Sequence record: NC_079180.1
Direction: 5' to 3' (one strand)
Origin: Escherichia phage SKA49
Length of the DNA: 51,548 bases
In this document: positions 1 through 51,548 of the stretch, piece after piece
Layout of the letters: each line of letters opens with the position of its first letter
How positions within the stretch are numbered: position 1 is the stretch's first letter
The notes under the pieces: generated by a model
What the model was told of the DNA's origin: nothing
Databases searched by the model: none
The model's input: the letters and a program-made list of their open reading frames with translations, nothing else
Program-made: the position numbers and the translations under genes

Positions 1-170
1 GCTCACTTCGCCCGCTTTATATTATAATTTTATTTTGGGCCAGCGGGGAGGGGAAGTTGTGACATTATTATTTTAAAATTTTTTATCTCCGAGGAGGGGA
101 AGCCCAACGTCCTATCGGACTTAAAATACGGTCCCTACCCCAACTTTTTCCTACAGCCTATCGGCTTTCA
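1..170. repeat. left-end non-coding repeat region
   Basis: G-rich motif GGGGAGGGGAAG at about 45-56 and GAGGAGGGGAAG at 91-102; 12-bp palindromes GTCCTATCGGAC (109-120) and AGCCTATCGGCT (155-166); AT-rich runs; no ORF. Confidence 0.35.
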
Positions 171-250
171 AACAACACCAAGTTAGGCGCTTCGCTTATA
201 AGTCAAGGTCAAAGGCAATCAGAGTACGCTGTTGTAATGTGCTAGTCTCA

Positions 251-270
251 CCATTAGTTGGTTGTGATTA
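251..270 (+). promoter_or_regulatory. variant of the phage promoter-like motif (CCATTAGTTGGTTGTGATT) upstream of the RNAP gene
   Basis: Matches the core CATTAGTTGG-TGTGA shared by seven other intergenic copies; lies 60 nt upstream of the RNAP start. Confidence 0.4.
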
Positions 271-330
271 TGAATAGGCTACGCAAGTCTAATCCGTTTC
301 AGTTAAATCATAATCAATTGGAGACTTATC

Positions 331-2445
331 ATGACTAACGAAGAATACCGTGCACTGGCTGCTGATGGCGCTCGCTTGAAAGAAGAAGGCCAAGGTTGGA
401 AAGACGTGCTCGATACGATGGACCGTTGCAACCAGATGGTAGATGAAATCACCTCCGTTACACAAACCGAAACTAAAACCGAAACTAAATTGGAGACTCG
501 CAAAATGACAACTATCTCAACTCAAACTATCAAATCCGTTGTCCCTGCTATCACTGCTCTGGTATATCGTGCCAAAGAGAAACAGAACTACATGCAGCCT
601 CAGACCTGTGCTATTGCTGCTCTTGCAATCTTTAAGATGATGACCTCATTCACTCGTGATGACGTTGTTCCTGCCATTGCGATGGTTGAGCTGGCTTCTG
701 CTTCTATTGCTGATGCCAACCGCTACAACAACGACTTGAAAGCAATGCACTATGTTGACCCAGCTATCAACCTCATTGGTCTGGCTAAGCACTTCGGCTT
801 CATTACCATGAACGAAGACAAGTCATTCCAACAGACTGACACATGGGTTGAACTGGTTACAACCAAAGACACAGCAGTGCCATTCACTGAGCGTGTTACA
901 TCTGAATCTCGTCGCAAGCCTTTCGTTAAAGGTGGCAAAGTTAAGCCATCCAAAACTTTGAAAGCTGCAATCGAATTCCTGCAAGATACTGAGTACCATG
1001 TGGAGACTGAGATGGTTCGCATCATCCAGTCCATGATTGAACAGCGTACTTATGGTGGCTTGCAGATGCCAGAAGCAATCCAGACTGAACTCCATGTTTG
1101 GAACAATGCTGTAGCAATGATGAATCAGGACACACTGTATTCTGACTACTTTGCTGACAACCGTGGTCGCCTGTATCATGTAGCATGTGCTGGTCCTAAC
1201 CCACAATCCTCTGACTTTGCTCGTTGCTTGTATTCTCACAATGTTGAGAACATCGTTAAGAAGTTTAACGAAGATGGTTCTACTACCATTGCATACAACA
1301 TGTTCATGGCAGAGCTGGAAGATATTTCCGGTGGTGAATGGTGCAGTGCTAAACGTCTGACCTATGTTGCTCAGAATCCAGCTGGTTCACTTGCTCGCAT
1401 GATGAACATGCCTAAAGCTGAACGTCCTTCTAAGCCATTCACTTATGTTCGTCTGGCTCTGGATTGGTTCAAGTTTGAGACTACAGGTGAATGCGATTCT
1501 CGTGTAGGCTTTGGCTTAGATGCTAAATGTTCTGGTACTCAATATCTGGCATTCATTGCTGGTAACATGGAAATGGCTCGTGCAACAGGTCTGGTTGATT
1601 CTGAGACTAAAGCATCTGACCCATACCAGTTGAGTCTTCGTGAACTGTTGAAGCTGCTGGACAAGTCTTCAATGAAACCTTCTGTTGAAATCATGGATGA
1701 ATTCTTGAACCCTAAAGCTGGTCGTAAGTTTATCAAAACTCCGTACATGGCTATTCAATATGGTGGTGGTAAAGCTGCATTAACTGGTTCATCTGACTTC
1801 ATTAGCTACATGACAGAAGCGCTCCAGATTCCTATGGAGAAAGCTGAGGCATTTGCTGAACTGTGTGTAGAAGCAATCCATAACGCATTGGGTGCTAAGA
1901 TTAACATGTTCATCGAGAAAGCTGCTGATGCTGCATACAACCGTTGTGTTGAACTCAACAAAGAGTACATCACATATCGTCACACTGATGGTCAGGTTGT
2001 AATGAAGCCTTGCTTCCCATCTCGTGAAATCTGTGAGGCATTCAGCATTCGTGTTGACTCACAAACTCGTGTTATCTTTGGCCAGATTCAGGAGAATAAG
2101 CCTTGGACCATTCGTGAATCCAATCCAACTAAAGAAGAATTCAAGCGTACTTTCGTTGTTAACTACATTCAAGGTATTGACGCATTGGTTGCTCGTACTG
2201 TTGCAGTTAAGGCTAAAGAAGCTGGTCTTCGTGGCTTCACTTCAATCCATGATTGTTTCCGTTGCTGTCTGGCAGATGCTCCACGTATGATGGAAGTTAT
2301 TCGTGCAGCATATGTTGAAATCTTTGTAACCAACAATCAATTCGAGAATCTGTCTAAGCAACTCGGTGGCATTCAGATGTATCATGAGAACATCGTAACC
2401 GAAGAGCTTCTGATGAGCGAACACGCTTACTACTTCTGTCAATAA
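331..2445 (+). CDS. T7-type single-subunit DNA-dependent RNA polymerase (compact, 704 aa)
   Basis: Motif A-like FGLDAKCSGTQYLA, motif B-like GRKFIKTPYMAIQYGGG, motif C TSIHDCF with catalytic Asp; GGAG RBS before ATG. Confidence 0.85.
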   Translation: MTNEEYRALAADGARLKEEGQGWKDVLDTMDRCNQMVDEITSVTQTETKTETKLETRKMTTISTQTIKSVVPAITALVYRAKEKQNYMQPQTCAIAALAIFKMMTSFTRDDVVPAIAMVELASASIADANRYNNDLKAMHYVDPAINLIGLAKHFGFITMNEDKSFQQTDTWVELVTTKDTAVPFTERVTSESRRKPFVKGGKVKPSKTLKAAIEFLQDTEYHVETEMVRIIQSMIEQRTYGGLQMPEAIQTELHVWNNAVAMMNQDTLYSDYFADNRGRLYHVACAGPNPQSSDFARCLYSHNVENIVKKFNEDGSTTIAYNMFMAELEDISGGEWCSAKRLTYVAQNPAGSLARMMNMPKAERPSKPFTYVRLALDWFKFETTGECDSRVGFGLDAKCSGTQYLAFIAGNMEMARATGLVDSETKASDPYQLSLRELLKLLDKSSMKPSVEIMDEFLNPKAGRKFIKTPYMAIQYGGGKAALTGSSDFISYMTEALQIPMEKAEAFAELCVEAIHNALGAKINMFIEKAADAAYNRCVELNKEYITYRHTDGQVVMKPCFPSREICEAFSIRVDSQTRVIFGQIQENKPWTIRESNPTKEEFKRTFVVNYIQGIDALVARTVAVKAKEAGLRGFTSIHDCFRCCLADAPRMMEVIRAAYVEIFVTNNQFENLSKQLGGIQMYHENIVTEELLMSEHAYYFCQ

Positions 2446-2453
2446 GAGAAACA

Positions 2454-2497
2454 GGGCTGTCATCGAAAGGTGATGGCCCTTTCTTTATTCTTTATTA
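2454..2497 (+). terminator. intrinsic terminator after RNAP gene
   Basis: Hairpin GGGCTGTCAT-CGAAAG-GTGATGGCCC (with G-T pairs) followed by TTTCTTTATTCTTTATT. Confidence 0.55.
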
Positions 2498-2525
2498 ATT
2501 AAATCCTTTAATTCCCAATATTCAA

Positions 2526-3300
2526 GCAATATTGCTGCATGTAATATTGTTTCAATATTCGACATTAGTTGGATGTGAAGTAACAGAATACGGAGAAGTA
2601 TTCCGCATGTCATGTTGAATCATTCTAGAAACATTCAGCATGTCAGCTTTGAGTTACAGCGTTGTAATGATGTGGCAATCATTGAACTCCCTGGGAAGGC
2701 CACCTACAGTTCCAGCAACCATGACTTAGAGTAGGAATATCTATCCGAAACTTGGACTTCATTGTAGTTTGGTGTGCTTCATCGTGAGAAAGGTAGCGAC
2801 AACTTTCATAAGCAAATAGCATGACTCATTCCAGACAAACTTGGAACAGCTCATGTAGTACCAGCATGTTCAATTGCGACAATATTGCTCCATCTCCTAT
2901 TATAAAGGCCCACCCACAAGCCGGGAGATAACTTTGGTAATATTGGAACTTTTGGACATGCTTCTTTCTTTCAATCAGAATTCGAAAGAAGAGAAGAGTC
3001 GGAGCAAAGCCTCTCGTTTACACGCAGAAGCCGCCCCGATTTTGAGCAACAAATATTGTGACAATATTGTCGCAGTATGGCATGTAAATATTGCTACAAA
3101 TTGGCATGTTAGAATGTGGCAGAATTGTTAGAGGACTAATCACCTCGAAGATACAATCGTCTGCCAATCTGGCATGTTAATTTTGTAACAGTATTTGTGC
3201 CAATTTCGCATGTAGTATTTAACCCAATATTCTTGCAACCCGCATGAATACTGGCTTTCAGCCAAGCGAAGGCTTTATCATCGCATGTAATATTGTGACA
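2526..3300. repeat. cluster of AT-rich palindromic motifs (CAATATTG, GACAATATTGTC) and GCATGTAATATTG-like repeats
   Basis: CAATATTG or near copies at about 2527, 2545, 2877, 3049, 3058, 3087, 3294, 3302; (G/C)GCATGT(A/T)A-TATT at about 2536, 3080, 3102, 3169, 3205, 3282. Confidence 0.5.
2562..2580 (+). promoter_or_regulatory. phage promoter-like motif ACATTAGTTGGATGTGAAG
   Basis: Conserved about 19-bp motif in an intergenic position, one of eight copies. Confidence 0.55.
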
Positions 3301-3508
3301 ATATTGGGATAAAACCCTTTATTTAAATCATTTAGTTTATTAATTAAATGGTCGGTTTTCTGTACATAGGTATTCAGCTGTTTGTGCCAAATACAAACAA
3401 GTTGGCTGCTTCTACAGAACTCCAGTGCTACAAATGTTCGTGCCAATCTGCTGCAATTTATCTCATTTGGCGGGGTAATATTGTATTAGGTTGGTACGTC
3501 ATTATTTC

Positions 3509-3529
3509 GATTAGTTGCATGTGAATAAG
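3509..3529 (+). promoter_or_regulatory. degenerate promoter-like motif GATTAGTTGCATGTGAATAAG
   Basis: Partial match to the ACATTAGTTGGATGTGAAG consensus, upstream of the early gene cluster. Confidence 0.3.
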
Positions 3530-3717
3530 ACCAAATCTCTGTAAATTCTGTGACAGATTTTAGAGAGATTATGTCTCCAAGCTAATCATTGTAGTTTTTA
3601 GACACTTTGTGTGTCACATATATAGCCTGTGAAAAACGTGTGGTATATTGCTGGATTGCGACGCGCCCACCAGACTAGGAAGTCACTGACGGCGGCACAC
3701 ACAGGAATACTATATAA

Positions 3718-3780
3718 CTCCCTACAACTTTAAGGTGGATTGAGGTAAGACAAGACCTCCACAATCGTTCTGTAGGGAGT
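3718..3780 (+). promoter_or_regulatory. 9-bp inverted repeat (CTCCCTACA ... TGTAGGGAG) with nested GTGGA/TCCAC stem, upstream of first early gene
   Basis: Perfect reverse-complement arms 3718-3726 and 3772-3780 separated by 45 nt; candidate RNA structure or processing site. Confidence 0.35.
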
Positions 3781-3804
3781 TTTCCTTTAACTTTGGAGAA
3801 TAAA

Positions 3805-4053
3805 ATGGATACTGTGATTAAAGCTGCTTGTTTCAAAGACCTGCAAGATGGTCAAATCTTCACTGTTCGTTCTGTGAAGTGGATTAAAGTAAATGAGTCA
3901 GATAAGTACAATGCTGTAAAGTTCTTTGATTCAAGCAAAGCATGTACTTTTAGCGACAATATTGTTGTCAATATTGAAGTCGAATTAATTCCTGATGACG
4001 GAGATGTTGAAGCAACTCTTCGTAACACTGCTGGATATAACGAGGGATTCTAA
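3805..4053 (+). CDS. hypothetical early protein (82 aa)
   Basis: ATG with GGAG RBS 6 nt upstream; track ORF begins at TTG 3793. Confidence 0.6.
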   Translation: MDTVIKAACFKDLQDGQIFTVRSVKWIKVNESDKYNAVKFFDSSKACTFSDNIVVNIEVELIPDDGDVEATLRNTAGYNEGF

Positions 4054-4296
4054 ATGAATTATGCTTTATATCAATACATCAATCGCGATGGTGTTGTTTC
4101 TCATGCTTTGGTTAATACTGAAACCAGAGCAATAATGTTGGCAGACTTAATATCTTATACATCACTTTACGAAAACAAGCTGGTGTGGAATAATGCCGCA
4201 TATCCTGAATATGTTTGGCAAGCAATCCAGAATGACAAACATCACAAAGTTGTGGCAACTGCCACACATCCAGATTTCTTGAAAGTAAGAGGTTAA
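4054..4296 (+). CDS. hypothetical early protein (80 aa)
   Basis: ATG abuts upstream stop (TAAATG); track ORF. Confidence 0.55.
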   Translation: MNYALYQYINRDGVVSHALVNTETRAIMLADLISYTSLYENKLVWNNAAYPEYVWQAIQNDKHHKVVATATHPDFLKVRG

Positions 4297-4298
4297 CA

Positions 4299-4487
4299 AT
4301 GGACTTCATCGTCTACTTTAAGTTAAATGGTGTGGAGCAAAGATTGTACTTCAATTCTTTACTTCGTTTGCAACAGTGGGCGGAGAAGTTTATTGGTTAC
4401 GACTTTGAATACATCAACGCATGTACACCTGACGAACATGAGGAAATCGTGTTCAGTTCATTAAACCAGATTCTGGAGGCCAAATGA
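4299..4487 (+). CDS. hypothetical early protein (62 aa)
   Basis: AAGAGG RBS before ATG; track ORF. Confidence 0.55.
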   Translation: MDFIVYFKLNGVEQRLYFNSLLRLQQWAEKFIGYDFEYINACTPDEHEEIVFSSLNQILEAK

Positions 4488-4648
4488 AGTTGTCCCACTT
4501 CAAATCTTTTAAATCCTGTGTTTACGCTGCTGCCTATGGCAGTTCAAACAAACGTTTGAAGAAAATGGCTAAAGAAGCAAATCCACGTATGCCTGCTCGT
4601 GAAGTGGCAAGACGTGTTAAATCAATTTACGAATATCTGGAGTATTAA
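4484..4648 (+). CDS. hypothetical small basic protein (54 aa)
   Basis: ATG overlaps upstream stop (ATGA); GGAGG RBS; below the 60-aa track cutoff, found by reading. Confidence 0.4.
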   Translation: MKLSHFKSFKSCVYAAAYGSSNKRLKKMAKEANPRMPAREVARRVKSIYEYLEY

Positions 4649-4831
4649 GTGAGCTATGAGAATCTGCTACTAAGAACTGGTGGTGGGATGCTCATACTGA
4701 CCACACCTGAGTTCCATTTCACGAAGGTTTACTCCGAAGAATTTAAATCCTGGTTCCCAGCAAGTCTAAAAACACGATGGCTTAAAGATTGTGTACTTGT
4801 TGGGAAGAATGTGAAGTTAAGGAACAAATAA
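4649..4831 (+). CDS. hypothetical protein (60 aa, GTG start)
   Basis: GGAG 7 nt before GTG; track ORF. Confidence 0.35.
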   Translation: MSYENLLLRTGGGMLILTTPEFHFTKVYSEEFKSWFPASLKTRWLKDCVLVGKNVKLRNK

Positions 4832-5004
4832 TGAACGACCAGCAATTCAACACATTCATGCAGCAGATTAATCATCAAGAATTGATGGACACTCTCAAAG
4901 GCAAGAAGCCAGTCGAACGTAAATATAGTAAAATTGATAATTATATGCCAACAATCATTGCATGTGTTGGTGTTGCTATTGTTCTCTACTTCCTGGTGAA
5001 ATAA
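4831..5004 (+). CDS. small protein with hydrophobic C-terminal segment (57 aa)
   Basis: AAGGA RBS before ATG 4831; C-terminus TIIACVGVAIVLYFLV looks transmembrane. Confidence 0.45.
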   Translation: MNDQQFNTFMQQINHQELMDTLKGKKPVERKYSKIDNYMPTIIACVGVAIVLYFLVK

Positions 5005-5087
5005 TGGACATTGTTAAGAAATTAGTATTCTGCATTCTAATGTTCCCTCTGGTGCTGCTCGTTGTGGGCAGCTTCTTAATCTTCTAA
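5004..5087 (+). CDS. possible 27-aa hydrophobic peptide MDIVKKLVFCILMFPLVLLVVGSFLIF
   Basis: ATG overlaps upstream stop (TAATG); entirely hydrophobic; below track cutoff. Confidence 0.25.
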   Translation: MDIVKKLVFCILMFPLVLLVVGSFLIF

Positions 5088-5099
5088 TAAGGCAATTCC

Positions 5100-5396
5100 A
5101 TGTCAATTCAGAAATTCCTTGATGTATCAAACGTTGCTAAGAATTCGATTCCAAGCAATCCTGACATTCTGACCTCAATGCGTGTTGATGTTGCACTTCT
5201 GGCTTTGGCTGGTGAGCACATCAATGTACTTGAAAGGCAAGTATATGACTTACAAACTGAATCAGACCGTCGAGCAGAGGTGTTGATTGAGTTCCAGAAA
5301 TCTTACGATGCTCTGCAAGAAGACCGAAACAATTTGCAACAACGGCTTGCAGATGCACTTGAAGAAATCGAAAGGTTAACACCTCCAACCGAATAA
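5100..5396 (+). CDS. hypothetical protein, coiled-coil-like (98 aa)
   Basis: Track ORF; heptad-like C-terminus. Confidence 0.55.
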   Translation: MSIQKFLDVSNVAKNSIPSNPDILTSMRVDVALLALAGEHINVLERQVYDLQTESDRRAEVLIEFQKSYDALQEDRNNLQQRLADALEEIERLTPPTE

Positions 5397-5411
5397 CTAT
5401 TGGGAGTTATT

Positions 5412-5675
5412 ATGGCTACTAAAACCGGAATGATGATTGTCCCAAGCCGTAATAACTCTTTAAGCGGCTTCACTCCGTATAAAATCTATGAAGTAATTTC
5501 TGGCACTGGTGAAGCAAACCTGTCAGAAGTTGCTTTGAAGTTGGGCCGTATGGTCCACTCCGAAATCTCCTGTAACGTAGTTGATGATGAAGGTAAAATC
5601 CGTTTTGTAACAATGGATTTCTTTCGTGAATTTAACCTCAAATCTGAGATAGGTGTTTTATATCATGAAATTTAA
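5412..5675 (+). CDS. hypothetical protein (87 aa)
   Basis: ATG with GGGAG RBS; in frame with track ORF 5400..5675. Confidence 0.55.
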   Translation: MATKTGMMIVPSRNNSLSGFTPYKIYEVISGTGEANLSEVALKLGRMVHSEISCNVVDDEGKIRFVTMDFFREFNLKSEIGVLYHEI

Positions 5676-5892
5676 ATGTGTTGCTTCAACCAAAGATTAT
5701 GTTCCAGTTGGCTTCATCGTTGAAGGTGAAGCTATCTCGCCTTTGGAATTTAAAGTGGCCAAATCGGCTGAGAATGTTTCTCCAGCATTTCGTAAAGGTG
5801 CTGTAGTGCCTATGAATGGTGCATTCTGGACATGGCAGCGTGACCATGAAGCAGAATTTGCAGACATTTGTGAACAAGGCAGTCTTCAATAA
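5665..5892 (+). CDS. hypothetical protein (75 aa)
   Basis: ATG 5665 with AGGTG RBS; in frame with track ORF 5653..5892. Confidence 0.5.
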   Translation: MKFKCVASTKDYVPVGFIVEGEAISPLEFKVAKSAENVSPAFRKGAVVPMNGAFWTWQRDHEAEFADICEQGSLQ

Positions 5893-5898
5893 TTTCCT

Positions 5899-5925
5899 CA
5901 ACCACTTTTGTAATGAGAGTGGTTG
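5899..5925 (+). terminator. hairpin CAACCACT-(11 nt)-AGTGGTTG after gene 5665..5892
   Basis: Perfect 8-bp stem immediately after stop codon; no strong T-run. Confidence 0.3.
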
Positions 5926-5955
5926 CTGAATATTATTAATCAACTTGGAGCATTT

Positions 5956-6246
5956 ATGAAACAGCGCACCCGTTTACAACGCGACCCAGCCACAGGTCGC
6001 TTGTTGCCAGCATATTTGAAAGTTGGTGACTTAGTTTACACTCGTGACTTTGCTTTTGACATTTGCCCAAGCAAAGCATATGAAGTTCTTGCCACCAGCT
6101 TGTCTGGTCCTAAAGTAATATTTGGTGCACTTGAGCCAATCCAGTTAACCGGAACTCAGTTTGTCATTAAAGATGAATCTGGTTGCAATCGTATCTTCAA
6201 TCTTGAAGGTGGTTTATCCAAATGGGAGAAGGTGAAGCGTGGGTAA
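5956..6246 (+). CDS. hypothetical protein (96 aa)
   Basis: ATG with GGAG RBS; in frame with track ORF 5923..6246. Confidence 0.5.
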   Translation: MKQRTRLQRDPATGRLLPAYLKVGDLVYTRDFAFDICPSKAYEVLATSLSGPKVIFGALEPIQLTGTQFVIKDESGCNRIFNLEGGLSKWEKVKRG

Positions 6247-6472
6247 GAATTATATCGAAATGTTTAAGAGAATCTCTTTCAATGGGCGAGAGTTCTTGCT
6301 AAACGATGCAAGGCAAGATGTAGAGCTGTCTGATAAGTACAGCTCCTTATATCAGAGAACCCTTGTAAAATGGACGTTCTCTTATATATCTTACAATCTT
6401 CCAGAAGAGACGCTTGTAATTAGCGGTTCTGGAAATTCAGTTTTGGCAGCTTTGGAGAAACTAAAGCAATGA
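6239..6472 (+). CDS. hypothetical protein (77 aa, GTG start)
   Basis: AGGTGA 5 nt before GTG; track ORF. Confidence 0.45.
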   Translation: MGKNYIEMFKRISFNGREFLLNDARQDVELSDKYSSLYQRTLVKWTFSYISYNLPEETLVISGSGNSVLAALEKLKQ

Positions 6473-6756
6473 ACAAGAATTCAGTCTTACGTTATGTGGG
6501 TAAAACAAACTACAACTTTACCAACGGTAAGAAATACAAAATCGTCGCAGGTCGTGGTGACGGAGTTCCTCGCAACAACGGTACACTCGGTGCGTATATT
6601 CAATCTCCTTTGGGTTTTGTCGTTAATGACGATAACCGCAATTTATGTTATCGTACATTCTCCGATAATTGGGAACTTGTGAAAGATTCTGGTGAAGTTA
6701 GTTGGTATAAACCTGAATCAAACATGGACCCGATTCCAATTTCAAAGGTGATGTAA
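6469..6756 (+). CDS. hypothetical protein (95 aa)
   Basis: ATG overlaps upstream stop; track ORF. Confidence 0.5.
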   Translation: MNKNSVLRYVGKTNYNFTNGKKYKIVAGRGDGVPRNNGTLGAYIQSPLGFVVNDDNRNLCYRTFSDNWELVKDSGEVSWYKPESNMDPIPISKVM

Positions 6757-6954
6757 ATGCGTGTAAATACCCATTTGTACAGCCACAAAAGTCACAGTCC
6801 TATGAACATCTCTGCTGGATGGACTCTGTGGTTTGTTGGTGAAGAATGCAGTCCTTGGCATAACGTCAAATGCAAATTCTTTCCTGTGAAGCCGACCAAA
6901 AAGCAAGTGCGCAAATTACGTAGGAAGTTCATAAACGATTGTAAATCCTGTTAA
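6757..6954 (+). CDS. hypothetical Cys-containing small protein (65 aa)
   Basis: AAGGTGA RBS; track ORF. Confidence 0.45.
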   Translation: MRVNTHLYSHKSHSPMNISAGWTLWFVGEECSPWHNVKCKFFPVKPTKKQVRKLRRKFINDCKSC

Positions 6955-6994
6955 ATTAACAAGGAGCATTCATTGAGTGTTCCTGATTAATCTA

Positions 6995-7013
6995 ACATTA
7001 GTTGGATATGAGG
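6995..7013 (+). promoter_or_regulatory. phage promoter-like motif ACATTAGTTGGATATGAGG
   Basis: Conserved motif about 70 nt upstream of gene 7084. Confidence 0.55.
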
Positions 7014-7083
7014 GACAAAGCTATTCCGTGGTTAGCAATGTCACTGAAACTTAAACTGTAATTAACTTAAGAGAATCTTAATC

Positions 7084-7464
7084 ATGGCACAATATTCAGA
7101 TGTAAACACTGGCATTATCGGTCCTAACGGCTTCAAGAAAGACCCAAAACATCCTGACATTCGTGGACGTATTAACGTTGACGGAATCTGGTATTGGGTA
7201 TCCGGTTGGAACAAGCAAGCAAATGGTAATGAGTTTACCTCACTTGCATTAACCATCATGACCCAAGAACAGGTCGATGAAATGATGCGTAAGCGTGAAG
7301 AGAAAGCTAAAGCCAAAGCTCAACCTCAAGCTGCCGCTCAACAGCAACAGCCTCGACAGCAACCTTCCGCACAACAGCAAGCTCCTGCTCAGCAACAAGC
7401 TCCGCAGTCGTCTGCATACAACCCAAATGAACCACAGGACTTTGACAGCGACATTCCGTTCTAG
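7084..7464 (+). CDS. small protein with bacterial-SSB-type C-terminal tail (ends NEPQDFDSDIPF); candidate mini-SSB or SSB-tail mimic
   Basis: Trp/Gly-rich N-terminal domain, Q/A/P-rich linker, C-terminal acidic tip ending DIPF as in bacterial SSB. Confidence 0.5.
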   Translation: MAQYSDVNTGIIGPNGFKKDPKHPDIRGRINVDGIWYWVSGWNKQANGNEFTSLALTIMTQEQVDEMMRKREEKAKAKAQPQAAAQQQQPRQQPSAQQQAPAQQQAPQSSAYNPNEPQDFDSDIPF

Positions 7465-7585
7465 TGGAGATGCCCTATGAAAATTCTATGTTTTATAGGG
7501 CTACATAATTGGGAAATTTCACACGAAAACGATTATGTAACCATTTGGGTGTGCAGTCACTGTTCAACAATGCGTGAGGAATATC

Positions 7586-8062
7586 ATGGCAAATAAATTT
7601 GTCGAAATACCTGCCAACTTGGTTAAAGCTGGCGACGTATTAGTATACAGCAACAGGGAATATTTAATCGTAAAAGTTCTGCGATTTAGTTCTGTGGTTC
7701 AACTCCAATATTCCGGAGGATACTACAATTTTGAGTTTGGGCGCATAGTAAAAGTGTTGGACAGGCCACCAGCTTCGGGAACTCCAACAATCGAGTTCCC
7801 TAACCAAATAAATCCAGTATTCATTCCTGTGGAGAACAACATGGAAACTTTAAATATCCAAAATGCAATCGAAGCACAACGTATTCTTCTGCAAAAGCTG
7901 GAGCAAATGCTTGATTTAACACAGCTTCCTCCAACAGAAGATGGCAAGATGGCAATTGGCAATGCATCAATTCGCGTGGACAAGGCAACAGTTGTTAAAG
8001 CCGCACGCGATGAAATGAAAGCTGCCGCAAGCAAATCCGCAGAGCTTATCAAGAAATTATGA
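7586..8062 (+). CDS. hypothetical protein (158 aa)
   Basis: ATG with GAGGA RBS; in frame with track ORF 7574..8062. Confidence 0.55.
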   Translation: MANKFVEIPANLVKAGDVLVYSNREYLIVKVLRFSSVVQLQYSGGYYNFEFGRIVKVLDRPPASGTPTIEFPNQINPVFIPVENNMETLNIQNAIEAQRILLQKLEQMLDLTQLPPTEDGKMAIGNASIRVDKATVVKAARDEMKAAASKSAELIKKL

Positions 8063-8221
8063 GAATCTTCTGCAAACTGTTTGGGCATAGTTGGGAGTTG
8101 GTCACAAAGTGGAGAGGTGTGAAAACCTACATGTGTACCTGCTGCCTGAAAATCAAAGAAGAGTAATTAACAGAGGTCATTCCACTTCGAGTGGCCTCGA
8201 TTAATTGTCACTGGAGCATTC

Positions 8222-8572
8222 ATGAAAACTTTATACATTGCACTCACAATTTTGTTCGGGGTATTCGCATTCAAATCAGAAGCATCTGTTCGCAGCTTCC
8301 AGTGTGGCGGGTACAAAATGTCCGTTGAAACAATTACAATGAGCCAGCCACTCATTGCAACAATTTCTTTGCACGAAGGTACTTGGATTGAGATTCCAGA
8401 TAACGGAAATCCAAACCCAATGTCCACAGTGTTCTACAACACACAGAGCAGTAAACTGGCTTTAGTTGGTGTTGACGCTGAGGAACGTTTAGTGCTACAG
8501 ATTTATCGTGACATTGACTTCTTTCATGCCAAATTTCCACTTTTATCAACATATTGTAAGGAAGTTAAATGA
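8222..8572 (+). CDS. predicted secreted protein with N-terminal signal peptide (116 aa)
   Basis: N-terminus MKTLYIALTILFGVFAFKSEA is signal-peptide-like; GGAG RBS. Confidence 0.55.
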   Translation: MKTLYIALTILFGVFAFKSEASVRSFQCGGYKMSVETITMSQPLIATISLHEGTWIEIPDNGNPNPMSTVFYNTQSSKLALVGVDAEERLVLQIYRDIDFFHAKFPLLSTYCKEVK

Positions 8573-8802
8573 CGTCATCCGAATTTACCATTGATGGAGT
8601 ACCATACTTACTTGAATCCAGTTGCGAATATCGTCACTGGTCAGTAATTCGTGACCGAGTAGTTAAATTCTTGGAGCGAGTAGGGAAAGATGCGGCTATT
8701 CTGACTACAGCCACAGTAGAAGGAACAACCGAAATCAATCGGGAGCTTGTATCTTTTAAATTAACCATCAACCCAACAGGAAATCCATTCCGTGAAAGTT
8801 GA
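8569..8802 (+). CDS. hypothetical protein (77 aa)
   Basis: AAGGAAG RBS; ATG overlaps upstream stop. Confidence 0.5.
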   Translation: MTSSEFTIDGVPYLLESSCEYRHWSVIRDRVVKFLERVGKDAAILTTATVEGTTEINRELVSFKLTINPTGNPFRES

Positions 8803-9058
8803 AGAATTAGCTGACCGACTAACGGCAGCAAAGAAAGAGCTTGCAACGCACACCATTCGTGTTAATTCTCTTAAGGCACTCCCTTCTGGTGAGGAAATCT
8901 CACTATTCACAGACAATATTTGGTTTACCATGAATCGTGCGCAGTTTGTTGAGATTCAGGACCAACGTTTGGCTGAACTGGAGCAGAGAGTCAGAAATTA
9001 CGAAGGTTTGTTGCAAACTTTACAAGCAACTCTGGACCAGGAGTTGGGAAATGTCTAA
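8792..9058 (+). CDS. hypothetical coiled-coil protein (88 aa, GTG start)
   Basis: Track ORF; weak RBS. Confidence 0.4.
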   Translation: MKVEELADRLTAAKKELATHTIRVNSLKALPSGEEISLFTDNIWFTMNRAQFVEIQDQRLAELEQRVRNYEGLLQTLQATLDQELGNV

Positions 9059-9467
9059 TGTTAAGTTGGGCCAACGCTCACTTGACCGACTCAAAGGTGT
9101 AAATCCCTCATTAGTGGCAGTTTTCAAGCGTGCATGTGAAACAATGCCGTTTGATGTAACTGTTCTTGAAGGATTGCGCACTTATGAGCGGCAACAAGAG
9201 CTTTTAAAGCAGGGTGCAACCAAAGTTTCAGTTAGCCGACACATGTCAGGCAATGCTTTAGATATTGCACCGTATCCAATTGACTGGAATGACCTCGAAC
9301 GATTCAAAGTTTTAGCTCATCATATGTTCAAAGCTGCAAAAGAGCTTGGAATTACCATTCGTTGGGGTGGGAACTGGGGCCGTATTGATGAAAATCAACC
9401 GTATCCACCACTCGCACCAGGTAAGAAGAAGCTGATTGATATGCCGCACTTCGAACTTCCAGCATAA
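9051..9467 (+). CDS. peptidase M15-family peptidoglycan hydrolase (L-alanyl-D-glutamate peptidase-like)
   Basis: LEGLRTYERQQELLKQGATKVSVSRHMSGNALDIAPYPIDWNDLERF resembles the His/Asp zinc-site block of T5-type endolysins; GGAG RBS; in frame with track ORF 8937..9467. Confidence 0.65.
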   Translation: MSNVKLGQRSLDRLKGVNPSLVAVFKRACETMPFDVTVLEGLRTYERQQELLKQGATKVSVSRHMSGNALDIAPYPIDWNDLERFKVLAHHMFKAAKELGITIRWGGNWGRIDENQPYPPLAPGKKKLIDMPHFELPA

Positions 9468-9487
9468 CTTCATCAATGGAGCATCCG

Positions 9488-10033
9488 ATGGAAAACCAAA
9501 TTAATCAAGCAGTAGAACAGCTTAAGTCCTGGCGTAGAGATGAAACTTTATTGGTTCGTTTCTACACAGGCGAAACTAATTCTGAATTTGTAGATGCGTG
9601 GATTGATGGACTAGCATGGCGCCTTTATGATTTCAGTATGTCCGAATATTTGCATGAAGAATATGGCATTGAGTACCCTGCAACAGGAACTTATGACATA
9701 ATTGAATCAAGAGATGAAGATGTTACAGAGGTTTGCTTTGTTGATGGCCTGTTCAGCCTACGCAAGTATGACAAATTCAATGAGCTTTTAAATGACACTG
9801 ATTTGTTTGTAGTTCTTGCTGCATTCCGTAGTGGTGAAATTGACATTTTCACTGTGAGCAGTTTGAACGACATGTTCATTACTCGTTGTGATTCAATTGC
9901 AGACTACTTCAAAAATTACGATGGGATAGAAGTTCCAGACCATCTTCGTCCATATATTGATTGGGATGCAATCACCAAAGATTACGGCAGTGACTATATC
10001 TTCTCTGAAGGAGTATTGTTCTTAAATGCGTGA
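9488..10033 (+). CDS. hypothetical protein (181 aa; alternative start 9476)
   Basis: Track ORF 9476..10033; GGAG precedes second in-frame ATG at 9488. Confidence 0.5.
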   Translation: MENQINQAVEQLKSWRRDETLLVRFYTGETNSEFVDAWIDGLAWRLYDFSMSEYLHEEYGIEYPATGTYDIIESRDEDVTEVCFVDGLFSLRKYDKFNELLNDTDLFVVLAAFRSGEIDIFTVSSLNDMFITRCDSIADYFKNYDGIEVPDHLRPYIDWDAITKDYGSDYIFSEGVLFLNA

Positions 10034-10265
10034 TTTAAATATTGCTGAACTTGAGGCTGGATTGATTGTTCACCACCAGCCTCGAAACACTTTCTATCGT
10101 ATTCTTGGGCCTACAAAGATTAAAACTCACTGCGGAAGTTGGGTGGATGGGTTTGCTTACCAAGAAGTTAAGAAGTACGGGGACCATACTTTCTTAAGTA
10201 TTGATTCTTCTACTATCTACACACGACCGAAAGAGCTATTCGACTCAGATTGGAAAACGCTATAG
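10026..10265 (+). CDS. hypothetical protein (79 aa)
   Basis: Track ORF overlapping upstream stop. Confidence 0.5.
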   Translation: MRDLNIAELEAGLIVHHQPRNTFYRILGPTKIKTHCGSWVDGFAYQEVKKYGDHTFLSIDSSTIYTRPKELFDSDWKTL

Positions 10266-10334
10266 TTCCAGGCGGGTTTCTTCGAAGTGCCAAGCGGGTT
10301 TTGTGCTCGCATTGGCCTTCGGCTTTAGTCTGAA

Positions 10335-10353
10335 ACATTAGTGGGATTTGATT
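10335..10353 (+). promoter_or_regulatory. phage promoter-like motif ACATTAGTGGGATTTGATT
   Basis: Preceded by CTGAA as in other copies; intergenic. Confidence 0.45.
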
Positions 10354-10476
10354 CTGACCACTTAGGGGAAGAAAGGCATTATACACTTATCGCCAAATGG
10401 GTGTCAAGCACTTTCTTCATTTATTTAATTTTATTCTTATTATTCTTTTTGTTTGGAATATTGGAATAATTCTGAA

Positions 10477-10495
10477 ACATTAATTGGAATTGAAG
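10477..10495 (+). promoter_or_regulatory. phage promoter-like motif ACATTAATTGGAATTGAAG
   Basis: Preceded by TCTGAA; intergenic, second copy in the same spacer. Confidence 0.45.
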
Positions 10496-11134
10496 AGACA
10501 ACATCAGATAAGAGCTTTGTAACTAGGTAGTCCGTCTGGTACCAAGACGTGTGAGAACGTTCGATTCGTTCTACAAAGCTCTTTTCGATGGAATGTTTCC
10601 ATCATATACATTTATCTTTTTAACATAGGCCAAAGGGCCGGAATACTTATTCGCAGAAAAGCTATTCACTTGTTATAGGCGATGTATTGGGATGAATTGG
10701 AACTAAATAAGCAAGCTGCTAGGGCTGAATAATTAGAGGGGTAATGCCTCATGCTTATGTTAGTCATTCGAAAATAGGTTTGTGCCACAAGCTGCTGGTG
10801 CTCTGAGGAAGTCGGACAAACAGGGCTTAGAGTGGCATAATCCGCACAAAATCGCGCCACCAGCTATGCCAAAGCAGGTGGATTGGGTGAATGTATTGGG
10901 AAGGGTTGCAAAGCCTCTGCGACACGCCTGAGCCGCAAGGCGACGACACTCATGTGATTAGCGTATCGCACCCTAACGGGAGTAACCCTTCGCCAATGCA
11001 GTTATCCAGAATTGACACAAACGGTAGGCAGTGGTCCGATTTTCGGCCTTCCTGTGCTACTCTGTGGCCTGTTTCATGGGCCAAAAGATGAGAAGAGAAG
11101 TCACAAACACTGAATCGAAAATTGGAGAGTTCCT

Positions 11135-11452
11135 ATGATTCGTAAGCATTCTGCCAAAGTTTTAACATTGAGAAATGTTGAAAGAGCTTTTAGTGATAGT
11201 GTTGAAGAAACACTACACTTCGTACTTATTGGTGGGTCATGGTATTACAATGGTACGTCTAACTTAAACCATTTGAGTAAGTCTCACAAAGATGGTTTTT
11301 GGGAATATGATATTAAATATATTCTCGAAGATAGTCCAAAGTTCAGCCTCGGTGAAATAAAAAGAAGTTTCTACCACGGCCCAAACAAGTCCATGCAAAT
11401 TGCAACACGTGAGTGGACATCAAATCAACGAGCTTATGGAGAGCAATATTAA
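11135..11452 (+). CDS. hypothetical protein (105 aa)
   Basis: GGAGAG RBS; track ORF. Confidence 0.55.
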   Translation: MIRKHSAKVLTLRNVERAFSDSVEETLHFVLIGGSWYYNGTSNLNHLSKSHKDGFWEYDIKYILEDSPKFSLGEIKRSFYHGPNKSMQIATREWTSNQRAYGEQY

Positions 11453-11760
11453 TGGCTCGCAAAACATTGAAGCAAAAACTTCGAAAACAGATTCGTGAAA
11501 TCAAATCTGCTGCCGACCAGGAACATGAATTGGCTGGCATCACAATTAACTTTGAACTCCAGGCAATGCAAGCTGTTGCTTTAGGTCATGGCCTTATGAC
11601 CACACTCATTCATGCCAAGAATGTGCTGGGAGTAAACAACGAAGATTACCAAACCATTGAGAAAGTGGCGCAAGAGCGTATTTCGCAGTGCTTGGTGAAA
11701 TTAGTTGATATGGGAATTCCTGCTGAAGAAGCAAATCACCGAATCTTACAAGGCCACTAA
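11452..11760 (+). CDS. hypothetical basic helical protein (102 aa)
   Basis: ATG overlaps upstream stop (TAATG); in frame with track ORF 11413..11760. Confidence 0.5.
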   Translation: MARKTLKQKLRKQIREIKSAADQEHELAGITINFELQAMQAVALGHGLMTTLIHAKNVLGVNNEDYQTIEKVAQERISQCLVKLVDMGIPAEEANHRILQGH

Positions 11761-11761
11761 A

Positions 11762-12436
11762 ATGTCTTATCATGATGATGACAAAGAGATTGCACTATCA
11801 ACGTGTAAGCAATGGCTCAATGATAATGATGCCGTCTATCTTGCCAAGGAAGATGTTATCATTATGTGGGTCCATTTTAATCCAGAATCAAAGCGCGGTG
11901 AGTGGCAACGCTACAAGATGAAAGAGGCTTGTCGCATAATTAAAGCCACACGCGCTGGCTTCTCTGCTATGAAATACATCAAGCCAGAGATGCTGATGCT
12001 TGCTGCACAGGAAGAAGAACGTGCATACAAGCAAGCTGTTAAATCTCGTTCAACTGTTCCTCCAGAGTTCTTTAATTTGGAGCGCGCTGGACACTTCAAC
12101 AATTTAGAAATGTTGACACTGTGCCTGTTGCAAGAATTAGTTGGAAGAGGACAAAACATTGAAGCTGTTTGTCTTGGAGAACTCATGAAAGAGTTGTTCT
12201 CGGCAAAGGGCTTTGCTGTGCCAAATCGAACTTTACGCTGGAAATTGTTGCGAGCAGTCGCGCAAGAAGCTGGTGTAGTTGTTCGTGACAGAACAAACCG
12301 ACTTACTGTAACTGGAGTTGGGCGTTTTGTAGCAATCCAGATTGAGGGTTATGACGAATCAATCATCACTGAACTCACTGTCGCTGAGACAAAGGATTTA
12401 GTAAATAAAACACTAGAACGATTCAATAGATATTGA
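11762..12436 (+). CDS. hypothetical protein (224 aa)
   Basis: ATG directly after upstream stop; in frame with track ORF 11705..12436. Confidence 0.5.
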   Translation: MSYHDDDKEIALSTCKQWLNDNDAVYLAKEDVIIMWVHFNPESKRGEWQRYKMKEACRIIKATRAGFSAMKYIKPEMLMLAAQEEERAYKQAVKSRSTVPPEFFNLERAGHFNNLEMLTLCLLQELVGRGQNIEAVCLGELMKELFSAKGFAVPNRTLRWKLLRAVAQEAGVVVRDRTNRLTVTGVGRFVAIQIEGYDESIITELTVAETKDLVNKTLERFNRY

Positions 12437-12465
12437 GTCGTTTGACGAATCAGAGCAGTTCTGAA

Positions 12466-12484
12466 ACATTAGTTGGATGTGGAA
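12466..12484 (+). promoter_or_regulatory. phage promoter-like motif ACATTAGTTGGATGTGGAA
   Basis: Best consensus copy; about 75 nt upstream of the codon-optimised gene 12560. Confidence 0.6.
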
Positions 12485-12559
12485 AGAGAAAGGCTCTTTA
12501 ATTTTATCTAAGTCACGTCACCGTGGCGTGCAAAACTATTCAATATAAGGTATATACAA

Positions 12560-12898
12560 ATGGCTAAGATTGTAACCGTAACTCAGTACGAAGCTAACGA
12601 TGGTTCCCTGTTCCTGACCGAAGCAGAGTGTAATGCACATGACTTCAAACTGGAAAACGGTGCTAAAATTGAGAAAGCTGCCGAAGCGTACCTGAACACC
12701 GTTGGCGCTATCGACCGTTCTCGCTCCATGCAGAAGAACACCATCGAGCAGTTCCTGGCATTCTACCTGCCGTGGGTTGAATCTGGTGAGCCGGAAGTTG
12801 AGCGTACTAAGTTCGATACTCCGAAAGAAGCTAAAGTTGCTGACGCAAGTGTTGCAGAAGCTGCCGAAGCTGCTGTTGAAGAAGCTCCGGTATTCTAA
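12560..12898 (+). CDS. small acidic protein with host-optimal codon usage (112 aa)
   Basis: AAGG RBS; codons dominated by CTG/CCG/CGT/GGT; strongly acidic, C-terminus AEAAEAAVEEAPVF. Confidence 0.7.
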   Translation: MAKIVTVTQYEANDGSLFLTEAECNAHDFKLENGAKIEKAAEAYLNTVGAIDRSRSMQKNTIEQFLAFYLPWVESGEPEVERTKFDTPKEAKVADASVAEAAEAAVEEAPVF

Positions 12899-13795
12899 GT
12901 TGCCGATGGCAAACTTGAGAGACTAAGCTAAATCGATCTGGCATGCACTGGAAGTTTCCGGTGCTGCCTTGAACCCATTCCAGAGTGAGTGGGCTTCAAT
13001 TTGTACATAATTCAAACACCAGTGCATGAGCCTTCGACGGAAGGCAATGTTGGGAAATTTGTTGTGTACAAATTGAAGTAGTTTTCTGAGTCTTACGACG
13101 GGCCTAAACTGCCTGGAGTTATTGCGACTGTTTTATTCATTTAAAATAAATGCAAATGATTCTGAAATGCGAGTTGCGGCTTAATTAAATTTAAGTCCTC
13201 TCCGTGGTCTTCCAATCCCACGTAACCAAATTTGGCGCATTGTGGCTTCGAGATGTGATTAATAAATCGGAGCAATAATTAATTTGTATTCTGCGATGCA
13301 AAGCAGGCTTAAGTCCTCCAGTGCGCGTGGGGATGTGACAGAGTACAAACTTAATTATGCAGTTGGATATTTCTAGAGGACGGACGAGCACACTGGAATG
13401 TCTTCAATTGGTTTAGTGTGAGAAGCTATGCCAATTTGAAACGTAACTCCTTGGGGAAGTGCTCCTCTGGATTTCCCTCCACGCAGGAATCTCAAGCCTG
13501 TGGCAGTGACTTCGAAGCTGCACTGCGTAACCTAATTCACCCTAAAGTGAATTGCCCTGAGCATGGAAATAAACTGCTCAAACCGATGGTATCTACAAAG
13601 GTAGATTAAATCAGGTTGCCTGTTGGTACTTGGGTTCAACACCTGCTTGCACTCGCAAAGTAGTGCCTCGTACCTGAGATGAAGTGAGTCGGGACCATCA
13701 ATCCCACGTTATGTCAAAACACAGTAGGCGACTCACGGATTCTACAAGCCTCGCAGTTCGGGAAAACCTGCGTTATCAAAACCCCCCACCTATTT

Positions 13796-13887
13796 GGACG
13801 AGTAGCTCAGAAGGTTTGCATTGTGCTCAGTCAGGTAGAGCAATCTGTTCGACAGATGTGTCGTTGGTTCGAATCCAACCTCGTCCA
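13796..13887 (+). tRNA. tRNA-like element (possible tRNA gene or pseudogene; isotype undetermined)
   Basis: Perfect 7-bp acceptor stem GGACGAG/CTCGTCC, canonical T-arm GTTGG-TTCGAAT-CCAAC, discriminator A; core about 19 nt longer than standard, with duplicated GCTCAG flanking a 20-nt insert. Confidence 0.4.
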
Positions 13888-13917
13888 CCCATTTTCAACA
13901 ATAAACATGGAGTCCTC

Positions 13918-14058
13918 ATGGACATTGATGCACTAGACAATTTGGACTTCGGTGCTGCCGAAGAAGCAATTGAAGAACTCAAGAAAAAGCAGGACGAAGA
14001 AGCAATCGTTCCTGGTGCTGGCGATAATGACTGCTCAAGCGGTGCGTGTGCCATCTAA
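13918..14058 (+). CDS. possible small acidic protein (46 aa)
   Basis: ATG with GGAG RBS 7 nt upstream; C-terminal part of track ORF 13684..14058, whose 5' part overlaps the tRNA-like element. Confidence 0.3.
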   Translation: MDIDALDNLDFGAAEEAIEELKKKQDEEAIVPGAGDNDCSSGACAI

Positions 14059-14066
14059 GGTGATTT

Positions 14067-14303
14067 ATGCAACAGCTTAAATCAGTAATTCTTGGCGTCC
14101 TGACTGCATTTGGTATTATCATTGCAGTGTTCCTCAAAGGCAAAAGCTCAGGCAAAGCCGAGGAGCGTCAGGAAGCCAAAGAGAAGCAATTCGATTCCAT
14201 TAAAGAATCTATCGAGATTAAAACGCATGTTCAGAAAGAAGTGTCTAGCAGTTCTGATAGCAATGTCGATAGTGAGTTGCTCTCAAAGTGGGTTCGTAAG
14301 TGA
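14067..14303 (+). CDS. small membrane protein (N-terminal TM helix, charged C-terminus; 78 aa)
   Basis: AAGGTGA RBS; TM segment SVILGVLTAFGIIIAVFL. Confidence 0.45.
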   Translation: MQQLKSVILGVLTAFGIIIAVFLKGKSSGKAEERQEAKEKQFDSIKESIEIKTHVQKEVSSSSDSNVDSELLSKWVRK

Positions 14304-14436
14304 TTATTGCTTAATTGCACAACCAATCTATTTGGATGTTGCAGAAGTGAAAATCTTATCACGCGAAACCAAAACACAGATTCTAGTCCACAATGAAACG
14401 TGGGCACAAAAGTGTTCTCAACTTACCCGACAGTGA
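14227..14436 (+). CDS. possible lipoprotein (69 aa) overlapping the 3' end of 14067..14303 in another frame
   Basis: Signal-like MFRKKCLAVLIAMSIVSC with lipobox-like IVSC; weak RBS. Confidence 0.25.
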   Translation: MFRKKCLAVLIAMSIVSCSQSGFVSDYCLIAQPIYLDVAEVKILSRETKTQILVHNETWAQKCSQLTRQ

Positions 14437-15499
14437 GTGAACAAGATGAGCCTGTTGCATCTATAAATAAGTACAGTGAAACAAATGCTCGCCATCGCAT
14501 TTCATTTGGCAGTCCGGTACGGGACTTTAAACACACGTATATCATAGTCGAGGGAGTGCGCGACTTTAAATAACGAGACTCTAGCTACTTGTAGCATAGT
14601 AGGTGTAATTCCTGGTGCTCTGGGCATAACACATGATAAATTGCTGCCTCCTAGGATTGGAACGTCCCGCTACACATCGTTAGTGTGAGAAGGTTAGTCC
14701 ACCGAGACAAAGGCTTGCGGCTTGACTCCGGCCAAAGAAGAAAACGGCGTGCTTGAGAACGAAGCTCCGATGACTCCGTAAAGTCAACGTAATGAACGCG
14801 AAAAGTTCAGGTGGTCACTTCCTAAAACAGTGTCCGAGAGCATCCTCGCCAAAGTGCTTGAGAACGTTAGCTCTGTCTTGCCAGCATTAATGGCACGTTG
14901 GCCGCGTAAAGGCCACAGCGTCTGACCAACGTATCGGTCACCAAATTCAATGGATTCGTAGAGTTAATTAAACCTGCACGATGGGATAGGGATATAGCAT
15001 CCGAGGCCGACTGTGTAATTGCTGGCTTACTATAAACCAGCCGAATCCGCCAAATCAATGGGCTAGTGCAAATGTCAGTCACTAGAAGATGTGTTGCAAA
15101 ACGTCTTCCATGATGTGCAAAGTGTCAGTCACGTGCCCGCCAATTTCCTCCAACAGTTATGCCTCTGTTCAAAAGGCTCAAGAGAGCGTCTGGCATACCG
15201 TAGCGATACGGCTTAGTTGCGCTGATTGTGTTGTGCAGAAAGAAAGTTCAGGCTTTCGTTTGGGTTACTCCTCATCCCGAAGTTAGCTGGATTCAAAATC
15301 CAGACTATGTTCCTATACACATGAAATATGCAAGTCGAGGGTTCTTAATGTTCAAACATGATGCGAGCATTAAGCGGGTTTATACTTTTCCCCGATGGTC
15401 CCCATAAACAAGGCTGATTCACTTGGGCGGTTCGAATCAAATTTAATAAGTGTTTTGTAATACTCAGGGCACTTACTTAAATTTTAACTGGAGAGAAAC

Positions 15500-15730
15500 A
15501 TGAAAACTGCTGAAATTGCCGAAGAGATTTATAAGGCCGTAATAGCCAACCAAATCACAAGTGAAGTCCTGCACATGGATATTGAAGAAGTTCGCAATGC
15601 CTTTGGTGGTTTTGCAATCTTGTCAATAGAAGCTGCGGAAGCACTGACAAACACGTACAATCAACGCGAATATGAAAAGCGTTCTGTACTAAATGCGTCG
15701 ATGAAAGAAATTCAGGCGTCATTAAAATAA
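15500..15730 (+). CDS. hypothetical protein (76 aa)
   Basis: GGAGAG RBS; track ORF. Confidence 0.55.
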   Translation: MKTAEIAEEIYKAVIANQITSEVLHMDIEEVRNAFGGFAILSIEAAEALTNTYNQREYEKRSVLNASMKEIQASLK

Positions 15731-15786
15731 TACCATTATCATGGTGCGGAGCTAATTAATCTCCCACCATATGAACCGGAGAGCAA

Positions 15787-16437
15787 ATGATTACTGCAAC
15801 ACTCGTTGACCACATGGGCAGCGACCTCACCACTGTTAATGCTGCACGAGTTTCTTATGGTGCAGAGTCGCATGAAATATCTTTACGTGACGAGAAGCTG
15901 ATTGAGTTTCTTGCAAAGCATAAGCACATTACGCCGTTTCGCCACGCACAGGTAACATTGCGTTGCAAAGCTCCAATCTTCATTGCACGTCAGCTTGGCA
16001 AACATCAAACTGGCTTTAGTTGGAATGAGGTTAGCCGTCGTTACAAAGATGGCGAAGCAATCTCTATTGAATGCTTTGTACCAGGTGTTGTATTTGGTCG
16101 TCCTGAAAAGTTGATGACTCAGACTGCACAACCGTTGCCACAAGATTTTGCTGACGATATTCATTATCGCATGGAAAGCCATAACAAGGCTTGCATCGCA
16201 GAGTATGAAACGTTAATTGGTTTGGGGATTGCCCCAGAGCAAGCTCGCATGGTTCTCCCACAATCCATGATGACTGAATGGATTTGGACTGGCTCACTTT
16301 ATGGCTGGGCATCTATGTATAATCAACGTTCCTCCGAACATGCGCAATATGAAGTTCGCTTGTTTGCGGAAGAAGTGAATAAAATCATGTCAGAACTGTT
16401 CCCAATTTGTTGGAAGGCTCTGACCAACCAGGAATAA
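15787..16437 (+). CDS. thyX: ThyX-like flavin-dependent thymidylate synthase (divergent)
   Basis: ARQLGKHQTGFSWNEVSRRY resembles the ThyX RHRx7S signature, with KHQ in place of RHR; N-terminal AARVSYG block. Confidence 0.55.
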   Translation: MITATLVDHMGSDLTTVNAARVSYGAESHEISLRDEKLIEFLAKHKHITPFRHAQVTLRCKAPIFIARQLGKHQTGFSWNEVSRRYKDGEAISIECFVPGVVFGRPEKLMTQTAQPLPQDFADDIHYRMESHNKACIAEYETLIGLGIAPEQARMVLPQSMMTEWIWTGSLYGWASMYNQRSSEHAQYEVRLFAEEVNKIMSELFPICWKALTNQE

Positions 16438-16441
16438 ATAA

Positions 16442-18205
16442 ATGAACGTCAAGCAATGTGTGGCTAAGATTAAGCACGATGTACCAGACTGTAAATCCAC
16501 ATCTGGCAAGTCTTTACAGGTTTGGTTGAATGTCGATGAAGCTGGTAATAAGAACTTCTCTGGTTACTGCTTTGCGTGTGGCGTTCTAGTACCAAATCCT
16601 TATGGCAATAATCCGGAGAACATTCCAGAGATTAAAGTCAAAACTCCAGAAGAAATTCAGGAAGAAGTTGATGAAATCACTGCTTGTCCTCCGTTTGATT
16701 TAACCCATCGCAGCATCGAGCCAGAATTCTGGAAAGCTGCTGGTGTCCGACTTCTGTATTCAGAGTATGATGGAAAGACTCCAAATGCTCTGGCACATGG
16801 CTACACCAAAAATGGTAAACTTGTTCGTTGGAAGATTAAACTTCTGAACAAGAAAGTTATGTGGTCAGTTGGCGACACTCAGGGTAACGACCCTTACAAC
16901 TGGATGGCTGCAAAAGCAATTGGCGGTAAGACACTGTTCATCACAGAAGGTGAAGAAGACTGCATCGCATTGCGTCAAATCCTCAAAACTATGAACCGTG
17001 GTGGTGCATATGAAGATTTGGATTTTGCTGTAATTAGTTTGAGTGACGGAAGTGATTCCGTACACAAATGCTTGTCGCCAGTTGCAGAAGAAATTAAGCA
17101 ACGTTGGGAGCAGGTTGTTATCGTATTTGATGATGATGAACCTGGACGTAAAGCTGCAAAAGAAGCGTGTCGATTGTTGCCTGGTGCAATGATTGCAACA
17201 CTTCCAGCTAACGATGCCAACGATTGTTTGAAGCGTGGCTTGCTCAAAGCTACTCAATCTGCTGTTGTGTTCCGTGCTGCTCGTCCTCTGCCTACAGCAC
17301 TTGTCAACAAAGAACTTCTTATGGAAGAGCTTGATGACGAGGTTGAACAGGGTGTGGACTATCCTTGGCCCAAGCTAACTGACTTAATGTTTGGTCAACG
17401 TCGAGCCGAAGTTATTACAATCGGTGGTGCAGAAGGTGGTGGTAAAACTACCTTGTCCCGTCAGATTGTGCATCACAACATTACCAAGCACGATTGGGGA
17501 GTGTTTACTGCATACATGGAGGAAACTCCTACAGAAACATTGCGCCGAATGGCTGGCCTTAATGACAACTTGCCATATTGGGAACCTGCGTTTACTCGTG
17601 AAGACCCTCGATATGATGAAGCTAAGTTCCGTCAAACTGCTGCGAAGATGCTTCGTAACATGGAGATTTGGGACCGCAAGCAAGCTGGAGAAGACCCTTA
17701 TGAAACCTGGGATGGGTTAAAGACGATTCTTCGTCAGATTGGACCAGACATTGATATGTTTGTCCTTGATAACTTAACCTACTTATCGGAAGGGATTTCT
17801 GCGTCAGAGAAGAACGACTTTCTGGGCAAGCTGTATGCAGACATTACAAAGTTAGCAGACCAGTACCAGTTCCACGTGAATATTCTGTCGCACCTTAACC
17901 CTGTGGCAAAAGGTCAACGACCTCATGAGGATGGTGGACGTATTAAGAAGTCAGACTTTACTGGCTCACGTGCTGCTGCTAAATATTCTCATGGTATGTT
18001 CGGCTTTGAGCGTAATAGCCAGGCAGTTGACCCAAACTGTTCTATTATTCGTTCCATCAAAGCTCGTAAGAGTGGTAAAACAGAAGGCTTCAAGACGTAT
18101 TATGACACCGAATCTGGTCGAATTATTCAACGTTCTTGGGATGACTCTCTGTTCGAAACTAAAGAGATTGTTCAACTTACTAAGAAGAACGGTCCACACC
18201 AATAA
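16442..18205 (+). CDS. DNA primase/helicase (zinc-finger, TOPRIM and DnaB-like helicase domains)
   Basis: Zn-binding SGYCFACGV; TOPRIM LFITEGEEDCIAL and VFDDDEPGRKAA; Walker A GGAEGGGKTT; Walker B-like MFVLDNLT. Confidence 0.85.
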   Translation: MNVKQCVAKIKHDVPDCKSTSGKSLQVWLNVDEAGNKNFSGYCFACGVLVPNPYGNNPENIPEIKVKTPEEIQEEVDEITACPPFDLTHRSIEPEFWKAAGVRLLYSEYDGKTPNALAHGYTKNGKLVRWKIKLLNKKVMWSVGDTQGNDPYNWMAAKAIGGKTLFITEGEEDCIALRQILKTMNRGGAYEDLDFAVISLSDGSDSVHKCLSPVAEEIKQRWEQVVIVFDDDEPGRKAAKEACRLLPGAMIATLPANDANDCLKRGLLKATQSAVVFRAARPLPTALVNKELLMEELDDEVEQGVDYPWPKLTDLMFGQRRAEVITIGGAEGGGKTTLSRQIVHHNITKHDWGVFTAYMEETPTETLRRMAGLNDNLPYWEPAFTREDPRYDEAKFRQTAAKMLRNMEIWDRKQAGEDPYETWDGLKTILRQIGPDIDMFVLDNLTYLSEGISASEKNDFLGKLYADITKLADQYQFHVNILSHLNPVAKGQRPHEDGGRIKKSDFTGSRAAAKYSHGMFGFERNSQAVDPNCSIIRSIKARKSGKTEGFKTYYDTESGRIIQRSWDDSLFETKEIVQLTKKNGPHQ

Positions 18206-18212
18206 CAGAGCT

Positions 18213-18244
18213 GCTACGCTGCATGGTTCGCCCACCAGCGTAGC
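18213..18244 (+). promoter_or_regulatory. stable hairpin GCTACGCTG-(14 nt)-CAGCGTAGC between helicase and polymerase genes
   Basis: Perfect 9-bp inverted repeat; candidate RNA processing or attenuation site. Confidence 0.3.
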
Positions 18245-18270
18245 CCTCACCAATCCATTGGAGCCATACT

Positions 18271-20205
18271 GTGTTGTATCCTTGGGAAAATATGTATGCC
18301 AGTGACATTGAAACAACTGGCCTGTTGGAGCAAATGCGCAAGCAAGCTGCACCACGTCTTCACAACATCGGATATATTGATGTTCTGACTCGTGAAGAAA
18401 CTGTAATAGAATGGACCGACAGAAAATCTATCCAGGCATTTCTGGATACAGGCCCAACACTAATCATGCACAACGGCGCAACCTTTGACTTTGAAGCACT
18501 GAGGTTCCTTGGTTACGACGTTTCAAAATGTACACTAGTTGATACCTTGTTTATCAGTTGGTATCTGCAACCTCGTCGTGTTAAGCACGGTTTAGAAGGT
18601 TACGGCGAAGAGTTTGGTGTGCCAAAACCAGTCATTGAGGATTGGGAAAATCAAACTCAAGAAGAGTACAACCATCGTGTGATGGAAGACTGCAAGATTC
18701 AGTTGAAGCTGTGGGAACAGCAATACATTCAACTCTTGAAGATTTATAAATCTCCTAGCGAAGTTAAGCGCTTCGTTGAATATCTGATGACAAAAGCTCG
18801 TCAACAAGTTATTCAACAACGTACTCGCTGGAAGTTAAACATTGAGAAGGCATTGGCATTTAAGGCCAAGCTGGAACCAATGATTAAAGAGAAGACGGAC
18901 GCATTGGAAGCATCAATGCCACGTATTCCAGAATATGTTATCAAAACCCGTCCAGCTAAATGCCACAAGTTGAACGGACAACTGTCTGCCGCTGGTATTA
19001 AGTGGAAGGCTATATGTGATGCGAACGGTTTGGATTGGAAAGACCCAGAGATAGGTATCAGAATCTTAAAGGGCTATAAAGAACCGAACGCTGGTTCTCA
19101 CGTACAGATTAAGGATTGGTTGTTCAGCTTAGGTTGGGAACCAGAAACATTTAAGTTTGACCGCAATAAGGAAACAGGTGAAACCCGCCAGATTCCTCAA
19201 ATCACTGTGAAGGATGAAGATGGCAATCCTGAAATATGTCCAAGCCTGCATAAGTTGGCGGAAAGAAACCCCGAATCTGGTATTCAACATCTTATTGGGA
19301 TGGGCGTGTATAAACACCGTCTCTCTGTTGTTAATGGTTTCCTTCGCGACGTCGATGAAGACGGATACCTTACTGCACGATGTGGTGGCCTTACCAATAC
19401 TTTACGTCTTAAACACCGCGAACTTGTTAACCTCCCTTCTATTCGTGTATTTGGCGGTGAAGAACTGCGTTCAATGTTGGAAGCGTGGCGCGAAGACTAC
19501 GAACAGTTAGGCTCTGACTTGTGCTCACTGGAAGACCGTTGTAAACACCACTTCCAATGGATGTATGACCCTGAATACGTTAAGAAGCAGTTGGCACCAG
19601 ACTATGATGCTCACCTTGCAATTGGCGTAATTGGTGGATTTATTACAGAACAGGAATCTCAGGACCACAAGGACGGAATTAAGAAGTGTAAACAACGTCC
19701 AATGTTTAAGACCACAAACTATGCTTGTCAGTATGGTGCTGGTGTGCCAACTGTAGCTCGTTCTGCTGGCTGTGACCAGACTACTGCTGCACGACTGCAT
19801 AAAGCATATTGGGACTTGAACTGGTCTATTAAAGAGATTGCTGCAAACACCAAAGTTATCACAGTTGATGGTCAGATGTGGCAACAGAATCCAGTAAACA
19901 AATTCTGGTATTCATTGCGTACAGAGAAAGACCGCTTCTCCACATTGTGTCAGGGTACTGGTGCATATGTGTTTGATGTTTGGTGTAACAACATCATTGC
20001 AATTTGTAATGAACGTTGGGGATGTGACCCACTTCTGTCTGGACAATTCCACGATGAATTGATTCTCCAGGTTAAGAAAGGTTTCCGTGATTTGTGGACG
20101 GACTTGCTTAATGAAGCAATGGACCGAACCAACAAAGAACTTAAACTCAATCGTGATTGTGCATGTGATGTACAATTTGGCGACAACTACGCGGAGATTC
20201 ACTAA
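18271..20205 (+). CDS. family A DNA polymerase with 3'-5' exonuclease motifs
   Basis: Exo I DIETTGL, Exo II HNGATFDFEAL, motif B KQRPMFKTTNYACQYG, motif C FHDE; GTG start with GGAG RBS (alternative ATG 18292). Confidence 0.85.
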   Translation: MLYPWENMYASDIETTGLLEQMRKQAAPRLHNIGYIDVLTREETVIEWTDRKSIQAFLDTGPTLIMHNGATFDFEALRFLGYDVSKCTLVDTLFISWYLQPRRVKHGLEGYGEEFGVPKPVIEDWENQTQEEYNHRVMEDCKIQLKLWEQQYIQLLKIYKSPSEVKRFVEYLMTKARQQVIQQRTRWKLNIEKALAFKAKLEPMIKEKTDALEASMPRIPEYVIKTRPAKCHKLNGQLSAAGIKWKAICDANGLDWKDPEIGIRILKGYKEPNAGSHVQIKDWLFSLGWEPETFKFDRNKETGETRQIPQITVKDEDGNPEICPSLHKLAERNPESGIQHLIGMGVYKHRLSVVNGFLRDVDEDGYLTARCGGLTNTLRLKHRELVNLPSIRVFGGEELRSMLEAWREDYEQLGSDLCSLEDRCKHHFQWMYDPEYVKKQLAPDYDAHLAIGVIGGFITEQESQDHKDGIKKCKQRPMFKTTNYACQYGAGVPTVARSAGCDQTTAARLHKAYWDLNWSIKEIAANTKVITVDGQMWQQNPVNKFWYSLRTEKDRFSTLCQGTGAYVFDVWCNNIIAICNERWGCDPLLSGQFHDELILQVKKGFRDLWTDLLNEAMDRTNKELKLNRDCACDVQFGDNYAEIH

Positions 20206-20450
20206 TGGTTGTTGTATCTATATTCGACAAAGTGGACCATTTACACTTTGTCAATAAAGGCGAAGACGCACGGGAAGCTGTGCTGTCTGTAATTACCGAG
20301 AATGCTGAAACATTATTTGGAAGTGATTCTGCTACCAATTCAGTGTATCAGGCATTCATTAAAACTTTATCTGGTCCTGTCGTCAATGAGCAAGAGTTAA
20401 TCTCTTGTATGAACGACCTGGACTTCTCCCTAGTTATCACTCAACTGTAA
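20205..20450 (+). CDS. hypothetical protein (81 aa)
   Basis: ATG overlaps polymerase stop; track ORF. Confidence 0.5.
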   Translation: MVVVSIFDKVDHLHFVNKGEDAREAVLSVITENAETLFGSDSATNSVYQAFIKTLSGPVVNEQELISCMNDLDFSLVITQL

Positions 20451-20466
20451 TTTAAAGGTACTCAAA

Positions 20467-21333
20467 ATGGCATTTGCTGCTCCTACACTGGCCTCGAACA
20501 AGACTCCTTCTGCTGCACCATTACTGGAAGCGGGTGGTTATCCTGCTCGTGTTTGCCGTATTATCGACCTGGGCTTACAGCCTGGTTCTGCTAAATATCC
20601 TACCCCGTCTCTGAAACTTCTGGTGACTTTCGAACTGCTCGACGAGTACATGAAAGAAGTTGACAGTGAAGGTAAAATGGTCATGGTTCAAGACCCAGAC
20701 GAAGATGACGGCATCATGATGGCGAAGAATCTTGAAGACAAGCCGCGTTGGTTTGACTTTGAGTTTACCTATAATGCTGACGGCTTCATGGGAGAGAACT
20801 CCCACATCTACAAATTCGCTAAGGCGATTGATGCACTGGAAGTTAAACCTAATCTGGAACAAGGCATTCAGGGCCATCCTGCCAAGAACCTGCCGGATTG
20901 GTTGGGCGAACCTCTGATTGTTGGCATTGTTCAGTATACCAAGCAGTCAGGTAAGAATGCGGGTCAGGTTGCGAACAAAGTTGCTACCTTCTCTCCGATG
21001 AAATCCAAAGAGAAGAAAGAAGCCAAAGCTCTGGTTAACCCGACTGTCTTCTTCGACATGTCCGAGCCGGACCTGGAAGTATTCAACAAACTGCCAGGTG
21101 GCGAATCTCCGTATGCAATCAAGAACCGTATCACTTCCGGTGTTGATTTCTACAAGACTAAGCTGTCTGCACTGTTAGGTGGCAAACCTGCTGATGATGG
21201 TGCTGTACCGAATCAGGCTTCTGATGAAGAAGTTGATGCAGCTATGAAAGCTGAACTAGAAGCACAAGCTGCTGCGAAAGCACAGCGTGAAGCTGAAGGT
21301 GGTGCTGCTGGCGGCACAGGTATGCCCTTCTGA
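20467..21333 (+). CDS. abundant replication-module protein of unknown function (288 aa); candidate ssDNA-binding or annealing protein
   Basis: Host-optimal codons; C-terminus ends Gly/Ala-rich then MPF; followed by strong terminator. Confidence 0.55.
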   Translation: MAFAAPTLASNKTPSAAPLLEAGGYPARVCRIIDLGLQPGSAKYPTPSLKLLVTFELLDEYMKEVDSEGKMVMVQDPDEDDGIMMAKNLEDKPRWFDFEFTYNADGFMGENSHIYKFAKAIDALEVKPNLEQGIQGHPAKNLPDWLGEPLIVGIVQYTKQSGKNAGQVANKVATFSPMKSKEKKEAKALVNPTVFFDMSEPDLEVFNKLPGGESPYAIKNRITSGVDFYKTKLSALLGGKPADDGAVPNQASDEEVDAAMKAELEAQAAAKAQREAEGGAAGGTGMPF

Positions 21334-21347
21334 TTGTTGAACAATAT

Positions 21348-21372
21348 GGCTCCTTCGGGAGCCTTTAATTTT
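21348..21372 (+). terminator. rho-independent terminator
   Basis: GGCTCC-TTCG-GGAGCC hairpin followed by TTTAATTTT. Confidence 0.7.
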
Positions 21373-21381
21373 GGAGTTTAA

Positions 21382-21810
21382 ATGAAGTGTTGTCGCATTT
21401 GTGGTGAATCCAAACCTCTTACTGACTTTGGTTGCACCAAGAAGAGTAAGGATGGTCGTGATACTATGTGCAAATCTTGCAAGAATGTGAGAAGCAGACA
21501 GCATTACAATCTAAACTCTAGTAGGATAAAAGAGCATCAACGAACTTACCTGGCAAGCAATAAAGAAACCAAGTATGCGTCGTCTGCTGCATATCGTAAT
21601 GGCTTCCCAAACAAAATTCGTGCACACCGTATGGTGAATGATGCGCTGCGAAGAGGGAAGATTTCAAAACAACCTTGTGAGTGCTGCGGAAACTTATCAG
21701 CGATTGCTCACCACGATGATTACCTCAAGCCAATGGTTGTACGTTGGCTGTGCAGAAAGCACCACGCTGAATGGCACAGAGATAATGGAGAAGCACTAAA
21801 TGGCAAGTAA
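21382..21810 (+). CDS. HNH endonuclease
   Basis: N-terminal CxxC...CxxC and CECCGNLSAIAHHDDYLKPMVVRWLCRKHHAEWH. Confidence 0.65.
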   Translation: MKCCRICGESKPLTDFGCTKKSKDGRDTMCKSCKNVRSRQHYNLNSSRIKEHQRTYLASNKETKYASSAAYRNGFPNKIRAHRMVNDALRRGKISKQPCECCGNLSAIAHHDDYLKPMVVRWLCRKHHAEWHRDNGEALNGK

Positions 21811-22825
21811 GAAGAAAATCCTTTTGCTGGTCGATTTTGATATGGTGGCATTTAGTCATTGTGCGGCAGAAGAATTTGGGAAAGAGCCAGAAGATATAAA
21901 TTTCTCAAAGATTCAAATGTCAATGGACTCTAAGATGGAGTTCTTGTCGAAGCGTTCTGGCGCAACTCATGTTATGGGTTTCGTATCTCCTTCTAAGACA
22001 ATGCGAAACGTGTTTGCCGAAAATTATAAAGGCAATCGAGATAACGTGTGGCGTCCAGAAAACTTAAAGAATGCCAAGGCCCACTTGCTTGTTGCATGGA
22101 ATGGGTATTGGATGAAAGGTCTGGAAGCAGATGACCTTCTCGCTGTATTCGCACGTCATGAATACGAAATGACAATGGGTAAACGTAATGAGATTAAGAG
22201 CCTCACTCGTATTGGTCCGTGCACATATGACGAAGTCTGGATTGCATCGTTGGACAAAGACTTGCGCCAAATCGGGCAGAATGGTGGTGTTGGTCCAGTA
22301 ATCAAACATTACCAATGGGAACGAGAAACCCAGGGTATTGGTGAGAAGGTTGTAACTCCTCAGGATTACGGCGAACTCAAACTAATCATCAAGGACAATG
22401 GCAAGTCGAAGAAGAAAGAAGTCAAAGGCAATGGCCCTAAATTCTTCTTGCATCAATTGCTTATTGGCGACTCAACGGATAACGTTATGGGTTGCGGAGT
22501 TCTTGAAGAAAGAATTTACAAAACTGGTGCCAAAGCCGGAGAAACTTATTTCCGTCGTGATGGCATTGGTGCAGTTGCTTCATTCGAAATGCTGGATGGT
22601 ACAACATCCTATGCAGAAGGTTTGAAGAAAGTTATTGGTGCATACATTATGCGCTTCGGAGATGGTTGGGAACAAGAGCTGCTCAAAGTGGGCCGTCTTG
22701 TTTACATGCACCATCAAATTGAAAAGGGTAATTGTGTTCGCTTGTGGCATTACAAGAACATTAACGAATACTTTGACCTTAAAGAGAATCGTATCCTCAC
22801 TCAAGAAGAGTATCTCCAGAAATAA
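21800..22825 (+). CDS. 5'-3' exonuclease / flap endonuclease
   Basis: ILLLVDFDMVAFS, GLEADDLLAVFA and LIGDSTDNVMGCG resemble Pol I 5'-exonuclease motifs. Confidence 0.8.
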   Translation: MASKKKILLLVDFDMVAFSHCAAEEFGKEPEDINFSKIQMSMDSKMEFLSKRSGATHVMGFVSPSKTMRNVFAENYKGNRDNVWRPENLKNAKAHLLVAWNGYWMKGLEADDLLAVFARHEYEMTMGKRNEIKSLTRIGPCTYDEVWIASLDKDLRQIGQNGGVGPVIKHYQWERETQGIGEKVVTPQDYGELKLIIKDNGKSKKKEVKGNGPKFFLHQLLIGDSTDNVMGCGVLEERIYKTGAKAGETYFRRDGIGAVASFEMLDGTTSYAEGLKKVIGAYIMRFGDGWEQELLKVGRLVYMHHQIEKGNCVRLWHYKNINEYFDLKENRILTQEEYLQK

Positions 22826-22836
22826 TTGGAGTTGGA

Positions 22837-23361
22837 ATGGCTTACGGTTATTGTGGAACGGAAGCCAAGTTTGTATCTTGGCTCCAATCTGCTATTCGAA
22901 GTGTTTGGTCTAAACACCCAAGCAAACTCGCGCTGATACAATCTCGACGCATTGCATTGAAGGTCGGCGATTCAAAGAAACCAATCTTCCACATTCAATG
23001 CTACCATTGCAAGAAGTTGTATAAGCTCAAAGAGATTGAAGTAAACCACAAAGTTCAGGTTGGTGGGCTCCTTAAGTTGGAAGACCTACACCGCTTTGTG
23101 GACAACCTTCTACTGGTTCAGCCAGAAGATTTGGAATTGCTGTGTAAAGATTGTCACGGCATTATTACATACATGGAACGATATGGTGTATCCCGACGTG
23201 ATGCAGTCATTGAGAAGAAGTGTATTGCATTTGCCAAATTAACTGACGAAGAGCAAATTGCCAAGTGCAATCTTGCTAAAATAGAGCCAGTTCCTAAAAC
23301 CAAAATCGGACGCAAGAATGCTGTTCGAGAATACCTGAGAAAGAATCTTAATGTCTATTAA
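22837..23361 (+). CDS. HNH-like endonuclease domain protein
   Basis: CYHCKK...EVNHKVQVGG...LCKDCHG arrangement. Confidence 0.55.
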   Translation: MAYGYCGTEAKFVSWLQSAIRSVWSKHPSKLALIQSRRIALKVGDSKKPIFHIQCYHCKKLYKLKEIEVNHKVQVGGLLKLEDLHRFVDNLLLVQPEDLELLCKDCHGIITYMERYGVSRRDAVIEKKCIAFAKLTDEEQIAKCNLAKIEPVPKTKIGRKNAVREYLRKNLNVY

Positions 23362-24106
23362 GCTCCTCGATGACGGTACAAGATACACAAAGGCTCACGC
23401 ACATGATTGGGAAGACCCAGACTGCCGTATCAAAGGGCGCTGTGAACTCTTCATCAAGATTGACGGAATTCGAGCTATCCGTAATAAATCAGGTAGTGTC
23501 TGGAGTCGTAATTCCAAACCCCTACCTCATTTGGACCACTTACAGTTCAGAGATGCTGAGATATTCCGTAATAGTTGGAATGAGACTTCTAGCATCCTCG
23601 GACGTATTGACCCGCCAAGCATCCCACTAACCCAGGACAATGTGTATGAGTTGAGTGATGGTGCTGTTGACCCACGCCTGTACATCGGCTGGTGCAAAGA
23701 CCCAAGCAATGAAAACCTTAAGGCATTGATGGATAAATATCTGGCGCTTGGTCATGAAGGTATCATTGTCCGTGATGCAAGAGGTAAATGGTGGAAGATT
23801 GTACCATATAAATACGCCGATGTGAAGATTACTGGTATGAAAGAAGGTACTGGTGCTCTTAAAGGTATGTGTGGTTCTATCTCCTCGAACTACGGCAGTG
23901 CTGGTTCAATGGTGAAAGATTGTCTGGCAGACCACGGCATTCCAGAATCTAACACATTGATTCGTAAGTGGTTGTGGGAACATCGCCACGAACTAATTGG
24001 TTCGATTATGCAAGTTCGATATCGTGAGAAGACAGAAGCTGGTAAGTTCCGGTTCCCGTCACTCGTCCGTTTACGTGCAGACAAAAGTGAGGAAAGTTTT
24101 GATTAA
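23351..24106 (+). CDS. ATP-dependent DNA ligase (compact)
   Basis: Motif I FIKIDGIRA (KxDG); LGHEGIIVRDARGKWWKIVPYKYADVKI resembles motifs IV-V. Confidence 0.75.
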   Translation: MSIKLLDDGTRYTKAHAHDWEDPDCRIKGRCELFIKIDGIRAIRNKSGSVWSRNSKPLPHLDHLQFRDAEIFRNSWNETSSILGRIDPPSIPLTQDNVYELSDGAVDPRLYIGWCKDPSNENLKALMDKYLALGHEGIIVRDARGKWWKIVPYKYADVKITGMKEGTGALKGMCGSISSNYGSAGSMVKDCLADHGIPESNTLIRKWLWEHRHELIGSIMQVRYREKTEAGKFRFPSLVRLRADKSEESFD

Positions 24107-24725
24107 ACGATTAGCTGTTATTCTCAATGGACCTCCTGGCTGCGGCAAAGACACCATTGCAAATAAGATTGTTGCTGCTGAGGAACCTTACTTCCTCGGC
24201 AAACGCAAATTCATTAAACACCAGTTTAAGGATGCACTGTATGAGCATACTGCCAAACACTTTCAAGTTGATGTGGACAAGTTTATCCACTACGCTTCGG
24301 ACCGTGACCTCAAAGACTCTATCTCCCTTGCAGGTCTTGGTGGCAGAACACCTCGTCAGGCTCTTATTCACGTTAGCGAAGACGTGTATAAACCTCGCCA
24401 CGGACAAGACTACTTCGGTAAGGTTGAGGCTGCTCGTGTTGAAGAACTCGCGGGGCGTATGGGTGGCATTATTAATGTCATTTATCCCGATGGCGGTTTT
24501 GGTGATGAAGTCGTTGCCATTGAGTCTGCTTATGATTTTGTCCTCATTGTGCGTTTGCATCGTGATGGTTTTGATTTCACGGGCGATTCTCGCAGATACA
24601 TCAACCTCCCAGACACACCTACCCGCGTAACAGTGGATGAACATCTAGTTGATGGTAAAGTGGGTGATTCTGTATTCAAAGTGTTCAACTGGATTGAACG
24701 CGTAACTTATCAAGTAGAGAAATAA
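24099..24725 (+). CDS. deoxynucleoside monophosphate kinase-like P-loop protein (start uncertain: TTG 24099 or GTG 24087)
   Basis: P-loop LNGPPGCGKDT resembling T4 gp1 GxxRSGKDT; GAGGA before TTG; in frame with track ORF 23997..24725. Confidence 0.55.
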   Translation: MIKRLAVILNGPPGCGKDTIANKIVAAEEPYFLGKRKFIKHQFKDALYEHTAKHFQVDVDKFIHYASDRDLKDSISLAGLGGRTPRQALIHVSEDVYKPRHGQDYFGKVEAARVEELAGRMGGIINVIYPDGGFGDEVVAIESAYDFVLIVRLHRDGFDFTGDSRRYINLPDTPTRVTVDEHLVDGKVGDSVFKVFNWIERVTYQVEK

Positions 24726-24727
24726 TC

Positions 24728-25327
24728 ATGTCTTGTATGACCCAAGTTGTTGCAGTTAAACGAGTGCATCCTAATGCGAAATTACCTGTGTACGCTACTG
24801 CTGGCGCTGCTGCTGCTGACGTTTGCACTATCTCCGATAGCACTGTTGTTATCAATCCCGGCTGCTCTGCTGTTTTCGATACAGGCCTCCAATTCGAGAT
24901 TCCAGTTGGATACGAACTCAAAGTACATAGCCGTTCTGGTCATGGCTTTAAGTCTGGTATTCGCTTGGCAAACTGCACAGGAATTCTGGACTCCGATTAT
25001 CGTGGTAATCTTATGGTTAAGCTGCACAATGACTCGGACACAGCCTTTGTGGTTCAACCAGGTGAACGTATTTGTCAGGTGCAAGTTAGTAAAGCTACTC
25101 AACACCATTTCGTTGAAGTTGACAGCTTGAATGAAACTGCTCGTGGTGTAGGTGGCTTTGGTTCTACTGGACGTGTAGAAGTTGGTCAGTACGACCCAAG
25201 TCTTATCGTTCCATCAAACGGCTCACACTCGCACAGCATGTCTGTTGTTGGCGAAGGCACAACGGCCTTTGTTTCAGGAACAACTTCAATTGGTACCCAC
25301 ACTCGCGGGGCCGAACGTTACAAATAA
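24728..25327 (+). CDS. dut: dUTP pyrophosphatase
   Basis: dUTPase motifs RSGHG, GILDSDYRG, GERICQ, RGVGGFGSTG. Confidence 0.9.
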   Translation: MSCMTQVVAVKRVHPNAKLPVYATAGAAAADVCTISDSTVVINPGCSAVFDTGLQFEIPVGYELKVHSRSGHGFKSGIRLANCTGILDSDYRGNLMVKLHNDSDTAFVVQPGERICQVQVSKATQHHFVEVDSLNETARGVGGFGSTGRVEVGQYDPSLIVPSNGSHSHSMSVVGEGTTAFVSGTTSIGTHTRGAERYK

Positions 25328-25345
25328 ATCTGGAACCTATCTGAA

Positions 25346-25675
25346 ATGAAACTGTCCTCACCTGTTGTAGTAAATAGCCGCAAAGTTAGATTTGCATATC
25401 TCAAGTCCAATGTCACCTCCACTGGTGGCGGGACTTATCTCACCCGTGCACTTGCAGTTCGCAACGAAACAGGTGCGGATGTTATCGTTTTCATGCTCCC
25501 TCATGGTGAAAACACAATCAAGAACGTCGAACGTATCAAGCGTGGGCGCGAAGATTTAATGTCGGCTGTTAAGCCGCTGATACTGCCATTTAAGATTGTG
25601 GTGGTTGTTGGTTCTACCCAAACATATCTGGAAGATTTCTATAAAGATATGGCCTGGAGCGATATTAAATATTAA
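25346..25675 (+). CDS. hypothetical protein (109 aa)
   Basis: Track ORF upstream of packaging module. Confidence 0.5.
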   Translation: MKLSSPVVVNSRKVRFAYLKSNVTSTGGGTYLTRALAVRNETGADVIVFMLPHGENTIKNVERIKRGREDLMSAVKPLILPFKIVVVVGSTQTYLEDFYKDMAWSDIKY

Positions 25676-25692
25676 GCGACACGCGTAATTAT

Positions 25693-25710
25693 GGAGGCTA
25701 TCTGGCCTCC
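25693..25710 (+). promoter_or_regulatory. hairpin GGAGGC-TATCTG-GCCTCC nested in GCGAC...GTCGC inverted repeat
   Basis: Perfect 6-bp stem in the 55-nt spacer before gene 25731. Confidence 0.3.
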
Positions 25711-25730
25711 TATCTTATTCGGAGTCGCTT

Positions 25731-25916
25731 ATGCGCACAATACAATGTCCTAACTGCCATTATGAAATTGCAGAAGATGATTTCATAACGCAGCAATGTC
25801 CTATCTGTGATTCATACATGCCACTAAACCGCCTGTATTTAAAGGCCGATTCTGGTTTAGGCAGCATCATTCGCATCAATCCCGTGCAAACTCAGCCATT
25901 AGTGGATTGTGATTAA
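25731..25916 (+). CDS. small zinc-ribbon protein (CPNCH...CPICD)
   Basis: Two CxxC pairs; GGAG RBS. Confidence 0.5.
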   Translation: MRTIQCPNCHYEIAEDDFITQQCPICDSYMPLNRLYLKADSGLGSIIRINPVQTQPLVDCD

Positions 25917-25936
25917 AAAACAAAGAGAACGAATCA

Positions 25937-27955
25937 ATGTCAAAGACTGATGACCTCGGACCGGAGTTTAATGATACAGTAGCCTCGTATCTTGCCAAGC
26001 ACTACGGTGACGTATTAAAAGTCTCAAGAGAAAGATTCTGTATTCTATCTTTGCCATTGCTCCGTCGATATATTTCAGAAAATACTGCAATAGTTGACAG
26101 CTATGAAGAACAAATTCAAGCAGAGTTAGAAGGCCAGGGTCTTGAAAACGATGCTGTATTGCGTTCCGTTTTCAGAGCACAACTTGAGCGTCTTCGCTCT
26201 GGCGACAAGAAAGACTCGACTGCCTATGCAGATGAGTTGAAGAAAGGTATTCAAGCAGGTGTTACTGACCGTGTTGCAGGTTCCACATTAGAGGAGCCAA
26301 ACTCGGAGCATGATAACACCGATGAACTTGTAGACAAGATTCTGCATGACCCACACAATGTGGACCCAACTGTAATCCCTGCCAAGGTTGCAGAACGTGT
26401 TCGCAAAATCTTGATGAAAAGTTTCGAAGCCTTTGGTAAATGGCAGTTCCATATTCAGATGGGATTTCCATTTCAAGCACAAGACTTTCACGATGTAATA
26501 TTCAGTGTTGGTCAGAAGGTTGTTGATGGTGAAATTGACCGCTTAATAGTGACAATTCCTCCACGACACTCTAAGACTCAGCTTATGAGTATTGCATTGC
26601 CCTTGTATTCATTTTGCCACAATGAATCAAGCCATAACATTATCACCTCGTATGCAGAAGACGTTGTTCTTGAATCGAGTGGTTACATTCGTGCTGTAAT
26701 GATGGACCCACTGTTCCAACGCATATTCCCGAAGGTGAGAATCGACCCTAACAAACGTTCTCTTGAACGCTGGGGTACAACCAAAGCTGGAGTTATGCAC
26801 GCAGTACCTACTGGTGGTAAGCTAACTGGTAAAGGTGCTGGACTTCTTGTTGCAAAATACTCCGGTTGTTTCGTGGTGGATGACGTTATCAAGCCGAAAG
26901 ATGCCTACTCTGACACAGTTCGAGCAGAAATCAACGACCGATTTGATAACACCTTTATGTCACGTCTTGCCAACGATGGTTGCATAACTGATTCGTACGG
27001 AAACCAAATTAAGTGTGCCCGTACACCAATGGTTATCATCATGCAGCGAGTCCATGACCAGGATTTAGTTGGTTATATACTCCGTGGTGGCTCTTCTGAT
27101 AAATATCATTACCTCAATATCCCAGCGATTATTGAGAAAGGTGTCGGAAGTGCTGAATGGTATGATAAGTTAATCAAGAAGCAGAACTACACTCATGCTA
27201 TACCCATTCTGTATAATTTGAACAGGAAGGAAGAGAAGTCTGCATTATGGCCTTCACGTAAGAGTTTAGAATCTCTGGAGGCAATGAAAGAGTCTAACCC
27301 ATACACATACAATTCACAGTATGCTGGCGACCCATCTGCACAAGGCCATGGCCTTATCAAAGAAGATTGGTGGCAAGAGTATGAGCCAGACGTTTTCGAC
27401 AGAAGTCGCATAGTCAGAAGTTTTATTACAGCGGATACGGCATCAACTGCCAAATCCTATTCTGATTATTCGGTCCTTAAGCATTGGGGCGTGACTAAAG
27501 AGCGTGACGTTTATTGTTTAGATATTATGCTCGGTAAGTTTGAAACTCCAGAACTCAAGACTGCTATCATCGACTTCTGGAACAAATGCAACAAGTTGGA
27601 CTTGAAATGCGTAGGTTGTATTCCTCGTGCATTGTACATGGAAGACAAGTCTGCCGGACAATTCTTGAACCAACAATTTATCAGAGATGGGAGTGTCCGA
27701 GTTTTACCATTGCCTCGTGATGGCATTAATGGTAATGACAAGGTAACTCGATTCCTTAACGCAATCCCATATTTCTCGCAAAAGAGAATATTCTTCCCTG
27801 CTGGTCATGAACACATCGACCACGTTAGACGTGAAATACTTGGATTCACTTCTTTGGGTAGTGGTACTGGACACGACGATTGTGTCGATAACGTTTCAGA
27901 TATGGTTGCAATCGAATTCTCAGGCCCAAGTGCCAACTACTCCGCATGGATGTAA
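25937..27955 (+). CDS. terminase large subunit
   Basis: Walker A-like PRHSKT, Walker B VVDD, nuclease Asp blocks ITADTAS and GHDDCVDN. Confidence 0.85.
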   Translation: MSKTDDLGPEFNDTVASYLAKHYGDVLKVSRERFCILSLPLLRRYISENTAIVDSYEEQIQAELEGQGLENDAVLRSVFRAQLERLRSGDKKDSTAYADELKKGIQAGVTDRVAGSTLEEPNSEHDNTDELVDKILHDPHNVDPTVIPAKVAERVRKILMKSFEAFGKWQFHIQMGFPFQAQDFHDVIFSVGQKVVDGEIDRLIVTIPPRHSKTQLMSIALPLYSFCHNESSHNIITSYAEDVVLESSGYIRAVMMDPLFQRIFPKVRIDPNKRSLERWGTTKAGVMHAVPTGGKLTGKGAGLLVAKYSGCFVVDDVIKPKDAYSDTVRAEINDRFDNTFMSRLANDGCITDSYGNQIKCARTPMVIIMQRVHDQDLVGYILRGGSSDKYHYLNIPAIIEKGVGSAEWYDKLIKKQNYTHAIPILYNLNRKEEKSALWPSRKSLESLEAMKESNPYTYNSQYAGDPSAQGHGLIKEDWWQEYEPDVFDRSRIVRSFITADTASTAKSYSDYSVLKHWGVTKERDVYCLDIMLGKFETPELKTAIIDFWNKCNKLDLKCVGCIPRALYMEDKSAGQFLNQQFIRDGSVRVLPLPRDGINGNDKVTRFLNAIPYFSQKRIFFPAGHEHIDHVRREILGFTSLGSGTGHDDCVDNVSDMVAIEFSGPSANYSAWM

Positions 27956-27957
27956 AT

Positions 27958-28170
27958 ATGGCGGTTATCACTCGTTTAGATGCCCGCTCACGCAAGAACA
28001 ACTCCTTCCAGATTCAGGATTTGGAAGGAAACATTTTATGTGTGATTGAGGCAGTTTCTACCACAGAGAGCGACTGTGTTAAGTTAAAGCACGAGTCAAA
28101 TCTGCGACTCCACACCTCCGACAACATCCAAATTGTTAAGGGTAATGGAACTATTCTGAGGAAGAAATAA
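27958..28170 (+). CDS. hypothetical protein (70 aa)
   Basis: ATG directly after terminase stop; in frame with track ORF 27946..28170. Confidence 0.45.
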   Translation: MAVITRLDARSRKNNSFQIQDLEGNILCVIEAVSTTESDCVKLKHESNLRLHTSDNIQIVKGNGTILRKK

Positions 28171-29486
28171 TGACTTCCAAGAAGAAAAACAATCTTTCTG
28201 TTAAAGTTGCAGATGGGTTAGAAAACCTTGTAACGGGGTTGGGCGGTCAAGCAGATAAGTCTACTTTCAACCAGTGGACTTTCTCAAACAAGAACGCGAA
28301 CTATCGCGAACTTATGAACCGCTTCCGTGAGGACTGGGTTGCACAGAAAGTGTGTACCGTCATTCCTCAAGATATGACGCGTAAGTGGCGGCATATTGAT
28401 AGTGAAGAAGGACGCAAAGCGGATAAGAAACTTCGTATTCGTAAGCTGTTCCGTGAAGCATATCAATGGGCCAGATTGTATGGTACTTCATTTGTTCTGC
28501 TCGACCTGAAAGGTACGGGCAAACTTGATACACCATTGCGACTGGATAACTTGAAGACTGGATGTATTAAATCCATGAGAGTTATTGACCGCTCACGCTT
28601 ATTTGCCGCAGGGACTATGGTTCTGGACCCTTTGAGTCCTCACTATGGTTTGCCAGAGTATTACACTTTGGCCGGATATCCCGGCTATATCCACTACACT
28701 CGTTTTCTTCGGTTCGAGGGTACTGAACTGCCGCTGTTCGAATTCCAACGTAACATGTGGTATTCCGATTCGGTACTTATTCCACTGCTGAAAACGATTG
28801 ACCAATTCTACACAACTGCCGCTGCTGCTGCCAGCCTTGCCCAAGAAGCCACCATTGATGTGGTAACTGTTGAAGGCTTACAATCTCTGCTTACATCGCC
28901 GGAAGGTGAAGCTGCTGTGATGAAGCGCTTCAAACTTATGAAGCTGGCAAAGAGTATTTATAACGTCCTAATTCTCGACAATACTGAGAAGTATGACACC
29001 AAGTCAATTGCACTATCTGGTGTGAAAGATTTGATTTGGGAATACTTGAAGATAGTTGCTGCCGCAGTTGGTATTCCGGCTACACGTTTCCTTTCTGCAT
29101 CTCCAGACGGTATGAATGCTACGGGCGAATCTGACCTCGTAAACTATATCGACTTGTTGACAGGCTTGCAGACTTCTGTGTTCGACCCTCGTTTAGATGT
29201 GGTAGACAAGATTGTCCAGGCGCACTTTGGCATTGAAGAATATAACTACGAATGGTTAGACATCTTCCCTGAATCCAATGTTGAGAAAGCGAAGCGAGCT
29301 AAAGATTTGGCATTCGCTGTTGACCTGTTGGTTAACAATGGCACCATAACTACCGAAGTTGCAAACGAAGTCATGTTCCATTCGGGCGTGTTCGGCACTT
29401 GTGACCTTGGCAAGCCAAATCCTAATCCTCCTAACATCCAAAAGGGTAACGCAAGTGAAGCAAAACCAAAACCTGGTTCAGCTTAA
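28170..29486 (+). CDS. portal protein
   Basis: 438 aa, immediately after terminase and before scaffold/capsid genes. Confidence 0.7.
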   Translation: MTSKKKNNLSVKVADGLENLVTGLGGQADKSTFNQWTFSNKNANYRELMNRFREDWVAQKVCTVIPQDMTRKWRHIDSEEGRKADKKLRIRKLFREAYQWARLYGTSFVLLDLKGTGKLDTPLRLDNLKTGCIKSMRVIDRSRLFAAGTMVLDPLSPHYGLPEYYTLAGYPGYIHYTRFLRFEGTELPLFEFQRNMWYSDSVLIPLLKTIDQFYTTAAAAASLAQEATIDVVTVEGLQSLLTSPEGEAAVMKRFKLMKLAKSIYNVLILDNTEKYDTKSIALSGVKDLIWEYLKIVAAAVGIPATRFLSASPDGMNATGESDLVNYIDLLTGLQTSVFDPRLDVVDKIVQAHFGIEEYNYEWLDIFPESNVEKAKRAKDLAFAVDLLVNNGTITTEVANEVMFHSGVFGTCDLGKPNPNPPNIQKGNASEAKPKPGSA

Positions 29487-30519
29487 CGACGAAGATACCG
29501 TGAATGAAGTAGTTTTGTTGAACGACAAGGCTACTTTAACGACCCGTCGTTTACGTGACTCTGGCGAAATGATTGCAGAATGCACCATCGCTCGTACTGG
29601 CATCATGCTGTACAAAGCGAAAGAACTTGGTGAAATTGCAAAACATCTGGACCCAGAATCTATTTGCCGTGTTCGTACCAAGCCGGAAGTATTATTTGAC
29701 GAAGCAACCATCGAAGGCTGTCGTTCAATTCCGGTTACTATCGGCCATCCGAAAGATGATGTTAACATCAAGAACAACAAAGAACTCCAGAAAGGGTTCA
29801 TCGAAGGGCGTCCAGTTGCAGACGGCTCTTTCTTGGCTGCATCAATCGTTTTGAATGACGAGCAAGCTGTTCGATTAGTTGATTCTGGTGTTGACCAAAT
29901 CTCCTTGGGCCATAATGCTAAACTGGCTGTATCAGAAGATGGTGAAGCCGACTTCGATAAAGTTCGCATTATCCCTAACCATGTTGCAATTGTTGTTCGT
30001 GGTCGTGCTCAGACTACTCGCATTGGTGACTCTGGTGAAGAGATTGCCATTGTTGATAAGGCAACCTTTGATGTTGTTGAAGCAGAGCGTGATGCAGCGC
30101 TTGACAAGATTAGTGTCCTTGAACAGAAACTTGCTGATGCAGAAACTGCACGACTATCCGATGAAGCTATTCAGGCTGAGGTAGACAAACGTGTAGTTGC
30201 TCGTACAGCATTGCTTGTTGATGTGGCCCGTCTTGGCGACGAGTTCTCCAACCTCGATTTCTCCGGCAAGACCGATGCAGAAATTAAGTTGGCTGTAGTT
30301 AATAAATTGCATGACAAGGATTTCAGCGATAAGAGCGAAGACTATATCTCCGCCCGTTTCGATGCAGCTCTTGAAGATTGCGATTCCATTACTTTGGGAG
30401 ATGCCCTGAATCAGTCTATGCAATTCGCTGCTAAGAAAGATTCAGAAGCTCGTAAACCTAAAGTTTCTATTTCCGAAGAAGCTAACAAACGTCGTTTAGA
30501 ACGCTTCAACTCTTTATAA
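29455..30519 (+). CDS. prohead protease/scaffolding protein (putative; GTG start uncertain)
   Basis: Between portal and capsid genes; C-terminal coiled-coil ISVLEQKLADAETARLSDEAIQAEVDKR. Confidence 0.5.
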   Translation: MKQNQNLVQLNDEDTVNEVVLLNDKATLTTRRLRDSGEMIAECTIARTGIMLYKAKELGEIAKHLDPESICRVRTKPEVLFDEATIEGCRSIPVTIGHPKDDVNIKNNKELQKGFIEGRPVADGSFLAASIVLNDEQAVRLVDSGVDQISLGHNAKLAVSEDGEADFDKVRIIPNHVAIVVRGRAQTTRIGDSGEEIAIVDKATFDVVEAERDAALDKISVLEQKLADAETARLSDEAIQAEVDKRVVARTALLVDVARLGDEFSNLDFSGKTDAEIKLAVVNKLHDKDFSDKSEDYISARFDAALEDCDSITLGDALNQSMQFAAKKDSEARKPKVSISEEANKRRLERFNSL

Positions 30520-30528
30520 GGTAAGACA

Positions 30529-31002
30529 ATGCCAAAGCAAGATTGGTCTATTAATACTGGTGAAGCATATGCAGGTGAACAATACGGCCTGGCTACCACC
30601 AACTCCCAGCGCCTGACTTACGTTGCCGAAGAAGAAATGGCAAACTTTGGTCTGGCTGTTGTTCAAGGCACGGCATCTAATCAGGTTAAACCTGGTATTG
30701 GAGCAGACGGTACTGTTCTGGGCGTTACTATGCGCCAGCTTAACATCGAATCTGCCACCCGTCCTGGTGACGGTACTGTTGCAATCAAAGTTGGTTGGCC
30801 TCTGGGTGTTATGCTGTCTGGCCCAATCATGGTCAAACTGAAAGCCGCAATCACCGACAAGAACATTGGTGTATCCACTAAAGGTGAATTTGGTGGCGTT
30901 GGTGCTGGCTATACTAAAGCAACCAACCTGACTGCACTGCGTTATCCGGCTTCCGCTGGCGATGTTGTTCCGGTCATGATTAACGTAGTCCCAAAGCCGT
31001 AA
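30529..31002 (+). CDS. head decoration protein-like structural protein (157 aa; zero-frame product)
   Basis: Host-optimal codons; position between scaffold and major capsid genes as for lambda D. Confidence 0.6.
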   Translation: MPKQDWSINTGEAYAGEQYGLATTNSQRLTYVAEEEMANFGLAVVQGTASNQVKPGIGADGTVLGVTMRQLNIESATRPGDGTVAIKVGWPLGVMLSGPIMVKLKAAITDKNIGVSTKGEFGGVGAGYTKATNLTALRYPASAGDVVPVMINVVPKP

Positions 31003-31295
31003 CGCCACCTCCATCTCCTACAGTATCTGCTGTAGCAGGAGTTGTAACTGCTGACGCATCTGTATCTGATGCTACTGTAACTGTGGACAAGCTGTTTAAG
31101 TTTGAGAACTCCACAGCAACAGACTATAACTTCACTGTTACGCCTCCCGTGACTGGTGTTTCTGTGGCGGCAAACGGCACTGTGACTGTTCTGAATGAAA
31201 CGACTACTGATACCTCTGCCACGATTAAGGCAACAAACAAAACAACCTCCAGCGTGACTGCAACTAAAGAAATTGCTATTACGCCGAAGTCTTAA
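30529..31295 (+). CDS. predicted -1 frameshift product: decoration protein fused to C-terminal Ig-like domain (about 254 aa)
   Basis: Slippery heptamer C_CCA_AAG at 30990-30996; -1 frame stop TAA 30981-30983 immediately upstream; -1 frame open to 31295 with no start codon or RBS before GTG 31083; Pro-rich linker TPPPSPT then beta-rich T/S/V domain; frame confirmed against minus-strand track ORFs. Confidence 0.55.
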
Positions 31296-31303
31296 GTTGT
31301 GAT

Positions 31304-31324
31304 GGCGCAATTAATAGTTGCGCC
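31304..31324 (+). promoter_or_regulatory. hairpin GGCGCAA-TTAATAG-TTGCGCC upstream of major capsid gene
   Basis: Perfect 7-bp stem. Confidence 0.3.
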
Positions 31325-31350
31325 TCACCAAACAAAACGGATTAATTTAC

Positions 31351-32358
31351 ATGCCTAAGATGATTAAACTGGCGGACGGTTCTGAATTCGAACTGAACGA
31401 CGCCATCGCTCGTATTCAGGATTCTGGTACTGTTCCTCTGAATGATGACGACGCAGTATTCTTTCAACGCCAGCTTGAGTTCATTGAAGCTCAAACTTAC
31501 GACACTCTGTATCCAGAACTGGAGGCTCGTGCTGCTTTCGGTGTGGACACTACTGGTGGTGCTGGCGTAAACACTCTGACCTACCGTTCTTACAACCATG
31601 TTGGTAAAGCACAGGTAATTAACGCTCGTGCAACCGACCTGCCGAAGTCCAGCATTTCTGGTAAAGAATACAGCATCCCTGTTAAGTCTGTTGGTACTGC
31701 ATTCGACTACGATATTGACGAAGTGGCTTCTGCTGCTGTTACTGGCCTCCCGCTGGAAACCCGTAAAGCAAATGCTGCCATCCGTGGTTACGAGCAGTAT
31801 GTTAACTCCGCTGCATGGTACGGCGATAAAGCTAACGGCTTTGTTGGCTTCTTCGAAAACCCAGACATCACCAAAGCAACTGTTGCTCAGGGTGCTGGCA
31901 AGTCTACCAAGTGGGCCGAGAAGACTCCGACCGAAGTTATTGCCGACCTGACTGCTGCTGTGTCTGCAATGTATGCTTCTACTCTGAAAATCATGCGCCC
32001 GGACGAAATCTGGATGCCTGTTGAGCATGAGCAGTACATCTTCAACACTGCACGTTCTGAACAGTCTGACAAGACGATTGGTCAGTTCTTCATTGACAAC
32101 AACCAGTTCATCAACTCCCGCGATAAAATCAAGGGTCTGAACGCAATCAAAGGTCACGGCGATGCTGGCTCTGATTGCTTCGTTGTTGTTTGCCGCAATG
32201 CAATGGGCAACCGTACCTTCCGTCTGCGTGAACCTCTGCCGCTGACCTGGCAACCGGTACAGCTTCATGGCCTGGTTTATGAAGTTCCTGGTCGTGGTCG
32301 TTTCGCTGGCTTCCAAGCGATGTATCCGGCAGCAATCTCCATCAACTCCGGCATCTGA
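31351..32358 (+). CDS. major capsid protein (start uncertain; track ORF begins TTG 31318)
   Basis: Strongly host-optimal codons; follows portal-scaffold-decoration genes; followed by stable hairpin. Confidence 0.7.
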   Translation: MPKMIKLADGSEFELNDAIARIQDSGTVPLNDDDAVFFQRQLEFIEAQTYDTLYPELEARAAFGVDTTGGAGVNTLTYRSYNHVGKAQVINARATDLPKSSISGKEYSIPVKSVGTAFDYDIDEVASAAVTGLPLETRKANAAIRGYEQYVNSAAWYGDKANGFVGFFENPDITKATVAQGAGKSTKWAEKTPTEVIADLTAAVSAMYASTLKIMRPDEIWMPVEHEQYIFNTARSEQSDKTIGQFFIDNNQFINSRDKIKGLNAIKGHGDAGSDCFVVVCRNAMGNRTFRLREPLPLTWQPVQLHGLVYEVPGRGRFAGFQAMYPAAISINSGI

Positions 32359-32364
32359 TAAATA

Positions 32365-32384
32365 GGGCGGGACTGTTCTCGCCC
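32365..32384 (+). terminator. stable hairpin GGGCGGGA-CTGT-TCTCGCCC after capsid gene
   Basis: 8-bp stem including one G-T pair; no T-run. Confidence 0.4.
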
Positions 32385-32404
32385 ATAACTTAAGAGAAAT
32401 AGTA

Positions 32405-32845
32405 ATGCAGATTAAGAACAACGAATCACGCAATCTTCAATTCTTCTTCTATAAGAAGGGAAAGTCTGGCAAATCTGAGTTAGACTTTATTCACATTCCT
32501 GGTGGCGCAACTGTAGAAATCGACGATGAAATCTACAAATCTCTTACGGAATCTTTGACGGAAGTTGAAGAACTGCGCGAAGAAGTGGTTCCGCTTGATG
32601 ACGAGAATATCGGTGCTTCTGTTAAGACCGGTAAAGAAGCTCTTGTCATTAAAGAGTATTACAGCACTGGCAAAACTCGCAAAGTCAACTTGGTTAAAGA
32701 AGCAATCAAAGCTGGCTCTCTTACCATTGTTGAACGTGTGAAAGTTGGTATGCCTGACATTGATGCTATTCTGACTAAGAATGGTATTGATATTAAGGGT
32801 ATGCCGGAAGACGTTAAACTGGCACTCTACGATAAGTTGGCGTAA
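32405..32845 (+). CDS. structural (head/neck) protein, hypothetical
   Basis: Track ORF in morphogenesis module. Confidence 0.5.
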   Translation: MQIKNNESRNLQFFFYKKGKSGKSELDFIHIPGGATVEIDDEIYKSLTESLTEVEELREEVVPLDDENIGASVKTGKEALVIKEYYSTGKTRKVNLVKEAIKAGSLTIVERVKVGMPDIDAILTKNGIDIKGMPEDVKLALYDKLA

Positions 32846-33235
32846 ATGATAACACTAACCGATTTGGTTAAACGTTATCCGGCAATGGCTGACATGACCC
32901 CAGAGCGTTTTGATATCTTAGTTGAAGATGCGAAACTTATCATGGGGACAATCGAATCGCGTTGGTGTGGGTTTTATGACCCAGCTATGGCATCACTTGT
33001 GGCGCATTGGTCTGCAACAATTGACGACCTAATGCCTGGTGATGCCGCAATGCCAGCTATGCCTGTTAGTCGTACCGATGTGGACGATGTTCAGGTAGAG
33101 TTTAGCGACCGAATCATTTCAACAATTCCTTATGTTGAAGCTGATTTCATGTCTACTGTGTACGGTCAACGTTACTTGCAATGGCGGCGAATGGCATTTG
33201 CTGGGCCGAGGGTTAGCCCTGGGTCACAGTTTTGA
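32846..33235 (+). CDS. head-tail connector/adaptor protein (putative)
   Basis: Track ORF, position only. Confidence 0.45.
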   Translation: MITLTDLVKRYPAMADMTPERFDILVEDAKLIMGTIESRWCGFYDPAMASLVAHWSATIDDLMPGDAAMPAMPVSRTDVDDVQVEFSDRIISTIPYVEADFMSTVYGQRYLQWRRMAFAGPRVSPGSQF

Positions 33236-33594
33236 TTAACCAGCGTCGAGCATTCAACCGCTACACAACCACTCGTATGTATCTTGAGGTATATCAAGAG
33301 GGTTACTACGATGACAAAAATAATTGGGTTGGTGATTCATATGCTCCAAAGAAACCCATCCGATGTACTCCCATACCTTATGGTGACAGGGATTCTGGCG
33401 TAAGCGGCCAATCGCTTAAAGCTACAGAAGTCGGAGAGCGCCAACCTGCATTCATGCAAGTACATTCCCGAACTGAAATGCCGATGAAGTCTATCCTTAC
33501 TATCTACGGCCTTCGTTATAAAGTTATTTCTGTTTCTGACTACAAGGCGGCTGGGTTCTTTGAAGTTATTGCTGCCAAGGAGTTAGAGAAATGA
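33232..33594 (+). CDS. head-tail joining protein (putative)
   Basis: Track ORF, position only. Confidence 0.45.
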   Translation: MINQRRAFNRYTTTRMYLEVYQEGYYDDKNNWVGDSYAPKKPIRCTPIPYGDRDSGVSGQSLKATEVGERQPAFMQVHSRTEMPMKSILTIYGLRYKVISVSDYKAAGFFEVIAAKELEK

Positions 33595-34103
33595 TTTACG
33601 ATGAAGATATTCAGGCGATTAAGGATATTGTGGACGTCTGTGTGGGCGTCCCACGCTTCTCCTATGAGATGCAGGTAAACGCACCTCGACCATCTGATAA
33701 CTATGCCGCAATAAAGTGTGTGTCGTCAGTTAATCCAGGCTTTGATGAAACTCGAATCGAAGTCCGTAATGGCGAGGAGGTATTTGTTACGAGAGGGATT
33801 CGAATTCTAACTTTCTATATTCTCTTCTCACGTCGTGGGAGTGAATATGTTAAGTTCGACAATTCCTTCTTCCGTCCAGATGTTCAGGCCATGCTTAAAA
33901 GTAAAGGCTTTGCAACACTCGACAAAAATCCACTGAATCTTGCCTCGTTAACTCTTGAGACGAATTGGGAATTCCGAGAAGGAATCCAAATCAAATTCAA
34001 TGTTCTGCGTGAAGACGTAATGAATATTGGAACAATGTCTGACGCCAGTGTTGGCGGCAAATTCTATGATGGTGGTGAACCCATCCTAATTAAGGGAATC
34101 TAA
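33591..34103 (+). CDS. tail completion/neck protein (putative)
   Basis: Track ORF, position only. Confidence 0.45.
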   Translation: MIYDEDIQAIKDIVDVCVGVPRFSYEMQVNAPRPSDNYAAIKCVSSVNPGFDETRIEVRNGEEVFVTRGIRILTFYILFSRRGSEYVKFDNSFFRPDVQAMLKSKGFATLDKNPLNLASLTLETNWEFREGIQIKFNVLREDVMNIGTMSDASVGGKFYDGGEPILIKGI

Positions 34104-35552
34104 ATGGCAATTCCAATTTCCGATATCATCCAGGTCAACATTGCGGTATCTCCGAATGCTGTTGCCGTGGAAGGTTTTGGTCCTCTGCTCTTTCTTTCGA
34201 AGGAGTTTAAACCGACTGCTGCCGAAGTAGTTCCTGTTCGTCAATATACGAGCATGGCTGCGGTGTCTGCGGATTTCCCATCCGGTGAAATCTATAATGC
34301 AGCTTTGGCGTGGTATTCTCAGAAACCTACTCCGAAATATTTCCTGGTTGGTGCAATCACTCATGAAGACGTGGTTCCTGCAACTGCTGGCACTATCACT
34401 GCTTCTACTGCTGCAAACCTGGACGACATTAAGGCTGTAACCTCTGGTGTAATTTCCATCAACATCAACGGCGTTGATATGCACACTGGTGCTATCAACT
34501 TCTCTACCGTAACAGACTTTGCTGGTGCTGCTTCTGCAATGACTGCTGCATTCGTGACTGCTGGCATTCCTGCAACCGTCTCCCAGACTACTGGTGTGTT
34601 CAAAATCACTACCAACCTGACTGGCGACACTGCTGTTATCGGTGATGTATACGGCACTGCTGCAAGTGCTTTCAAGCTGGATGCAAACTCAAGTCCAGTA
34701 TTTGCCCAGGGTAAAGACGAACAGTCTATTGGTTCTGACCTGTCTGCAATTCTGAACTCCACTTACAACTTCTTCTTCGTTGCTATTGACCGTAAGTACC
34801 GCGGCGGCGCCTCTGGTGATAACCAGATGACTGTTGCTAAGTGGGCAGAAGCGAACGAGAAAGTGTTCGGCTGGGCTGACAGTGACCCGCAGATTCTGGT
34901 TGTTGGTGCAGAGTCTAGCTTTAAGCGCGCCAAAGAACAGAACCTCCAGCGTACCTTGCTGGTTTATGATGCGTCTGATAATGGCGACGAATATCCAGAA
35001 ATCTCCATCCTTGGTCGTGCATCAACTGTCAACTTCAACGTTGCAAACTCTTCGCTTGTCCTGGCGTTCAAACAGGGTCCGGCTATCAAGACTGCTGACC
35101 TGTCTCCGAACCAGCTTGCTGCCCTCGAACGTGTAAATGGTAACGCATTCATCAACGTTGGTGGGAACACTATGTTCTACAACGGCAAGATGGCTGACGG
35201 CACTTGGTTCGATACCGTTCAGGGTGTGTCTTGGCTGACCTCCAAGATTCGTGCGAACGTGTTCAACCTGTTCTATACCTCCACTACCAAGATTCCTTGG
35301 ACGGATACCGGCGTTGCCCTGGTCAACCAGCAAGTAACTCTGGCACTGGAACTGGCTGTAACCAATGGTCTGATTGCCCCAGGTTACGACAATGAAGGCA
35401 ACTTCTACCCAGATGGCTACAAAGTCTTGTCTACCGACTTGGCTCTGATGCAATCTCAGAAAGGTGCTCGAATCTGGGAAGGTACTTCCTTCATTGCAAT
35501 TGGCTCTGGCGCATTGCAGGGTGCAGTTATCTCCGGCAACTTCGTTCAGTAA
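34104..35552 (+). CDS. tail sheath protein
   Basis: 482 aa, host-optimal codons, directly before tube, chaperone and tape-measure genes. Confidence 0.6.
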   Translation: MAIPISDIIQVNIAVSPNAVAVEGFGPLLFLSKEFKPTAAEVVPVRQYTSMAAVSADFPSGEIYNAALAWYSQKPTPKYFLVGAITHEDVVPATAGTITASTAANLDDIKAVTSGVISININGVDMHTGAINFSTVTDFAGAASAMTAAFVTAGIPATVSQTTGVFKITTNLTGDTAVIGDVYGTAASAFKLDANSSPVFAQGKDEQSIGSDLSAILNSTYNFFFVAIDRKYRGGASGDNQMTVAKWAEANEKVFGWADSDPQILVVGAESSFKRAKEQNLQRTLLVYDASDNGDEYPEISILGRASTVNFNVANSSLVLAFKQGPAIKTADLSPNQLAALERVNGNAFINVGGNTMFYNGKMADGTWFDTVQGVSWLTSKIRANVFNLFYTSTTKIPWTDTGVALVNQQVTLALELAVTNGLIAPGYDNEGNFYPDGYKVLSTDLALMQSQKGARIWEGTSFIAIGSGALQGAVISGNFVQ

Positions 35553-35563
35553 GGGTGCGATAA

Positions 35564-36019
35564 GTGAAACAATATTCTTTCTATAATACCGACCTCATTA
35601 TCGACGGTGCTCGCGTAGATGGTTTTACCTCTGGTAACGCCATCATCACTGCTCGTCGTAATGCACCTCAGCACCTGCCAGTGATTGACGCGTATGGTAA
35701 GTTGGCTGTGGCTACCACGGCTGACTTGTCTGGTACTATTACGTTCCCGCTTCTGCAAACCGCAGACTGGAACGAAATCCTATACAACCGTGCTCAGCTC
35801 ACTCAGGCAACTGGCTTGTCTGGCAATAAATCTTTGTGGACTCCACTACAGATTCAAATTGTTGACAAGATGGGTGATGTGCTGGTCAATGGTGTAAACG
35901 GCGCTATCTTGCAGCAACCTGCAATTCAGCGTGGTGTGTCCTTCACGTCTAACGTGTGGTCTATCTTTGTAGAGCGCCTCCAGATTAAGACTGGTTCTTA
36001 TCCGGAAATTGGCGTTTAA
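35564..36019 (+). CDS. tail tube protein (GTG start)
   Basis: 151 aa between sheath and chaperone genes. Confidence 0.55.
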   Translation: MKQYSFYNTDLIIDGARVDGFTSGNAIITARRNAPQHLPVIDAYGKLAVATTADLSGTITFPLLQTADWNEILYNRAQLTQATGLSGNKSLWTPLQIQIVDKMGDVLVNGVNGAILQQPAIQRGVSFTSNVWSIFVERLQIKTGSYPEIGV

Positions 36020-36030
36020 TTGGAGTAAGT

Positions 36031-36489
36031 ATGGCTTGTGAATTGCTTCAACGTGAATTCACAAACTCCAAAGGCGAAACAGTGTTAGTCGTTGTTCGAC
36101 AATTGTCGGCTTCGGCTGCACTGTCTCTTCACGCGGAGTTGGTAAGCAAGTTAGGCTCACGAGTATTTCCATTCATCGAAGGTAAATATAACTTCGCTGA
36201 TATTATATACTTGATGCAGCAAGTAGAGCATACCGTATTCACAGAATTGTTTAAGCGTGTTATCAGCATGCACTCGTCCATAGACGGACAAGAAATCAAA
36301 CCTGCATTATATGATATGCAGTTCAATGGCGAATTGATGTTGTCTTGCCATGTCTTTGCTTTCGTGCTCGAAGCAAACTTCCTTGATTTTTTCAAGCAAG
36401 GGCTCGAAATCCACGAACAGAGACGATTGGAGGCGGAGGAAGCATCCAAGCTGGCAGAGCAGAAGAATTCGAGTCCGGAGACAGTTTAG
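36031..36489 (+). CDS. tail assembly chaperone (zero-frame product)
   Basis: Position between tube and tape-measure genes; contains slippery site near 3' end. Confidence 0.55.
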   Translation: MACELLQREFTNSKGETVLVVVRQLSASAALSLHAELVSKLGSRVFPFIEGKYNFADIIYLMQQVEHTVFTELFKRVISMHSSIDGQEIKPALYDMQFNGELMLSCHVFAFVLEANFLDFFKQGLEIHEQRRLEAEEASKLAEQKNSSPETV

Positions 36490-36665
36490 TATCCCTGTTC
36501 CCCGACATAAAATATTTTCTGCATCGTCCTATAATCGAAGACAGTTCTCTCTGCAAGTTACGTGAATTGCAAGATGGAACCTATTCGATTATGGACTTAT
36601 TGCTATTCCACGACATTCTCGATTTGCGTAAGAAACTCGAACCAGTAGATGAAGACAATGGCTAA
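36031..36665 (+). CDS. predicted -1 frameshift product of tail assembly chaperone (G-T / E-E'-like)
   Basis: Slippery heptamer T_TTT_TTC at 36387-36393; -1 frame stop TGA 36384-36386 immediately upstream; -1 frame open for 93 codons to TAA 36663-36665, overlapping the tape-measure start. Confidence 0.5.
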
Positions 36666-39600
36666 TCAAAAAGATTTAATGAAGTTGAGCGTTAATGAGT
36701 TAATTGCATTAGGCTCTCAAAGCGGTCTGACTTTCCATGCTGGTATGAAGAAGTCGCACATGGTTCAACAACTTAGTGCGAGCGCTGCTTCGGGATGGCT
36801 GGATACAAATGCAGAATTAATGGGTGGGTCGTTTGAAGATGACAGTTTAATTACTGAATCTTTGGGCGACTCTTCCATGATTTCAGACGCTGCCCACATT
36901 GCACAAGTGCTTTCAAGTGCTGGCTACACAGAAGCATTTCATGCAGCAATGAATGGCCCAACACACCATGTAGAAGCTGTTCACGCATACATGGAAAGGC
37001 TTGGTGTCAACACAGATGATGTGTGGATGCACATGCCAAAGCCAAATCCGAACTTACCGCAAGGTAGCTTCAACATGCTTAATGCCTATATGCGAGATAC
37101 TTTGCAAGGGCATCAAGATATTATGCCAGAAATCCCAGGCCACTATGCTGGGGATATTATGGCTGAATACTCCACCAACCGTGGAAACATTGCTGACTCA
37201 TATAACTACATGGCTCACATGTATGTTGACCGTGAGCAATACAGCAATCATGAACAATACGCAAGAGACATTAGTCGAGTTGCCAAACGTCTGGAACAAG
37301 AGTTACCCGCAGCCTTTAAGGAAGTTGGGTATACCTCGGCCTCTAATGTAGGAAATAAATCGGCCCCACATATTTCTTACATGGATGCACTTCCTCAGAT
37401 TGGTTCTCCTTCAATTGTTTCTGGCATTGCACATCCTCGTGCACCTCTTAACGCATCTGGACTTCCTCTTGGTTCTTATGGTTCTGGCATAAATCCAGAA
37501 TACTCCCTCACTGCATCATTAACTGGTGGCACTGGTTGGAGTGAACCAAGCAAGGCTTTATATTCCTCTATTAGTGAAGCTGTTAAATCTGCTGCCAAAG
37601 TTTATTCTGGTTCCAAAGGGATGATGAATACTCGTCACGAAGTATCTGACCGTGACATGATTATGGACAGCGCAACTCGCTATACAGATTTGGAAGAAGC
37701 CAGAAGCGGGTACGAAAACCTTCGTTCTGAACTTGCAGATGAACCGGCTTATTCTGCATCGAGTGTTCGAGCTATTCTCGAAAACACTTATGACAAAATG
37801 GATTCCGAACCTGTTCGCATTCCAAAGATGAAGGGAGCATCTCAGCGAGTCGAAAAAGATTCGCAATCAACATCTACAGAATTTACAGCACAACTTGGAG
37901 AGGCCACCAATTGGAACTCTGCAAGAATGCGTCGTGAGGAAATTGCGATTGCAAATATGGATAGTGCTGGATTCCGTGATGTATCAGACTATGGTACAGG
38001 ACGTTCCGAGTCTCCCGTCAGATTCCATGACTTAGAACAGGGCAGCCAAGAGTGGCTAGACTTCCGTAAAAACTATGACATAACTGGTTCAACTGTTGGA
38101 ACTTTCTTAGGAAACAACCCATACACCCGACCTTGGGCGGGAATGATTGACAAGATTGGTCTATCTCGTAGTAAAGAGCACAGCGATTTCACTAAGAAGA
38201 TGTTCGCTGATGGTCACAGGACGGAAGAAGAAGCACGCGCTCGTGTTGGTAAGGAATTTGGATTCGATATCAAACAAACTGGCGCTATAACAAATGACAA
38301 CTATCCCGCCTTCATGTATTCTCCTGATGGTCTTATTGGCGATGATGCCATTTGGGAGCACAAGAATCCGCAAAGGGCTGGTAAGTTTGCTGACCTTCTT
38401 AAAGGCGACCATCCAGATTACATGGACCAAATTCAATTTGGTATGCACGTTTCTGGCCGTTCTCGTGCTTTGTTCTCACAAACCATCAACGACGAAACAC
38501 GTTCACAGTGGATTGAGAAGGACGAAGGATGGTACGAGAGAAACAGAAATCGCCTTGATTCTGTTCTTGGCCGTCTTGATGCTGGGCGAGAGTTTGTTAG
38601 AAACAATGCTGGACTAGACCGAGAAGAACTGATTGCTGGTGCAAGAAGTGCAATGACTGGTGATGGTATCTGGAAGGATATTCGTCAAAGGTCAACTCGT
38701 GGCTACTCTGCCATTGCTGGAACTCCAGAAGACCCATTTATTGGTTCACGTTCTTCGTACAATCCAAAGGCATCATATTCTGACTACCAGCCAAACTTTG
38801 TAATGCACGAGCAAAACTTTCCAGCAACCACAGGAAACGGTGATACTGGAAACGACTCGATGGCATTGTCTGTTAAGAAAGGTATCCTTGCTGCTCAGGA
38901 AGAAAACAGGCAGAAGGGTATTGGTGCAGATGCAGACTTTAATGGCAAAGCCGATTCAATGGGTTGGGACCGCGAAAGATTTGATGCTGCCAATGGCGGT
39001 GGATATTCTGGCGGTGGTGGTGGTCGTGGCGGCAACTTCACAAGCGGTGGCAACTACTATGATGACTACGGTCGCATGGGTGGTTCACTAGCTGCTGGCA
39101 TTGCTGGAGGTAGTATTGGTTCAGCAACCAACGGAGTTATGCAAGCATTAATGGCAACTCCTGCGGGACGTATGGCTGCTGTAGGCATTGGTGCTATTCA
39201 GATTGGCAATGAAGCTGCTGAATACATGAATGACTTTATCGGCAACTCGCTTGATGCTGGCGTGATAAATCCTAATGAATACTCTTCTATGTCGCAAGGC
39301 TTGGAGATGTTAGGACTCAACTCACAACAAGCGGCACGTCTGAATCAAACCACACATAGTGCCTACAACACCATGCTTAACGGCGACCCCAGCGCCGCTG
39401 TGAACATCGTTCGCGGCAGTAGGGGATTGCTCACCATAGGTGATATTCGTGCGACAGGCGGCGACCCTGTGGCCCTAGCTCGCATCATGCAGGAAAGGGG
39501 CAAGGAGCGTGGCTGGAGTCAGGCCCGTATCGCAGGTGCTGCCGAAATGGCTGGCCTGAATGGGATGGCGCGAGCCTACGACCGCACGGAATACAGCCAT

Positions 39601-40374
39601 GAGCAAGCTGGTTCGGTGGTAGAAGCGGGTAGAAACTCTGACTTTGCCGAAGGTATGGCCCAGTCGGAAATGTTGCAGGGAAGCCGCGCACGGATGCTGC
39701 CGAGCTACAACGTGCCACAAAGTGTCTTATCTAACGGTGCTTCCGTATTCGAGGCTGGCAGTGATTCACTTGATAGTGTACGCACTGGATTCAATAATAC
39801 GCGAGAATTTGCTGGAAGTGTTTACGACTTTATCGCCCAGGAAGAATCTGGCGGTCGTGAATATAACAAAGATGGTTCTCGTGTAACAAGTCGTACTGGT
39901 GCTCGTGGGATAATGCAGATTCTTCCTTCAACAGCTCGTGACCCAGGATTTGGAATCAGGCCGTCTGATGGAACTCCGGAAGATGATGCACGAGTTGGTC
40001 GTGAATATTATGACGCAATGTACAAGCGTTATGGCGACCACGAAAAGGCAATGGCTGCTTACACCGATGGTCCTGGAACTGTTGACAAAGCTGTTGATAA
40101 GAATGGGCTGGATTGGCTAACTGCTGTTCCTGTACAAGCACAGAATCGCGTCAAAGCATTCCGTGAATGGGCCAAGTCTTCTCAGACTTTGGAAGAAGGT
40201 GCTACAGGGTTTACTCGCAATGGAATGTCGTACGGTCAAACCCAAACTGTTGTTAATGTTAAGATTGATGCTAAGGTCAACAACCAGACTGCTTCTGCTA
40301 CAGTGGCAATTCCTGGTGGTCAGACTGTGACTCAACAAATGAACATGCACAATGGTGCGCAACAAAGAAGATAA
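36649..40374 (+). CDS. tape-measure-like large virion protein with C-terminal lytic transglycosylase domain
   Basis: Transglycosylase motifs QEESGG, GARGIMQILPSTA, AYTDGPGTV; Gly-rich segment; N-terminal Rho_N-like LSVNELIALGSQSGL; mid-region YqaJ-like motifs ITGSTVG...NPY, EHKNP, DQIQFGMHVSG. Confidence 0.6.
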   Translation: MKTMANQKDLMKLSVNELIALGSQSGLTFHAGMKKSHMVQQLSASAASGWLDTNAELMGGSFEDDSLITESLGDSSMISDAAHIAQVLSSAGYTEAFHAAMNGPTHHVEAVHAYMERLGVNTDDVWMHMPKPNPNLPQGSFNMLNAYMRDTLQGHQDIMPEIPGHYAGDIMAEYSTNRGNIADSYNYMAHMYVDREQYSNHEQYARDISRVAKRLEQELPAAFKEVGYTSASNVGNKSAPHISYMDALPQIGSPSIVSGIAHPRAPLNASGLPLGSYGSGINPEYSLTASLTGGTGWSEPSKALYSSISEAVKSAAKVYSGSKGMMNTRHEVSDRDMIMDSATRYTDLEEARSGYENLRSELADEPAYSASSVRAILENTYDKMDSEPVRIPKMKGASQRVEKDSQSTSTEFTAQLGEATNWNSARMRREEIAIANMDSAGFRDVSDYGTGRSESPVRFHDLEQGSQEWLDFRKNYDITGSTVGTFLGNNPYTRPWAGMIDKIGLSRSKEHSDFTKKMFADGHRTEEEARARVGKEFGFDIKQTGAITNDNYPAFMYSPDGLIGDDAIWEHKNPQRAGKFADLLKGDHPDYMDQIQFGMHVSGRSRALFSQTINDETRSQWIEKDEGWYERNRNRLDSVLGRLDAGREFVRNNAGLDREELIAGARSAMTGDGIWKDIRQRSTRGYSAIAGTPEDPFIGSRSSYNPKASYSDYQPNFVMHEQNFPATTGNGDTGNDSMALSVKKGILAAQEENRQKGIGADADFNGKADSMGWDRERFDAANGGGYSGGGGGRGGNFTSGGNYYDDYGRMGGSLAAGIAGGSIGSATNGVMQALMATPAGRMAAVGIGAIQIGNEAAEYMNDFIGNSLDAGVINPNEYSSMSQGLEMLGLNSQQAARLNQTTHSAYNTMLNGDPSAAVNIVRGSRGLLTIGDIRATGGDPVALARIMQERGKERGWSQARIAGAAEMAGLNGMARAYDRTEYSHEQAGSVVEAGRNSDFAEGMAQSEMLQGSRARMLPSYNVPQSVLSNGASVFEAGSDSLDSVRTGFNNTREFAGSVYDFIAQEESGGREYNKDGSRVTSRTGARGIMQILPSTARDPGFGIRPSDGTPEDDARVGREYYDAMYKRYGDHEKAMAAYTDGPGTVDKAVDKNGLDWLTAVPVQAQNRVKAFREWAKSSQTLEEGATGFTRNGMSYGQTQTVVNVKIDAKVNNQTASATVAIPGGQTVTQQMNMHNGAQQRR

Positions 40375-40380
40375 GGAGTT

Positions 40381-40406
40381 GGGGAGAAATCCCCAGCTTT
40401 CCTTTT
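40381..40406 (+). terminator. intrinsic terminator (GGGGA-GAAA-TCCCC then AGCTTTCCTTTT)
   Basis: GNRA tetraloop hairpin with T-rich tail directly after tape-measure stop. Confidence 0.55.
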
Positions 40407-40425
40407 ACATTAGTTGAACATGTAT
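40407..40425 (+). promoter_or_regulatory. phage promoter-like motif ACATTAGTTGAACATGTAT
   Basis: Immediately after terminator, 23 nt before baseplate gene 40448. Confidence 0.45.
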
Positions 40426-40447
40426 TAATTTCAATAGGTATATCGCA

Positions 40448-41542
40448 ATGCCGTGGATGCGCAGAGTTGAGATAATTGTTTCTCGTAAAGATGACCCAAG
40501 TGTGCAGACGATATTCAAATCACATCGAATTGATTTCGAAGTTCGTTCTACTGTTGGGTGGCCCGCCGATACGGCAAACGTAACTCTGTTCAACTTGTCT
40601 TTGGAAGAAGTTAAGTTCTTGCAGGATAAGTCCTATGGAGATATGTATATCGAAATTCGTGCAGGGTATGCAGAAGATGAACGTGGTGCTTCTTCTGGTG
40701 GCGTTAAAAACTACCGAAGGTCTGAATCTTCTAGCAATGTTATCGAAGTAAATACTTCACTGCCTACGCTATTCTCTGGGATAATTACAAACGCAGTTGG
40801 CTACAGAAAGCCCCCTGAACATATCACACAATTATTCTGCATTTCGAAAGCGTATGGTGCATCAACCGACTTCTCCCAAATGAGGGCAATCCCTACTGGC
40901 TCAACCTTGAAGGATGCTATTCGCTCTATGTGTTTGGACTATGGCTTCAATACCATATCCACATTTGGCGTAGAAGATGAGGTAATGAATCAAGTTATGC
41001 CTCGTGGTCGTGTGTTCCATGATACATTCCTAATTGAGTTTCGTGCGATGTTGGGAGAATACAATCTCCTGTTTTCTGTAACTACTGGTGAGGTACAGAT
41101 ATTCCCAGATACCTTTGGGGATAAAGATGCAGTAAACAGAATGTCCAAAGACCGTGAACCAATCAAGTTGGATGCCAACTCAGTTATTGGAAACCCTGTT
41201 GCTGGAATTTGTACCTACACACTTAGCACCTTCCTGAACCCAGCATACCAGCCAGGGATGATTCTTGATGTTTCACCGCTACTGGGAACTCAGCTCCTTG
41301 CAAATGGTGTGACGGCAATACAGGGCGATGGCGTTGTTCTTAACACCGACCAATCTGTATTCCGATGGGCTGTTGAAGATAAATACTTCATCATGGAAGT
41401 TGTTCATAAAGGTTCTACACACGCCATTGATTATAAGACTTCCATCACTGCAATACTTGGTGGCAATACTATGATGGGTGGTAAAGAGGCTGCGTGGCAA
41501 GAAATGTATGCCAATAGTGGCATGGCTATGGAGTCATTCTAA
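40448..41542 (+). CDS. tail/baseplate protein (Mu gpN / P2 gpD-like position)
   Basis: 364-aa ORF directly after tape measure. Confidence 0.45.
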   Translation: MPWMRRVEIIVSRKDDPSVQTIFKSHRIDFEVRSTVGWPADTANVTLFNLSLEEVKFLQDKSYGDMYIEIRAGYAEDERGASSGGVKNYRRSESSSNVIEVNTSLPTLFSGIITNAVGYRKPPEHITQLFCISKAYGASTDFSQMRAIPTGSTLKDAIRSMCLDYGFNTISTFGVEDEVMNQVMPRGRVFHDTFLIEFRAMLGEYNLLFSVTTGEVQIFPDTFGDKDAVNRMSKDREPIKLDANSVIGNPVAGICTYTLSTFLNPAYQPGMILDVSPLLGTQLLANGVTAIQGDGVVLNTDQSVFRWAVEDKYFIMEVVHKGSTHAIDYKTSITAILGGNTMMGGKEAAWQEMYANSGMAMESF

Positions 41543-42444
41543 TGTCTATTTTCGATACAAACTTAGTTGATAGTGCTGCTGGTGTACTAAAGAACTTTAG
41601 CTACGGGCATCACCCTTCAATTGTTATGTGGTCCAACGGAGTAGTTGACCAAAAGGAAGATGATGAGTCTTTCCTTGGAAGCATAACTGGTGGCGTGTCC
41701 CGTGCACTGGAAAGTATCCCGCTTGTTGGTGATTCTCTTCCAGAAAGTTTTAGCTCTTTTAAGTTTGATGCAATGGTTAGTGAGGAACACGAAGCCGCAT
41801 CAACTGTAACCAAGTTTCCTGTAAGTTCTGGCTTTCTTGTCAGTGACCATGTTATCAACCAGAACCGGGTCTTGAAGTTAACTGCTGTTGCTGTCAACAT
41901 GCAAAACTCTTCAATGTGGTCTGCCTCACTACAGGGCTTGTCTGTAGCAACTGGTGCAATCTTCAACTCCCCAGCTTTGTCTGTTATGGGGAGTGCAATT
42001 GGCGCTGTTGCTTCAACATTTGAAACAAGCAACCGAATTCAATCAACCTATGATTTGTTTAACAATTTCCGAACGACAGGAAAGAAGCTCTACATATCCA
42101 CAATACTCGGCCCGTATCTGAATTGTGTAGTGACGTCAATCAAGGCGAAGCACGACAAGAACACTTCGGCAATGCTGGCAGTAGAGATTTTGTTGGAAGA
42201 GCTTCAAACAATAGGCACGGATGCCTTGGCGGTGGAAGCAAGAAAGGCAATGGAATCAATGTATGACTATTCCGACTTTGCCAAGACTGCAACAAACTTA
42301 GGCATGGGTGCGCTTGGTGGCGTTCCTCTCCCAGGATTGGGTGATGTATTTGGTGTATCTTCTGTGACACAACTTGCCAACCTTAAAGGCAAACTTGAGT
42401 TACTTAATTCTCCAGTATCTTCTGTTAAGGGTGTTCTCCTGTGA
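41542..42444 (+). CDS. baseplate hub protein (putative)
   Basis: Position between tape measure and spike genes. Confidence 0.4.
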   Translation: MSIFDTNLVDSAAGVLKNFSYGHHPSIVMWSNGVVDQKEDDESFLGSITGGVSRALESIPLVGDSLPESFSSFKFDAMVSEEHEAASTVTKFPVSSGFLVSDHVINQNRVLKLTAVAVNMQNSSMWSASLQGLSVATGAIFNSPALSVMGSAIGAVASTFETSNRIQSTYDLFNNFRTTGKKLYISTILGPYLNCVVTSIKAKHDKNTSAMLAVEILLEELQTIGTDALAVEARKAMESMYDYSDFAKTATNLGMGALGGVPLPGLGDVFGVSSVTQLANLKGKLELLNSPVSSVKGVLL

Positions 42445-42809
42445 CAAACGCTGAAACACAAGCACAGGCATTTAATGAAATCATTAGCCTTCTTCCTACA
42501 GGCTACGTGAAGACTGTCCCGTTTGATGTTTCCAAGGATGTATCCTTTGAGTTCTCTGGCGTCACAGTTAAAATGTCTGCCCTTTATTTAAACACGTATT
42601 TGAACTGCTACATGTTTGACCTGGCCTGGGGAGCGACGAATAAAATATTCGGAATCCCCATCCGTTGTGGTATTGACATTCTTGAACAATACTCGACGCC
42701 ACTTCCAAACATGTATGCAACAAATACGATATTCCCTGGACAAGAGGTTGTGAGCTACAAGCAACTTTCTCTGTTCATTATTGATGCGAGTGTTCTTGAA
42801 CGTGGCTAG
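42441..42809 (+). CDS. baseplate-associated small protein (GTG start)
   Basis: Track ORF. Confidence 0.4.
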   Translation: MTNAETQAQAFNEIISLLPTGYVKTVPFDVSKDVSFEFSGVTVKMSALYLNTYLNCYMFDLAWGATNKIFGIPIRCGIDILEQYSTPLPNMYATNTIFPGQEVVSYKQLSLFIIDASVLERG

Positions 42810-43596
42810 TCATAACAACAATCAAAATGCTCCAGATATTAATACCAGTTATCCAGGGCATATCTACAACTTTGATGCTGTAACGCAAACGTGTGAAGTA
42901 CAACTTGCAATAGAAAACTTGTTTGTTGGATATGCAGAAGCGTATTCATTACAACCTAAACAAAGATTGCAAGGAGTTCCGGTTCAATTCATTCAGGGTG
43001 GTGGGTGGAGTTTGACTCACCCTGTTCCTGACGGTACTCCATGCTATGTACACTTCTCACAGCGTGGTATCGACCACTGGTTATCAGAGAACAAGGATGC
43101 TGCTGGAATGATTGGTTCAAGACCTTCACCAGCATTCAGTCAACTGTTCTCGCACAATGCTGCCGTATGTACGATTGGTACTCAGCCGATTCCAAAAGTT
43201 ATTGCCGGATTTGCTGGTGATGTTACAGAACTTCGTAATGCAGACAGAAGCCAGCGACTGACAATGCACGCAAGTGGTTTAATTGAAATCATTACGGGTG
43301 CTGCCAAAATTCAAATCACGAAAGATTCGGAGATTTTAATTGAAGTTACGTCGCAAGCAACAGTTAAAGCGCCGCAGATTACTCTGGACGGCGACACAAC
43401 AGTCACCAAATCATTAACTGTTTTAGGTGGCATGGCTGTATCTGGAACCAAGAATGGTTCTACTGCAACGTTCACTGGCAACTTCAAGATGGACGGCAAC
43501 ATGACTCAAACTGGCTCCCTCACCCTTAATGGTATTAAGGTTGATGGTCACACCCACACTAACCCAGAAGGCGGCGATGTTGGGCCGATGAAATAA
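42784..43596 (+). CDS. baseplate central spike protein (gpV-like)
   Basis: C-terminal IKVDGHTHTNPEGG His-x-His tip; in frame with track ORF 42781..43596. Confidence 0.55.
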   Translation: MRVFLNVASHNNNQNAPDINTSYPGHIYNFDAVTQTCEVQLAIENLFVGYAEAYSLQPKQRLQGVPVQFIQGGGWSLTHPVPDGTPCYVHFSQRGIDHWLSENKDAAGMIGSRPSPAFSQLFSHNAAVCTIGTQPIPKVIAGFAGDVTELRNADRSQRLTMHASGLIEIITGAAKIQITKDSEILIEVTSQATVKAPQITLDGDTTVTKSLTVLGGMAVSGTKNGSTATFTGNFKMDGNMTQTGSLTLNGIKVDGHTHTNPEGGDVGPMK

Positions 43597-43967
43597 TGGC
43601 TGGTAATTTAGCTTTAGATTCAAACCACGACATTATTATTGGGCGTGGTGCAACACGTATATCGGGGGCCGCTCAGGTGGCCCAACTGGTTAAGTGCAGA
43701 CTGTTAACATTATTTGGCGAGTGGGCTTTGGATGACACTATCGGTCTTCCTTGGTATGAGTCCATATTCACCAAACAGGTTCGTGTATCCGATATAGAAT
43801 CCGCTGTTGCAAACATTATTCGTGGCACTGCGGGAGTTCAGCAACTCTTGTCTATTGACATTGATGCTGACTTCCGAACTCGCCAACTTAATATTTCATT
43901 CGTAGCCATCTCTGACTATGGCGATATTTCGGAAACTGTAACATGGCTACAATACAGTATGGCGTAA
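43596..43967 (+). CDS. baseplate wedge protein (gpW/gp25-like)
   Basis: 123 aa, directly before J-like gene; LTLFGEW...D..GLPW pattern. Confidence 0.5.
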   Translation: MAGNLALDSNHDIIIGRGATRISGAAQVAQLVKCRLLTLFGEWALDDTIGLPWYESIFTKQVRVSDIESAVANIIRGTAGVQQLLSIDIDADFRTRQLNISFVAISDYGDISETVTWLQYSMA

Positions 43968-45100
43968 CAGAAGACGGGTTTGTAAGAAAGCCCGTTACAG
44001 AAGTTGTTAAAAGTCTTAATAACAAATTCATTGCAGCGTTTGGTGCTAACTTCGATGTAAGTCCTGAATCCCCAGATGGGCAGGTTATCGGAATAGTTGC
44101 TGACGAAATCGCAACATGCTGGGAGCAAGCTCAGCAAGTATTTAACGCATATCGACCTGGCGCTGTTGAAGGAGTCGGACTTGATAACGTTTGCGAACTT
44201 ACCAATACTAAGCGATATGTTAATAAACCATCCCAAGCAACTGTGTATTGCGACGGTACTGTTGGCACTTTGGTTCCTGCTGGCTCGCTTGTTAGTGATG
44301 GTAGTCGTCAGTTTAGGCTAGATACTGATGTAACCTTACCTGGTGATGTTACCGTTATCGCAACAGAGCCTGGAGAGTATTACATTGCTGCTAATACAAT
44401 CATTAACATAGTGACACCTATTGCTGGCTGGACTTCTGTAACCAACCCAACAATTGGTACAACTGGTATTGACTATGAATCAGACCCAGAACTCCGAGCA
44501 CGCCGTGACAAAACAACGGCAGTCAATTCAGCCACGACAGCAGAAGCCATCTATGCTTCACTCGCTGACCTTGATATTGATTACATTCGTGTTCGTGATA
44601 ATGATACCGATGCTGCTATTGGCAGTCAGCCTCCAGGCACTGTCTTTGTTGTAGTTGATGGCGGCACAAGTAACGATATTGCTCGACGCATTTATAATGC
44701 CAAAACTGGTGGTGTTCCTACTCATGGTGACATTGAAATCACAATCAATGACTCTCGTGGCTACCCGCACCCAATCAAGTTCAGTCGGCCAGTTCGTACC
44801 CCAATCTTTGTCAAAGGTACTTTCCGTCGTCGTTCTTCTGCAAACATTAGTTCCAATGATGCTGCTGAAAGATTGCGAGAAGCTGCCATTGCATATTTAA
44901 ACAGCTTACAGCCTGGTGATGATGTAGTTTGGTCAAACATGTTTGGGCCGATTATGTCTGCCGTGCAATATATTGAAGTTGATTCGTTGTTCATTGGCCT
45001 GTCTGCAAATCCGACAAGCACTGCAACAATTGAACTCGACATTGATAAGCGCGCCCAAGGTCTGGAAGCTAATATCAAATTCACTGACGTAACGGTGTAA
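43943..45100 (+). CDS. baseplate J-like protein
   Basis: 385 aa, position in baseplate module. Confidence 0.6.
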   Translation: MATIQYGVTEDGFVRKPVTEVVKSLNNKFIAAFGANFDVSPESPDGQVIGIVADEIATCWEQAQQVFNAYRPGAVEGVGLDNVCELTNTKRYVNKPSQATVYCDGTVGTLVPAGSLVSDGSRQFRLDTDVTLPGDVTVIATEPGEYYIAANTIINIVTPIAGWTSVTNPTIGTTGIDYESDPELRARRDKTTAVNSATTAEAIYASLADLDIDYIRVRDNDTDAAIGSQPPGTVFVVVDGGTSNDIARRIYNAKTGGVPTHGDIEITINDSRGYPHPIKFSRPVRTPIFVKGTFRRRSSANISSNDAAERLREAAIAYLNSLQPGDDVVWSNMFGPIMSAVQYIEVDSLFIGLSANPTSTATIELDIDKRAQGLEANIKFTDVTV

Positions 45101-45101
45101 C

Positions 45102-45743
45102 ATGGCTACTAAACATGGCTTGGAGATGTTGTTATCTCAGTATTACAACTCGCCAAACTTAAAGAAGTATATTTCAATCTTTGTTGAAGAGTTTGCGGAA
45201 GTTAAACAAGCCATGTCCGATTCTGTAAAGTATCGCTACCTTGCAGATTCCTTTGGCGTCATGGTTGACGACATTGCCTATATTGTTGGCACTGAACGTG
45301 TAATCTACGGCGCCGAAGCTCTCGGATACTTTGGCTTCTATCGTGACCCGTCTGCATTCCCAGCTGGGGATGACAACGACCCAGATATTGGCGGCATACT
45401 TAAGTCCGATTATGATAAAGATTCTGGCGACTTTATTCGTACAGACTTGCAACTTAAGAATGCTATCAAGGCCAGGATTACCAAAATCACTGGCAACTGT
45501 AATATCGAGCAAATCATTACATACCTTGAGCTTCTAATTGGGCGTGACTTAGACCTTGAAATCAAAGAAGGGTTTAAGCGTATGGACTACATTGTCCACG
45601 AAAGTTTGTCTGTTGCTGATAAGGTTATGCTGGCCCACACGATTCCACAATTTAAACCTGTGGGAATCACTGTAACACTTCGAGATAATAATGGCGTTAT
45701 CGACCTGGTGTTCAGTTCTAAAGACTACCCGCCGGAGACATGA
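45102..45743 (+). CDS. baseplate protein (gpI / Mu gp48-like)
   Basis: 213 aa following J-like gene. Confidence 0.45.
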   Translation: MATKHGLEMLLSQYYNSPNLKKYISIFVEEFAEVKQAMSDSVKYRYLADSFGVMVDDIAYIVGTERVIYGAEALGYFGFYRDPSAFPAGDDNDPDIGGILKSDYDKDSGDFIRTDLQLKNAIKARITKITGNCNIEQIITYLELLIGRDLDLEIKEGFKRMDYIVHESLSVADKVMLAHTIPQFKPVGITVTLRDNNGVIDLVFSSKDYPPET

Positions 45744-46888
45744 TGACTAAACGCTTAACATTTAAATTCCCTTGGGCGCAAGATGGTGAAATTGCTGACC
45801 CAGACTTAGACACAACCAACCCAAGTTATGTTGCAAACCGATATGCAAGCATGGGCTGGGAAGCTGAGAAGCCACCAAACGAATGGCAGAACTTCTTAAC
45901 ACAGATTAGTGATTTAAAGATTATGTCTTTACTCTTCTCTGGTGTGGCAGAGTTTGATAGTAGTGTTACATATCAAACTGGTGCAGTGTCTGTTCTCAAT
46001 GGTGTTGTGCAAATTAAGGTTGCCTCTGGCTGGGAACAAATCCTAGACATGAAGACTGTAGATTATCTAAATGATGTTGCAGCATTGAAACTCATTTATG
46101 ACAATCACATGGCTACCGAGAATCCGCACAACGACACAGTTGATACGCTGGTGGATAAAGGAAGAACAAAGGCAAATATTGATATTGCCTTTGGGAGTGC
46201 TACCGACCCTCAAACAATTGTTTATCACAAATTGCAACAAGGTCGTGTTCACCAGGAAACTCCAGAGCAGGTTGGCACTCTTCCAACATCTGGTGGTACA
46301 TTCACTGGTCCTGTGTCGTTCCTTGCTGGGATGAAATTTGCGACAGACAACACTGTTAGTATGAACGGTGCAACAGGTCGTTTGGAACTTCGTAGTGGTA
46401 GTCGTATTCTGTCTATTGATGCTCTAGGAAATGTTGTCTGGAGCATAGTTGGTGGTGAAGAATATCCCGTGATGACGGAGCTGAATTACTCAGAGTTTCA
46501 GATTCGTTGGGGAAACAGATTTGCCCTACCGACACCATACTTGAGTATGAACCTATCAGCCAGTATTAACGATGCTTGCTCTGTTCGTGGTTGGAAGATT
46601 TCAACAACGGGAACACCAGTATTTCACCCTATGGGTGGGTTGAAGATGGATGACAATACTGTAACCTTCTCCGGATTTGATGTTTCTTGTCCAACCACAA
46701 TAGTGGCCTTTACAAGAAATGCTTCCGGCACTCTTGGGAGAGGTAACTCTGATGCTCCGTCTGGTGGTTATACAAGCCTTAACACACTCCTTACGAATCT
46801 TGGAATAGTTGATGCTGCTTACGTCGTGAGTATCACTTGCTATCCAACATTAACCGCTTATCAGAAATCAATGTTAGTGAGGCCATAA
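45740..46888 (+). CDS. tail fibre protein
   Basis: 382 aa after baseplate genes. Confidence 0.5.
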   Translation: MMTKRLTFKFPWAQDGEIADPDLDTTNPSYVANRYASMGWEAEKPPNEWQNFLTQISDLKIMSLLFSGVAEFDSSVTYQTGAVSVLNGVVQIKVASGWEQILDMKTVDYLNDVAALKLIYDNHMATENPHNDTVDTLVDKGRTKANIDIAFGSATDPQTIVYHKLQQGRVHQETPEQVGTLPTSGGTFTGPVSFLAGMKFATDNTVSMNGATGRLELRSGSRILSIDALGNVVWSIVGGEEYPVMTELNYSEFQIRWGNRFALPTPYLSMNLSASINDACSVRGWKISTTGTPVFHPMGGLKMDDNTVTFSGFDVSCPTTIVAFTRNASGTLGRGNSDAPSGGYTSLNTLLTNLGIVDAAYVVSITCYPTLTAYQKSMLVRP

Positions 46889-48279
46889 TGGCGCTTCGTC
46901 CTAAATTAAATCGCGTATGGACTTCAAATAACACTGTTGCCAGACGTGACCCAGGGGATGCAAAGTATCTCCAAGGTTGGGTTGCTGAGATACCAACCTA
47001 TCAAGTTTTAAACTATTTGCAGTATAAAGTTGATACCACAATGCTTGCTCAGGCGGAACGTGGAATCTTCGAGTGGGGTGGTGATGTTTCTTATGGTGTT
47101 GGCAGTTTGGCTTGGGACGAAACAAACAAAACTATTTATGTTTGTACTGTAACAAACCCAAGCAAGACTTTGGCCCCAAGTGCCAACCCAGCACAATGGA
47201 GTCCGAGCGCCATTCAGGTATCTCGTGCCAACTATGACTCTGTTGTATCTGCAATCAATACCCATATTGCAAACCGAGCAAACCCTCACCAAGTAACTGC
47301 TGCACAGGTTGGTACATACAACCGTGCTGAAATGGATGCACTTGTATCCAACTATCGAGCAATGGTGTTGGCGCATGCCTCTGACTACAACAACCCACAT
47401 AAGCTAACTGCTGTTCAAGTTGGTGCTGTTCCTGTAACTGGTGGTGAGTATACTGGTCAGGTAACTATGCCGACCGCCTACTTCAATGCCTCCAAGACTG
47501 CACAACTGTTGCAAGACAATGGACTATGGTTGAAGAATGGCAACTACTTACTAGGTATTAACGGTACGACAGGGAATCCCGAAGCAGGAACTGCTGCAAG
47601 CAAGTCCAGGATAGTCACAGAATCTAACTTCCCAGACTTGAAAGCTGCACAAGAGCCTAAATATGCAGTAGAAGCGCCATACTATGAAATGGCACTAATA
47701 GGTTCTGTAAACATACTTCGTGGCGCAGGAACATTCAGTACCGGAGACTCCGAGCCTATGTACTTGGCATCATCTGGGAATGCTCTAACATTCGACAGCA
47801 CACCAACCAGCCCAGCACAGAGATTCGAAGCCTCTTCACAACTTCCTGCTAGCTCAAGTATTACAGTCTGTGCCGATGTTATGAGGGTGTCACAGTCTGA
47901 TACGAGTGATGGCAACTGGCAGCTGAGTTTCGGCACCGCAGATTTCAATATCACTATTGGGTACAATGGGTATACGACCATCAGGTTCAGAGGCCCAACA
48001 GGAGGTATTGTTGCAATGCAGGGGGTAATCTCCCAAGATTTGAAAACTGTTGGTGTGTGGAACAGGTTGTCGGCAACACTTTCTGGAAGCACTATTAAGG
48101 TGTTTGTAAACGGTGTACTGCTATTCTCCAGAGAGCAAGAAGTGGGTGTTGCAGTTGGGAGAGCGCCATTTATAACTAAATGGAGTATGGTTGGGGCTAC
48201 CACAAACTCTAGAATATCTATTAGGTCTTTTAGGTTGTGGAACTCGGCACTAACAGACAAACAAATTTCAACTTTATAG
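46888..48279 (+). CDS. tail fibre protein
   Basis: ATG with GAGG RBS; in frame with track ORF 46837..48279. Confidence 0.5.
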   Translation: MALRPKLNRVWTSNNTVARRDPGDAKYLQGWVAEIPTYQVLNYLQYKVDTTMLAQAERGIFEWGGDVSYGVGSLAWDETNKTIYVCTVTNPSKTLAPSANPAQWSPSAIQVSRANYDSVVSAINTHIANRANPHQVTAAQVGTYNRAEMDALVSNYRAMVLAHASDYNNPHKLTAVQVGAVPVTGGEYTGQVTMPTAYFNASKTAQLLQDNGLWLKNGNYLLGINGTTGNPEAGTAASKSRIVTESNFPDLKAAQEPKYAVEAPYYEMALIGSVNILRGAGTFSTGDSEPMYLASSGNALTFDSTPTSPAQRFEASSQLPASSSITVCADVMRVSQSDTSDGNWQLSFGTADFNITIGYNGYTTIRFRGPTGGIVAMQGVISQDLKTVGVWNRLSATLSGSTIKVFVNGVLLFSREQEVGVAVGRAPFITKWSMVGATTNSRISIRSFRLWNSALTDKQISTL

Positions 48280-48287
48280 GATTCAAA

Positions 48288-49361
48288 ATGGCTAAAGGTT
48301 ATTCTTTAGATGCGCTAGTTCAAGAGCACTACATTAAAGATGCAGTTGGTTTAGATGTCAGCAATATAAATGATAAGTGGGGCGCGGATAATGTAGGGAC
48401 ATTCTTCCAAAACCTGCATGTAAATGCAACAGTTGAGAACGGGTATCCTTACGGAGCCTCGGCAGGCAACTTGGAAGTGCTACTTACTAATGCCGGTACT
48501 CTTGATAACTGCGTACAGAGATACACAAACTTTAATGATTTAAGAATGTGGATTCGCTCTCAAGACCGTGGAGCTGGAAACAGGACTTGGACACCTTGGA
48601 TGGAGCTTATAAATGCGAACAACATTTATAAAGCAATCTACCCAATTGGAATTGTTCTCCAGTTTGACAATGCCACCAACCCAAATAACTCCTTCACAGG
48701 AACATCTTGGGTACAAATCGTAGATGGTCGCTCTGTTCGTGCAGCGTCTTCTGCGGAAGTTGGCACTGAACTTGGTCAGATTGGTGCGATTGTTGGTGAA
48801 GATGAAGTTACCATTGCTGTGGCTAACCTCCCATCCCACACTCACAACATGCGTAACCATACACACTCCATCGCGTCCCACACACACACTATGGCCCACA
48901 CGCACTCAATCAACCACGACCACGGTGCAGTGACCTCAAGTTCAGGTGGTGCTCACACGCACAGCTTAAGCGGCACTGCTGCTTCTGCTGGTGCACACCA
49001 ACACACAGAAGGTTCGCCGTTTACTGGTGATGTCAATTTTGGTGCTACCTCAAGCACCAGTAAGAATAATATCAAAGACTGGTTGTACAGCCCATCTACA
49101 AGATACCCGCTAACCTCATCTTCCGGTGCCCATACACACAGTGTTAGTGGAACTGCCAACTCTGCTGGCGCTCACACGCACTCTGTAGACCTGCCTAACT
49201 TCACTGGCACTAGCGGAGGCTCTAGCGCAGGAAGCACTGGTGGAACAGCTTTGACAACTGGTGCTCCTAGCTCTAACGAATCGGATGCGACTGGTGGTGG
49301 CTCTAAGCTGACCGTCCGTAACGCCTCACACTATTATGCCCTCTGGAAACGAGTGGCTTAA
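48288..49361 (+). CDS. tail fibre protein with collar-like domain and HxH repeat tract
   Basis: HTHNMRNHTHSIASHTHTMAHTHSINHDH followed by GGAHTHS and GAHTHS repeats; ATG with AGGA RBS; in frame with track ORF 48237..49361. Confidence 0.55.
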   Translation: MAKGYSLDALVQEHYIKDAVGLDVSNINDKWGADNVGTFFQNLHVNATVENGYPYGASAGNLEVLLTNAGTLDNCVQRYTNFNDLRMWIRSQDRGAGNRTWTPWMELINANNIYKAIYPIGIVLQFDNATNPNNSFTGTSWVQIVDGRSVRAASSAEVGTELGQIGAIVGEDEVTIAVANLPSHTHNMRNHTHSIASHTHTMAHTHSINHDHGAVTSSSGGAHTHSLSGTAASAGAHQHTEGSPFTGDVNFGATSSTSKNNIKDWLYSPSTRYPLTSSSGAHTHSVSGTANSAGAHTHSVDLPNFTGTSGGSSAGSTGGTALTTGAPSSNESDATGGGSKLTVRNASHYYALWKRVA

Positions 49362-49369
49362 GGAAAATA

Positions 49370-49711
49370 ATGGAACGATTATCCATTCAGATGTTTATCG
49401 ACCTCATGCACCAATATGGTGTTTGGCATGGATTGCTGGCTGGTCTGACGGCTTTAATCCGTGGGGCATATGAAAGTGAGGGATTAAGCAAAGCGTTGCT
49501 GGATGCAGCGCTATGCAGCTTGATTGGCCTGTTTGCCTTTCATGTTGCTGGCACATTTGAAACTTTTACGACTAACGTCACAATGCAGTTAGTTCTGGCT
49601 ATCGTGATTGGTGTCATTGGTGCTAACCTCATTATCACAACTGTCAGGGAAAGTTTCTCTGGCGCAATCAAACAACTTAACCCTTTAACGTGGTTCAAGA
49701 AGGCACGATGA
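49370..49711 (+). CDS. holin (lambda S-like)
   Basis: AAGGA RBS; 113 aa with hydrophobic segments GLLAGLTALI, LCSLIGLFAFHVAG, LVLAIVIGVIGANLIITTV. Confidence 0.65.
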   Translation: MERLSIQMFIDLMHQYGVWHGLLAGLTALIRGAYESEGLSKALLDAALCSLIGLFAFHVAGTFETFTTNVTMQLVLAIVIGVIGANLIITTVRESFSGAIKQLNPLTWFKKAR

Positions 49712-49728
49712 AATGATAAGGAACTCGA

Positions 49729-50283
49729 ATGCTATCATTCAAAGTCCTTGCACTTCTGGCAGCTTTAGTTCACATCAACGCCCCAGCTTCGGTTGGGGCA
49801 GTGAATTCTGCTATTACAGATTTTGCAAGTCATTCTTATTTAAATGGAAGTCTGAAACTATCTTCTTCACAACGCAAAGAGCTAGAATGCTACACTAAAG
49901 TTATCTGGTATGAAGCTCGCGGAGAAGACAAACATGGAAAGATTCTGGTAGCTAATGTCGTCCGTAATAGAACTGAGTTCGGGAAGCCATTCGCTAACAC
50001 CGTTTGTGATGTTGTCTATCAACGCAATCAATTTGCATGGACACGAGAAGCAAAGAAGAAGAATGCTCAATGGAAGCATGTAGCAAAGATTAATTATGCC
50101 ACAGAACAACAACAAGTTCTGGACACCATTAGTGTTGCAATCTCTTTTGTACTATTTAATCAACCCTCTGTCACCAAAGCAACCCACTTTTGTACAGCAT
50201 CTGAGAAGTGCAACTTCAAGAATGTTAAAGGTCTGGGACGTTATGGTGGCCATAAATTCTATGAGTATCTAGGAAATCTGTAA
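49729..50283 (+). CDS. SleB/CwlJ-like cell wall hydrolase with N-terminal signal sequence (endolysin candidate)
   Basis: [25 protein letters not shown]...[15 protein letters not shown]; N-terminus [24 protein letters not shown]; AAGGA RBS. Confidence 0.7.
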
Positions 50284-51383
50284 TGGCTTACACTACCTTT
50301 TCACAAACCAAGAATAACCAACTACTAGAGCCAATGTTCTTTGGTCAGAACGTTAACGTTGCTCGATATGACCAACAGAAGTACAGCATCTTCGAGAAGT
50401 TAATCGAGAAGCAGTTGTCTTTCTTTTGGCGACCTGAGGAGGTTGATGTTAGCCAGGACCGAATTGACTATGCTGGTCTTCCTGAGTGTGAGAAACACAT
50501 TTTCACCAGCAATTTACGATACCAAATCTTGCTTGATTCCATTCAGGGACGTGGGCCAACTACAGTTTTGCTACCAATTGTGAGCATTCCTGAGCTTGAA
50601 ACTTGGATTGAAACTTGGTCATTCTCAGAGACAATTCACTCTCGTTCTTACACGCATATTATTCGCAATATTGTCACCGACCCAAGCGTCATCTTTGATG
50701 AAATTGTGGAGAATGAGCATATTAAAATGCGTGCAATTGGCATCTCCCAATATTATGACGAGCTTCAACACCTGACTTCCATGTGGCATCTGCATGAAGA
50801 TAAAGTTTCTCTTCGTGAGCTTAAGAAGAAGCTGTATTTATGCCTAATGTCCATCAATGCACTGGAAGCAATTCGCTTTTATGTCAGTTTTGCTTGCTCA
50901 TTTGCCTTCGCTGAACGCAAGTTAATGGAAGGAAATGCCAAGATTATTCGCTTAATTGCTCGTGATGAAGCGCTCCATTTGACCGGAACTCAACACATGC
51001 TGAACCTTCTTGCAAGCGGTGCTGATGACCCAGAAATGGCCGAAATTGCTAAAGAATGCCGCCAAGAATGCCAAGAAATGTTCGAAAATGTGGCCCAACA
51101 AGAGAAAGATTGGGCTGATTATTTGTTCAAAGATGGCTCAATGATTGGCTTAAACAGGCAAATTCTGTGCGGATATGTGGAATATATTACAAATATTCGT
51201 ATGCAAGCAGTTGGATTGGATGCTCCATTCAAAGGTGCTACTAACCCGATTCCTTGGATTAACGCATGGTTGAATTCGGATGCTGTACAAGTTGCTCCAC
51301 AAGAAACGGAGATTAGTTCGTACCTTGTTGGGCAGATTGACTCCGAAGTTGACACCAATGCTCTAGGCGGATTTGAACTATGA
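50283..51383 (+). CDS. nrdB: class Ia ribonucleotide reductase beta subunit
   Basis: Near-colinear with enterobacterial NrdB as I recall it: [54 protein letters not shown]-terminal [13 protein letters not shown]; one short internal deletion. Confidence 0.85.
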
Positions 51384-51470
51384 TTGGGTACGGTGAAGGC
51401 TGACGTTTGTCAGTTAATATGTGAGAAGAGATTCGATGCGTTAGCGTCGTTTCTCTTTGAACTAGAATAA

Positions 51471-51548
51471 AATAAGTAAGTTAAATATTACTTATTCCCA
51501 ATATTGCTACAATATTAAGAGTAATATTAGGAATGCGTAAAGTTCAAA
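51471..51548. repeat. right-end non-coding region with 9-bp AT-rich hairpin and three AATATT(G/A) motifs
   Basis: AATAAGTAA-GTTAAATA-TTACTTATT hairpin; CCAATATTGCTACAATATTAAGAGTAATATTAGG echoes the 2.5-3.3 kb cluster. Confidence 0.35.

Follow-up and report, generated by a model that had tools for sequence, protein, structure and literature searches.

Escherichia phage SKA49 encodes, at 15787..16437 on the plus strand of the 51,548-nucleotide stretch analysed here (NC_079180.1; hereafter the window), a protein that resembles the flavin-dependent thymidylate synthases (ThyX) but carries K-H-Q opposite the R-H-R of their signature. The question raised by this locus is whether such a protein is a divergent but active ThyX or a repurposed fold, the two readings offered by the first-pass annotation. 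The ThyX signature is also written with an 'x7-8' spacer. In its literal form, RHRx7S, it goes back to Myllykallio 2002, as quoted in PMC2826268.

Coding sequence, family assignment and fold

The thyX coding sequence runs from an ATG to a stop codon lying within the above coordinates, specifies 216 amino acids, and is assigned on the basis of profiles, AlphaFold and Foldseek to the KH/SRRY subfamily of flavin-dependent thymidylate synthases. A Shine-Dalgarno-like GGAG (15778..15781, plus strand), read from the sequence, is located 5 nt 5' of the ATG, and GGAGAGcaaATG is given for ORF38 of phage ST32 as it is for the thyX ribosome-binding region here (PMC6266442). Promoter/terminator, Rfam and repeat scans of the ORF-poor stretch on the 5' side (about 14.6–15.5 kb) returned nothing significant.

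The search against PF02511 (Thy1) proposed by the first-pass annotation produced a match of 147 bits (E=7e-43; cut-off 24.8 bits) covering profile positions 1–190 of 191, while the NCBIfam thyX equivalog TIGR02170 was matched with 132.4 bits against a cut-off of 87.9, and PHROG 85 with E=3e-71. PF02511 was the sole family recovered in a Pfam search at E <= 1, in which the ThyA-type Thymidylat_synt profile was not matched. The nearest solved chains found by phmmer (E ~1e-28, 103–104 bits, 34–35% identity) are the ThyX of T. thermophilus (Tt; PDB 6j61) and T. maritima (Tm; TM0449; PDB 1kq4, 1o26, 4gt9, 8reo), which, like the SKA49 protein, belong to the class of about 220 amino acids without extra domains. 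The AlphaFold2 monomer model, computed from an input alignment of 53 sequences, has a pLDDT of 94.1 and a pTM of 0.88, and the best 50 Foldseek matches in the PDB are all T. maritima ThyX (TM 0.77–0.83, E ~1e-17), the fold being common to both proteins at a TM of 0.83. Profile, fold and catalytic residues all place the SKA49 protein in the ThyX family, and its motif is a subfamily variant.

Position and variation of the KHQ motif

The peptide on which the first-pass annotation was based, ARQLGKHQTGFSWNEVSRRY, is present as residues 67–86 of SKA49 ThyX. In phmmer alignments to the solved ThyX chains and a MAFFT alignment of 153 sequences, the extended motif R-Q-L-G-K-H-Q-x8-S-R-R-Y (amino acids 68–86; 15988..16044, plus strand) corresponds to R74...Y91 of the T. 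maritima enzyme, where the codons of K72-H73-Q74 (aaa cat caa; 16000..16008, plus strand) stand opposite Tm R78-H79-R80 and the RHR of T. thermophilus, S83 opposite Tm S88, and R85-Y86 opposite Tm R90-Y91. The literal signature R-H-R-x7(-8)-S is absent from SKA49 ThyX, which reads K-H-Q-x8-S, with the histidine and the serine kept and both arginines replaced. The alignment with RHRx7S first proposed was right in placing KHQ opposite RHR, but not in its spacer, which has eight residues (TGFSWNEV) instead of seven, a one-residue insertion relative to the Tm and Tt enzymes. The glycine preceding the inserted residue is common to 135 of 150 related cluster representatives.

Among 120 close homologs (66–97% identity; from Escherichia, Yersinia, Erwinia, Pantoea and Pectobacterium phages and from metagenomes), K-H is kept in all 120, followed by Q in 118, by S in one and by A in one. 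When 1.84 billion cluster representatives were searched exhaustively, 7,645 ThyX-like clusters (50%-identity clusters) were recovered, the nearest 150 of which, 40–59% identical to SKA49 ThyX, served as the comparison set. In this set the position of Tm R78 is occupied by K in 130 clusters and by R in 19, that of Tm H79 by H in 137, and that of Tm R80 by Q (80), K (21), T (20), V (7), R (6) or M (3). Members of the set share the one-residue insertion and have S-R-R-Y instead of S-G-R-Y, and intermediates with RHT, RHQ and, in a few cases, RHR...SRRY occur, so that the change looks gradual within one subfamily. As judged from these alignments, KHQ is no peculiarity of SKA49 but the norm in a large ThyX subfamily carried mostly by phages, whose signature would read [K/R]-H-[Q/K/T/V]-x8-S-R-R-Y, as against R-H-R-x7-S-G-R-Y. 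The rarity of KHQ implied by the first-pass annotation is therefore wrong, and KHQ as a lineage-specific oddity was rejected, as it is fixed in the close homologs and dominant in the nearest clusters. A strict covariation between the loss of R80 and the gain of R89 was also considered and is unsupported, as SRRY is already present in the few subfamily members that have RHR or KHR.

Distribution in phages and bacterial chromosomes

The 5-kb stretch around thyX is 92–98% identical to the Escherichia phages PO103-1, Bp7, flopper, ST32 and phiEcoM-GJ1 (Chaseviridae, Carltongylesvirus). SKA49 ThyX itself is 100% identical to a protein of an IMG/VR contig (L062, 53,092 bp), 99.5% to that of Bp7 and 90% to that of phiEcoM-GJ1. 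The ThyX of ST32 (ORF38), vB_EcoP_Bp7 and phiEcoM-GJ1 (gp33, YP_001595428) is the same gene in the same place upstream of the primase-helicase gene, although phiEcoM-GJ1 and some relatives have an HNH endonuclease gene between the two, which SKA49 lacks. The gene is annotated as '(putative) thymidylate synthase' in ST32, phiEcoM-GJ1, Bp7 and dozens of relatives, and the finding is in this respect already known.

Beyond this clade, KH/SRRY enzymes are found in phiEco32-like coliphages (such as Paul and IME267; 52–56% identity), Siovirus SIO1 and Lentibacter phage ICBM1, and among bacteria in Spirochaetia (OZ251568.1, for example), Nitrospinaceae, Poribacteria, Chloroflexota and Dependentiae MAGs. 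They have K-H-Q/K/T...x8...S-R-R-Y in common with SKA49 ThyX at 40–56% identity, and would have the same function. A pattern scan of GTDB species genomes recovered 60 KHQ-type thyX loci; the patterns were KHQ-containing peptides taken from 10 sequences, and the matches are KH-type by construction and uninformative on frequency. In a Spirochaetia chromosome (1.79 Mb), thyX lies beside pyrD (dihydroorotate dehydrogenase), pyrF/pyrE-like (OMP decarboxylase/phosphoribosyltransferase), pyrB (aspartate carbamoyltransferase), a gene for a dihydroorotase-like amidohydrolase (pyrC) and the citrate synthase gene; its neighbours in a Nitrospinaceae MAG are ispH, mlaA and acrB. Gene order on either side of thyX is kept from one species to another within at least five lineages (Nitrospinota, Spirochaetes, Poribacteria, Chloroflexota and Dependentiae), which argues for stable housekeeping genes and not prophage cargo. 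Because K stands first in 130 of the 150 nearest clusters and R third in only 6, and because the variant occupies conserved chromosomal housekeeping loci, the literal RHR motif is an invalid criterion for this branch.

Catalytic and dUMP-binding residues

The predicted dUMP-binding and catalytic residues of SKA49 ThyX are Q69, E81, S83, R85, Y86, R154 and R181, together with the stacking histidine H47 (Tm Q75, E86, S88, R90, Y91, R147, R174 and H53, respectively). In the phmmer and MAFFT alignments, the residues retained from the T. maritima enzyme comprise S30, H53, T55, R74, Q75, H79, N85, E86, S88, R90, Y91, E144, R147, R174, H178 and Q180, among which those that bind or activate dUMP or stack on the folate (H53, Q75, E86, S88, R90, Y91, E144, R147 and R174) are identical between SKA49 ThyX and the Tm and Tt enzymes. 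Conservation of the retained residues in the nearest cluster representatives is high (R174 in 150/150, R147 in 149/150, H53 and S88 in 148/150, R90 in 147/150). In the characterised enzymes, R174 activates dUMP, with S88, R90 and Y91 assisting methylene transfer (PMC8316439), H53, held by Y91 and N85, stacks on the flavin or folate (PMC11940539), and the Mtb equivalents of R74, R78, S88, R90, R147 and R174 are dUMP binders (PMC6514825, PMC9571937). The differences from the Tm and Tt enzymes include the change of RHR to KHQ, the x8 spacer, SRRY for SGRY, and Y for Tm R165.

The guanidinium group of R78 faces N1/C2=O of the flavin, where it stabilises FADH-, and a basic residue at this place is generic in flavoproteins (PMC11940539), from which we infer that Lys is a plausible substitute. 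Two statements in the literature count against the activity of KH-type enzymes: Arg78 and Arg80 have been called conserved dUMP-contacting residues (PMC3498832), and PMC2386288 cites site-directed experiments on the M. tuberculosis enzyme as evidence that activity depends on the ThyX motif.

All solved ThyX structures with a readable motif (Tm and Tt) are RHR. The ThyX of a Borrelia plasmid, which has reportedly been shown to complement thyA, was considered as a characterised KH-type enzyme and rejected, its sequence being RHR-type. The M. tuberculosis and H. pylori structures are RHR as well (PMC6514825). A search of the literature and the PDB found no KH-type ThyX characterised by biochemistry or structure, although Liu & Yang 2004, on 'distinctive ThyX motifs', may already describe the variant.

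Selection on thyX and its proposed function

Among the Chaseviridae orthologs of thyX, the median dN/dS is 0.143 (range 0.066–0.211; 26 pairs with 0.05<dS<2), where one ortholog (L070) was left out of the analysis, its codon mapping being off by one codon. The codons of K72, H73 and Q74 vary only synonymously among the orthologs (AAA/AAG, CAT/CAC and CAA/CAG, respectively), and a complete, uninterrupted reading frame is present in more than 70 genomes of phages as well as in 120 protein clusters. Purifying selection on thyX is strong, and KHQ is under selection and not decaying. Chance, artefact or pseudogene were rejected as explanations of the locus on the profile scores, the intact open reading frame and the dN/dS of about 0.14.

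The product of the SKA49 gene is very probably a working flavin-dependent thymidylate synthase of the KH/SRRY subfamily, in which the canonical mechanism would operate with K72 in place of R78. The first of the two readings with which the analysis began, a divergent but active ThyX, is thus favoured by the dUMP-binding and catalytic residues, the low dN/dS, the fold and the bacterial housekeeping loci. The enzyme would act as a flavin-binding homotetramer in which three subunits contribute to each active site, where NADPH would reduce the flavin and the carbon of methylene-tetrahydrofolate would pass to flavin N5. R181, the equivalent of Tm R174, is predicted to activate dUMP, which R85, R154, S83, Q69 and E81 would hold in place; dUMP would then attack the flavin-bound carbon, and reduction of the exocyclic methylene would yield dTMP and tetrahydrofolate, with no need for DHFR. 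K72 may take over the task of Tm R78 as a cation facing flavin N1/C2=O and as a hydrogen-bond donor to the 3'-OH of dUMP, while the loss of the R80 side chain would be tolerated in the KH/SRRY subfamily.

The flavin-phosphate site of the Chaseviridae clade

According to PMC6514825, the FAD phosphates and the ribityl chain are hydrogen-bonded by RHR and by two further residues, S71 and R190 in Mtb (S50 and R165 in Hp). The arginine equivalent to Mtb R190/Hp R165 is Tm R165, which corresponds to Y172 of SKA49 ThyX as mapped by spacing, nine residues before the catalytic arginine, and not by structure superposition. Arg is found at the Tm R165 position in only one of the 150 representatives, while four residues on, in the same helix, the Tm N169 position is Arg in 102 of 150, which suggests a relocated phosphate ligand. 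In the Chaseviridae clade the latter position is S or N (S176 in SKA49 ThyX). Most other KH/SRRY enzymes contain W-R-x-R-P-x3-K-Q-G-S and Arg at the Tm N169 position, but the Chaseviridae clade has neither: the K-Q-G-S loop motif, found in 137 of the 150 representatives and as KQAS in Thermus, whose enzyme thus has the K-Q-(G/A)-S loop that SKA49 ThyX lacks, is absent from the clade. A three-residue insertion, I92-S93-I94, is private to the clade. Among the ligands of the FAD phosphates and ribityl chain, K72 (a conservative replacement), H73 and T49 (Tm T55) are kept, while Q74 and Y172 replace two arginines.

On aligned positions, none of the three flavin-phosphate sites compared (Tm 80, 165 and 169) is Arg in the Chaseviridae clade, and its flavin binding may differ. 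The flavin-phosphate site of the clade is thus unusually poor in arginine, and the losses at the Tm 165 and 169 positions and of the K-Q-G-S loop count against the favoured reading of a functional ThyX. As the arginines are lost at these three positions together with the K-Q-G-S loop, a different usage of flavin or reductant is possible, and the clade might represent thymidylate synthases with a loose or FMN-type flavin or a free flavin reduced by the host, and, more widely, the KH/SRRY subfamily would indicate that the 'strictly conserved' RHR is dispensable for ThyX chemistry; we regard this as unlikely.

Alternative explanations

The arginine losses just described also bear on the specific alternative that ThyX of SKA49 produces dTMP as usual but departs from the canonical enzymes in its handling of the flavin, binding FAD weakly, using FMN, or taking up free reduced flavin as a dissociable co-substrate. 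For this speak the replacement, by Q74 and Y172, of two residues described as hydrogen-bonding the FAD phosphates (Tm R80 and the equivalent of Mtb R190/Hp R165; PMC6514825), the S or N of the clade where 102 of 150 representatives have Arg, and the reduction of the listed phosphate and ribityl ligands to K72, H73 and T49. However, the ThyX of T. thermophilus, an RHR enzyme, has His at the 165 position, so that Arg there is dispensable; the subfamily gains an arginine at the Tm G89 position (the second residue of SRRY, R84 here), and K72 retains the positive charge. Given that the Thermus enzyme lacks R165, altered flavin handling is kept as a rival of low probability, and we consider it quite unlikely.

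A fold repurposed as a UMP or dCMP methylase, or as a 5-hydroxymethyl-dUMP synthase for DNA modification, is a very improbable explanation, and no support for the second reading of the first-pass annotation was found. ThyX folds of other specificity do exist, and SKA49 ThyX shares its fold, and would share flavin-dependent C5 methylation, with PDB 4p5a/4p5b, which we take to be a PolB-type UMP/dUMP C5-methylase (entered in the PDB table as 'Thymidylate synthase ThyX'). That protein is much more distant (4p5a matched at E=1e-18), with 70 bits as against 103–104 for the Tm and Tt enzymes, the closest solved proteins, which are bona fide thymidylate synthases, and no PolB-like specialisation was seen in SKA49 ThyX. 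Base modification in phages often relies on recruited thymidylate-synthase-like enzymes, the described cases being ThyA-type (PMC8989533). On the other hand, the residues contacting uracil and deoxyribose-phosphate are all kept (Tm R90, R174, R147, S88, Q75 and E86), no hypermodification genes of the kinase or transferase type were seen in the window, the unassigned open reading frames checked matching only PHROGs of unknown function, the same subfamily adjoins pyrimidine biosynthesis genes in a bacterial chromosome, and the dUTPase and dNMP kinase of the phage suit a plain dTTP pathway. An inactive relic that lost RHR and is drifting would account for the replacement of two of the three textbook signature residues, but it is hardly conceivable in view of a dN/dS of about 0.14 with only synonymous variation in the K, H and Q codons, the many genomes and clusters with an intact frame, the invariant catalytic residues, and the occurrence of the variant among the chromosomal housekeeping genes of several lineages of bacteria.

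Genomic neighbourhood and nucleotide pathway

The gene for the primase-helicase (16442..18205, plus strand; compare the annotation of phiEcoM-GJ1 gp35) starts 4 nt after the thyX stop codon, and the two genes are probably co-transcribed. As the DNA polymerase gene follows next, thyX belongs to the replication block. The window further contains genes for a dNMP kinase (24099..24725, plus strand; PHROG 139, E=1e-38), whose start was set by length homology to phiEcoM-GJ1 gp43 and which had no Pfam match above threshold, a dUTPase (24728..25327, plus strand; Pfam PF00692, E=9e-23; PHROG 135, E=2e-61), and NrdB, the small subunit of ribonucleotide reductase (50283..51383, plus strand; Pfam PF00268, E=5e-49; PHROG 86, E=2e-151). 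No NrdA was found in the window, and neither ThyA nor DHFR is annotated in the relatives of SKA49. The nucleotide-supply module proposed in the first-pass annotation is thus borne out as to its members, but the genes are dispersed, with those of the dNMP kinase and dUTPase 8 kb and that of NrdB 34 kb downstream of thyX, which itself stands among the replication genes. In the proposed pathway, dUTP would be converted to dUMP by the dUTPase, dUMP to dTMP by ThyX, with release of THF rather than DHF, and dTMP to dTDP by the dNMP kinase, and the phage ThyX, dUTPase, dNMP kinase and NrdB together would boost the supply of dTTP without depending on the ThyA and FolA of the host.

Implications for the ThyX family

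Set against its relatives, the apparent anomaly vanishes, and the thyX of SKA49 is an ordinary, already annotated auxiliary gene of nucleotide metabolism. RHR still serves as a filter in surveys of ThyX: that in PMC2826268, for one, removed sequences departing by more than two dissimilar residues from the known motif of their family, which for ThyX was RHRX7S; a strict RHR filter risks under-counting a large, mostly viral ThyX subfamily. The substitution of Lys for the Arg that faces flavin N1, combined with the lost arginines of the FAD-phosphate site, would be a natural experiment on the role of the motif, and, as ThyX is an antibacterial target, knowing which active-site residues are truly invariant would be useful.

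Divergence of the SKA49 ThyX within the KH/SRRY subfamily

The flavin-dependent thymidylate synthase of SKA49 (ThyX, 216 aa; window 15787–16437, + strand) differs at four places from the KH/SRRY subfamily, whose members carry a K-H-Q-like triplet in place of RHR and S-R-R-Y in place of S-G-R-Y. In the alignment, an I-S-I insertion (residues 92–94; window 16060–16068) is private to the Chaseviridae clade, while MTQT (residues 110–113; window 16114–16125) occupies the place of the loop motif K-Q-G-S, which is present in 137 of 150 representatives of the nearest 50%-identity ThyX clusters and lost in the clade. Arginine is missing both at the position of R165 in the Thermotoga maritima enzyme, where Y172 is found (window 16300–16302), and at the position one helical turn later where the subfamily has its arginine, here S176 (window 16312–16314). 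As judged from the aligned sequences, these four features are clade-specific departures from the subfamily.

Two plasmid-borne enzymes depart from the motifs in other ways. The ThyX of Staphylococcus aureus plasmid pNTUH_1027 (locus L143; NZ_LC377537.1, 142–849) is a further motif variant in a resistance context: K-Y-V replaces RHR, and the spacer leading to N-E-S-S-R-R-Y is extended by about 12 residues. The trimethoprim-resistance gene dfrE directly adjoins thyX on this plasmid. The ThyX of Borreliella burgdorferi lp54 (locus L142; NZ_CP019925.1, 133–930) has a canonical RHR but contains S-G-C-Y instead of the S-x-R-Y of other ThyX, and therefore a cysteine at the position of the dUMP-binding R90 of T. 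maritima, whereas the B. miyamotoi enzyme retains SGRY.

Possible inteins, transfer and misbinning among KH-type ThyX

Several KH-type cluster representatives (P0121, P0194, P0200, P0206, P0262 and others) are 350–600 aa long and match ThyX in two stretches, a pattern that intein insertions in the subfamily could explain. KH-type ThyX of almost identical sequence occurs on a small, 4.7-kb contig of the Prochlorococcus single-cell genome AG-402-I21 (locus L028) and, in a chromosome context, in a Nitrospinaceae metagenome-assembled genome (locus L058), which points to recent transfer, to a contig of phage origin or to contamination of the bin. Many of the 60 KH-type loci from the GTDB species-genome scan look like phage contigs binned into metagenome-assembled genomes.

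Other nucleotide-metabolism genes

The final gene of the window (50283–51383, + strand) encodes the small subunit of class I ribonucleotide reductase (NrdB); a large subunit was not detected anywhere in the window, and the partner of NrdB is presumably the host NrdA. The 199-aa dUTPase (window 24728–25327, + strand) contains a Pfam dUTPase domain spanning only residues 16–148 and has a second, weaker match that is dCTP-deaminase-like, while its C-terminal 50 or so residues lie outside the domain and carry no assignment.

Surroundings of thyX

A 97-nt tRNA gene (window 13795–13891, + strand) is tentatively assigned to tRNA-Leu (CAG) by ARAGORN and matches the Rfam tRNA model at 45 bits. Its counterpart in phiEcoM-GJ1 is instead annotated as tRNA-Arg that 'may contain an intron'; the gene may contain an intron or, alternatively, have a long variable arm.

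About 900 nt (window ~14630–15500) on the 5' side of the gp32-thyX-primase block contain no plausible ORF and no Rfam match, only short, two-copy repeats and, in a sequence scan, a single terminator-like hairpin (15447–15475). A comparable gap of about 1 kb is seen in the annotations of phiEcoM-GJ1 (14961–16028) and ST32, and the stretch could include an origin, carry phage promoters or encode an RNA that has escaped annotation.

Downstream, only 4 nt separate the thyX stop (16437) from the primase-helicase start (16442). In phiEcoM-GJ1 the HNH endonuclease gene gp34 lies exactly between these two genes, whereas the window has no such gene there; HNH endonuclease genes are likewise annotated in SA91KD, DE15 and 2KOFFS, inside the matched region. 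The thyX/primase-helicase junction is a site of homing-endonuclease presence/absence polymorphism.

Follow-up and report, generated by a model that had tools for sequence, protein, structure and literature searches.

A predicted OB-fold protein of the Escherichia phage SKA49 replication module as a putative replisome single-stranded DNA-binding protein

Gene and replication module

Escherichia phage SKA49 is a phiEcoM-GJ1-like coliphage of the Chaseviridae, whose 51,548 nt (NC_079180.1) were analysed as a single stretch referred to here as the window. On its plus strand, positions 20467..21333 encode a 288-aa protein of 31.0 kDa (pI 4.85), a putative replisome ssDNA-binding protein homologous to phiEcoM-GJ1 gp39, which is labelled "hypothetical protein" in its record. 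The open reading frame is genuine: it comprises an ATG start, 288 codons and a TGA stop at 21331-21333, and the N-terminal methionine is kept across the aligned homologs. A Shine-Dalgarno-like AAAGG (20454..20458, plus strand), read from the sequence, stands 8 nt before the ATG.

The preliminary description of this DNA placed the gene just downstream of the DNA polymerase gene, and it indeed begins 262 nt after the T7-type DNA polymerase gene (18271-20205) with one ORF in between. This small ORF (20205..20450, plus strand) codes for 81 residues that have no Pfam or PHROG match. Its slot is conserved but its sequence is not: ORFs of 66-103 aa are found at this place in GJ1, Y2, IME180, metagenomic contigs, a Hafnia contig and LUZ19. 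The whole order of the module, i.e. primase/helicase, DNA_pol_A, small ORF, 288-aa family and 5'-3' exonuclease, is kept in Cleopatravirinae, Nefertitivirinae and Zobellviridae. It was also found in metagenomic contigs and in the phiKMV-like phage LUZ19. In the window, the primase/helicase gene occupies 16442-18205 and the 5'-3' exonuclease gene 21800-22825.

Expression signals

The use of host-optimal codons reported earlier for the gene was confirmed. [quoted passage not shown] The genes ranked above it include those matching the GJ1 major head and tail sheath genes. A virion protein is not favoured as the reason for the high CAI, the 'virion structural protein' labels of the GJ1 record omitting gp39, which is weak evidence.

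A phage-RNA-polymerase promoter-like site, ACATTATTTGGAAGTGA (20310..20326, plus strand), lies 141 nt 5' of the ATG within the 3' part of the 81-aa ORF. It has two mismatches to the consensus ACATTAGTTGGATGTGA, which was built from nine promoters annotated in phiEcoM-GJ1 and is matched eight times in the window, always on the plus strand, versus 0.21 matches expected by chance. GJ1 likewise has a 'putative phage promoter 8' annotated directly 5' of gp39, and in LUZ19 a phage promoter lies directly 5' of gp21. Behind the gene, an intrinsic terminator (21348..21372, plus strand) starts 14 nt past the stop codon and consists of GGCTCC-TTCG-GGAGCC, a 6-bp GC-rich stem with a UUCG loop, followed by TTTAATTTT. 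It is base-for-base identical to the terminator after phiEcoM-GJ1 gp39; in Erwinia phage Y2 the equivalent position is occupied by another terminator, which is stronger. This signal had been described as the strongest terminator in the window; it is present and conserved in GJ1, but its hairpin (-12.0 kcal/mol) is exceeded by those at ~2445-2486 after the RNA polymerase gene (-23.4 kcal/mol), 33200-33230 (-19.1 kcal/mol) and 40373-40404 (-18.5 kcal/mol).

The promoter in front, the favourable codons and the terminator behind would together yield a highly expressed middle-class protein. High expression would fit a DNA-coating protein, since such a stoichiometric protein is needed in large amounts. 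The 288-aa protein may be abundant in this phage, with indirect support from the promoter-like site and from the measured abundance of its remote homolog LUZ19 Gp21.

Sequence family and database names

The 288-aa protein matches phrog_862 (7.7e-43) and phrog_6599, as well as the NCBIfam model NF046043 over residues 18-210 (E 2.8e-16). Its NF046043 score of 59.6 bits marks it as homologous but below the curated 75-bit equivalog cutoff, as is the case for Y2 gp52 (55.4 bits) and for gp43 of pAh6.2TG (61.3 bits), the nearly complete genome of a relative. RIO-1 gp22 (140 bits), IME180 (118 bits) and Klyazma (98 bits) score above the cutoff. The family is very large: clustered at 50% identity, it still comprises ~4,261 clusters. 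A Pfam search of the protein returned no family, the LRR and adenylate-cyclase matches at E ~0.2 being noise, and sequence searches of all PDB chains with the single protein and with profiles A1 and A2 gave nothing meaningful. A functional name is absent from all 100 records listed, out of 166 phage records. The depositors of Pseudoalteromonas phage RIO-1 named gp22 'putative ssDNA binding protein'; a literature search found no SSB assignment for this gene in Chaseviridae or Zobellviridae.

NF046043 bears the name 'phage replication initiation protein, NGO0469 family', according to which the 288-aa protein would recognize a replication origin. This reading draws on the match of the protein itself, on the 87 of 87 diverse relatives sampled that also match the model and on the Zobellviridae members that pass its cutoff. 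The sole published basis found for the name is a 2007 table entry, without an experiment, that relies on similarity to a nanovirus Rep (26% identity, 109 aa) and to a phage primase (32% identity, 87 aa); 'primase' is a further guess in that paper. A scan of a genome collection for the NGO0469-type prophage context yielded only phage-like contigs of ~50 kb binned into MAGs. The model described below predicts an OB barrel and a tail of the SSB type, unlike the winged-helix, HUH and AAA+ folds of initiators, and the high codon adaptation and the homolog abundance suit a stoichiometric protein rather than an initiator. The name 'replication initiation protein' appears unfounded, and an initiator function is very improbable.

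Predicted structure

No fold had been assigned to the protein by eye. Structure prediction with AlphaFold2 (pLDDT 87.6) gave an OB-fold core, a conserved small subdomain of helices and a tail that is flexible. The predicted core spans aa 23-176 (20533..20994, plus strand) and has the succession of elements that is canonical for OB folds: three strands (23-38, 48-65 and 88-102), a helix (113-120) and two strands (149-158 and 168-176). Its best-conserved residues are Y25, R28, G36, Q38, E56, K92, P93, R94 and W95. Between strands 2 and 3 lies an acidic insertion of ~24 residues (aa 64-87, pI ~4; 20656..20727, plus strand) that distinguishes the protein, together with a longer tail, from the NF046043 family. 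The insertion is confined to the enterobacterial (Cleopatravirinae-type) clade and is a gap in all other aligned relatives.

A structure search had been named as a means by which an unrelated function could come to light; the nearest solved relatives of the model are ssDNA- or DNA-binding OB proteins. The best matches are PrgE, LEF-3, RPA, PriB and SSBs, all of them DNA-binding OB folds. With Foldseek against the PDB, PrgE came first (E 7.7e-4), followed by PriB, SsbA/SsbB and PRD1 P12. Against BFVD, a comparison of predicted with predicted structures, DUF669 proteins were found (E 4.2e-5 and 6.3e-5, probability 1.00).

After the core comes a helical subdomain that is basic and conserved (aa 177-240, pI 9.3; 20995..21186, plus strand) and carries the family motif LVNP..F.D..PD.EVF..LP. 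Homology of this subdomain to the villin headpiece, for which weak Pfam matches were recurrent, was rejected (pairwise hhalign E 0.026, probability 1.9%). The stretch F..LP.W.Q..IK aligned by hhalign is treated as a short motif resemblance.

The flexible C-terminal tail (aa 241-288, pI 4.05; 21187..21330, plus strand) comprises the acidic stretch SDEEVD, a predicted helix (253-278) and GGAAGGTGMPF. The helix is rich in Ala, Glu, Lys and Gln and is modelled with confidence, low pLDDT being limited to the linker, around residues 241-250, and to the final ~8 residues. The C-terminal phenylalanine of the preliminary description is correct (...GTGMPF), and an aromatic residue is terminal or penultimate in 234 of 248 full-length relatives (94%). 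The tail is otherwise variable. Over the final 25 residues, 89% of these 248 relatives carry a net negative charge; in the 288-aa protein this charge is only -1, and the tail is weakly acidic in this clade.

Comparison with known SSBs

The preliminary description compared the C-terminal phenylalanine to that of T7-type SSBs. Homology to T7 gp2.5 was rejected at the sequence level (hhalign probability 0.27%), so that the analogy with the T7 type would be functional and not ancestral. T7 gp2.5, as well as Enc34 ORF6 (DUF2815), has in common with the 288-aa protein an OB-fold core (predicted in the latter), a Phe-ended tail that is modelled here as flexible in part, and an overall acidic charge. 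Both gp2.5 and the 288-aa protein also go with a replisome of T7-type polymerase and primase-helicase and with a gp6-like exonuclease.

Sequence homology was also rejected for N4 gp45 (hhalign probability 0.1%), the HK620 SSB/DUF669 clade (0.1-0.2%) and PrgE (0.3%), for which the resemblance in fold remains. For the DUF669 class an SSB function has been argued and, for one case, demonstrated (PMC4889955, PMC5928155). Its Pfam model PF05037 does not match the 288-aa protein and matches 1 of 55 and 2 of 149 relatives below threshold, a test that is insensitive since HK620 SSB itself has no PF05037 match in this Pfam copy. The HK620 SSB clade, too, is Phe-ended (107 of 120 members), and the group of DUF669, N4 gp45 and HK620 SSB, like the 288-aa family, long went unrecognised as OB proteins or SSBs. 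DUF669 SSBs usually adjoin Sak4 recombinases, whereas the 288-aa gene lies near a T7-type polymerase. The plasmid pCF10 protein PrgE (PDB 8S4S) differs from the 288-aa protein in its length of 144 aa, its lack of a helical subdomain and its 12-13% identity; it is encoded in a conjugation operon and binds both ssDNA and dsDNA.

Among canonical SSB models (PF00436, TIGR00621), no Pfam or NCBIfam SSB match was found for the 288-aa protein. In tblastn searches, neither the E. coli SSB OB domain nor gp2.5, N4 gp45 or HK620 SSB was found in the window or in pAh6.2TG, whose annotation names no SSB.

A second protein with an SSB-like tip

The tblastn search of the window with E. coli SSB detected the 10-residue tip alone, at 7432-7461. 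It belongs to an early gene (7084..7464, plus strand) for a 126-aa protein whose linker is rich in Gln, Pro and Ala and whose C-terminal tip, DFDSDIPF, matches the E. coli SSB tip. This gene has its own promoter-like site and its product is annotated 'SSB' in most relatives. The label comes only from the linker and the tip: it is the C-terminal parts of the NCBIfam SSB models that align, far below cutoff, to residues 40-126. The N-terminal domain is predicted to form only four strands and a helix.

With such a protein at hand, the 288-aa protein could be mainly a strand-annealing or recombination mediator paired with the adjacent 5'-3' exonuclease, the fork being served by the 126-aa protein or by the host SSB. 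The constant position of the 288-aa gene directly 5' of the exonuclease gene speaks for such a pairing, as does the lack of any other recognisable annealing protein in the set of window proteins scanned and in the GJ1 annotation; the name given to the 126-aa protein in most relatives and its own promoter-like site would agree with a role at the fork. The origin of that name in linker and tip, and the predicted make-up of its N-terminal domain, weaken the case. Zobellviridae, moreover, have the 288-aa family, and a homolog of the 126-aa protein was not found in the stretches of their genomes searched (parts of 14-19 kb each). A mainly annealing role is therefore considered unlikely; it also overlaps with an SSB role more than it excludes it, since gp2.5 combines annealing and SSB activities.

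The remote homolog LUZ19 Gp21

LUZ19 Gp21 was found to be homologous to the 288-aa family with the hhalign profile A2 (probability 98.2%, E 3.7e-14, 182 columns), and the aligned columns span the OB core and the helical subdomain. The LUZ19/phiKMV gene (CDD PHA02030) is embedded as in SKA49, in the order polymerase, small ORF, phage promoter, gene and exonuclease. Gp21 differs from the 288-aa protein in its length of 349 aa, with ~24% identity, and in its long Ala/Pro/Val-rich tail that ends in Val and has no terminal aromatic residue. Experimentally, Gp21 is an abundant, toxic middle protein to which no function has been assigned. Expressed alone, it arrests the growth of P. aeruginosa and causes an immediate drop of 20-25% in transcription and translation, DNA replication being apparently unaffected.

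These effects suggest another role for the 288-aa protein, that of an abundant host-shutoff or transcription-modulating protein outside the replisome, acting perhaps through DNA binding in the manner of N4 SSB, an activator of late transcription; the reference list of the LUZ19 Gp21 paper cites N4 SSB as a transcriptional activator. Toxicity of an over-produced DNA-binding protein may plausibly be non-specific. The synteny within the replication module, strict even between distant phage families, points to a core function in replication, and a single transcription target is unlikely since phages relying on an RNA polymerase of their own and phages with sigma-like factors both carry the family. 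A function in host shutoff is accordingly regarded as improbable.

Proposed function

The probable reading is that the 288-aa gene encodes the replisome SSB of the phage, which would be a functional analogue of gp2.5 although its very large sequence family is another one. The earlier proposal of a main ssDNA-binding or annealing protein is thereby upheld in part. The predicted OB fold, the tail signature, the synteny, the expression signals, the name given to RIO-1 gp22 by its depositors and the absence of a canonical SSB match in the window and in pAh6.2TG speak for it; the comparison with gp2.5 brought no homology, and it is uncertain whether the protein is the 'main' SSB, given the 126-aa protein with its E. 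coli SSB-like tip. Besides this second SSB-tipped protein, several points count against an SSB function: the absence of a sequence link to proven SSBs, the weakly acidic tail in this clade, the NCBIfam name, the Ala/Pro/Val-rich, Val-ended tail of LUZ19 Gp21, and the effect of Gp21 expressed alone on transcription and translation but apparently not on DNA replication.

As a replisome SSB, the protein would bind fork-exposed ssDNA with its OB core (aa 23-176) through stacking and electrostatic contacts of Y25/R28 and K92-P93-R94-W95, and the basic helical subdomain (aa 177-240) may mediate self-association or a protein contact. The aromatic-ended flexible tail would dock onto the T7-type DNA polymerase, the primase-helicase or both. 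It may also fold back onto the DNA-binding face and so regulate binding, a behaviour described for the tails of gp2.5 and of bacterial SSBs. The protein probably promotes strand annealing as well, since its gene always precedes that of a gp6-like 5'-3' exonuclease and the window proteins scanned and the GJ1 annotation showed no other annealing protein. We infer ssDNA binding, partner docking and annealing, as well as the abundance.

A broader proposal, put forward tentatively and with somewhat less than even confidence, is that the 288-aa family, Gp21 included, constitutes the missing replicative SSB of the T7-type replisomes of Chaseviridae, Zobellviridae, phiKMV-like phages and thousands of uncultured relatives, and that labour is divided between two proteins in Chaseviridae. 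Gp21 would thereby gain a function, and the 'replication initiation' name of NF046043 would be wrong. The 288-aa OB protein with its phage-specific tail would then work with the polymerase and helicase of the phage. The 126-aa protein, with its copy of the host SSB tip (DFDDDIPF), would capture or divert the SSB-interacting repair and restart enzymes of the host.

Implications

If the SSB assignment is true, a single function would spread across the ~4,261 clusters of the family, and the abundance and toxicity of LUZ19 Gp21 would be explained. Chaseviridae, Zobellviridae and phiKMV-like phages would then have a complete minimal replisome of the T7 type (polymerase, primase-helicase, SSB, exonuclease and ligase). 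Several of these phages are in use, or under consideration, for phage therapy and biocontrol. The 126-aa protein, with its host-SSB tip, is a candidate hijacker of the SSB interaction network of the host. The 288-aa family would be another case of SSBs in which the OB fold and an aromatic-tipped flexible tail have been retained and sequence similarity has been lost.

Genomic context of the target gene

The target gene (20467-21333, + strand) encodes a protein of 288 residues with a terminal Phe, and in all three respects the window sequence agrees with the preliminary description. Its start is secure, since AAAGG lies 8 nt 5' of the ATG and all 55 sequences in the alignment of relatives (A1) share Met1. 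By BLAST, its nearest matches, at 95-99.6% identity, belong to phiEcoM-GJ1-like coliphages (ST32, flopper, Bp7 and others), the match being limited to residues 1-257 in most of these records. Such phages are myoviruses whose RNA polymerase is T7-like and whose replication module is of the T7 type; the homolog in phiEcoM-GJ1 itself (GJ1; Chaseviridae, Cleopatravirinae, Carltongylesvirus) is gp39.

The replication module of the window encodes ThyX (15787-16437), a primase/helicase (16442-18205), the DNA polymerase (18271-20205), an 81-aa ORF (20205-20450), the target protein, an HNH/endonuclease-VII-like endonuclease (21382-21810, + strand, phrog_2340), a 5'-3' exonuclease (21800-22825), an HNH endonuclease (22837-23361), a ligase (23351-24106), a dNMP kinase-like protein (23997-24725) and a dUTPase (24728-25327). 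The gene had been placed just downstream of the polymerase gene, which holds with the 81-aa ORF in between, and the arrangement recurs across phage families. The recurrent order is primase/helicase, family-A polymerase, an ORF of 60-100 aa, target homolog and 5'-3' exonuclease. It is kept in Chaseviridae (Pectobacterium PM1, Erwinia Y2, Vibrio VPs20, Aeromonas pAh6.2TG), in Zobellviridae (Pseudomonas IME180, Vibrio 384E50-1, Klebsiella Klyazma, Pseudoalteromonas RIO-1), in metagenomic contigs, in a Hafnia assembly and in the phiKMV-like LUZ19. The annotation of pAh6.2TG contains no canonical SSB, and tblastn found none in that genome or in the window. The exonuclease in this order brings in another role, that of an annealing-only partner of this enzyme, which we regard as unlikely; annealing is probably an additional activity of the target protein.

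The ORF slot between polymerase and target gene is filled in all relatives. In GJ1 (gp38, 90 aa, 7698-7970 of the GJ1 record) another sequence stands in place of that of the window, only the last ~25 nt ahead of the target ATG being common to both. The HNH gene at 21382-21810, which GJ1 does not have, is placed between the terminator of the target gene and the exonuclease gene. Conversely, the GJ1 HNH genes gp34 and gp36, flanking its primase/helicase gene, are both missing from the window; these differences look like homing-endonuclease turnover. In Hafnia alvei GCA_016103045.1, a Chaseviridae-like segment with the same module order lies within a 1.64-Mb contig beside TerC/TerB genes, and a 51.8-kb contig from a different sample carries the same genes as this segment. 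The segment could reflect misassembly, a carrier state or integration.

Expression signals

The codon adaptation index (CAI) was computed with E. coli highly-expressed-gene weights after Sharp & Li 1987; its values are approximate. The target gene reaches 0.512 and ranks sixth among 50 ORFs, in accordance with the host-optimal codons previously ascribed to it. It groups with the counterparts of the GJ1 major head, tail sheath and RNA polymerase genes, all other replication genes lying below it (0.25-0.38). The top value of the whole window (0.724) belongs to a 112-aa ORF (12560-12898, + strand, phrog_17419) with its own phage promoter-like site (12466-12482); the ORF probably gives rise to a middle protein of very high abundance.

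A phage promoter consensus, ACATTAGTTGGATGTGA, was built from the nine promoters annotated in GJ1. It is matched at 20310-20326, before the target gene, and at 251-267, 2562-2578, 3508-3524, 6995-7011, 10335-10351, 10477-10493 and 12466-12482, making 8 sites in total, all of them + strand, where 0.2 would be expected by chance. The RNA polymerase gene itself is preceded by one of these sites. A genuine terminator, GGCTCC-UUCG-GGAGCC followed by a U-run, is found at 21348-21372 and is identical in GJ1; Erwinia phage Y2 has at the equivalent place an unrelated and stronger one. The terminator had been called the strongest in the window, but it folds at only -12.0 kcal/mol, and the three terminator-like hairpins of highest stability in the window lie elsewhere. 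The first is a + strand hairpin at about 2445-2486 (-23.4 kcal/mol), 3' of the RNA polymerase gene, and the second lies at 33200-33230 (-19.1 kcal/mol). The third, at 40373-40404 (+ strand, -18.5 kcal/mol), is directly followed by ACATTAGTT, with which a promoter-like sequence begins.

Predicted fold

A Pfam search assigned the target protein to no family, and the two PHROGs families that it matches are both labelled 'unknown function'. An AlphaFold2 model obtained with the 55-sequence alignment is confident (pLDDT 87.6, pTM 0.75). Strands 23-38, 48-65 and 88-102, helix 113-120 and strands 149-158 and 168-176 follow in the model the order of a classical OB fold. Beyond this core, the model continues with a compact helical region (~180-236), a linker of low confidence and a helix (253-278), and it ends in a disordered tip. 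In Foldseek searches, the first match is PrgE (E 7.7e-4), followed by PriB, SsbA/SsbB and PRD1 P12. PrgE is an OB-fold protein whose monomers coat DNA 'like viral SSBs' and which also binds dsDNA (PMC11137577). Among predicted viral structures, the model matches DUF669 proteins (E 4e-5) and many uncharacterised podovirus proteins. One study argued that DUF669 and the N4 SSB are OB-fold SSBs, highly diverged and with acidic tails (PMC4889955), and another showed that a DUF669 protein is an SSB (PMC5928155). Comparisons of the family profile with T7 gp2.5, N4 gp45, the HK620 SSB/DUF669 clade and PrgE were all null. Structure prediction, proposed earlier as a check, upholds an OB fold; as an analogue of gp2.5, the protein would come from a family unrelated to it or diverged past recognition.

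In the alignment, conservation is highest at Y25, R28, G36, Q38, E56 and the cluster K92-P93-R94-W95. An ssDNA-binding face would call for such an aromatic-plus-basic set, whose exact placement on the fold is inferred. The enterobacterial clade has an extra acidic insertion of 24 residues between OB strands 2 and 3. In the helical subdomain, residues 201-228 (21067-21150) carry a family-wide motif F..LP.W.Q..IK that is similar to the villin headpiece (FANLPLWKQQNLKK). Weak Pfam VHP matches occur in 11 relatives, and by hhalign it is precisely this motif that aligns (E 0.026, probability 1.9%). The resemblance may be a convergence on a small helical module.

C-terminal tails and a second SSB-like protein

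An aromatic residue is last or penultimate in 234 of 248 full-length relatives, the commonest endings being PF, PY, PW, DW and EW, and the last 25 residues are net-negative in 89% of the 248 (mean charge -4.5). The same signature is borne by E. coli SSB (tip DDDIPF) and T7 gp2.5 (tip DEDGDF), and the proven HK620 SSB clade also has a terminal Phe (107/120 members). The target protein itself shows only mild acidity at its very end; for its last 48 residues the pI is 4.05.

An early 126-aa protein (7084-7464, + strand; promoter-like site at 6995-7011) is annotated 'SSB' in relatives. Its likeness to E. coli SSB is confined to a Gln/Pro/Ala-rich linker and the tip, DFDSDIPF in the window and DFDDDIPF in most relatives, of which F, D, I, P and F do not vary among 33 homologs. 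For the first 60 residues of the protein, four strands and a helix are predicted, with no clear OB barrel. The same layout is found in pAh6.2TG gp34 (25148-25561 of its record), ending TDGDPF, so that Chaseviridae have two proteins with SSB-type tails. The small protein may mimic the tail of the host SSB or act as an adaptor; of the two, the target protein is probably the replisome SSB.

Family relations and function

When the family profile was run in a full HMMER scan, 4,261 cluster representatives scored at E<=1e-3, 1,599 of them at E<=1e-10. The NCBIfam model of the family is NF046043, 'phage replication initiation protein, NGO0469 family'. It is matched by 87/87 sampled relatives and its 75-bit cutoff is passed by Zobellviridae members, the target protein scoring below it (59.6 bits, E 2.8e-16). 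For the literature basis of this name, nothing was found beyond a 2007 annotation table of a gonococcal prophage, which cites sequence similarities to a nanovirus Rep (26% identity, 109 residues) and to a phage primase (32%, 87 residues). We doubt the curated name, and the role of replication initiator that it implies is very improbable.

RIO-1 gp22, which scores 140 bits on NF046043, was labelled 'putative ssDNA binding protein' by its depositors, with a note of HHpred similarity to the CDD cluster PHA02030. This bridge was confirmed by direct alignment of the family profile to the PHA02030 member LUZ19 Gp21 (probability 98.2%, E 3.7e-14, 182 columns). On 2-D gels, Gp21 ranks in the top two for abundance among early/late-early (middle) phage proteins, and its expression alone stops growth of Pseudomonas aeruginosa (PMC3604761). 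That the target protein is instead an abundant DNA binder modulating host or transcription appears still less likely than an annealing-only role.

Overall, the target protein is probably an OB-fold ssDNA-binding protein of a T7-type replisome, a functional analogue of gp2.5. It does not represent a new kind of system, and an SSB guess already stood in one GenBank record; new here are the evidence from the fold, the tail signature seen throughout the family, the connection to LUZ19 Gp21 and the doubt on the curated family name.

Follow-up and report, generated by a model that had tools for sequence, protein, structure and literature searches.

T-even phages carry two sets of free-standing homing endonuclease genes (T4 mobA-E, of the HNH type, and segA-G, of the GIY-YIG type) that are associated with 'intronless homing'. 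The gene called HNH1 here, found upstream of a 5'-3' exonuclease gene (exo) in a coliphage, resembles them in being a small ORF lodged in the intergenic space that separates conserved replication genes, in occurring sporadically among close relatives, and in carrying the expression signals of the essential gene downstream. Its mosaic flanks would fit co-conversion and marker exclusion (PMC2988022, PMC2790892), and the T4 free-standing endonucleases behave as HNH1 does (PMC2988022). However, the predicted order of domains is reversed compared with T4 Mob proteins, with a zinc ribbon at the N-terminus and the nuclease core at the C-terminus. HNH1 also differs from Mob in matching neither Pfam HNH nor HNH_3, and in a variant HNH motif in which the second pair of zinc ligands is C..H/C-H and the canonical asparagine is not evident.

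Homing endonucleases are also shown on the ICTV genome map of the Chaseviridae (PMC12842549), and ORF34, 36 and 47 of phage phiEcoM-GJ1 are reported HNH homing endonuclease genes that are missing in ST32 (PMC6266442, PMC12842549). These ORFs belong to the same family as HNH1, lie in the same replication-module neighbourhood and show the same presence/absence behaviour. However, they occupy other sites, and HNH1 itself is missing from phiEcoM-GJ1. The published accounts of Chaseviridae homing genes (PMC6266442, PMC12842549) make no mention of the site upstream of exo, the three alleles found there, or the linked exo tract.

The DNA analyzed here is a stretch of 51,548 nucleotides (the window) from Escherichia phage SKA49 (NC_079180.1), a Carltongylesvirus-like (Chaseviridae) coliphage of the phiEcoM-GJ1 kind. 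We consider it probable (about 0.7) that HNH1 is an HNH-type homing endonuclease gene of the free-standing kind and that HNH2, the gene on the other side of exo, is a non-mobile core partner of exo, most likely a replication/recombination nuclease. Both are of known kinds, and current understanding is not overturned. As far as sequence comparison can tell, the evidence that HNH1 is mobile and HNH2 fixed is clean, and it separates an apparently selfish gene from a core gene, both of which annotators have labelled inconsistently.

Organization of the exo locus

The replication module consists, in this order, of genes for DNA polymerase, a small ORF, a 288-aa protein, HNH1, the exonuclease, HNH2 and ligase, with those from the 288-aa protein onward on the + strand. 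The 288-aa protein (positions 20467–21333) matches PHROG 862 (E 7.7e-43), shows weak similarity to phiKMV gp21, and is probably replication-associated; its match to the NCBIfam model rep_init_NGO0469 (E 2.8e-16) is under the cut-off. Its gene lies 5' of exo in the locus of every relative for which there is enough sequence. Just 5' of the HNH1 insertion point is a terminator-like hairpin, GGCTCC-TTCG-GGAGCC, with a T-rich tail (21348–21373). This element is identical or near-identical with and without HNH1, with one stem mismatch in phage TH26, and judged by its sequence it may be a terminator-like or an RNA-processing site.

HNH1 (142 aa; 21382–21810) uses a GGAG ribosome-binding site at 21373–21376, assigned from the sequence and from junction alignments. 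The FEN-like 5'-3' exonuclease (341 aa; 21800–22825) matches PHROG 107 (E 6.9e-57) and reaches E 5e-6 with Pfam 5_3_exonuc_N, short of the gathering score. Its own translation start (21787–21802; GGAG at 21787–21790, ATG at 21800) is contained within the last codons of HNH1 (N-G-E-A-L-N-G-K). HNH2 (174 aa; 22837–23361) follows exo, and its 3' end overlaps by 11 nt the start of the next gene, which encodes an ATP-dependent DNA ligase (23351–24106; PHROG 114, E 1.3e-39; Pfam DNA_ligase_OB_2, E 4e-7). Searches of the window by tblastn and motif regular expression found no further HNH-like genes. HNH1 and HNH2 were considered as paralogues, and this was rejected (hhalign probability 1.8%).

A preliminary description had two HNH genes flanking the exonuclease gene. 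Both are indeed intact ORFs in these positions, with the label 'HNH' in need of qualification, as neither protein scores above threshold against Pfam or NCBIfam. Both have PHROG matches that are far beyond chance (HNH1, PHROG 2340 'endonuclease', E 2.5e-34; HNH2, PHROG 1985 'HNH endonuclease', E 2.6e-59). The label rests on invariant motifs and on a predicted beta-beta-alpha topology. Single-sequence and profile searches of solved structures returned nothing usable for either protein.

HNH1 belongs to a large and scattered family

The invariant motif of HNH1 is C99xxC102...H110-H111...C124..H127-H128...H132, in addition to an N-terminal CxxC...CxxC zinc ribbon. The structural model is confident (pLDDT 96.7) and predicts the ribbon, a helical linker, and a C-terminal beta-beta-alpha-Me nuclease core. 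This agrees with the pattern of the superfamily, in which a beta-hairpin is joined by a helix, the first strand ends in a catalytic histidine, the helix carries a metal-binding His/Asn, and a Cys4 or Cys3His zinc site is often present. The protein is not recognized by curated HNH profiles (Pfam PF01844, PF13392, PF13391 or similar); Pfam returns no HNH family at E<=10, NCBIfam likewise returns none, and only PHROG 2340 matches. PF27269 is recorded for two HNH1 homologues and is absent among the HNH1 matches in the Pfam version searched.

We identified 27,795 clusters of HNH1 homologues (50%-identity clusters, E<=1e-10), and members of the family are scattered over 560 phage records from unrelated taxa. 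This family of about 28,000 clusters is not covered by the Pfam version searched, and GenBank labels for HNH1 include 'baseplate wedge protein', 'endonuclease VII', 'putative recombinase' and 'hypothetical'. The ORF is intact in all eight examples examined and dN/dS is 0.06–0.17; by this measure HNH1 is under purifying selection. A paralogue with 33% amino acid identity occurs in phage PYps23T at another intergenic site, which is empty in the window.

HNH1 is present or absent at one precise site

The HNH1 indel falls exactly between the ribosome-binding site and the start codon of exo. In genomes without HNH1 the equivalent of the GGAG at 21373–21376 drives exo itself (GGAG, 9 nt, GTG). The insert carries a new translation start for exo, the HNH1 and exo ORFs overlap by 11 nt in every HNH1-bearing locus, and exo begins with ATG where HNH1 is present and with GTG where it is absent. 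Expression of exo is kept, since the ribosome-binding site and ATG that come with the insert replace the original ones.

Direct inspection found HNH1 absent from phiEcoM-GJ1, ST32, flopper, PO103-1, BSBP01, TH26 and 4HA13, and by coverage it is lacking in about 25 and present in about 8 of the 33 genus-level GenBank genomes. One identical empty junction is shared by all of the HNH1-less sites. Where the gene is present it takes several forms. Allele A occurs in the window, TH37, PYps23T/16N and L027, and allele B, with 43% amino acid identity to A, in Mangalitsa, Bp10, PYps3T/4T/16T and L028. A third allele in Loessnervirus (Papaline) occupies the same site and is 45% identical to A and 57% to B, and more distant Chaseviridae contigs have homologues there with 58–66% amino acid identity. 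Such sporadic occurrence at a single precise site is characteristic of homing endonuclease genes. TH26, without HNH1, and PYps23T, with it, are a near-isogenic pair for this gene: their exo genes are 97–98% identical, and the difference consists of HNH1 and about 23 nt.

The preliminary description had taken the flanking HNH genes as a sign of past or ongoing homing and had proposed presence/absence in related phages as the check. For HNH1 the relatives are in favour of this, with clean empty sites, replacement of one allele by another at a fixed site where three alleles occur, purifying selection, blocks that are discordant with the backbone, and the near-isogenic pair. With competing alleles, defined blocks and culturable coliphages as well, the site offers a compact natural system for the study of homing.

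Mosaic exo tract and discordant blocks

Comparison of haplotypes revealed that the 5' end of exo contains a mosaic tract (21811–22110) whose left edge is the HNH1 insertion point. There are at least three deep haplotype classes, which are 72–76% identical to each other compared with 93–98% for the surrounding backbone. Between classes pS is 0.68–0.88 and pN 0.13 in the tract, and 0.14 and 0.005 in the remainder of exo. We rejected deliberate recoding (pS >0.75) as an over-interpretation, because Nei-Gojobori pS tops 0.75 at saturated two-fold sites; the tract is better called saturated.

HNH1 lies within blocks of ~0.75–1 kb whose similarity conflicts with the backbone phylogeny. The window and TH37 are 97–100% identical over 21350–22100, with flanks at 83–92%. 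Mangalitsa and PYps3T share a high-identity block at about 21200–22220 (window coordinates), and their dS is 0.12 in HNH1 and 0.14 in the exo tract compared with 0.82 in the remainder of exo. Conversely, PYps23T and PYps3T are 98% identical in backbone and have different HNH1 alleles and a tract that is just 74% identical. Alleles A and B are each found on both E. coli-type and Yersinia-type backbones. The phylogeny of HNH1 and its flank thus disagrees with that of the backbone, as in horizontal spread, while the 3' two thirds of exo and HNH2 track the backbone and not HNH1.

To judge from these comparisons, HNH1 is apparently selfish and mobile, gained and lost among close relatives. We infer its nuclease activity, its target site and the directionality of transfer as follows. 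During co-infection HNH1 would cut or nick genomes without HNH1, possibly at the conserved empty junction (GGAGCTTACCAAAGTGAGTAAGAAACGAG) or somewhere in the ~300 nt at the 5' end of exo. Repair by recombination with the HNH1-bearing genome would then copy HNH1 along with a variable length of flanking exo.

It is distinctly improbable that HNH1 was ancestral at this site in the Cleopatravirinae and that the polymorphism reflects repeated loss only. The divergence of HNH1 at the same site does roughly match that of the backbone (58–66% where HNH2 is 71–80%), and the HNH1 dS of 0.45 between the window and PYps23T is not far under the backbone dS of 0.76–0.91. However, alleles as different as A and B (43% amino acid identity) coexist on backbones that are 96–98% identical, and allele B with its block is near-identical between backbones at dS 0.8; HNH1 and backbone are incongruent. 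Random deletion would also not recreate an identical empty junction with a GTG start.

The high-identity blocks run 300–410 nt into exo, yet linkage between HNH1 and tract class is not strict. We rejected strict linkage on the evidence of TH26, which has a class-A tract, and BSBP01, which has a class-B-like tract, both without HNH1. Therefore the tract may be an old polymorphism and not always a product of co-conversion. An origin of the class-A tract in the distant Chaseviridae with 58–66% HNH1 homologues was also rejected; their tracts are no closer (70–74% amino acid identity).

These HNH1-less tracts, together with HNH1-less class-C alleles that stay common, which is unexpected under efficient cleavage, fit an accessory nuclease (for host-DNA attack, competitor exclusion or counter-defence) in a variable slot shuffled by ordinary homologous recombination rather than by its own cleavage. 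The conserved hairpin and the exo start would serve as recombination anchors, and in some relatives the slot holds unrelated cargo, namely a RyR-domain gene (the 4HA13-like L025, and L062) or a 192-aa gene (L044). We nevertheless regard this explanation as unlikely. A family of tens of thousands of clusters in scattered taxa is a hallmark of homing endonucleases, and its members are found at multiple intergenic sites beside essential replication genes, with paralogues elsewhere. Divergent HNH1 alleles return to the exact junction with the same 11-nt overlap, and the insert preserves the expression of its neighbour, as do the T4 seg and mob genes (PMC2988022).

HNH2 is a fixed partner of the exonuclease

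HNH2 has the invariant motif C55xxC58...N70-H71...N90...C103xxC106-H107, and its score against PF01844 is just 14.2 bits, with a cut-off of 21.4. In the model (pLDDT 91.5) this CxxC...H...N...CxxC-H motif is placed on a predicted beta-beta-alpha fold, consistent with the superfamily, and a zinc-bound HNH core is flanked by an N-terminal helical region and a C-terminal helical region that is SAP-like.

The gene is present in one copy per genome (620 records). In every Chaseviridae-like locus, at amino acid identities as low as 41%, it is located directly 3' of exo, and this includes loci retrieved via HNH1 or exo and not via HNH2. Loci retrieved via HNH2 cannot show universality; therefore they were excluded from this argument, which is based on loci retrieved via HNH1, exo or DNA similarity. 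Retrieval via the exo tract gave 79 phage records, and there are also 79 records with HNH2 at >=60% identity. The dN/dS of HNH2 is 0.04–0.07. Judged by these comparisons, HNH2 is not mobile but a fixed core gene, conserved as a pair with the gene for the FEN-like exonuclease.

The suggestion of homing in the preliminary description, for which it had named universal conservation of both genes at fixed positions as the refuting result, thus does not extend to HNH2, which follows exo in all relatives examined. Placement on both sides of exo was also the wrong argument, because HNH1 and HNH2 are unrelated and only HNH1 is mobile. It is hardly credible that both are homing endonucleases bracketing exo as a 'HEG island' that mobilizes it. 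HNH-type motifs do occur in both proteins, and HEG-flanked islands are known in other phages (PMC10448857). In addition, the HNH2 homologue of ICP1 is at the position of gp179, which is listed among HNH HEGs and, because of its domains, was counted as a Mob-like homing endonuclease (PMC10448857); a search of this homologue found no HNH_3 match. However, in every relative examined, which covers the two subfamilies of Chaseviridae and four further lineages, HNH2 is single-copy and fixed. No presence/absence polymorphism is seen among these relatives, the evolution of HNH2 follows the backbone, and neither it nor the 3' two thirds of exo travels with HNH1.

Possible functions of HNH2

In Pakpunavirus PAK_P4, Otagovirus M5.1, Justusliebigvirus muut and ICP1, a homologue of HNH2 occurs 0–3 genes 3' of an exonuclease that is itself a distant homologue. 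In phiKMV the matching slot of a syntenic module is occupied by endonuclease VII (gp23). Orthology with this protein was rejected as no similarity was found by BLASTP or hhalign, and therefore we retain positional equivalence alone. HNH2 likewise has no match to PF02945 (Endonuclease_7) at E<=0.1, and a PDB profile search found nothing. It differs from T4 endonuclease VII (gp49) and phiKMV gp23 in its extra N- and C-terminal helical domains. The motif of endonuclease VII is CxxC-N, while that of HNH2 is CxxC-H. In flopper, an HEG-poor relative, there is no other annotated endonuclease or resolvase.

Based on synteny and fold, HNH2 most likely acts on replication or recombination intermediates or takes part, with the exonuclease, in DNA breakdown. 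It may be a structure-selective (junction-resolving or debranching) endonuclease, and would then be comparable in role to endonuclease I of T7. The preliminary description was right to allow that one of the two genes may serve packaging or replication, and for HNH2 synteny favours replication/recombination over packaging. The packaging version, in which HNH2 would stimulate terminase cutting of concatemers at terminal repeats as an HNH protein of the HK97 gp74 or GVE2 type, seems doubtful. Packaging-associated HNH proteins are resembled in the CxxCH motif and in a structural match to GVE2 HNH (PDB 5h0o; 2.9 A over 82 residues) with a lower rmsd than the top match of the modelled structure, which is to endonuclease VII. 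However, HNH2 is about 80 residues longer than these proteins, and it adjoins exo and not terminase or portal genes. The large terminase gene is 2.6 kb and 4–5 genes away, with ribonucleotide reductase genes also intervening in Aeromonas phage PVN05, and in five lineages the invariant neighbour is the exonuclease and not terminase. Endonuclease VII as the best match of the model may also speak against packaging.

A wider proposal is possible, and we make it tentatively, as one that is rather more apt to fail than to hold. The FEN-like exonuclease and HNH2 may form a conserved two-nuclease module in at least five unrelated lytic lineages (Chaseviridae, Pakpunavirus, Otagovirus, Justusliebigvirus and ICP1). 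HNH2 would then represent a family of endonucleases that has not been recognised before, structure-selective in its action (junction-resolving or debranching), and that has replaced endonuclease VII or endonuclease I in that slot; competing HNH1 alleles would keep the saturated exo 5' haplotypes apart as target-immunity alleles. The recurrent pairing of HNH2 with the exonuclease provides a testable lead for several phage groups used in therapy (Pakpunavirus, Chaseviridae) whose junction-resolving or DNA-processing nuclease is missing. In GenBank, HNH2 is labelled 'HNH endonuclease', 'endonuclease VII' and even 'dNMP kinase'.

Gene order around the exonuclease

Across 20400–24200 the window is 93–95% identical to the phiEcoM-GJ1-like coliphages (Chaseviridae, Cleopatravirinae, Carltongylesvirus) and approximately 88% identical to the Yersinia phages PYps23T and PYps16N. 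The genes, all on the plus strand, encode DNA polymerase (18271–20205, an intact 644-aa ORF), an 81-aa ORF (20205–20450), a 288-aa protein (20467–21333), HNH1 (142 aa, 21382–21810), the 5'-3' exonuclease Exo (21800–22825), HNH2 (174 aa, 22837–23361) and ligase (23351–24106). A dNMP kinase-like gene, the dUTPase gene and two small ORFs lie between ligase and the large terminase gene (25937–27955). The conserved 288-aa protein gives a sub-threshold NCBIfam match (E 2.8e-16) to the 'phage replication initiation protein, NGO0469 family', and its similarity to phiKMV gp21 is weak.

The observation in the preliminary description that two HNH genes flank exo is borne out. Both ORFs are real and intact, HNH1 matching PHROG 2340 ('endonuclease', E 2.5e-34) and HNH2 matching PHROG 1985 ('HNH endonuclease', E 2.6e-59). 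Neither protein scored above threshold in Pfam and NCBIfam scans, PDB sequence searches returned no relative for either, and profile-level comparison of the two revealed no relationship between them. We found no further HNH-like genes across the window. In an alignment of 52 homologues HNH1 residues C33, C99, C102, H110, H111, C124, H128 and H132 are invariant, and C4, C7, C30, D112, D113, Y114 and H127 nearly so. The residue pattern describes a predicted N-terminal zinc ribbon and a C-terminal zinc-bound His-Me core.

The placement of these genes on both sides of exo had been taken to suggest homing. This is supported for HNH1, which is polymorphic and bears signatures of mobility, but not for HNH2, which occupies a fixed position.

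HNH1

The presence/absence polymorphism proposed as a check on homing is found for HNH1, which is carried by approximately 8 of 33 genus-level GenBank genomes (status called by direct inspection or by coverage). In phiEcoM-GJ1 (GJ1) exo directly follows the 288-aa gene, without HNH1, and most E. coli relatives align to the query as two pieces with approximately 430–450 bases absent. The difference is a clean indel in alignment. Whether or not they carry HNH1, all genomes have the hairpin GGCTCCTTCGGGAGCC, after which come a T-rich tail and, as ribosome-binding site, GGAG. At the empty site the GGAG is followed by CTTACCAAA-GTG-AGTAAGAAACGAG, the start of exo. GJ1, BSBP01, TH26 and the locus L014 have exactly the same sequence at this junction. 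In HNH1-bearing genomes the HNH1 ORF follows the GGAG instead, and its last codons (N-G-E-A-L-N-G-K) embed a new GGAG (21787–21790) and the exo ATG (21800). The resulting 11-nt overlap of the two ORFs recurs at all HNH1-bearing loci.

The same site carries different alleles. Allele A occurs in the window, TH37 (98% amino acid identity), PYps23T and PYps16N (95%) and a metagenome contig, L027 (94%). Allele B, 43% identical to A, occurs in Mangalitsa, Bp10, PYps3T, PYps4T, PYps16T and the locus L028, and a third allele (45% to A, 57% to B) in Erwinia phage Papaline. More distant Chaseviridae contigs have homologues of 58–66% identity at this site. Outside the family, relatives of 40–49% identity were found in 560 phage records (Vibrio, Staphylococcus, Escherichia, Pseudomonas, Bacillus and other hosts), and a profile search at E<=1e-10 returned 27,795 50%-identity clusters. 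HNH1 belongs to a very large, uncharacterized family whose members are free-standing HNH genes.

The HNH1 ORF is intact in each of the eight cases examined, and its dN/dS is 0.06–0.17. Adjacent to the gene, the first approximately 300 nt of exo (21811–22110) form a mosaic tract whose haplotype classes are 72–76% identical to one another, whereas among E. coli phages identity is 93–98% in the remainder of exo, in the gene upstream and in HNH2 and ligase. Between classes the tract has pS of 0.68–0.88 (saturated) and pN of 0.13, a divergence at the level found between genera, compared with pS of 0.14 and pN of 0.005 for the rest of exo. Tract class A accompanies HNH1 allele A (window, TH37, PYps23T, L027) and class B accompanies allele B (Mangalitsa, PYps3T, Bp10, L028). 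Class C (GJ1, ST32, flopper, PO103-1) occurs without HNH1, as does an intermediate tract in L014 (84–86% to C and to BSBP01).

Both alleles are present on each of two backbones, an E. coli type and a Yersinia type, whose exo remainders are 82–83% identical. Between Mangalitsa and PYps3T, dS is 0.12 for HNH1 and 0.14 for the tract but 0.82 for the rest of exo, with a block of 93–100% identity at approximately 21200–22220 between flanks of 80–88%. Similarly, the window and TH37 share a block (21350–22100) at 97–100% between flanks of 83–92%. Conversely, PYps23T and PYps3T are 50–75% identical within the block and 98% outside it.

These features match those of the free-standing homing endonucleases of T-even phages, which occupy intergenic slots beside conserved genes, as HNH1 does, bring expression signals for the downstream gene, as HNH1 does with the exo GGAG and ATG, and spread with co-conversion of their flanks (PMC2988022, PMC2790892). 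The T-even enzymes cleave the neighboring gene in genomes that lack them (PMC2988022, PMC2790892). For HNH1 we infer cleavage activity, a target and directional inheritance; either the conserved empty junction or the 5' tract of exo could be what it cuts.

The tract is not always a product of co-conversion, since classes A and B are also found without HNH1: TH26 has an A-like tract and BSBP01 a B-like one (88–89% to B). Exo of TH26 is 97–98% identical to that of PYps23T, class-A tract included, and TH26, with its empty-type junction, differs only by the HNH1 ORF and the first approximately 23 nt of exo. This difference records a very recent event, in which HNH1 was either gained or lost.

Unrelated cargo in the same slot keeps alive the alternative that HNH1 is shuffled passively. 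A gene for a 182-aa RyR-domain protein stands there alone in the 4HA13-like L025 (1869–2417) and together with HNH1 in L062 (2933–3481), and a distant relative, L044, has a gene for a 192-aa protein (1669–2247).

The homing-type reading of HNH1 has precedents in the family. The ICTV map of the Chaseviridae already shows homing endonucleases (PMC12842549), and ST32 is known to lack three HNH genes, all distinct from HNH1, that phiEcoM-GJ1 carries (PMC6266442). PYps23T gp40 (17822–18205) is an HNH1 paralogue (33% amino acid identity) between the primase/helicase and polymerase genes, a site that is empty in the window (18250–18289).

HNH2

HNH2 shows no presence/absence polymorphism among the relatives examined. 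At every Chaseviridae-like locus with enough sequence, including loci found via HNH1 or via DNA similarity, the order is 288-aa gene, exo and HNH2, usually followed by ligase. This arrangement extends to loci whose HNH2 is only 41% identical and is seen in both subfamilies. The gene is single copy per genome across 620 phage records (tblastn); 79 records carry it at at least 60% identity, and 79 were found independently via the exo tract. Its divergence tracks the backbone, with dN/dS of 0.04–0.07. In four other lineages a distant homologue of the exonuclease is followed, within zero to three genes, by an HNH2 homologue (E 1e-15 to 1e-29). These are Pakpunavirus PAK_P4, in which the two genes adjoin each other, Otagovirus M5.1, Justusliebigvirus muut and ICP1. 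Flopper has none of the polymorphic endonuclease genes of other relatives, and its annotation shows no endonuclease or resolvase besides HNH2.

HNH2 is probably a conserved core phage endonuclease with a replicative or recombinational role, partnering the exonuclease. A run of phiKMV genes (polymerase, small ORF, gp21, exonuclease gp22, endonuclease VII gp23) is syntenic with the window, and we consider HNH2 most likely to be a structure-selective enzyme in the endonuclease VII slot, at a probability somewhat below one half; HNH2 and gp23 have no sequence similarity. The full fold occurs in 11 viral clusters of BFVD, none with a characterized function. The main alternative, that HNH2 is a packaging-associated HNH protein, appears unlikely; a role in packaging or replication had been suggested for one of the pair. 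A caveat to the core-nuclease reading is that the ICP1 homologue is at the position of gp179, which one paper places, from its domains, among Mob-like homing endonucleases (PMC10448857). A search for HNH_3 in this homologue gave no match.

Other endonuclease sites and annotations

PYps23T gp23 (8680–9057) and gp38 (15554–15997) are HNH/AP2-like 'homing endonucleases' whose sites are cleanly empty in the window (9367–9473 and 16437–16441). With gp40 they make three further endonuclease genes in PYps23T, and for genes like these the replication module is a hotspot. The otherwise collinear L058 (5534–5973) and L059 differ by a 63-aa ORF and a 95-aa Pfam HNH_3 gene between HNH2 and ligase, another presence/absence endonuclease site adjoining the locus. 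Gene calling splits the DNA polymerase gene in two in BSBP01 and in the upstream parts of three metagenomic Chaseviridae contigs (L058, L061, L062); the gene called between the pieces is an 'HNH protein' in BSBP01 (L008 245–682) and a 145-aa ORF in L062. Such calls could reflect intron- or intein-like or free-standing endonuclease insertions.

HNH1-family genes are mislabeled 'baseplate wedge protein' or 'putative recombinase' in GenBank, and HNH2 is mislabeled 'deoxynucleoside monophosphate kinase' in PYps3T; the records concerned are PYps23T gp40 and gp44, PYps3T gp50 and Papaline 00030. Two genomes resembling Carltongylesvirus were submitted under other host names, one as Staphylococcus hyicus phage Pel53 and one as Aeromonas phage phiA050. 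These hosts look at odds with the nucleotide identity to coliphages, which is 86% for Pel53 and approximately 75% for phiA050 (300-nt exo tract only).

The dUTPase ORF (24728–25327) is 199 aa in the window, phiEcoM-GJ1 and BSBP01 and approximately 150 aa in PYps23T, Mangalitsa and PYps3T; approximately 135 extra bases at its 3' end in the window (roughly 25177–25330) encode a Ser/Gly/Thr/His-rich tail. GC content rises to 0.525 at 39001–40000, compared with approximately 0.44 elsewhere, with positive GC skew. From collinearity with PYps23T, this rise probably falls within a long tail structural (tape-measure-like) gene.

Follow-up and report, generated by a model that had tools for sequence, protein, structure and literature searches.

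The window, by which we mean the whole 51,548-nt stretch of DNA that was analysed, is the genome of a Carltongylesvirus (Chaseviridae), and the locus considered here is flanked by the protease/scaffold gene on one side and by the major capsid gene on the other. Its features, all on the plus strand, are as follows.

30529..31002 (+): gene predicted to encode a capsid cement (decoration) protein of 157 aa and 16.3 kDa, with its TAA stop at 31000-31002 (from the ORF list, Pfam, PHROG and AlphaFold/Foldseek)
30981..30983 (+): TAA that closes the -1 frame (from the sequence)
30990..30996 (+): putative slippery heptamer C_CCA_AAG, zero-frame codons GTC CCA AAG (from the sequence and its conservation at 23 loci)
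30996..31295 (+): predicted -1 extension of 99 codons (30996-31292) plus TAA 31293-31295, base 30996 being read twice
30996..31025 (+): Pro-rich linker AVTPPPSPTV (from translation), with a lower pLDDT (83) than the domain
31018..31035 (+): hairpin CUACAG(U)-loop-(G)CUGUAG, 21 nt after the heptamer, a doubtful stimulator
31020..31292 (+): predicted bacterial Ig-like (BIG2-like) beta-sandwich domain (from AlphaFold, Foldseek and PHROG)
31083..31085 (+): GTG, the start of a 70-aa gene according to the ST32 records; no Shine-Dalgarno sequence, not conserved, and preceded by three predicted strands
31304..31324 (+): GC-rich 9-bp hairpin that directly follows the extension ORF, 5' of the major capsid gene
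31351..32358 (+): major capsid protein gene, given for context (Pfam PF09950, E 3e-47)

An earlier note, made from the letters alone, had taken the upstream gene for a head decoration gene, and this assignment is borne out. The 157-aa product matches the Pfam family Phage_cement (PF22758) over positions 4-152 of 157 with an E value of 4e-17 and a score of 63.1 bits (gathering cut-off 27 bits), and it matches PHROG 563 ('virion structural protein') with an E value of 5e-27. Foldseek matches to its AlphaFold model (pLDDT 86.7) include Pam3 8hdt_G (TM 0.71), T1 9kzj, XM1 7kmx, E217 8frs_f and Pa193 9b40, the matched chains of Pam3, T1, XM1 and E217 being cement or decoration proteins in situ. Moreover, the orthologue of phage 4HA13, 69% identical to the window's protein, is abundant in CsCl-purified virions, where it ranks fourth by ion chromatogram abundance and was recovered with 100% coverage (PMC9699118). 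Judged by family membership and predicted fold, the product is a beta-tulip capsid cement protein.

The cement ORF ends in GTC CCA AAG CCG TAA, and recomputing the register confirmed that C_CCA_AAG is a canonical heptamer, reading as X_XXY_YYZ in the zero frame. The earlier note had placed it six codons before the stop; the actual distance is one codon. The same note was right that TAA at 30981-30983 closes the -1 frame, but the frame does not open exactly at the heptamer: it is open from 30984, two codons 5' of it, to the stop at 31293-31295. Because of the TAA at 30981-30983, any shift must fall within 30984-30999, the 16 nt over which the zero and -1 frames overlap. Only four in-frame heptamer positions fit into this overlap, so that the chance of finding an X_XXA_AAG heptamer there is about 0.1% by our own arithmetic. 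The 51.5-kb window has a single CCCAAAG on its coding strand, and X_XXA_AAG is found at 3 of 10,374 in-frame positions, the other two being followed by 4 and 12 open -1 codons. At the site considered here 99 codons follow the slip, in keeping with the roughly 100 codons first described, and an open frame of at least that length arose in 0.7% of composition-matched shuffles. C_CCA_AAG is rated 'highly shift-prone' in E. coli (review PMC5009743).

A -1 shift at this heptamer would join residues 1-156 of the cement protein to 99 further amino acids, giving a predicted fusion of 255 aa and 26.1 kDa beside the short form of 16.3 kDa. The predicted junction reads ...MINVVPK|AVTPPPSPTV, the linker translating as claimed. 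The tryptic peptide expected from the fusion is AVTPPPSPTVSAVAGVVTADASVSDATVTVDK, and a non-tryptic protease (chymotrypsin, GluC) is needed for a peptide that spans VVPK-AVTPP. A similar linker follows the heptamer in relatives, whichever module comes next.

The roughly 90 residues that follow the linker are confidently predicted to form a bacterial Ig-like domain, as had been surmised from composition. The cement protein and the extension were modelled separately; an alignment of the whole fusion misplaced the short extension sequences. The extension model (pLDDT 92.3) is all-beta, with nine strands starting at extension residue 9, and its top Foldseek matches in the PDB are the Ig domain of T5 pb6, phi29 gp8 and invasin, with TM scores of about 0.6. 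Matches in BFVD are phage Ig-like proteins with TM scores of 0.74-0.77, among them the 'Bacterial Ig-like domain protein' of phages SGF2 and NJ01 (TM 0.76-0.77). At the sequence level, the extension matches PHROG 13745 ('Ig domain containing protein') with an E value of 8e-7. No Pfam family, Big_2, I-set, Ig_3 and FN3 among them, matched the window's domain, and the corresponding modules of relatives match Ig_3, Ig_2 or SprB.

Selection on the slip site can be read from 23 related loci, which come from metagenomes and from the genera Carltongylesvirus, Sabourvirus, Suwonvirus, Faunusvirus and Loessnervirus. All of them carry the heptamer unchanged, synonymous sites included, in a gene in which only 10 of 165 third-codon positions are invariant. 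The residue before the proline may be V, I, G, A or L, with a codon that is always NNC (17, 46, 40, 12 and 5% of the usage for the respective amino acid; product 2e-4), while the proline is always CCA (41% usage) and the lysine always AAG (33% usage). Past the heptamer, the 29 codons that precede the first possible start show a dN/dS of 0.09-0.28, like the rest of the ORF (0.07-0.29 after the GTG). Variable columns in these 29 codons number 11, 8 and 27 at codon positions 1, 2 and 3, and pN/pS is 0.18-0.40 in the -1 frame against 1.1-2.3 in the other two sense frames. The -1 frame is open in all 26 loci that carry an Ig-like module in this place (henceforth cassette), and the other frames hold 3-21 stops. 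Heptamer and -1 ORF are thus both conserved in related phages, across at least five genera of Cleopatravirinae, and this comparison of sequences provides strong evidence for a programmed -1 frameshift. Two antisense ORFs, at 30942-31310 and 30514-31014, were considered as genes and rejected, being interrupted in relatives.

The cassette itself is exchanged behind a site that stays in place. At least six unrelated Ig-like modules, of one or two domains each, occupy the -1 frame behind the same slip site. Phages Y2 and Orgeat share 92% identity in the cement protein and 21% in the extension, and the window and Y2 share 58% in the cement protein and 73% in the extension. In flopper and SA91KD cassettes are duplicated, always in the same frame. 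An A_AAR slip codon lies 0-2 codons from the stop in 26 of 26 cassette loci and is part of a canonical heptamer in 24; the relative L032, for instance, has C_CCA_AAA followed by TAA. The sites of Myduc (G_GCA_AAG) and L033 (G_GTA_AAG) are non-canonical, and therefore the slip-site rule is not absolute. None of the nine loci lacking a cassette has a slip codon; by Fisher's test, uncorrected for phylogeny, p is 8e-7 when canonical heptamers are counted and 1e-8 when every slip codon is. A search of a 5.8-billion-protein index and a 1.84-billion representative library returned no natural in-frame cement-Ig fusion, the 82 clusters and 45 representative homologues found all measuring 124-187 aa, and homologues of the extension were found as short ORF calls only.

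How, then, is the downstream ORF expressed? None of 22 GenBank/RefSeq records annotates a frameshift; they show separate small genes or nothing. ST32 gp56, Y2 gp67, the 'Ig protein' of BSBP01, PYps23T gp57 and others treat the ORF as an independent small gene with an internal GTG start such as 31083, and gene callers indeed give products of 70-90 aa. We nonetheless consider such a gene very improbable. The annotated starts differ between records, lying 21, 42, 81 or 147 nt after the stop, and nothing is annotated in GJ1, PM1, EcoM1, Aioli or Orgeat. The statement that the -1 ORF has neither an ATG nor a ribosome-binding site holds: there is no ATG in the window's ORF, and its first GTG, at 31083, is codon 30, with a Shine-Dalgarno duplex energy of +0.6 kcal/mol, where real genes of the window reach -3 to -6 kcal/mol. 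We rejected this GTG as a real start, since it lacks a Shine-Dalgarno sequence and is absent in flopper, 4HA13, PM1, Aioli and others. Initiation there would also remove three beta-strands, because the Ig-like domain starts at extension residue 9. Among relatives, no cassette has an ATG within its first 60 codons, GTG and TTG positions vary from cassette to cassette and come without a Shine-Dalgarno sequence, and a start codon is missing altogether from the first 60 codons in Aioli, pEa_SNUABM_27 and Fifi44; a conserved start codon with a ribosome-binding site, as a gene of the ST32 gp56 type would need, was not found. Finally, an independent gene would not explain why the segment 5' of GTG 31083 is under purifying selection in the -1 frame, nor why the heptamer is invariant and is lost jointly with the cassette.

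Two other routes would make use of the zero-frame stop or of the message itself. Ribosomes could terminate at TAA 31000 and reinitiate non-canonically, yielding a free linker-Ig protein, or RNA polymerase could slip, yielding the fusion from an edited mRNA. The position of the stop, always 0-2 codons from the site, would suit coupling, as it would 'shifty-stop' stimulation of a frameshift. However, no ATG, GTG or TTG lies near the stop in the -1 frame, and the runs consist of only three C and three A, too short for known transcriptional slippage. Neither route accounts for selection on the XXX_YYY register at synonymous sites, and we regard both as very improbable. The most improbable reading of all, that the heptamer and the open frame are chance features, or a remnant in decay without an expressed product, could appeal to the lack of an experimental product and of a stimulatory structure in the window, but is already contradicted by the dN/dS of 0.07-0.29 across the ORF, by a frame open in 26 of 26 cassette loci where the others have 3-21 stops, by the confidently predicted fold, and by cassettes that are replaced and even duplicated always in the same frame.

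Programmed -1 frameshifting at C_CCA_AAG, producing two proteins from one message, is by comparison very likely on the strength of the sequence comparisons. Most ribosomes would read CCG and terminate at TAA 31000, releasing the capsid-decorating cement protein of 157 aa. A minority would undergo a tandem -1 slippage, tRNA-Pro and tRNA-Lys re-pairing from CCA_AAG to CCC_AAA, and would continue translation in the -1 frame through the Pro-rich linker into the Ig-like domain to give the 255-aa fusion (...VVPK-AVTPPPSPTV...). The fusion would co-assemble through its cement domain, and the Ig-like domain would therefore be displayed sub-stoichiometrically on the head, where its role is likely to be weak adhesion to carbohydrates or surfaces. 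We infer that slippage occurs and that the fusion is incorporated into virions. Comparative genomics supports the earlier note's central claim, a programmed frameshift that appends an Ig-like domain, and those checks proposed in the note that are computational all favour it. We grade the case as supported and not proven: neither a trans-frame peptide nor a band at 26 kDa is on record, and virion proteomics of 4HA13, at 100% coverage, lists the short form only, among annotated gene products (PMC9699118); the trans-frame fusion was presumably absent from the sequences searched.

Since the window has no clear stimulator, frameshift efficiency is probably low and may be very low. The CTACAG/CTGTAG hairpin of the earlier note does exist, at 31018-31035 and 21 rather than about 22 nt downstream, whereas a role as stimulator is unsupported. 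Folding downstream of the heptamer does not differ significantly from dinucleotide shuffles (z = -1.2 for 84 nt and -0.4 for 70 nt), the spacer of 21 nt is atypical, a stimulatory hairpin or pseudoknot being expected 5-9 nt away, and the hairpin has no counterpart with other cassettes; on these grounds we rejected it as a stimulator. Its one covarying pair, A-U to C-G, probably reflects a single event. No upstream Shine-Dalgarno-like stimulator was found in the window. Slippage may be helped by the nearby stop and by the CC context on the 3' side. Strong hairpins are present 3-10 nt downstream in relatives that carry other cassettes, among them pEa_SNUABM_27 (-27.6 kcal/mol, z = -4.4) and L032 (z = -3.8).

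A scan of 30800-31450 against Rfam returned nothing, and a terminator and promoter scan between gene and extension yielded nothing beyond weak consensus matches, which lie within the two coding regions; at the place equivalent to the 'terminator' annotated in SA91KD, the window has no T-run. The hairpin at 31304-31324 marks the end of the cement-plus-cassette unit. Nearly all of 21 loci folded have a hairpin of this type, with stems that differ by genus and no T-run after them. This conserved hairpin sits 3' of the extension and not 3' of the zero-frame stop.

The very probable frameshift that adds an Ig-like domain here is a known kind of phage device, and it has gone unannotated in the examined records of this phage group. 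The major head protein of Lactobacillus phage A2 is extended by a -1 frameshift at C_CCA_AAA, for which a downstream structure has been reported. The slip site is nearly identical to that of the window, and in A2 too the extension makes an Ig-like head component; A2, however, extends its major head protein, whereas the window would extend its cement protein, without significant downstream structure. The copA frameshift site is C_CCA_AAG itself. The A_AAG sites of E. coli, such as dnaX (A_AAA_AAG) and lambda G/GT (G_GGA_AAG), have the same slip codon as the window and exploit a single tRNA-Lys that pairs better with AAA than with AAG (PMC5009743). Unlike the window, where neither is evident, dnaX has an upstream Shine-Dalgarno sequence and a downstream hairpin as stimulators.

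Phages have used frameshifting repeatedly to add Ig-like domains to their structural proteins (Fraser et al. 2006, via review PMC5009743), T3 and A2 being among those with such an extension (PMC5009743). As with gene 10A/10B of the T3/T7 type, a -1 shift near the 3' end of a head gene would yield a minor, C-terminally extended form that co-assembles; because the minor form co-assembles with the major one, gene 10b of K1F has been used for sub-stoichiometric display (PMC13370021). Unlike the T3/T7 type, the carrier here is a beta-tulip cement protein (PF22758) and not an HK97-fold major capsid or tail tube protein, the site is followed by the zero-frame stop at a distance of 0-2 codons, and the cassette is swapped among many unrelated Ig-like types.

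Relatives of the N-terminal 156 residues, by sequence and predicted fold, include E217 gp24 and Pam3 gp6. E217 gp24 is a trimer of beta-tulip fold that sits on the threefold and quasi-threefold axes (PMC10329688). The head-fibre protein gp8.5 of phi29 carries an outward fibre on a similar base. For gp24, gp6 and gp8.5, in contrast to the window, no domain gained by frameshifting has been reported. T4 Hoc likewise places Ig-like domains on the head, presumably for weak adhesion, but Hoc is encoded separately and binds the capsid through a domain of its own, whereas here the cement protein would serve as the anchor through recoding. The beta-tulip cement protein would thus join the carriers that gain Ig-like domains in this way.

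Tentatively, and at somewhat under even odds in our own estimate, the invariant C_CCA_AAG-plus-stop may act as a fixed frame-offset docking site for horizontally exchanged surface-display cassettes, whose own hairpins would tune the ratio of the two forms, with cassette loss preceding slip-site loss in Cleopatravirinae. If so, any Ig-like module brought in by recombination 3' of the slip site and linker would automatically be expressed at a low, assembly-compatible level on the cement lattice. A hairpin suited to such tuning is strong in pEa_SNUABM_27, L032 and L034 and absent in the window type. One slip site with many swapped cassettes, together with lineages that have lost both, amounts to an unusually clean natural experiment on the co-evolution of frameshift efficiency and capsid display. 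Foreign domains could also be displayed in low copy number on these phages by way of the slip-site junction, which is already in place.

The frameshift reading would correct a systematic annotation error across a subfamily whose members, phages of E. coli, Erwinia, Pectobacterium and Yersinia, have been proposed for biocontrol or therapy, and in which records show the extension as an orphan 'Ig domain' gene, as a hypothetical or antisense one, or not at all. A search of the accessible literature found no paper tying Chaseviridae or cement proteins to such a frameshift. One paper treats the downstream ORF as a gene by which ST32 and GJ1 differ.

The cement gene of 157 aa ends GTC CCA AAG CCG TAA, and inspection of the sequence confirmed what an earlier note had claimed, namely that C_CCA_AAG stands near this end in the X_XXY_YYZ register and that an open -1 frame follows. 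The heptamer had been placed six codons before the stop and the opening of the -1 frame exactly at it; in fact the heptamer ends one codon before the stop, and the frame is already open two codons upstream of it. The features concerned are:

30529-31002, plus strand: cement gene
30981-30983, plus strand: TAA closing the -1 frame, which is open from 30984 up to the stop at 31293-31295
30990-30996, plus strand: C_CCA_AAG, the proposed slip site
31304-31324: GC-rich 9-bp hairpin, GGCGCAATT-AAT-AGTTGCGCC, directly 3' of the extension stop, with the capsid ATG 27 nt further on

Tandem slippage at the heptamer would make GCC (30996-30998) the next codon and join residues 1-156 to a 99-residue extension (...MINVVPK-AVTPPPSPTV...), giving a product of 255 aa and 26.1 kDa. 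CCCAAAG occurs only once on the coding strand across the whole window, and X_XXA_AAG at 3 of 10,374 in-frame positions, the other two being open for 4 and 12 codons.

All real genes of the window lie on the plus strand, in the local order portal (PF06381), DUF2213 protease/scaffold protein, cement gene, a 350-nt "gap" and major capsid protein (PF09950). The ORF list starts the capsid gene at TTG 31318; the more likely start is the ATG at 31351 (335 aa), whose equivalent is annotated in relatives. Identity of the 1-kb region to 45 matching phage genomes is 82-95%, and Escherichia phage ST32 (Carltongylesvirus, Chaseviridae, Cleopatravirinae) is the closest. A record named "Staphylococcus phage Pel53" (PP952070.1, host Staphylococcus hyicus) is 89% identical over the region to this E. 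coli/Yersinia phage group; misassignment of the host, or else contamination, is the probable explanation.

The proposed role of the upstream gene as a decoration protein is supported. Its product matches Pfam PF22758, "Structural cement protein (E217 gp24/Pam3 gp6)" (E 4e-17), and PHROG 563, and its AlphaFold model (43 homologues, pLDDT 86.7) resembles cement or decoration chains solved on the capsids of Pam3 (TM 0.71), T1, FCWL1, HFTV1, XM1, Sf11, E217 and Pa193, as well as the base of the phi29 head fibre. The beta-tulip protein E217 gp24 forms trimers on the threefold and quasi-threefold axes (PMC10329688), and the 4HA13 orthologue, 69% identical to the window's protein, was detected in CsCl-purified virions with 100% coverage, ranking fourth in abundance (PMC9699118). 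The extension matched no Pfam family but does match PHROG 13745, "Ig domain containing protein". Its alignment-based AlphaFold model (pLDDT 92.3) is all-beta, with strands beginning at extension residue 9, and by Foldseek resembles the T5 pb6 C-terminal domain, phi29 gp8, invasin and the "bacterial Ig-like domain proteins" of phages SGF2 and NJ01 (TM 0.76-0.77). Foldseek thus places the modelled extension with Ig-like domains displayed on phages, in line with the fold proposed from sequence.

We drew on GenBank phages, IMG/VR and metagenome assemblies for a comparison of 35 distinct related loci. C_CCA_AAG is unchanged in 23 loci of at least five genera, and in a heptamer-anchored alignment of the surrounding 97 nt no other block is fully conserved. 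Of the 165 third-codon positions in the cement gene, just 10 are invariant, two of them from the CCA and AAG codons. The residue before Pro varies (V, I, G, A or L), yet its codon always ends in C, rare codons included (GCC 12%, CTC 5%); multiplied together, the five codon usages give 2e-4. The -1 frame is open in all cassette-bearing loci, with 3-16 stops in the other sense frames. Heptamer and -1 ORF are both conserved across at least five genera. An antisense ORF over the window's extension is broken in relatives.

Could the Ig ORF instead initiate independently, as several records annotate it? This explanation fails. As the earlier note had held for the window, no start is apparent: no ATG occurs in the first 60 codons of any cassette (the module behind the slip site), GTG and TTG codons occur at scattered, unconserved positions and have no Shine-Dalgarno sequence, and Aioli, pEa_SNUABM_27 and Fifi44 lack even these in the same 60 codons. 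Selection also acts upstream of the supposed start: across the 29 codons that separate the heptamer from GTG 31083, the first possible start, variable sites fall 11/8/27 at codon positions 1/2/3, and dN/dS is 0.09-0.28, indistinguishable from the remaining ORF, with pN/pS of 1.1-2.3 in alternative frames. Domain integrity likewise speaks against such a start, and annotators disagree, giving at least four different starts or no annotation. Neither reinitiation nor transcriptional slippage has the sequence features that it requires, and dN/dS excludes a non-functional remnant. The frameshift interpretation is supported, and we consider it highly probable that the trans-frame cement-Ig fusion is made.

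The annotation over the cassette is uneven. Fifi44 (1563-1790) carries an antisense CDS and 4HA13 a 45-aa CDS, and PM1, GJ1, EcoM1, Aioli, Orgeat and pEa_SNUABM_27 carry nothing; these are annotation artefacts. The ST32 paper counted ORF56 as present in ST32 and absent from GJ1, yet GJ1 has the same -1 ORF.

The heptamer is followed by an exchangeable module. PM1 and Aioli have a divergent relative of the window-type domain; pEa_SNUABM_27, Fifi44 and Papaline a different domain; Orgeat an Ig_3/SprB-like domain; Myduc another Ig-like domain; and three further loci two I-set-like domains (L032), an Ig_2/Ig_3 domain (L033) and a module of 228 codons (L034). In flopper and SA91KD (2097-2678) the cassette is tandemly duplicated, giving an extension of 193 codons with a second PPAPTV linker between the copies and accounting for a 282-bp insertion in the BLAST matches. 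Identities of cement protein and extension, respectively, form a mosaic: 92% and 21% for Y2 against Orgeat, 94% and 30% for pEa_SNUABM_27 against Aioli, and 58% and 73% for the window against Y2.

The slip site is absent from nine relatives (Spp001, pAh6-C, VPs20, L028-L031, L035 and L036), and all nine lack the cassette, the capsid gene lying 15-89 nt downstream. The canonical heptamer is found at 24 of 26 cassette loci (any A_AAR site at 26 of 26) versus none of the nine cassette-less loci (Fisher p = 8e-7 and 1e-8, respectively, uncorrected for phylogeny). Several of the latter end in a short, linker-like in-frame Pro/Ala-rich tail (e.g. ...LPKAAAAPSA). In the last 30 nt of the cement gene of three metagenomic ones (L028, L035 and L036), ..CC AAA G.. 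persists, read as codon AAA and followed by such a tail (SKGAATPGE, PKAAAAPSA and TKVAAPVEP) and a stop; these tails look like linker relics remaining after cassette loss.

C_CCA_AAG is "highly shift-prone" in E. coli, where the only tRNA-Lys forms better pairs with AAA than with AAG; natural use is made of A_AAG sites at which a single tRNA slips, such as G_CGA_AAG, a 3' CC context is the most shift-prone for A_AAA_AAG, and in pea enation mosaic virus a stop codon 3 nt past the shift site can matter (reviewed by Atkins et al., PMC5009743). The variants in Myduc (G_GCA_AAG TAA) and L033 (G_GTA_AAG) fit such single-tRNA A_AAG use, and the zero-frame stop lies 0-2 codons past the slip site in every case. 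We found no Shine-Dalgarno-like sequence upstream of the heptamer and no convincing stimulator in the window (downstream 70-84 nt against shuffles, z = -0.4 and -1.2). The CTACAG/CTGTAG hairpin of the earlier note is present, starting 21 rather than about 22 nt downstream, and has a single covarying pair, probably one event. Relatives with other cassettes have strong hairpins 3-10 nt past the heptamer (z = -2.6 to -4.4): pEa_SNUABM_27 (-27.6 kcal/mol, z = -4.4), L032 (z = -3.8), L034 (z = -3.2) and Papaline (z = -2.6), with stable regions at L017 1469-1538, L032 1972-2041, L034 1990-2059 and L020 1469-1538. This suggests that stimulators are cassette-specific, the window type having no such stable hairpin. 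The window type probably shifts at a low, unassisted level, which would suit a decoration acceptable in only a minority of cement subunits; the lack of a natural in-frame cement-Ig fusion among 127 homologue clusters points likewise.

Frameshift-appended Ig-like domains are established on phage structural proteins, as in T3 10B, A2, A118/A500 and PSA (PMC5009743, citing Fraser et al. 2006). Relative to these, the carrier, a PF22758 beta-tulip cement protein, and the lineage, Cleopatravirinae, are new, as is the clarity of the cassette-swap and co-loss pattern. The papers and database records searched gave no account of the cement-Ig frameshift.

The hairpin at 31304-31324 has counterparts at this position in most relatives, with different stems (GGCGTAG/CTGCGCC, GGTGCGAC/GTCGCACC and GCGGCCAA/TTGGCTGC). 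No T-run follows it; its possible roles are in RNA processing or stability, or in terminating transcription by the phage's own RNA polymerase. Elsewhere, the tail assembly chaperone gene (36031-36489; PHROG 11820, E 8e-75) contains T_TTT_TTC, a classic G/GT-type -1 site, at 36387-36393. Starting at precisely this site, an open -1 frame of 90 codons extends to 36665 and overlaps the beginning of the tape-measure gene (36649), and the C-terminal part of this extension matches PHROG 4364 (E 5e-18). By its sequence, 36031-36665 is a predicted second, canonical programmed frameshift in this genome.

Follow-up and report, generated by a model that had tools for sequence, protein, structure and literature searches.

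The gene for the tail assembly chaperone in Escherichia phage SKA49 very probably yields two proteins, one short and one long, by the kind of slip known from phages lambda and P2. The arrangement of its reading frames, and the preservation of this arrangement in diverged relatives, make a programmed −1 ribosomal frameshift in this gene highly likely, and from the comparisons described below we infer the slippage itself, the efficiency of the slip, and the binding partners of the two protein domains. The window analyzed here is a stretch of 51,548 nucleotides (sequence record NC_079180.1); the tail genes and slip-site features described below are on its plus strand. It belongs to a phiEcoM-GJ1-like myophage of the Chaseviridae (Cleopatravirinae, Carltongylesvirus). 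The region at 35560–36700 shares 95–98% (~97%) identity with phiEcoM-GJ1-group Escherichia phages and matches 79 phage records, with the lowest DNA identity, ~72%, found in Erwinia, Pectobacterium, Yersinia, and Proteus phages.

The chaperone gene and its slip site

In a preliminary description of this DNA, the gene at 36031–36489 was taken to be a tail assembly chaperone gene lying between the tail tube and tape-measure genes. Its flanks are confirmed by Pfam and PHROGs matches and by an SLT domain. Upstream are the tail sheath gene (34104–35552; DUF3383, E = 1.5e-63; phrog_205 'tail sheath', E = 7.9e-99) and the tail tube gene (35564–36019), which matches phrog_280 (E = 2.7e-32) and scores 23.1 bits against KPP10_Orf10, just under the Pfam cutoff of 25; its counterparts are named tail tube protein in the Mangalitsa, 4HA13, PYps, and PP101 records. 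Downstream, at 36658–40374 and with an alternative ATG at 36649, is a tape-measure-like gene whose 1241-aa product carries an SLT transglycosylase domain at the C-terminus. Several relatives' records name the counterpart of this gene tape-measure protein.

The 0-frame open reading frame at 36031–36489 would encode a short, gpG-like product of 152 aa (17.3 kDa). Residues 20–125 match PF21822 (Phage_TAC_15; E = 3.5e-18, 66.8 bits against a gathering threshold of 22), and the product also matches phrog_11820, 'tail assembly chaperone', with an E-value of 7.7e-75. Together with the canonical position of the gene between tube and tape measure, the PF21822 match bears out the identity first proposed for it. 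In the AlphaFold2 model of the short product (mean pLDDT 85), there are two strands at the N-terminus and several helices, and the final helix spans the frameshift site. When this model was compared with the PDB (350,542 chains) using Foldseek, the top match was 5ir0 (ORF19 of a Vibrio PICI-like element; probability 0.97, E = 0.08), and the HK97 tail assembly chaperone, 2ob9, appeared at ranks 4–5 with non-significant scores (E 0.8–1.0, TM-score 0.24–0.40). Foldseek thus returned no significant PDB structural match for the short product, and a PDB sequence search with the fused protein returned nothing relevant. The assignment to the chaperone family rests on Pfam and PHROGs.

Near the 3′ end of this gene, the 0-frame codons CTT GAT TTT TTC AAG place the slippery heptamer T_TTT_TTC at 36387–36393 in the X_XXY_YYZ register. 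A TGA at 36384–36386 closes the −1 frame just 5′ of the heptamer and marks the 5′ edge of the interval within which a productive slip can occur. The coordinates of both elements, and the register, are as first described. The adjacency of the two was also considered as a meaningful feature in itself and was rejected: in relatives, the TGA precedes the heptamer by 3 to 57 nt, and because its position is not conserved, its adjacency here is incidental.

The heptamer by itself is unremarkable in this window, in which 44 in-register X_XXY_YYZ heptamers were counted in open reading frames of at least 100 aa. The −1 frame reaches well beyond the 0-frame stop at two of these 44, namely the 36387 site and a site at 30990, and at the others it is mostly open for fewer than 20 codons. 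Furthermore, T_TTT_TTC is the sole in-register heptamer from the −1 TGA to the 0-frame stop (36387–36489). Eight of the 12 Phe-Phe codon pairs in the window's genes are TTC TTC, and TTT TTC is used solely at the heptamer. In E. coli, H_HH.U_UU.Y heptamers rank among the most efficient −1 motifs and U_UU.C is the second-best tetramer; U_UU.U_UU.C, which is used by IS elements, gives >0.1% shift without any stimulator (PMC4066793).

The site at 30990 deserves a description of its own. There, C_CCA_AAG (30990–30996) is found three codons before the stop of a head cement gene (30529–31002; PF22758), and the −1 frame runs for 99 codons to 31295, specifying a PPPSP linker and a Thr/Val-rich domain. 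In some relatives' records, this domain is a separate 'Ig domain containing protein', and C_CCA_AAG is in register in GJ1, ST32, Y2, and Faunus. The site is likely a second frameshift, which would join the cement protein to an Ig-like domain. Phages are known to append Ig-like domains by frameshifting, a habit that this site fits (PMC5009743).

The −1 frame extension and its conservation

The −1 frame had been described as open for 93 codons to 36665, overlapping the tape-measure start, and this is what we observed. The 93 codons are counted from 36387 and include the stop, which corresponds to 90 new residues after Phe-Phe; the extension itself (36393–36665) comprises 90 codons plus the TAA at 36663–36665, so that its end lies across the tape-measure ATG at 36658 (ATGGCTAA). 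It overlaps the 0 frame to 36489 and extends 176 nt beyond the 0-frame stop, and past 36489 it is the sole coding frame in an apparent 'intergenic' gap. The predicted long, gpGT-like product, join(36031..36392, 36392..36665), has 211 aa and a mass of 23.9 kDa. Its junction needed correction: the residues placed after FLDFF in the preliminary description (...RTEDG) are wrong, and conceptual translation gives ...ANFLDFF-QARARNPRTETIGGGG..., with a predicted junction peptide of ANFLDFFQARARNPRTE.

The core of the extension, a DUF6889-like 'T' domain at 36498–36638 (FPDIKYFLHRPIIEDSSLCKLRELQDGTYSIMDLLLFHDILDLRKKL), matches phrog_4364 with an E-value of 4.9e-18 and is alignable across all of the Chaseviridae compared. 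Against PF21829 (DUF6889), the window's extension scores 20.2 bits (E = 5e-4), which is under the gathering threshold of 23.9. PF21829 was also the only Pfam match for the extensions of eight out of eight relatives, three of which were at or above the cutoff (VPs20, 37.6; ctfzr933, 35.7; Y2, 23.9). We found no mention of DUF6889 in the literature.

Is the extension frame translated? Pairwise differences in the −1 frame were counted by codon position in the stretch 3′ of the 0-frame stop. At the first, second, and third positions, respectively, there were 559, 307, and 1182 differences in the Cleopatravirinae and 483, 239, and 833 in the Nefertitivirinae. The third position is the most variable (3rd > 1st > 2nd), as expected of a frame that is translated and kept by purifying selection.

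For the wider comparison, the locus was taken from 20 relatives that represent at least 12 lineages and both Chaseviridae subfamilies, with protein identity down to ~30%. The set covers Carltongylesvirus, Sabourvirus, Suwonvirus, Loessnervirus, Myducvirus, Faunusvirus, the Yersinia/MLP1 group, Pahsextavirus, Yushanvirus, other Nefertitivirinae (Vibrio, Aeromonas, and Shewanella phages), and one unclassified metagenomic myovirus. Nineteen of the 20 have a slippery heptamer in register, which is TTTTTTC in 18 of them and TTTTTTT in one, the metagenomic relative ctfzr933; Erwinia phage Faunus has an imperfect GTTTTTC (G_TTT_TTC) at the slip site. The −1 frame is open for 77–97 codons from the site in all 20 relatives, and its stop falls within a few bases of the tape-measure start where that start is well placed. 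The Phe-Phe pair is encoded by TTT TTC in 19/19 Chaseviridae relatives, and the codon 5′ of it may specify D, A, or S yet ends in T (GAT, GCT, AGT), the exception being GAG in Faunus. Synonymous sites at the slip site thus appear to be constrained at the nucleotide level, as a slippery site predicts. The preliminary description had held that lack of conservation in relatives would speak against the frameshift; the heptamer, its register, the open −1 frame, and the extension protein all proved to be conserved.

Routes into the −1 frame

How would the ribosome reach the extension? Most ribosomes would read 36031–36489 and produce the 152-aa chaperone, whereas a minority would slip back one base at T_TTT_TTC. 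tRNA-Phe decodes TTT and TTC alike. The tRNA-Phe on TTT in the P site and the tRNA-Phe on TTC in the A site would re-pair with TTT TTT, which would leave both tRNAs on TTT with the first two positions fully paired. Reading would then continue through CAA GCA AGG... to the TAA at 36663–36665, and the 211-aa form would consist of the N-terminal chaperone domain, a Gly-rich linker, and the conserved DUF6889-like domain of ~47 aa. By analogy with lambda gpG/gpGT, both forms would coat the tape-measure protein via the shared domain, and the extra domain of the rare long form would recruit the tube protein. The tube and sheath would then polymerize to the measured length, and neither form of the chaperone would stay in the virion.

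We searched the sequence around the heptamer for a stimulatory RNA. Downstream fold energies, calculated over 107 nt and 53 nt, were no different from those of shuffles (z-scores of −0.69 and −0.08), an RNAalifold consensus of nine Cleopatravirinae gave −2.0 kcal/mol with 0 compensatory pairs, and no common fold was found among 17 sequences. Upstream of the heptamer, there was neither a Shine-Dalgarno-like element nor a GGAGG. A 9-bp helix in the window, formed by GGGCUCGAA (36400–36408) with UUCGAGUCC (36468–36476), begins 6 nt past the heptamer and is unchanged in PM1, 4HA13, PYps4T, and MLP1; it was rejected as a stimulator, since Y2 and Fifi44 have it in disrupted form and Myduc and Faunus lack it, with no compensatory changes. 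The GGG at +7 to +9 is invariant because of dual coding (Gly in frame 0; Arg and then Ala/Gly in frame −1). Its pairing did not exceed that of shuffled controls (0.81 compared with 0.67), and no sequence went beyond its own shuffles. As no stimulator was found, the site looks like a bare low-efficiency heptamer, as in lambda, and it does not fall into the stimulated −1 frameshift type (dnaX/IS911).

Could the shift arise during transcription instead? If an RNA polymerase, either that of the host or a phage T7-like single-subunit enzyme, added one U on the run of six T, the same 211-aa protein (D F F Q A R...) would be made, and because the predicted protein is identical, the comparative evidence is blind to the difference between ribosomal and transcriptional slippage. 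The site is a homopolymer run, which in ctfzr933 has seven T. UUUUUUU is avoided in E. coli genes, possibly owing to slippage (PMC4066793), and for T4-like chaperone genes a non-ribosomal mechanism has been put forward (Vladimirov et al. 2022, as cited in PMC12846349). However, in the Chaseviridae the run has a fixed length of six T before a C, lies in the exact X_XXY_YYZ register, and is never longer, and such a fixed register suits the re-pairing rules of tRNAs better than selection for run length. Efficient polymerase slippage usually needs about 8–9 T, and a run of six, or of five as in Faunus and the Vandenendeviridae (GTTTTT), is short for a polymerase. Because the run is short and fixed in the heptamer register, we consider transcriptional slippage unlikely. 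If it were nevertheless true, the T-run sites of the Chaseviridae, Vandenendeviridae, and Andersonviridae would form a family in which transcription, and not the ribosome as is now assumed, carries out the programmed recoding.

A different picture is given by the database annotation. Not one of the 23 relatives' records inspected has a joined chaperone CDS. Many relatives' records leave a gap of 160–190 nt where the extension lies, and eight of the records inspected, from seven phages, annotate a small separate ORF there, examples being phiEcoM-GJ1 gp61 and ST32 gp65. Several RefSeq/GenBank records would thus make the −1 frame a small gene with a start codon of its own, and a GGAGG-rich stretch upstream of the ATC chosen for GJ1 gp61 also favors this. 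However, what that stretch encodes is the Gly linker, and the Nefertitivirinae lack the stretch. The annotated starts are spread over seven codons (18, 35, 36, 38, 43, 52, and 59), use ATC, CTG, GTG, TTG, or ATG, of which ATC and CTG are non-standard, and mostly cut into the conserved extension domain. In the window, the first ATG/GTG/TTG of the −1 frame is codon 59, which is within the conserved domain and has no Shine-Dalgarno. Y2, Papaline, and Fifi44 each offer a single late TTG (codon 62 or 64; codon 62 in Y2), and the one candidate in 4HA13 is an ATG at codon 67. No conserved start codon for the extension was found among the relatives compared, and the extension is therefore not translatable alone.

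The occurrence of the extension domain in other proteins also argues against a separate gene. A tblastn search with the fusion gave two pieces in different frames in nearly all of the matches listed of 108 phage records. No fused chaperone was found among the close relatives' database proteins, where 46 of 46 matches were 0-frame products of 135–159 aa, and a HMMER search with the extension as the query matched mostly fragments of 35–110 aa. Elsewhere, the domain is fused in frame to TAC_15: the metagenomic protein P0074 (194 aa) carries PF21822 (E = 5e-11) and PF21829 (E = 2.5e-12) in a single frame, and a second in-frame PF21822 and PF21829 fusion, P0077, is 59% identical to it. These two proteins have the same two domains in the same order as the predicted long product and are likewise joined at an ...NF.xFF motif. 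They differ from it in being encoded in a single frame, with TTC TTC read in P0074, whose junction codons, GTG TTC TTC, are non-slippery. A separate 171-aa TAC_15 gene is found directly upstream of the P0074 gene, so that in the P0074 phage each of the two forms, short and long, appears to have a gene of its own. Such a two-gene supply supports the need for both forms and also the view that slippery codons are retained only by genes whose two parts are in different frames. Altogether, we regard a separate small gene at the extension as very improbable.

That the open −1 frame is a mere relic and the 152-aa protein alone is made is most unlikely, since, common as in-register heptamers are in the window and even with no stimulatory element found, the extension is under protein-level purifying selection and is still open in all of the relatives at ~30% identity, where a relic would have gathered stop codons, and the end of the frame is in every case tied to the tape-measure start.

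Comparison with known systems

Programmed −1 ribosomal frameshifting is therefore the reading that we prefer. Our literature search found no earlier report of a chaperone frameshift in the Chaseviridae or phiEcoM-GJ1 and no report of two chaperone products in any Chaseviridae phage. The frameshift would leave the understanding of the mechanism unchanged; the mechanism is ordinary and would not surprise a specialist. Its main value is in annotation, as a recognized frameshift corrects records that have a gap or a 'hypothetical protein' with an arbitrary start, and phages of the Chaseviridae have been characterized as candidates for the biocontrol or therapy of E. coli, Erwinia, Pectobacterium, Aeromonas, and others. 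It also suggests that the role of DUF6889 and phrog_4364 is to form the C-terminal domain that a frameshift adds to TAC_15-type chaperones, and among myophages with DUF3383-type sheaths, T-run chaperone frameshifts would now be known from a wider phylogenetic range.

By its sequence features, the chaperone site would be a conserved tail-chaperone frameshift of the Xu et al. (2004) type. Two overlapping frames lie between the tube and tape-measure genes, an in-register slippery sequence lies inside the frame overlap, the arrangement is kept in diverged relatives, and the downstream frame has no translation start of its own. The phenomenon has been reviewed in PMC5009743 (Levin et al. 1993; Xu et al. 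2004, 2013, 2014). In lambda, gpG binds the tape measure, as does gpGT with its G part; the T domain is what binds the major tail protein, and the gpG:gpGT ratio of ~30:1 matters (PMC5009743).

Several features are shared with lambda gpG/gpGT. In both, the gene lies between the tail tube or major tail gene and the tape measure, with a −1 slip on an X_XXY_YYZ heptamer near its 3′ end; an abundant short product and a rare long one, which here are predicted, have the N-terminal domain in common; the extension runs up to the tape-measure start; and a strong stimulatory RNA is unneeded. The lambda heptamer is G_GGA_AAG. Unlike lambda, the present phage has T_TTT_TTC, its chaperone domains are Phage_TAC_15 and DUF6889-like, and it is a contractile-tailed myovirus with a DUF3383 sheath. 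Phage P2, with its E and E+E′ products, is likewise contractile-tailed, with the chaperone gene between the tube and the tape measure. Its slip heptamer is T-rich, T_TTT_TTG, and differs from the one here in the last base. The likeness to lambda G/GT and P2 E/E+E′ drawn in the preliminary description thus holds for the mechanism and gene order and stops short of sequence-family membership, because neither the short nor the fused protein matched the Pfam families of lambda G/T or P2 E/E′, with PF21822 and PF21829 being the only matches at E ≤ 0.1. The P2 frameshift is cited as 2–3 fold more efficient than that of lambda (Christie et al. 2002, as cited in PMC5009743).

The closest published case is the predicted frameshift of the Vandenendeviridae and Andersonviridae. 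A 2025 analysis of Pseudomonas phage Adele (Pakpunavirus) inferred a −1 frameshift at a conserved GTTTTT in these two families, in which records routinely show a gap or a wrongly named hypothetical protein in place of the downstream piece; the Chaseviridae chaperone locus was outside its scope, and its sole mention of the family concerns tail fibers (PMC12846349). As in those families, the −1 frame here is open in every genome and the slip site is a run of T, with Faunus having GTTTTTC. The tube family, KPP10_Orf10, is shared as well; Pfam named it after the pakpunavirus KPP10, and the match here is below the cutoff. On the other hand, the slip site is G_TTT_TT in the Vandenendeviridae and Andersonviridae, whereas the Chaseviridae have the full T_TTT_TTC.

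A candidate second frameshift in the head cement gene

Besides the probable −1 frameshift of the chaperone gene, the phage likely has a second one in its head cement/decoration gene (PF22758, Phage_cement), in a candidate region at 30529-31295 with the heptamer C_CCA_AAG at 30990-30996. The heptamer lies in register at the 3′ end of the gene (...GTC CCA AAG CCG TAA), and the −1 frame past it stays open for 99 codons to a TAA at 31293-31295, immediately upstream of the major capsid gene. This extension codes for a PPPSP linker together with a ~70-aa domain. In the records of ST32, Y2, and SSEM1, the domain appears as a gene product of its own, named "Ig domain containing protein"; the phiEcoM-GJ1 record leaves a 348-nt gap at the corresponding place. 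The heptamer is kept in register in GJ1, ST32, Y2, and Faunus. The extension is apparently absent from some relatives, namely PYps4T, Fifi44, PP101, and Papaline.

Nuclease domain of the tape-measure-like protein

The product of the tape-measure-like gene (36658-40374) contains a YqaJ-type PD-(D/E)XK nuclease domain (PF09588, E = 1.9e-13) at residues ~468-604 of the 1241-aa ORF starting at 36649, with the RecE-like exonuclease phrog_434 as a further match. Judged from the sequence, the SPDG...WEHK motif of this domain is apparently intact, and the protein also carries a C-terminal SLT lytic transglycosylase domain. Nuclease domains are not commonly known from tape-measure or ejected proteins, and none of the titles and abstracts retrieved showed an evident link between YqaJ and a tape-measure protein. 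In the record of one relative, Aeromonas phage LA93P1, the entire tape-measure-like gene is named "exonuclease".

One host label among the related records seems questionable for an enterobacterial phage of the Chaseviridae. The stated host of "Staphylococcus phage Pel53" (PP952070.1) is Staphylococcus hyicus, and its tail module is 95% identical to those of phiEcoM-GJ1-type E. coli myophages.

The chaperone extension and its counterparts in other phages

Downstream of the chaperone heptamer T_TTT_TTC (36387-36393), a 9-bp helix is predicted between 36400-36408 (GGGCUCGAA) and 36468-36476 (UUCGAGUCC). It begins 6 nt 3′ of the heptamer, at the distance typical of frameshift stimulators, and is identical in PM1, 4HA13, PYps4T, and MLP1. 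A search for covariation among the relatives gave this helix no support, and fold energies downstream of the heptamer did not differ from those of shuffled sequences.

In RefSeq, the chaperone extension is annotated as gp61 of phiEcoM-GJ1 (3386-3607 of locus L001), with ATC as its first codon, and as gp65 of ST32 (2436-2606 of locus L003), with CTG, neither of which is an accepted start codon. Evidently, the annotators recognized the coding potential and had no start to assign.

The metagenomic phage contig ERZ25070720:ctg115445l (ENA; locus L021) carries two adjacent TAC_15 genes at 3493-4585; the next gene is Dit-like and not an obvious tape measure. The shorter encodes 171 aa and the longer 194 aa, with DUF6889 carried in frame across a non-slippery TTC TTC junction. 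This phage thus seems to encode each chaperone form, short and long, in a gene of its own instead of relying on frameshifting.
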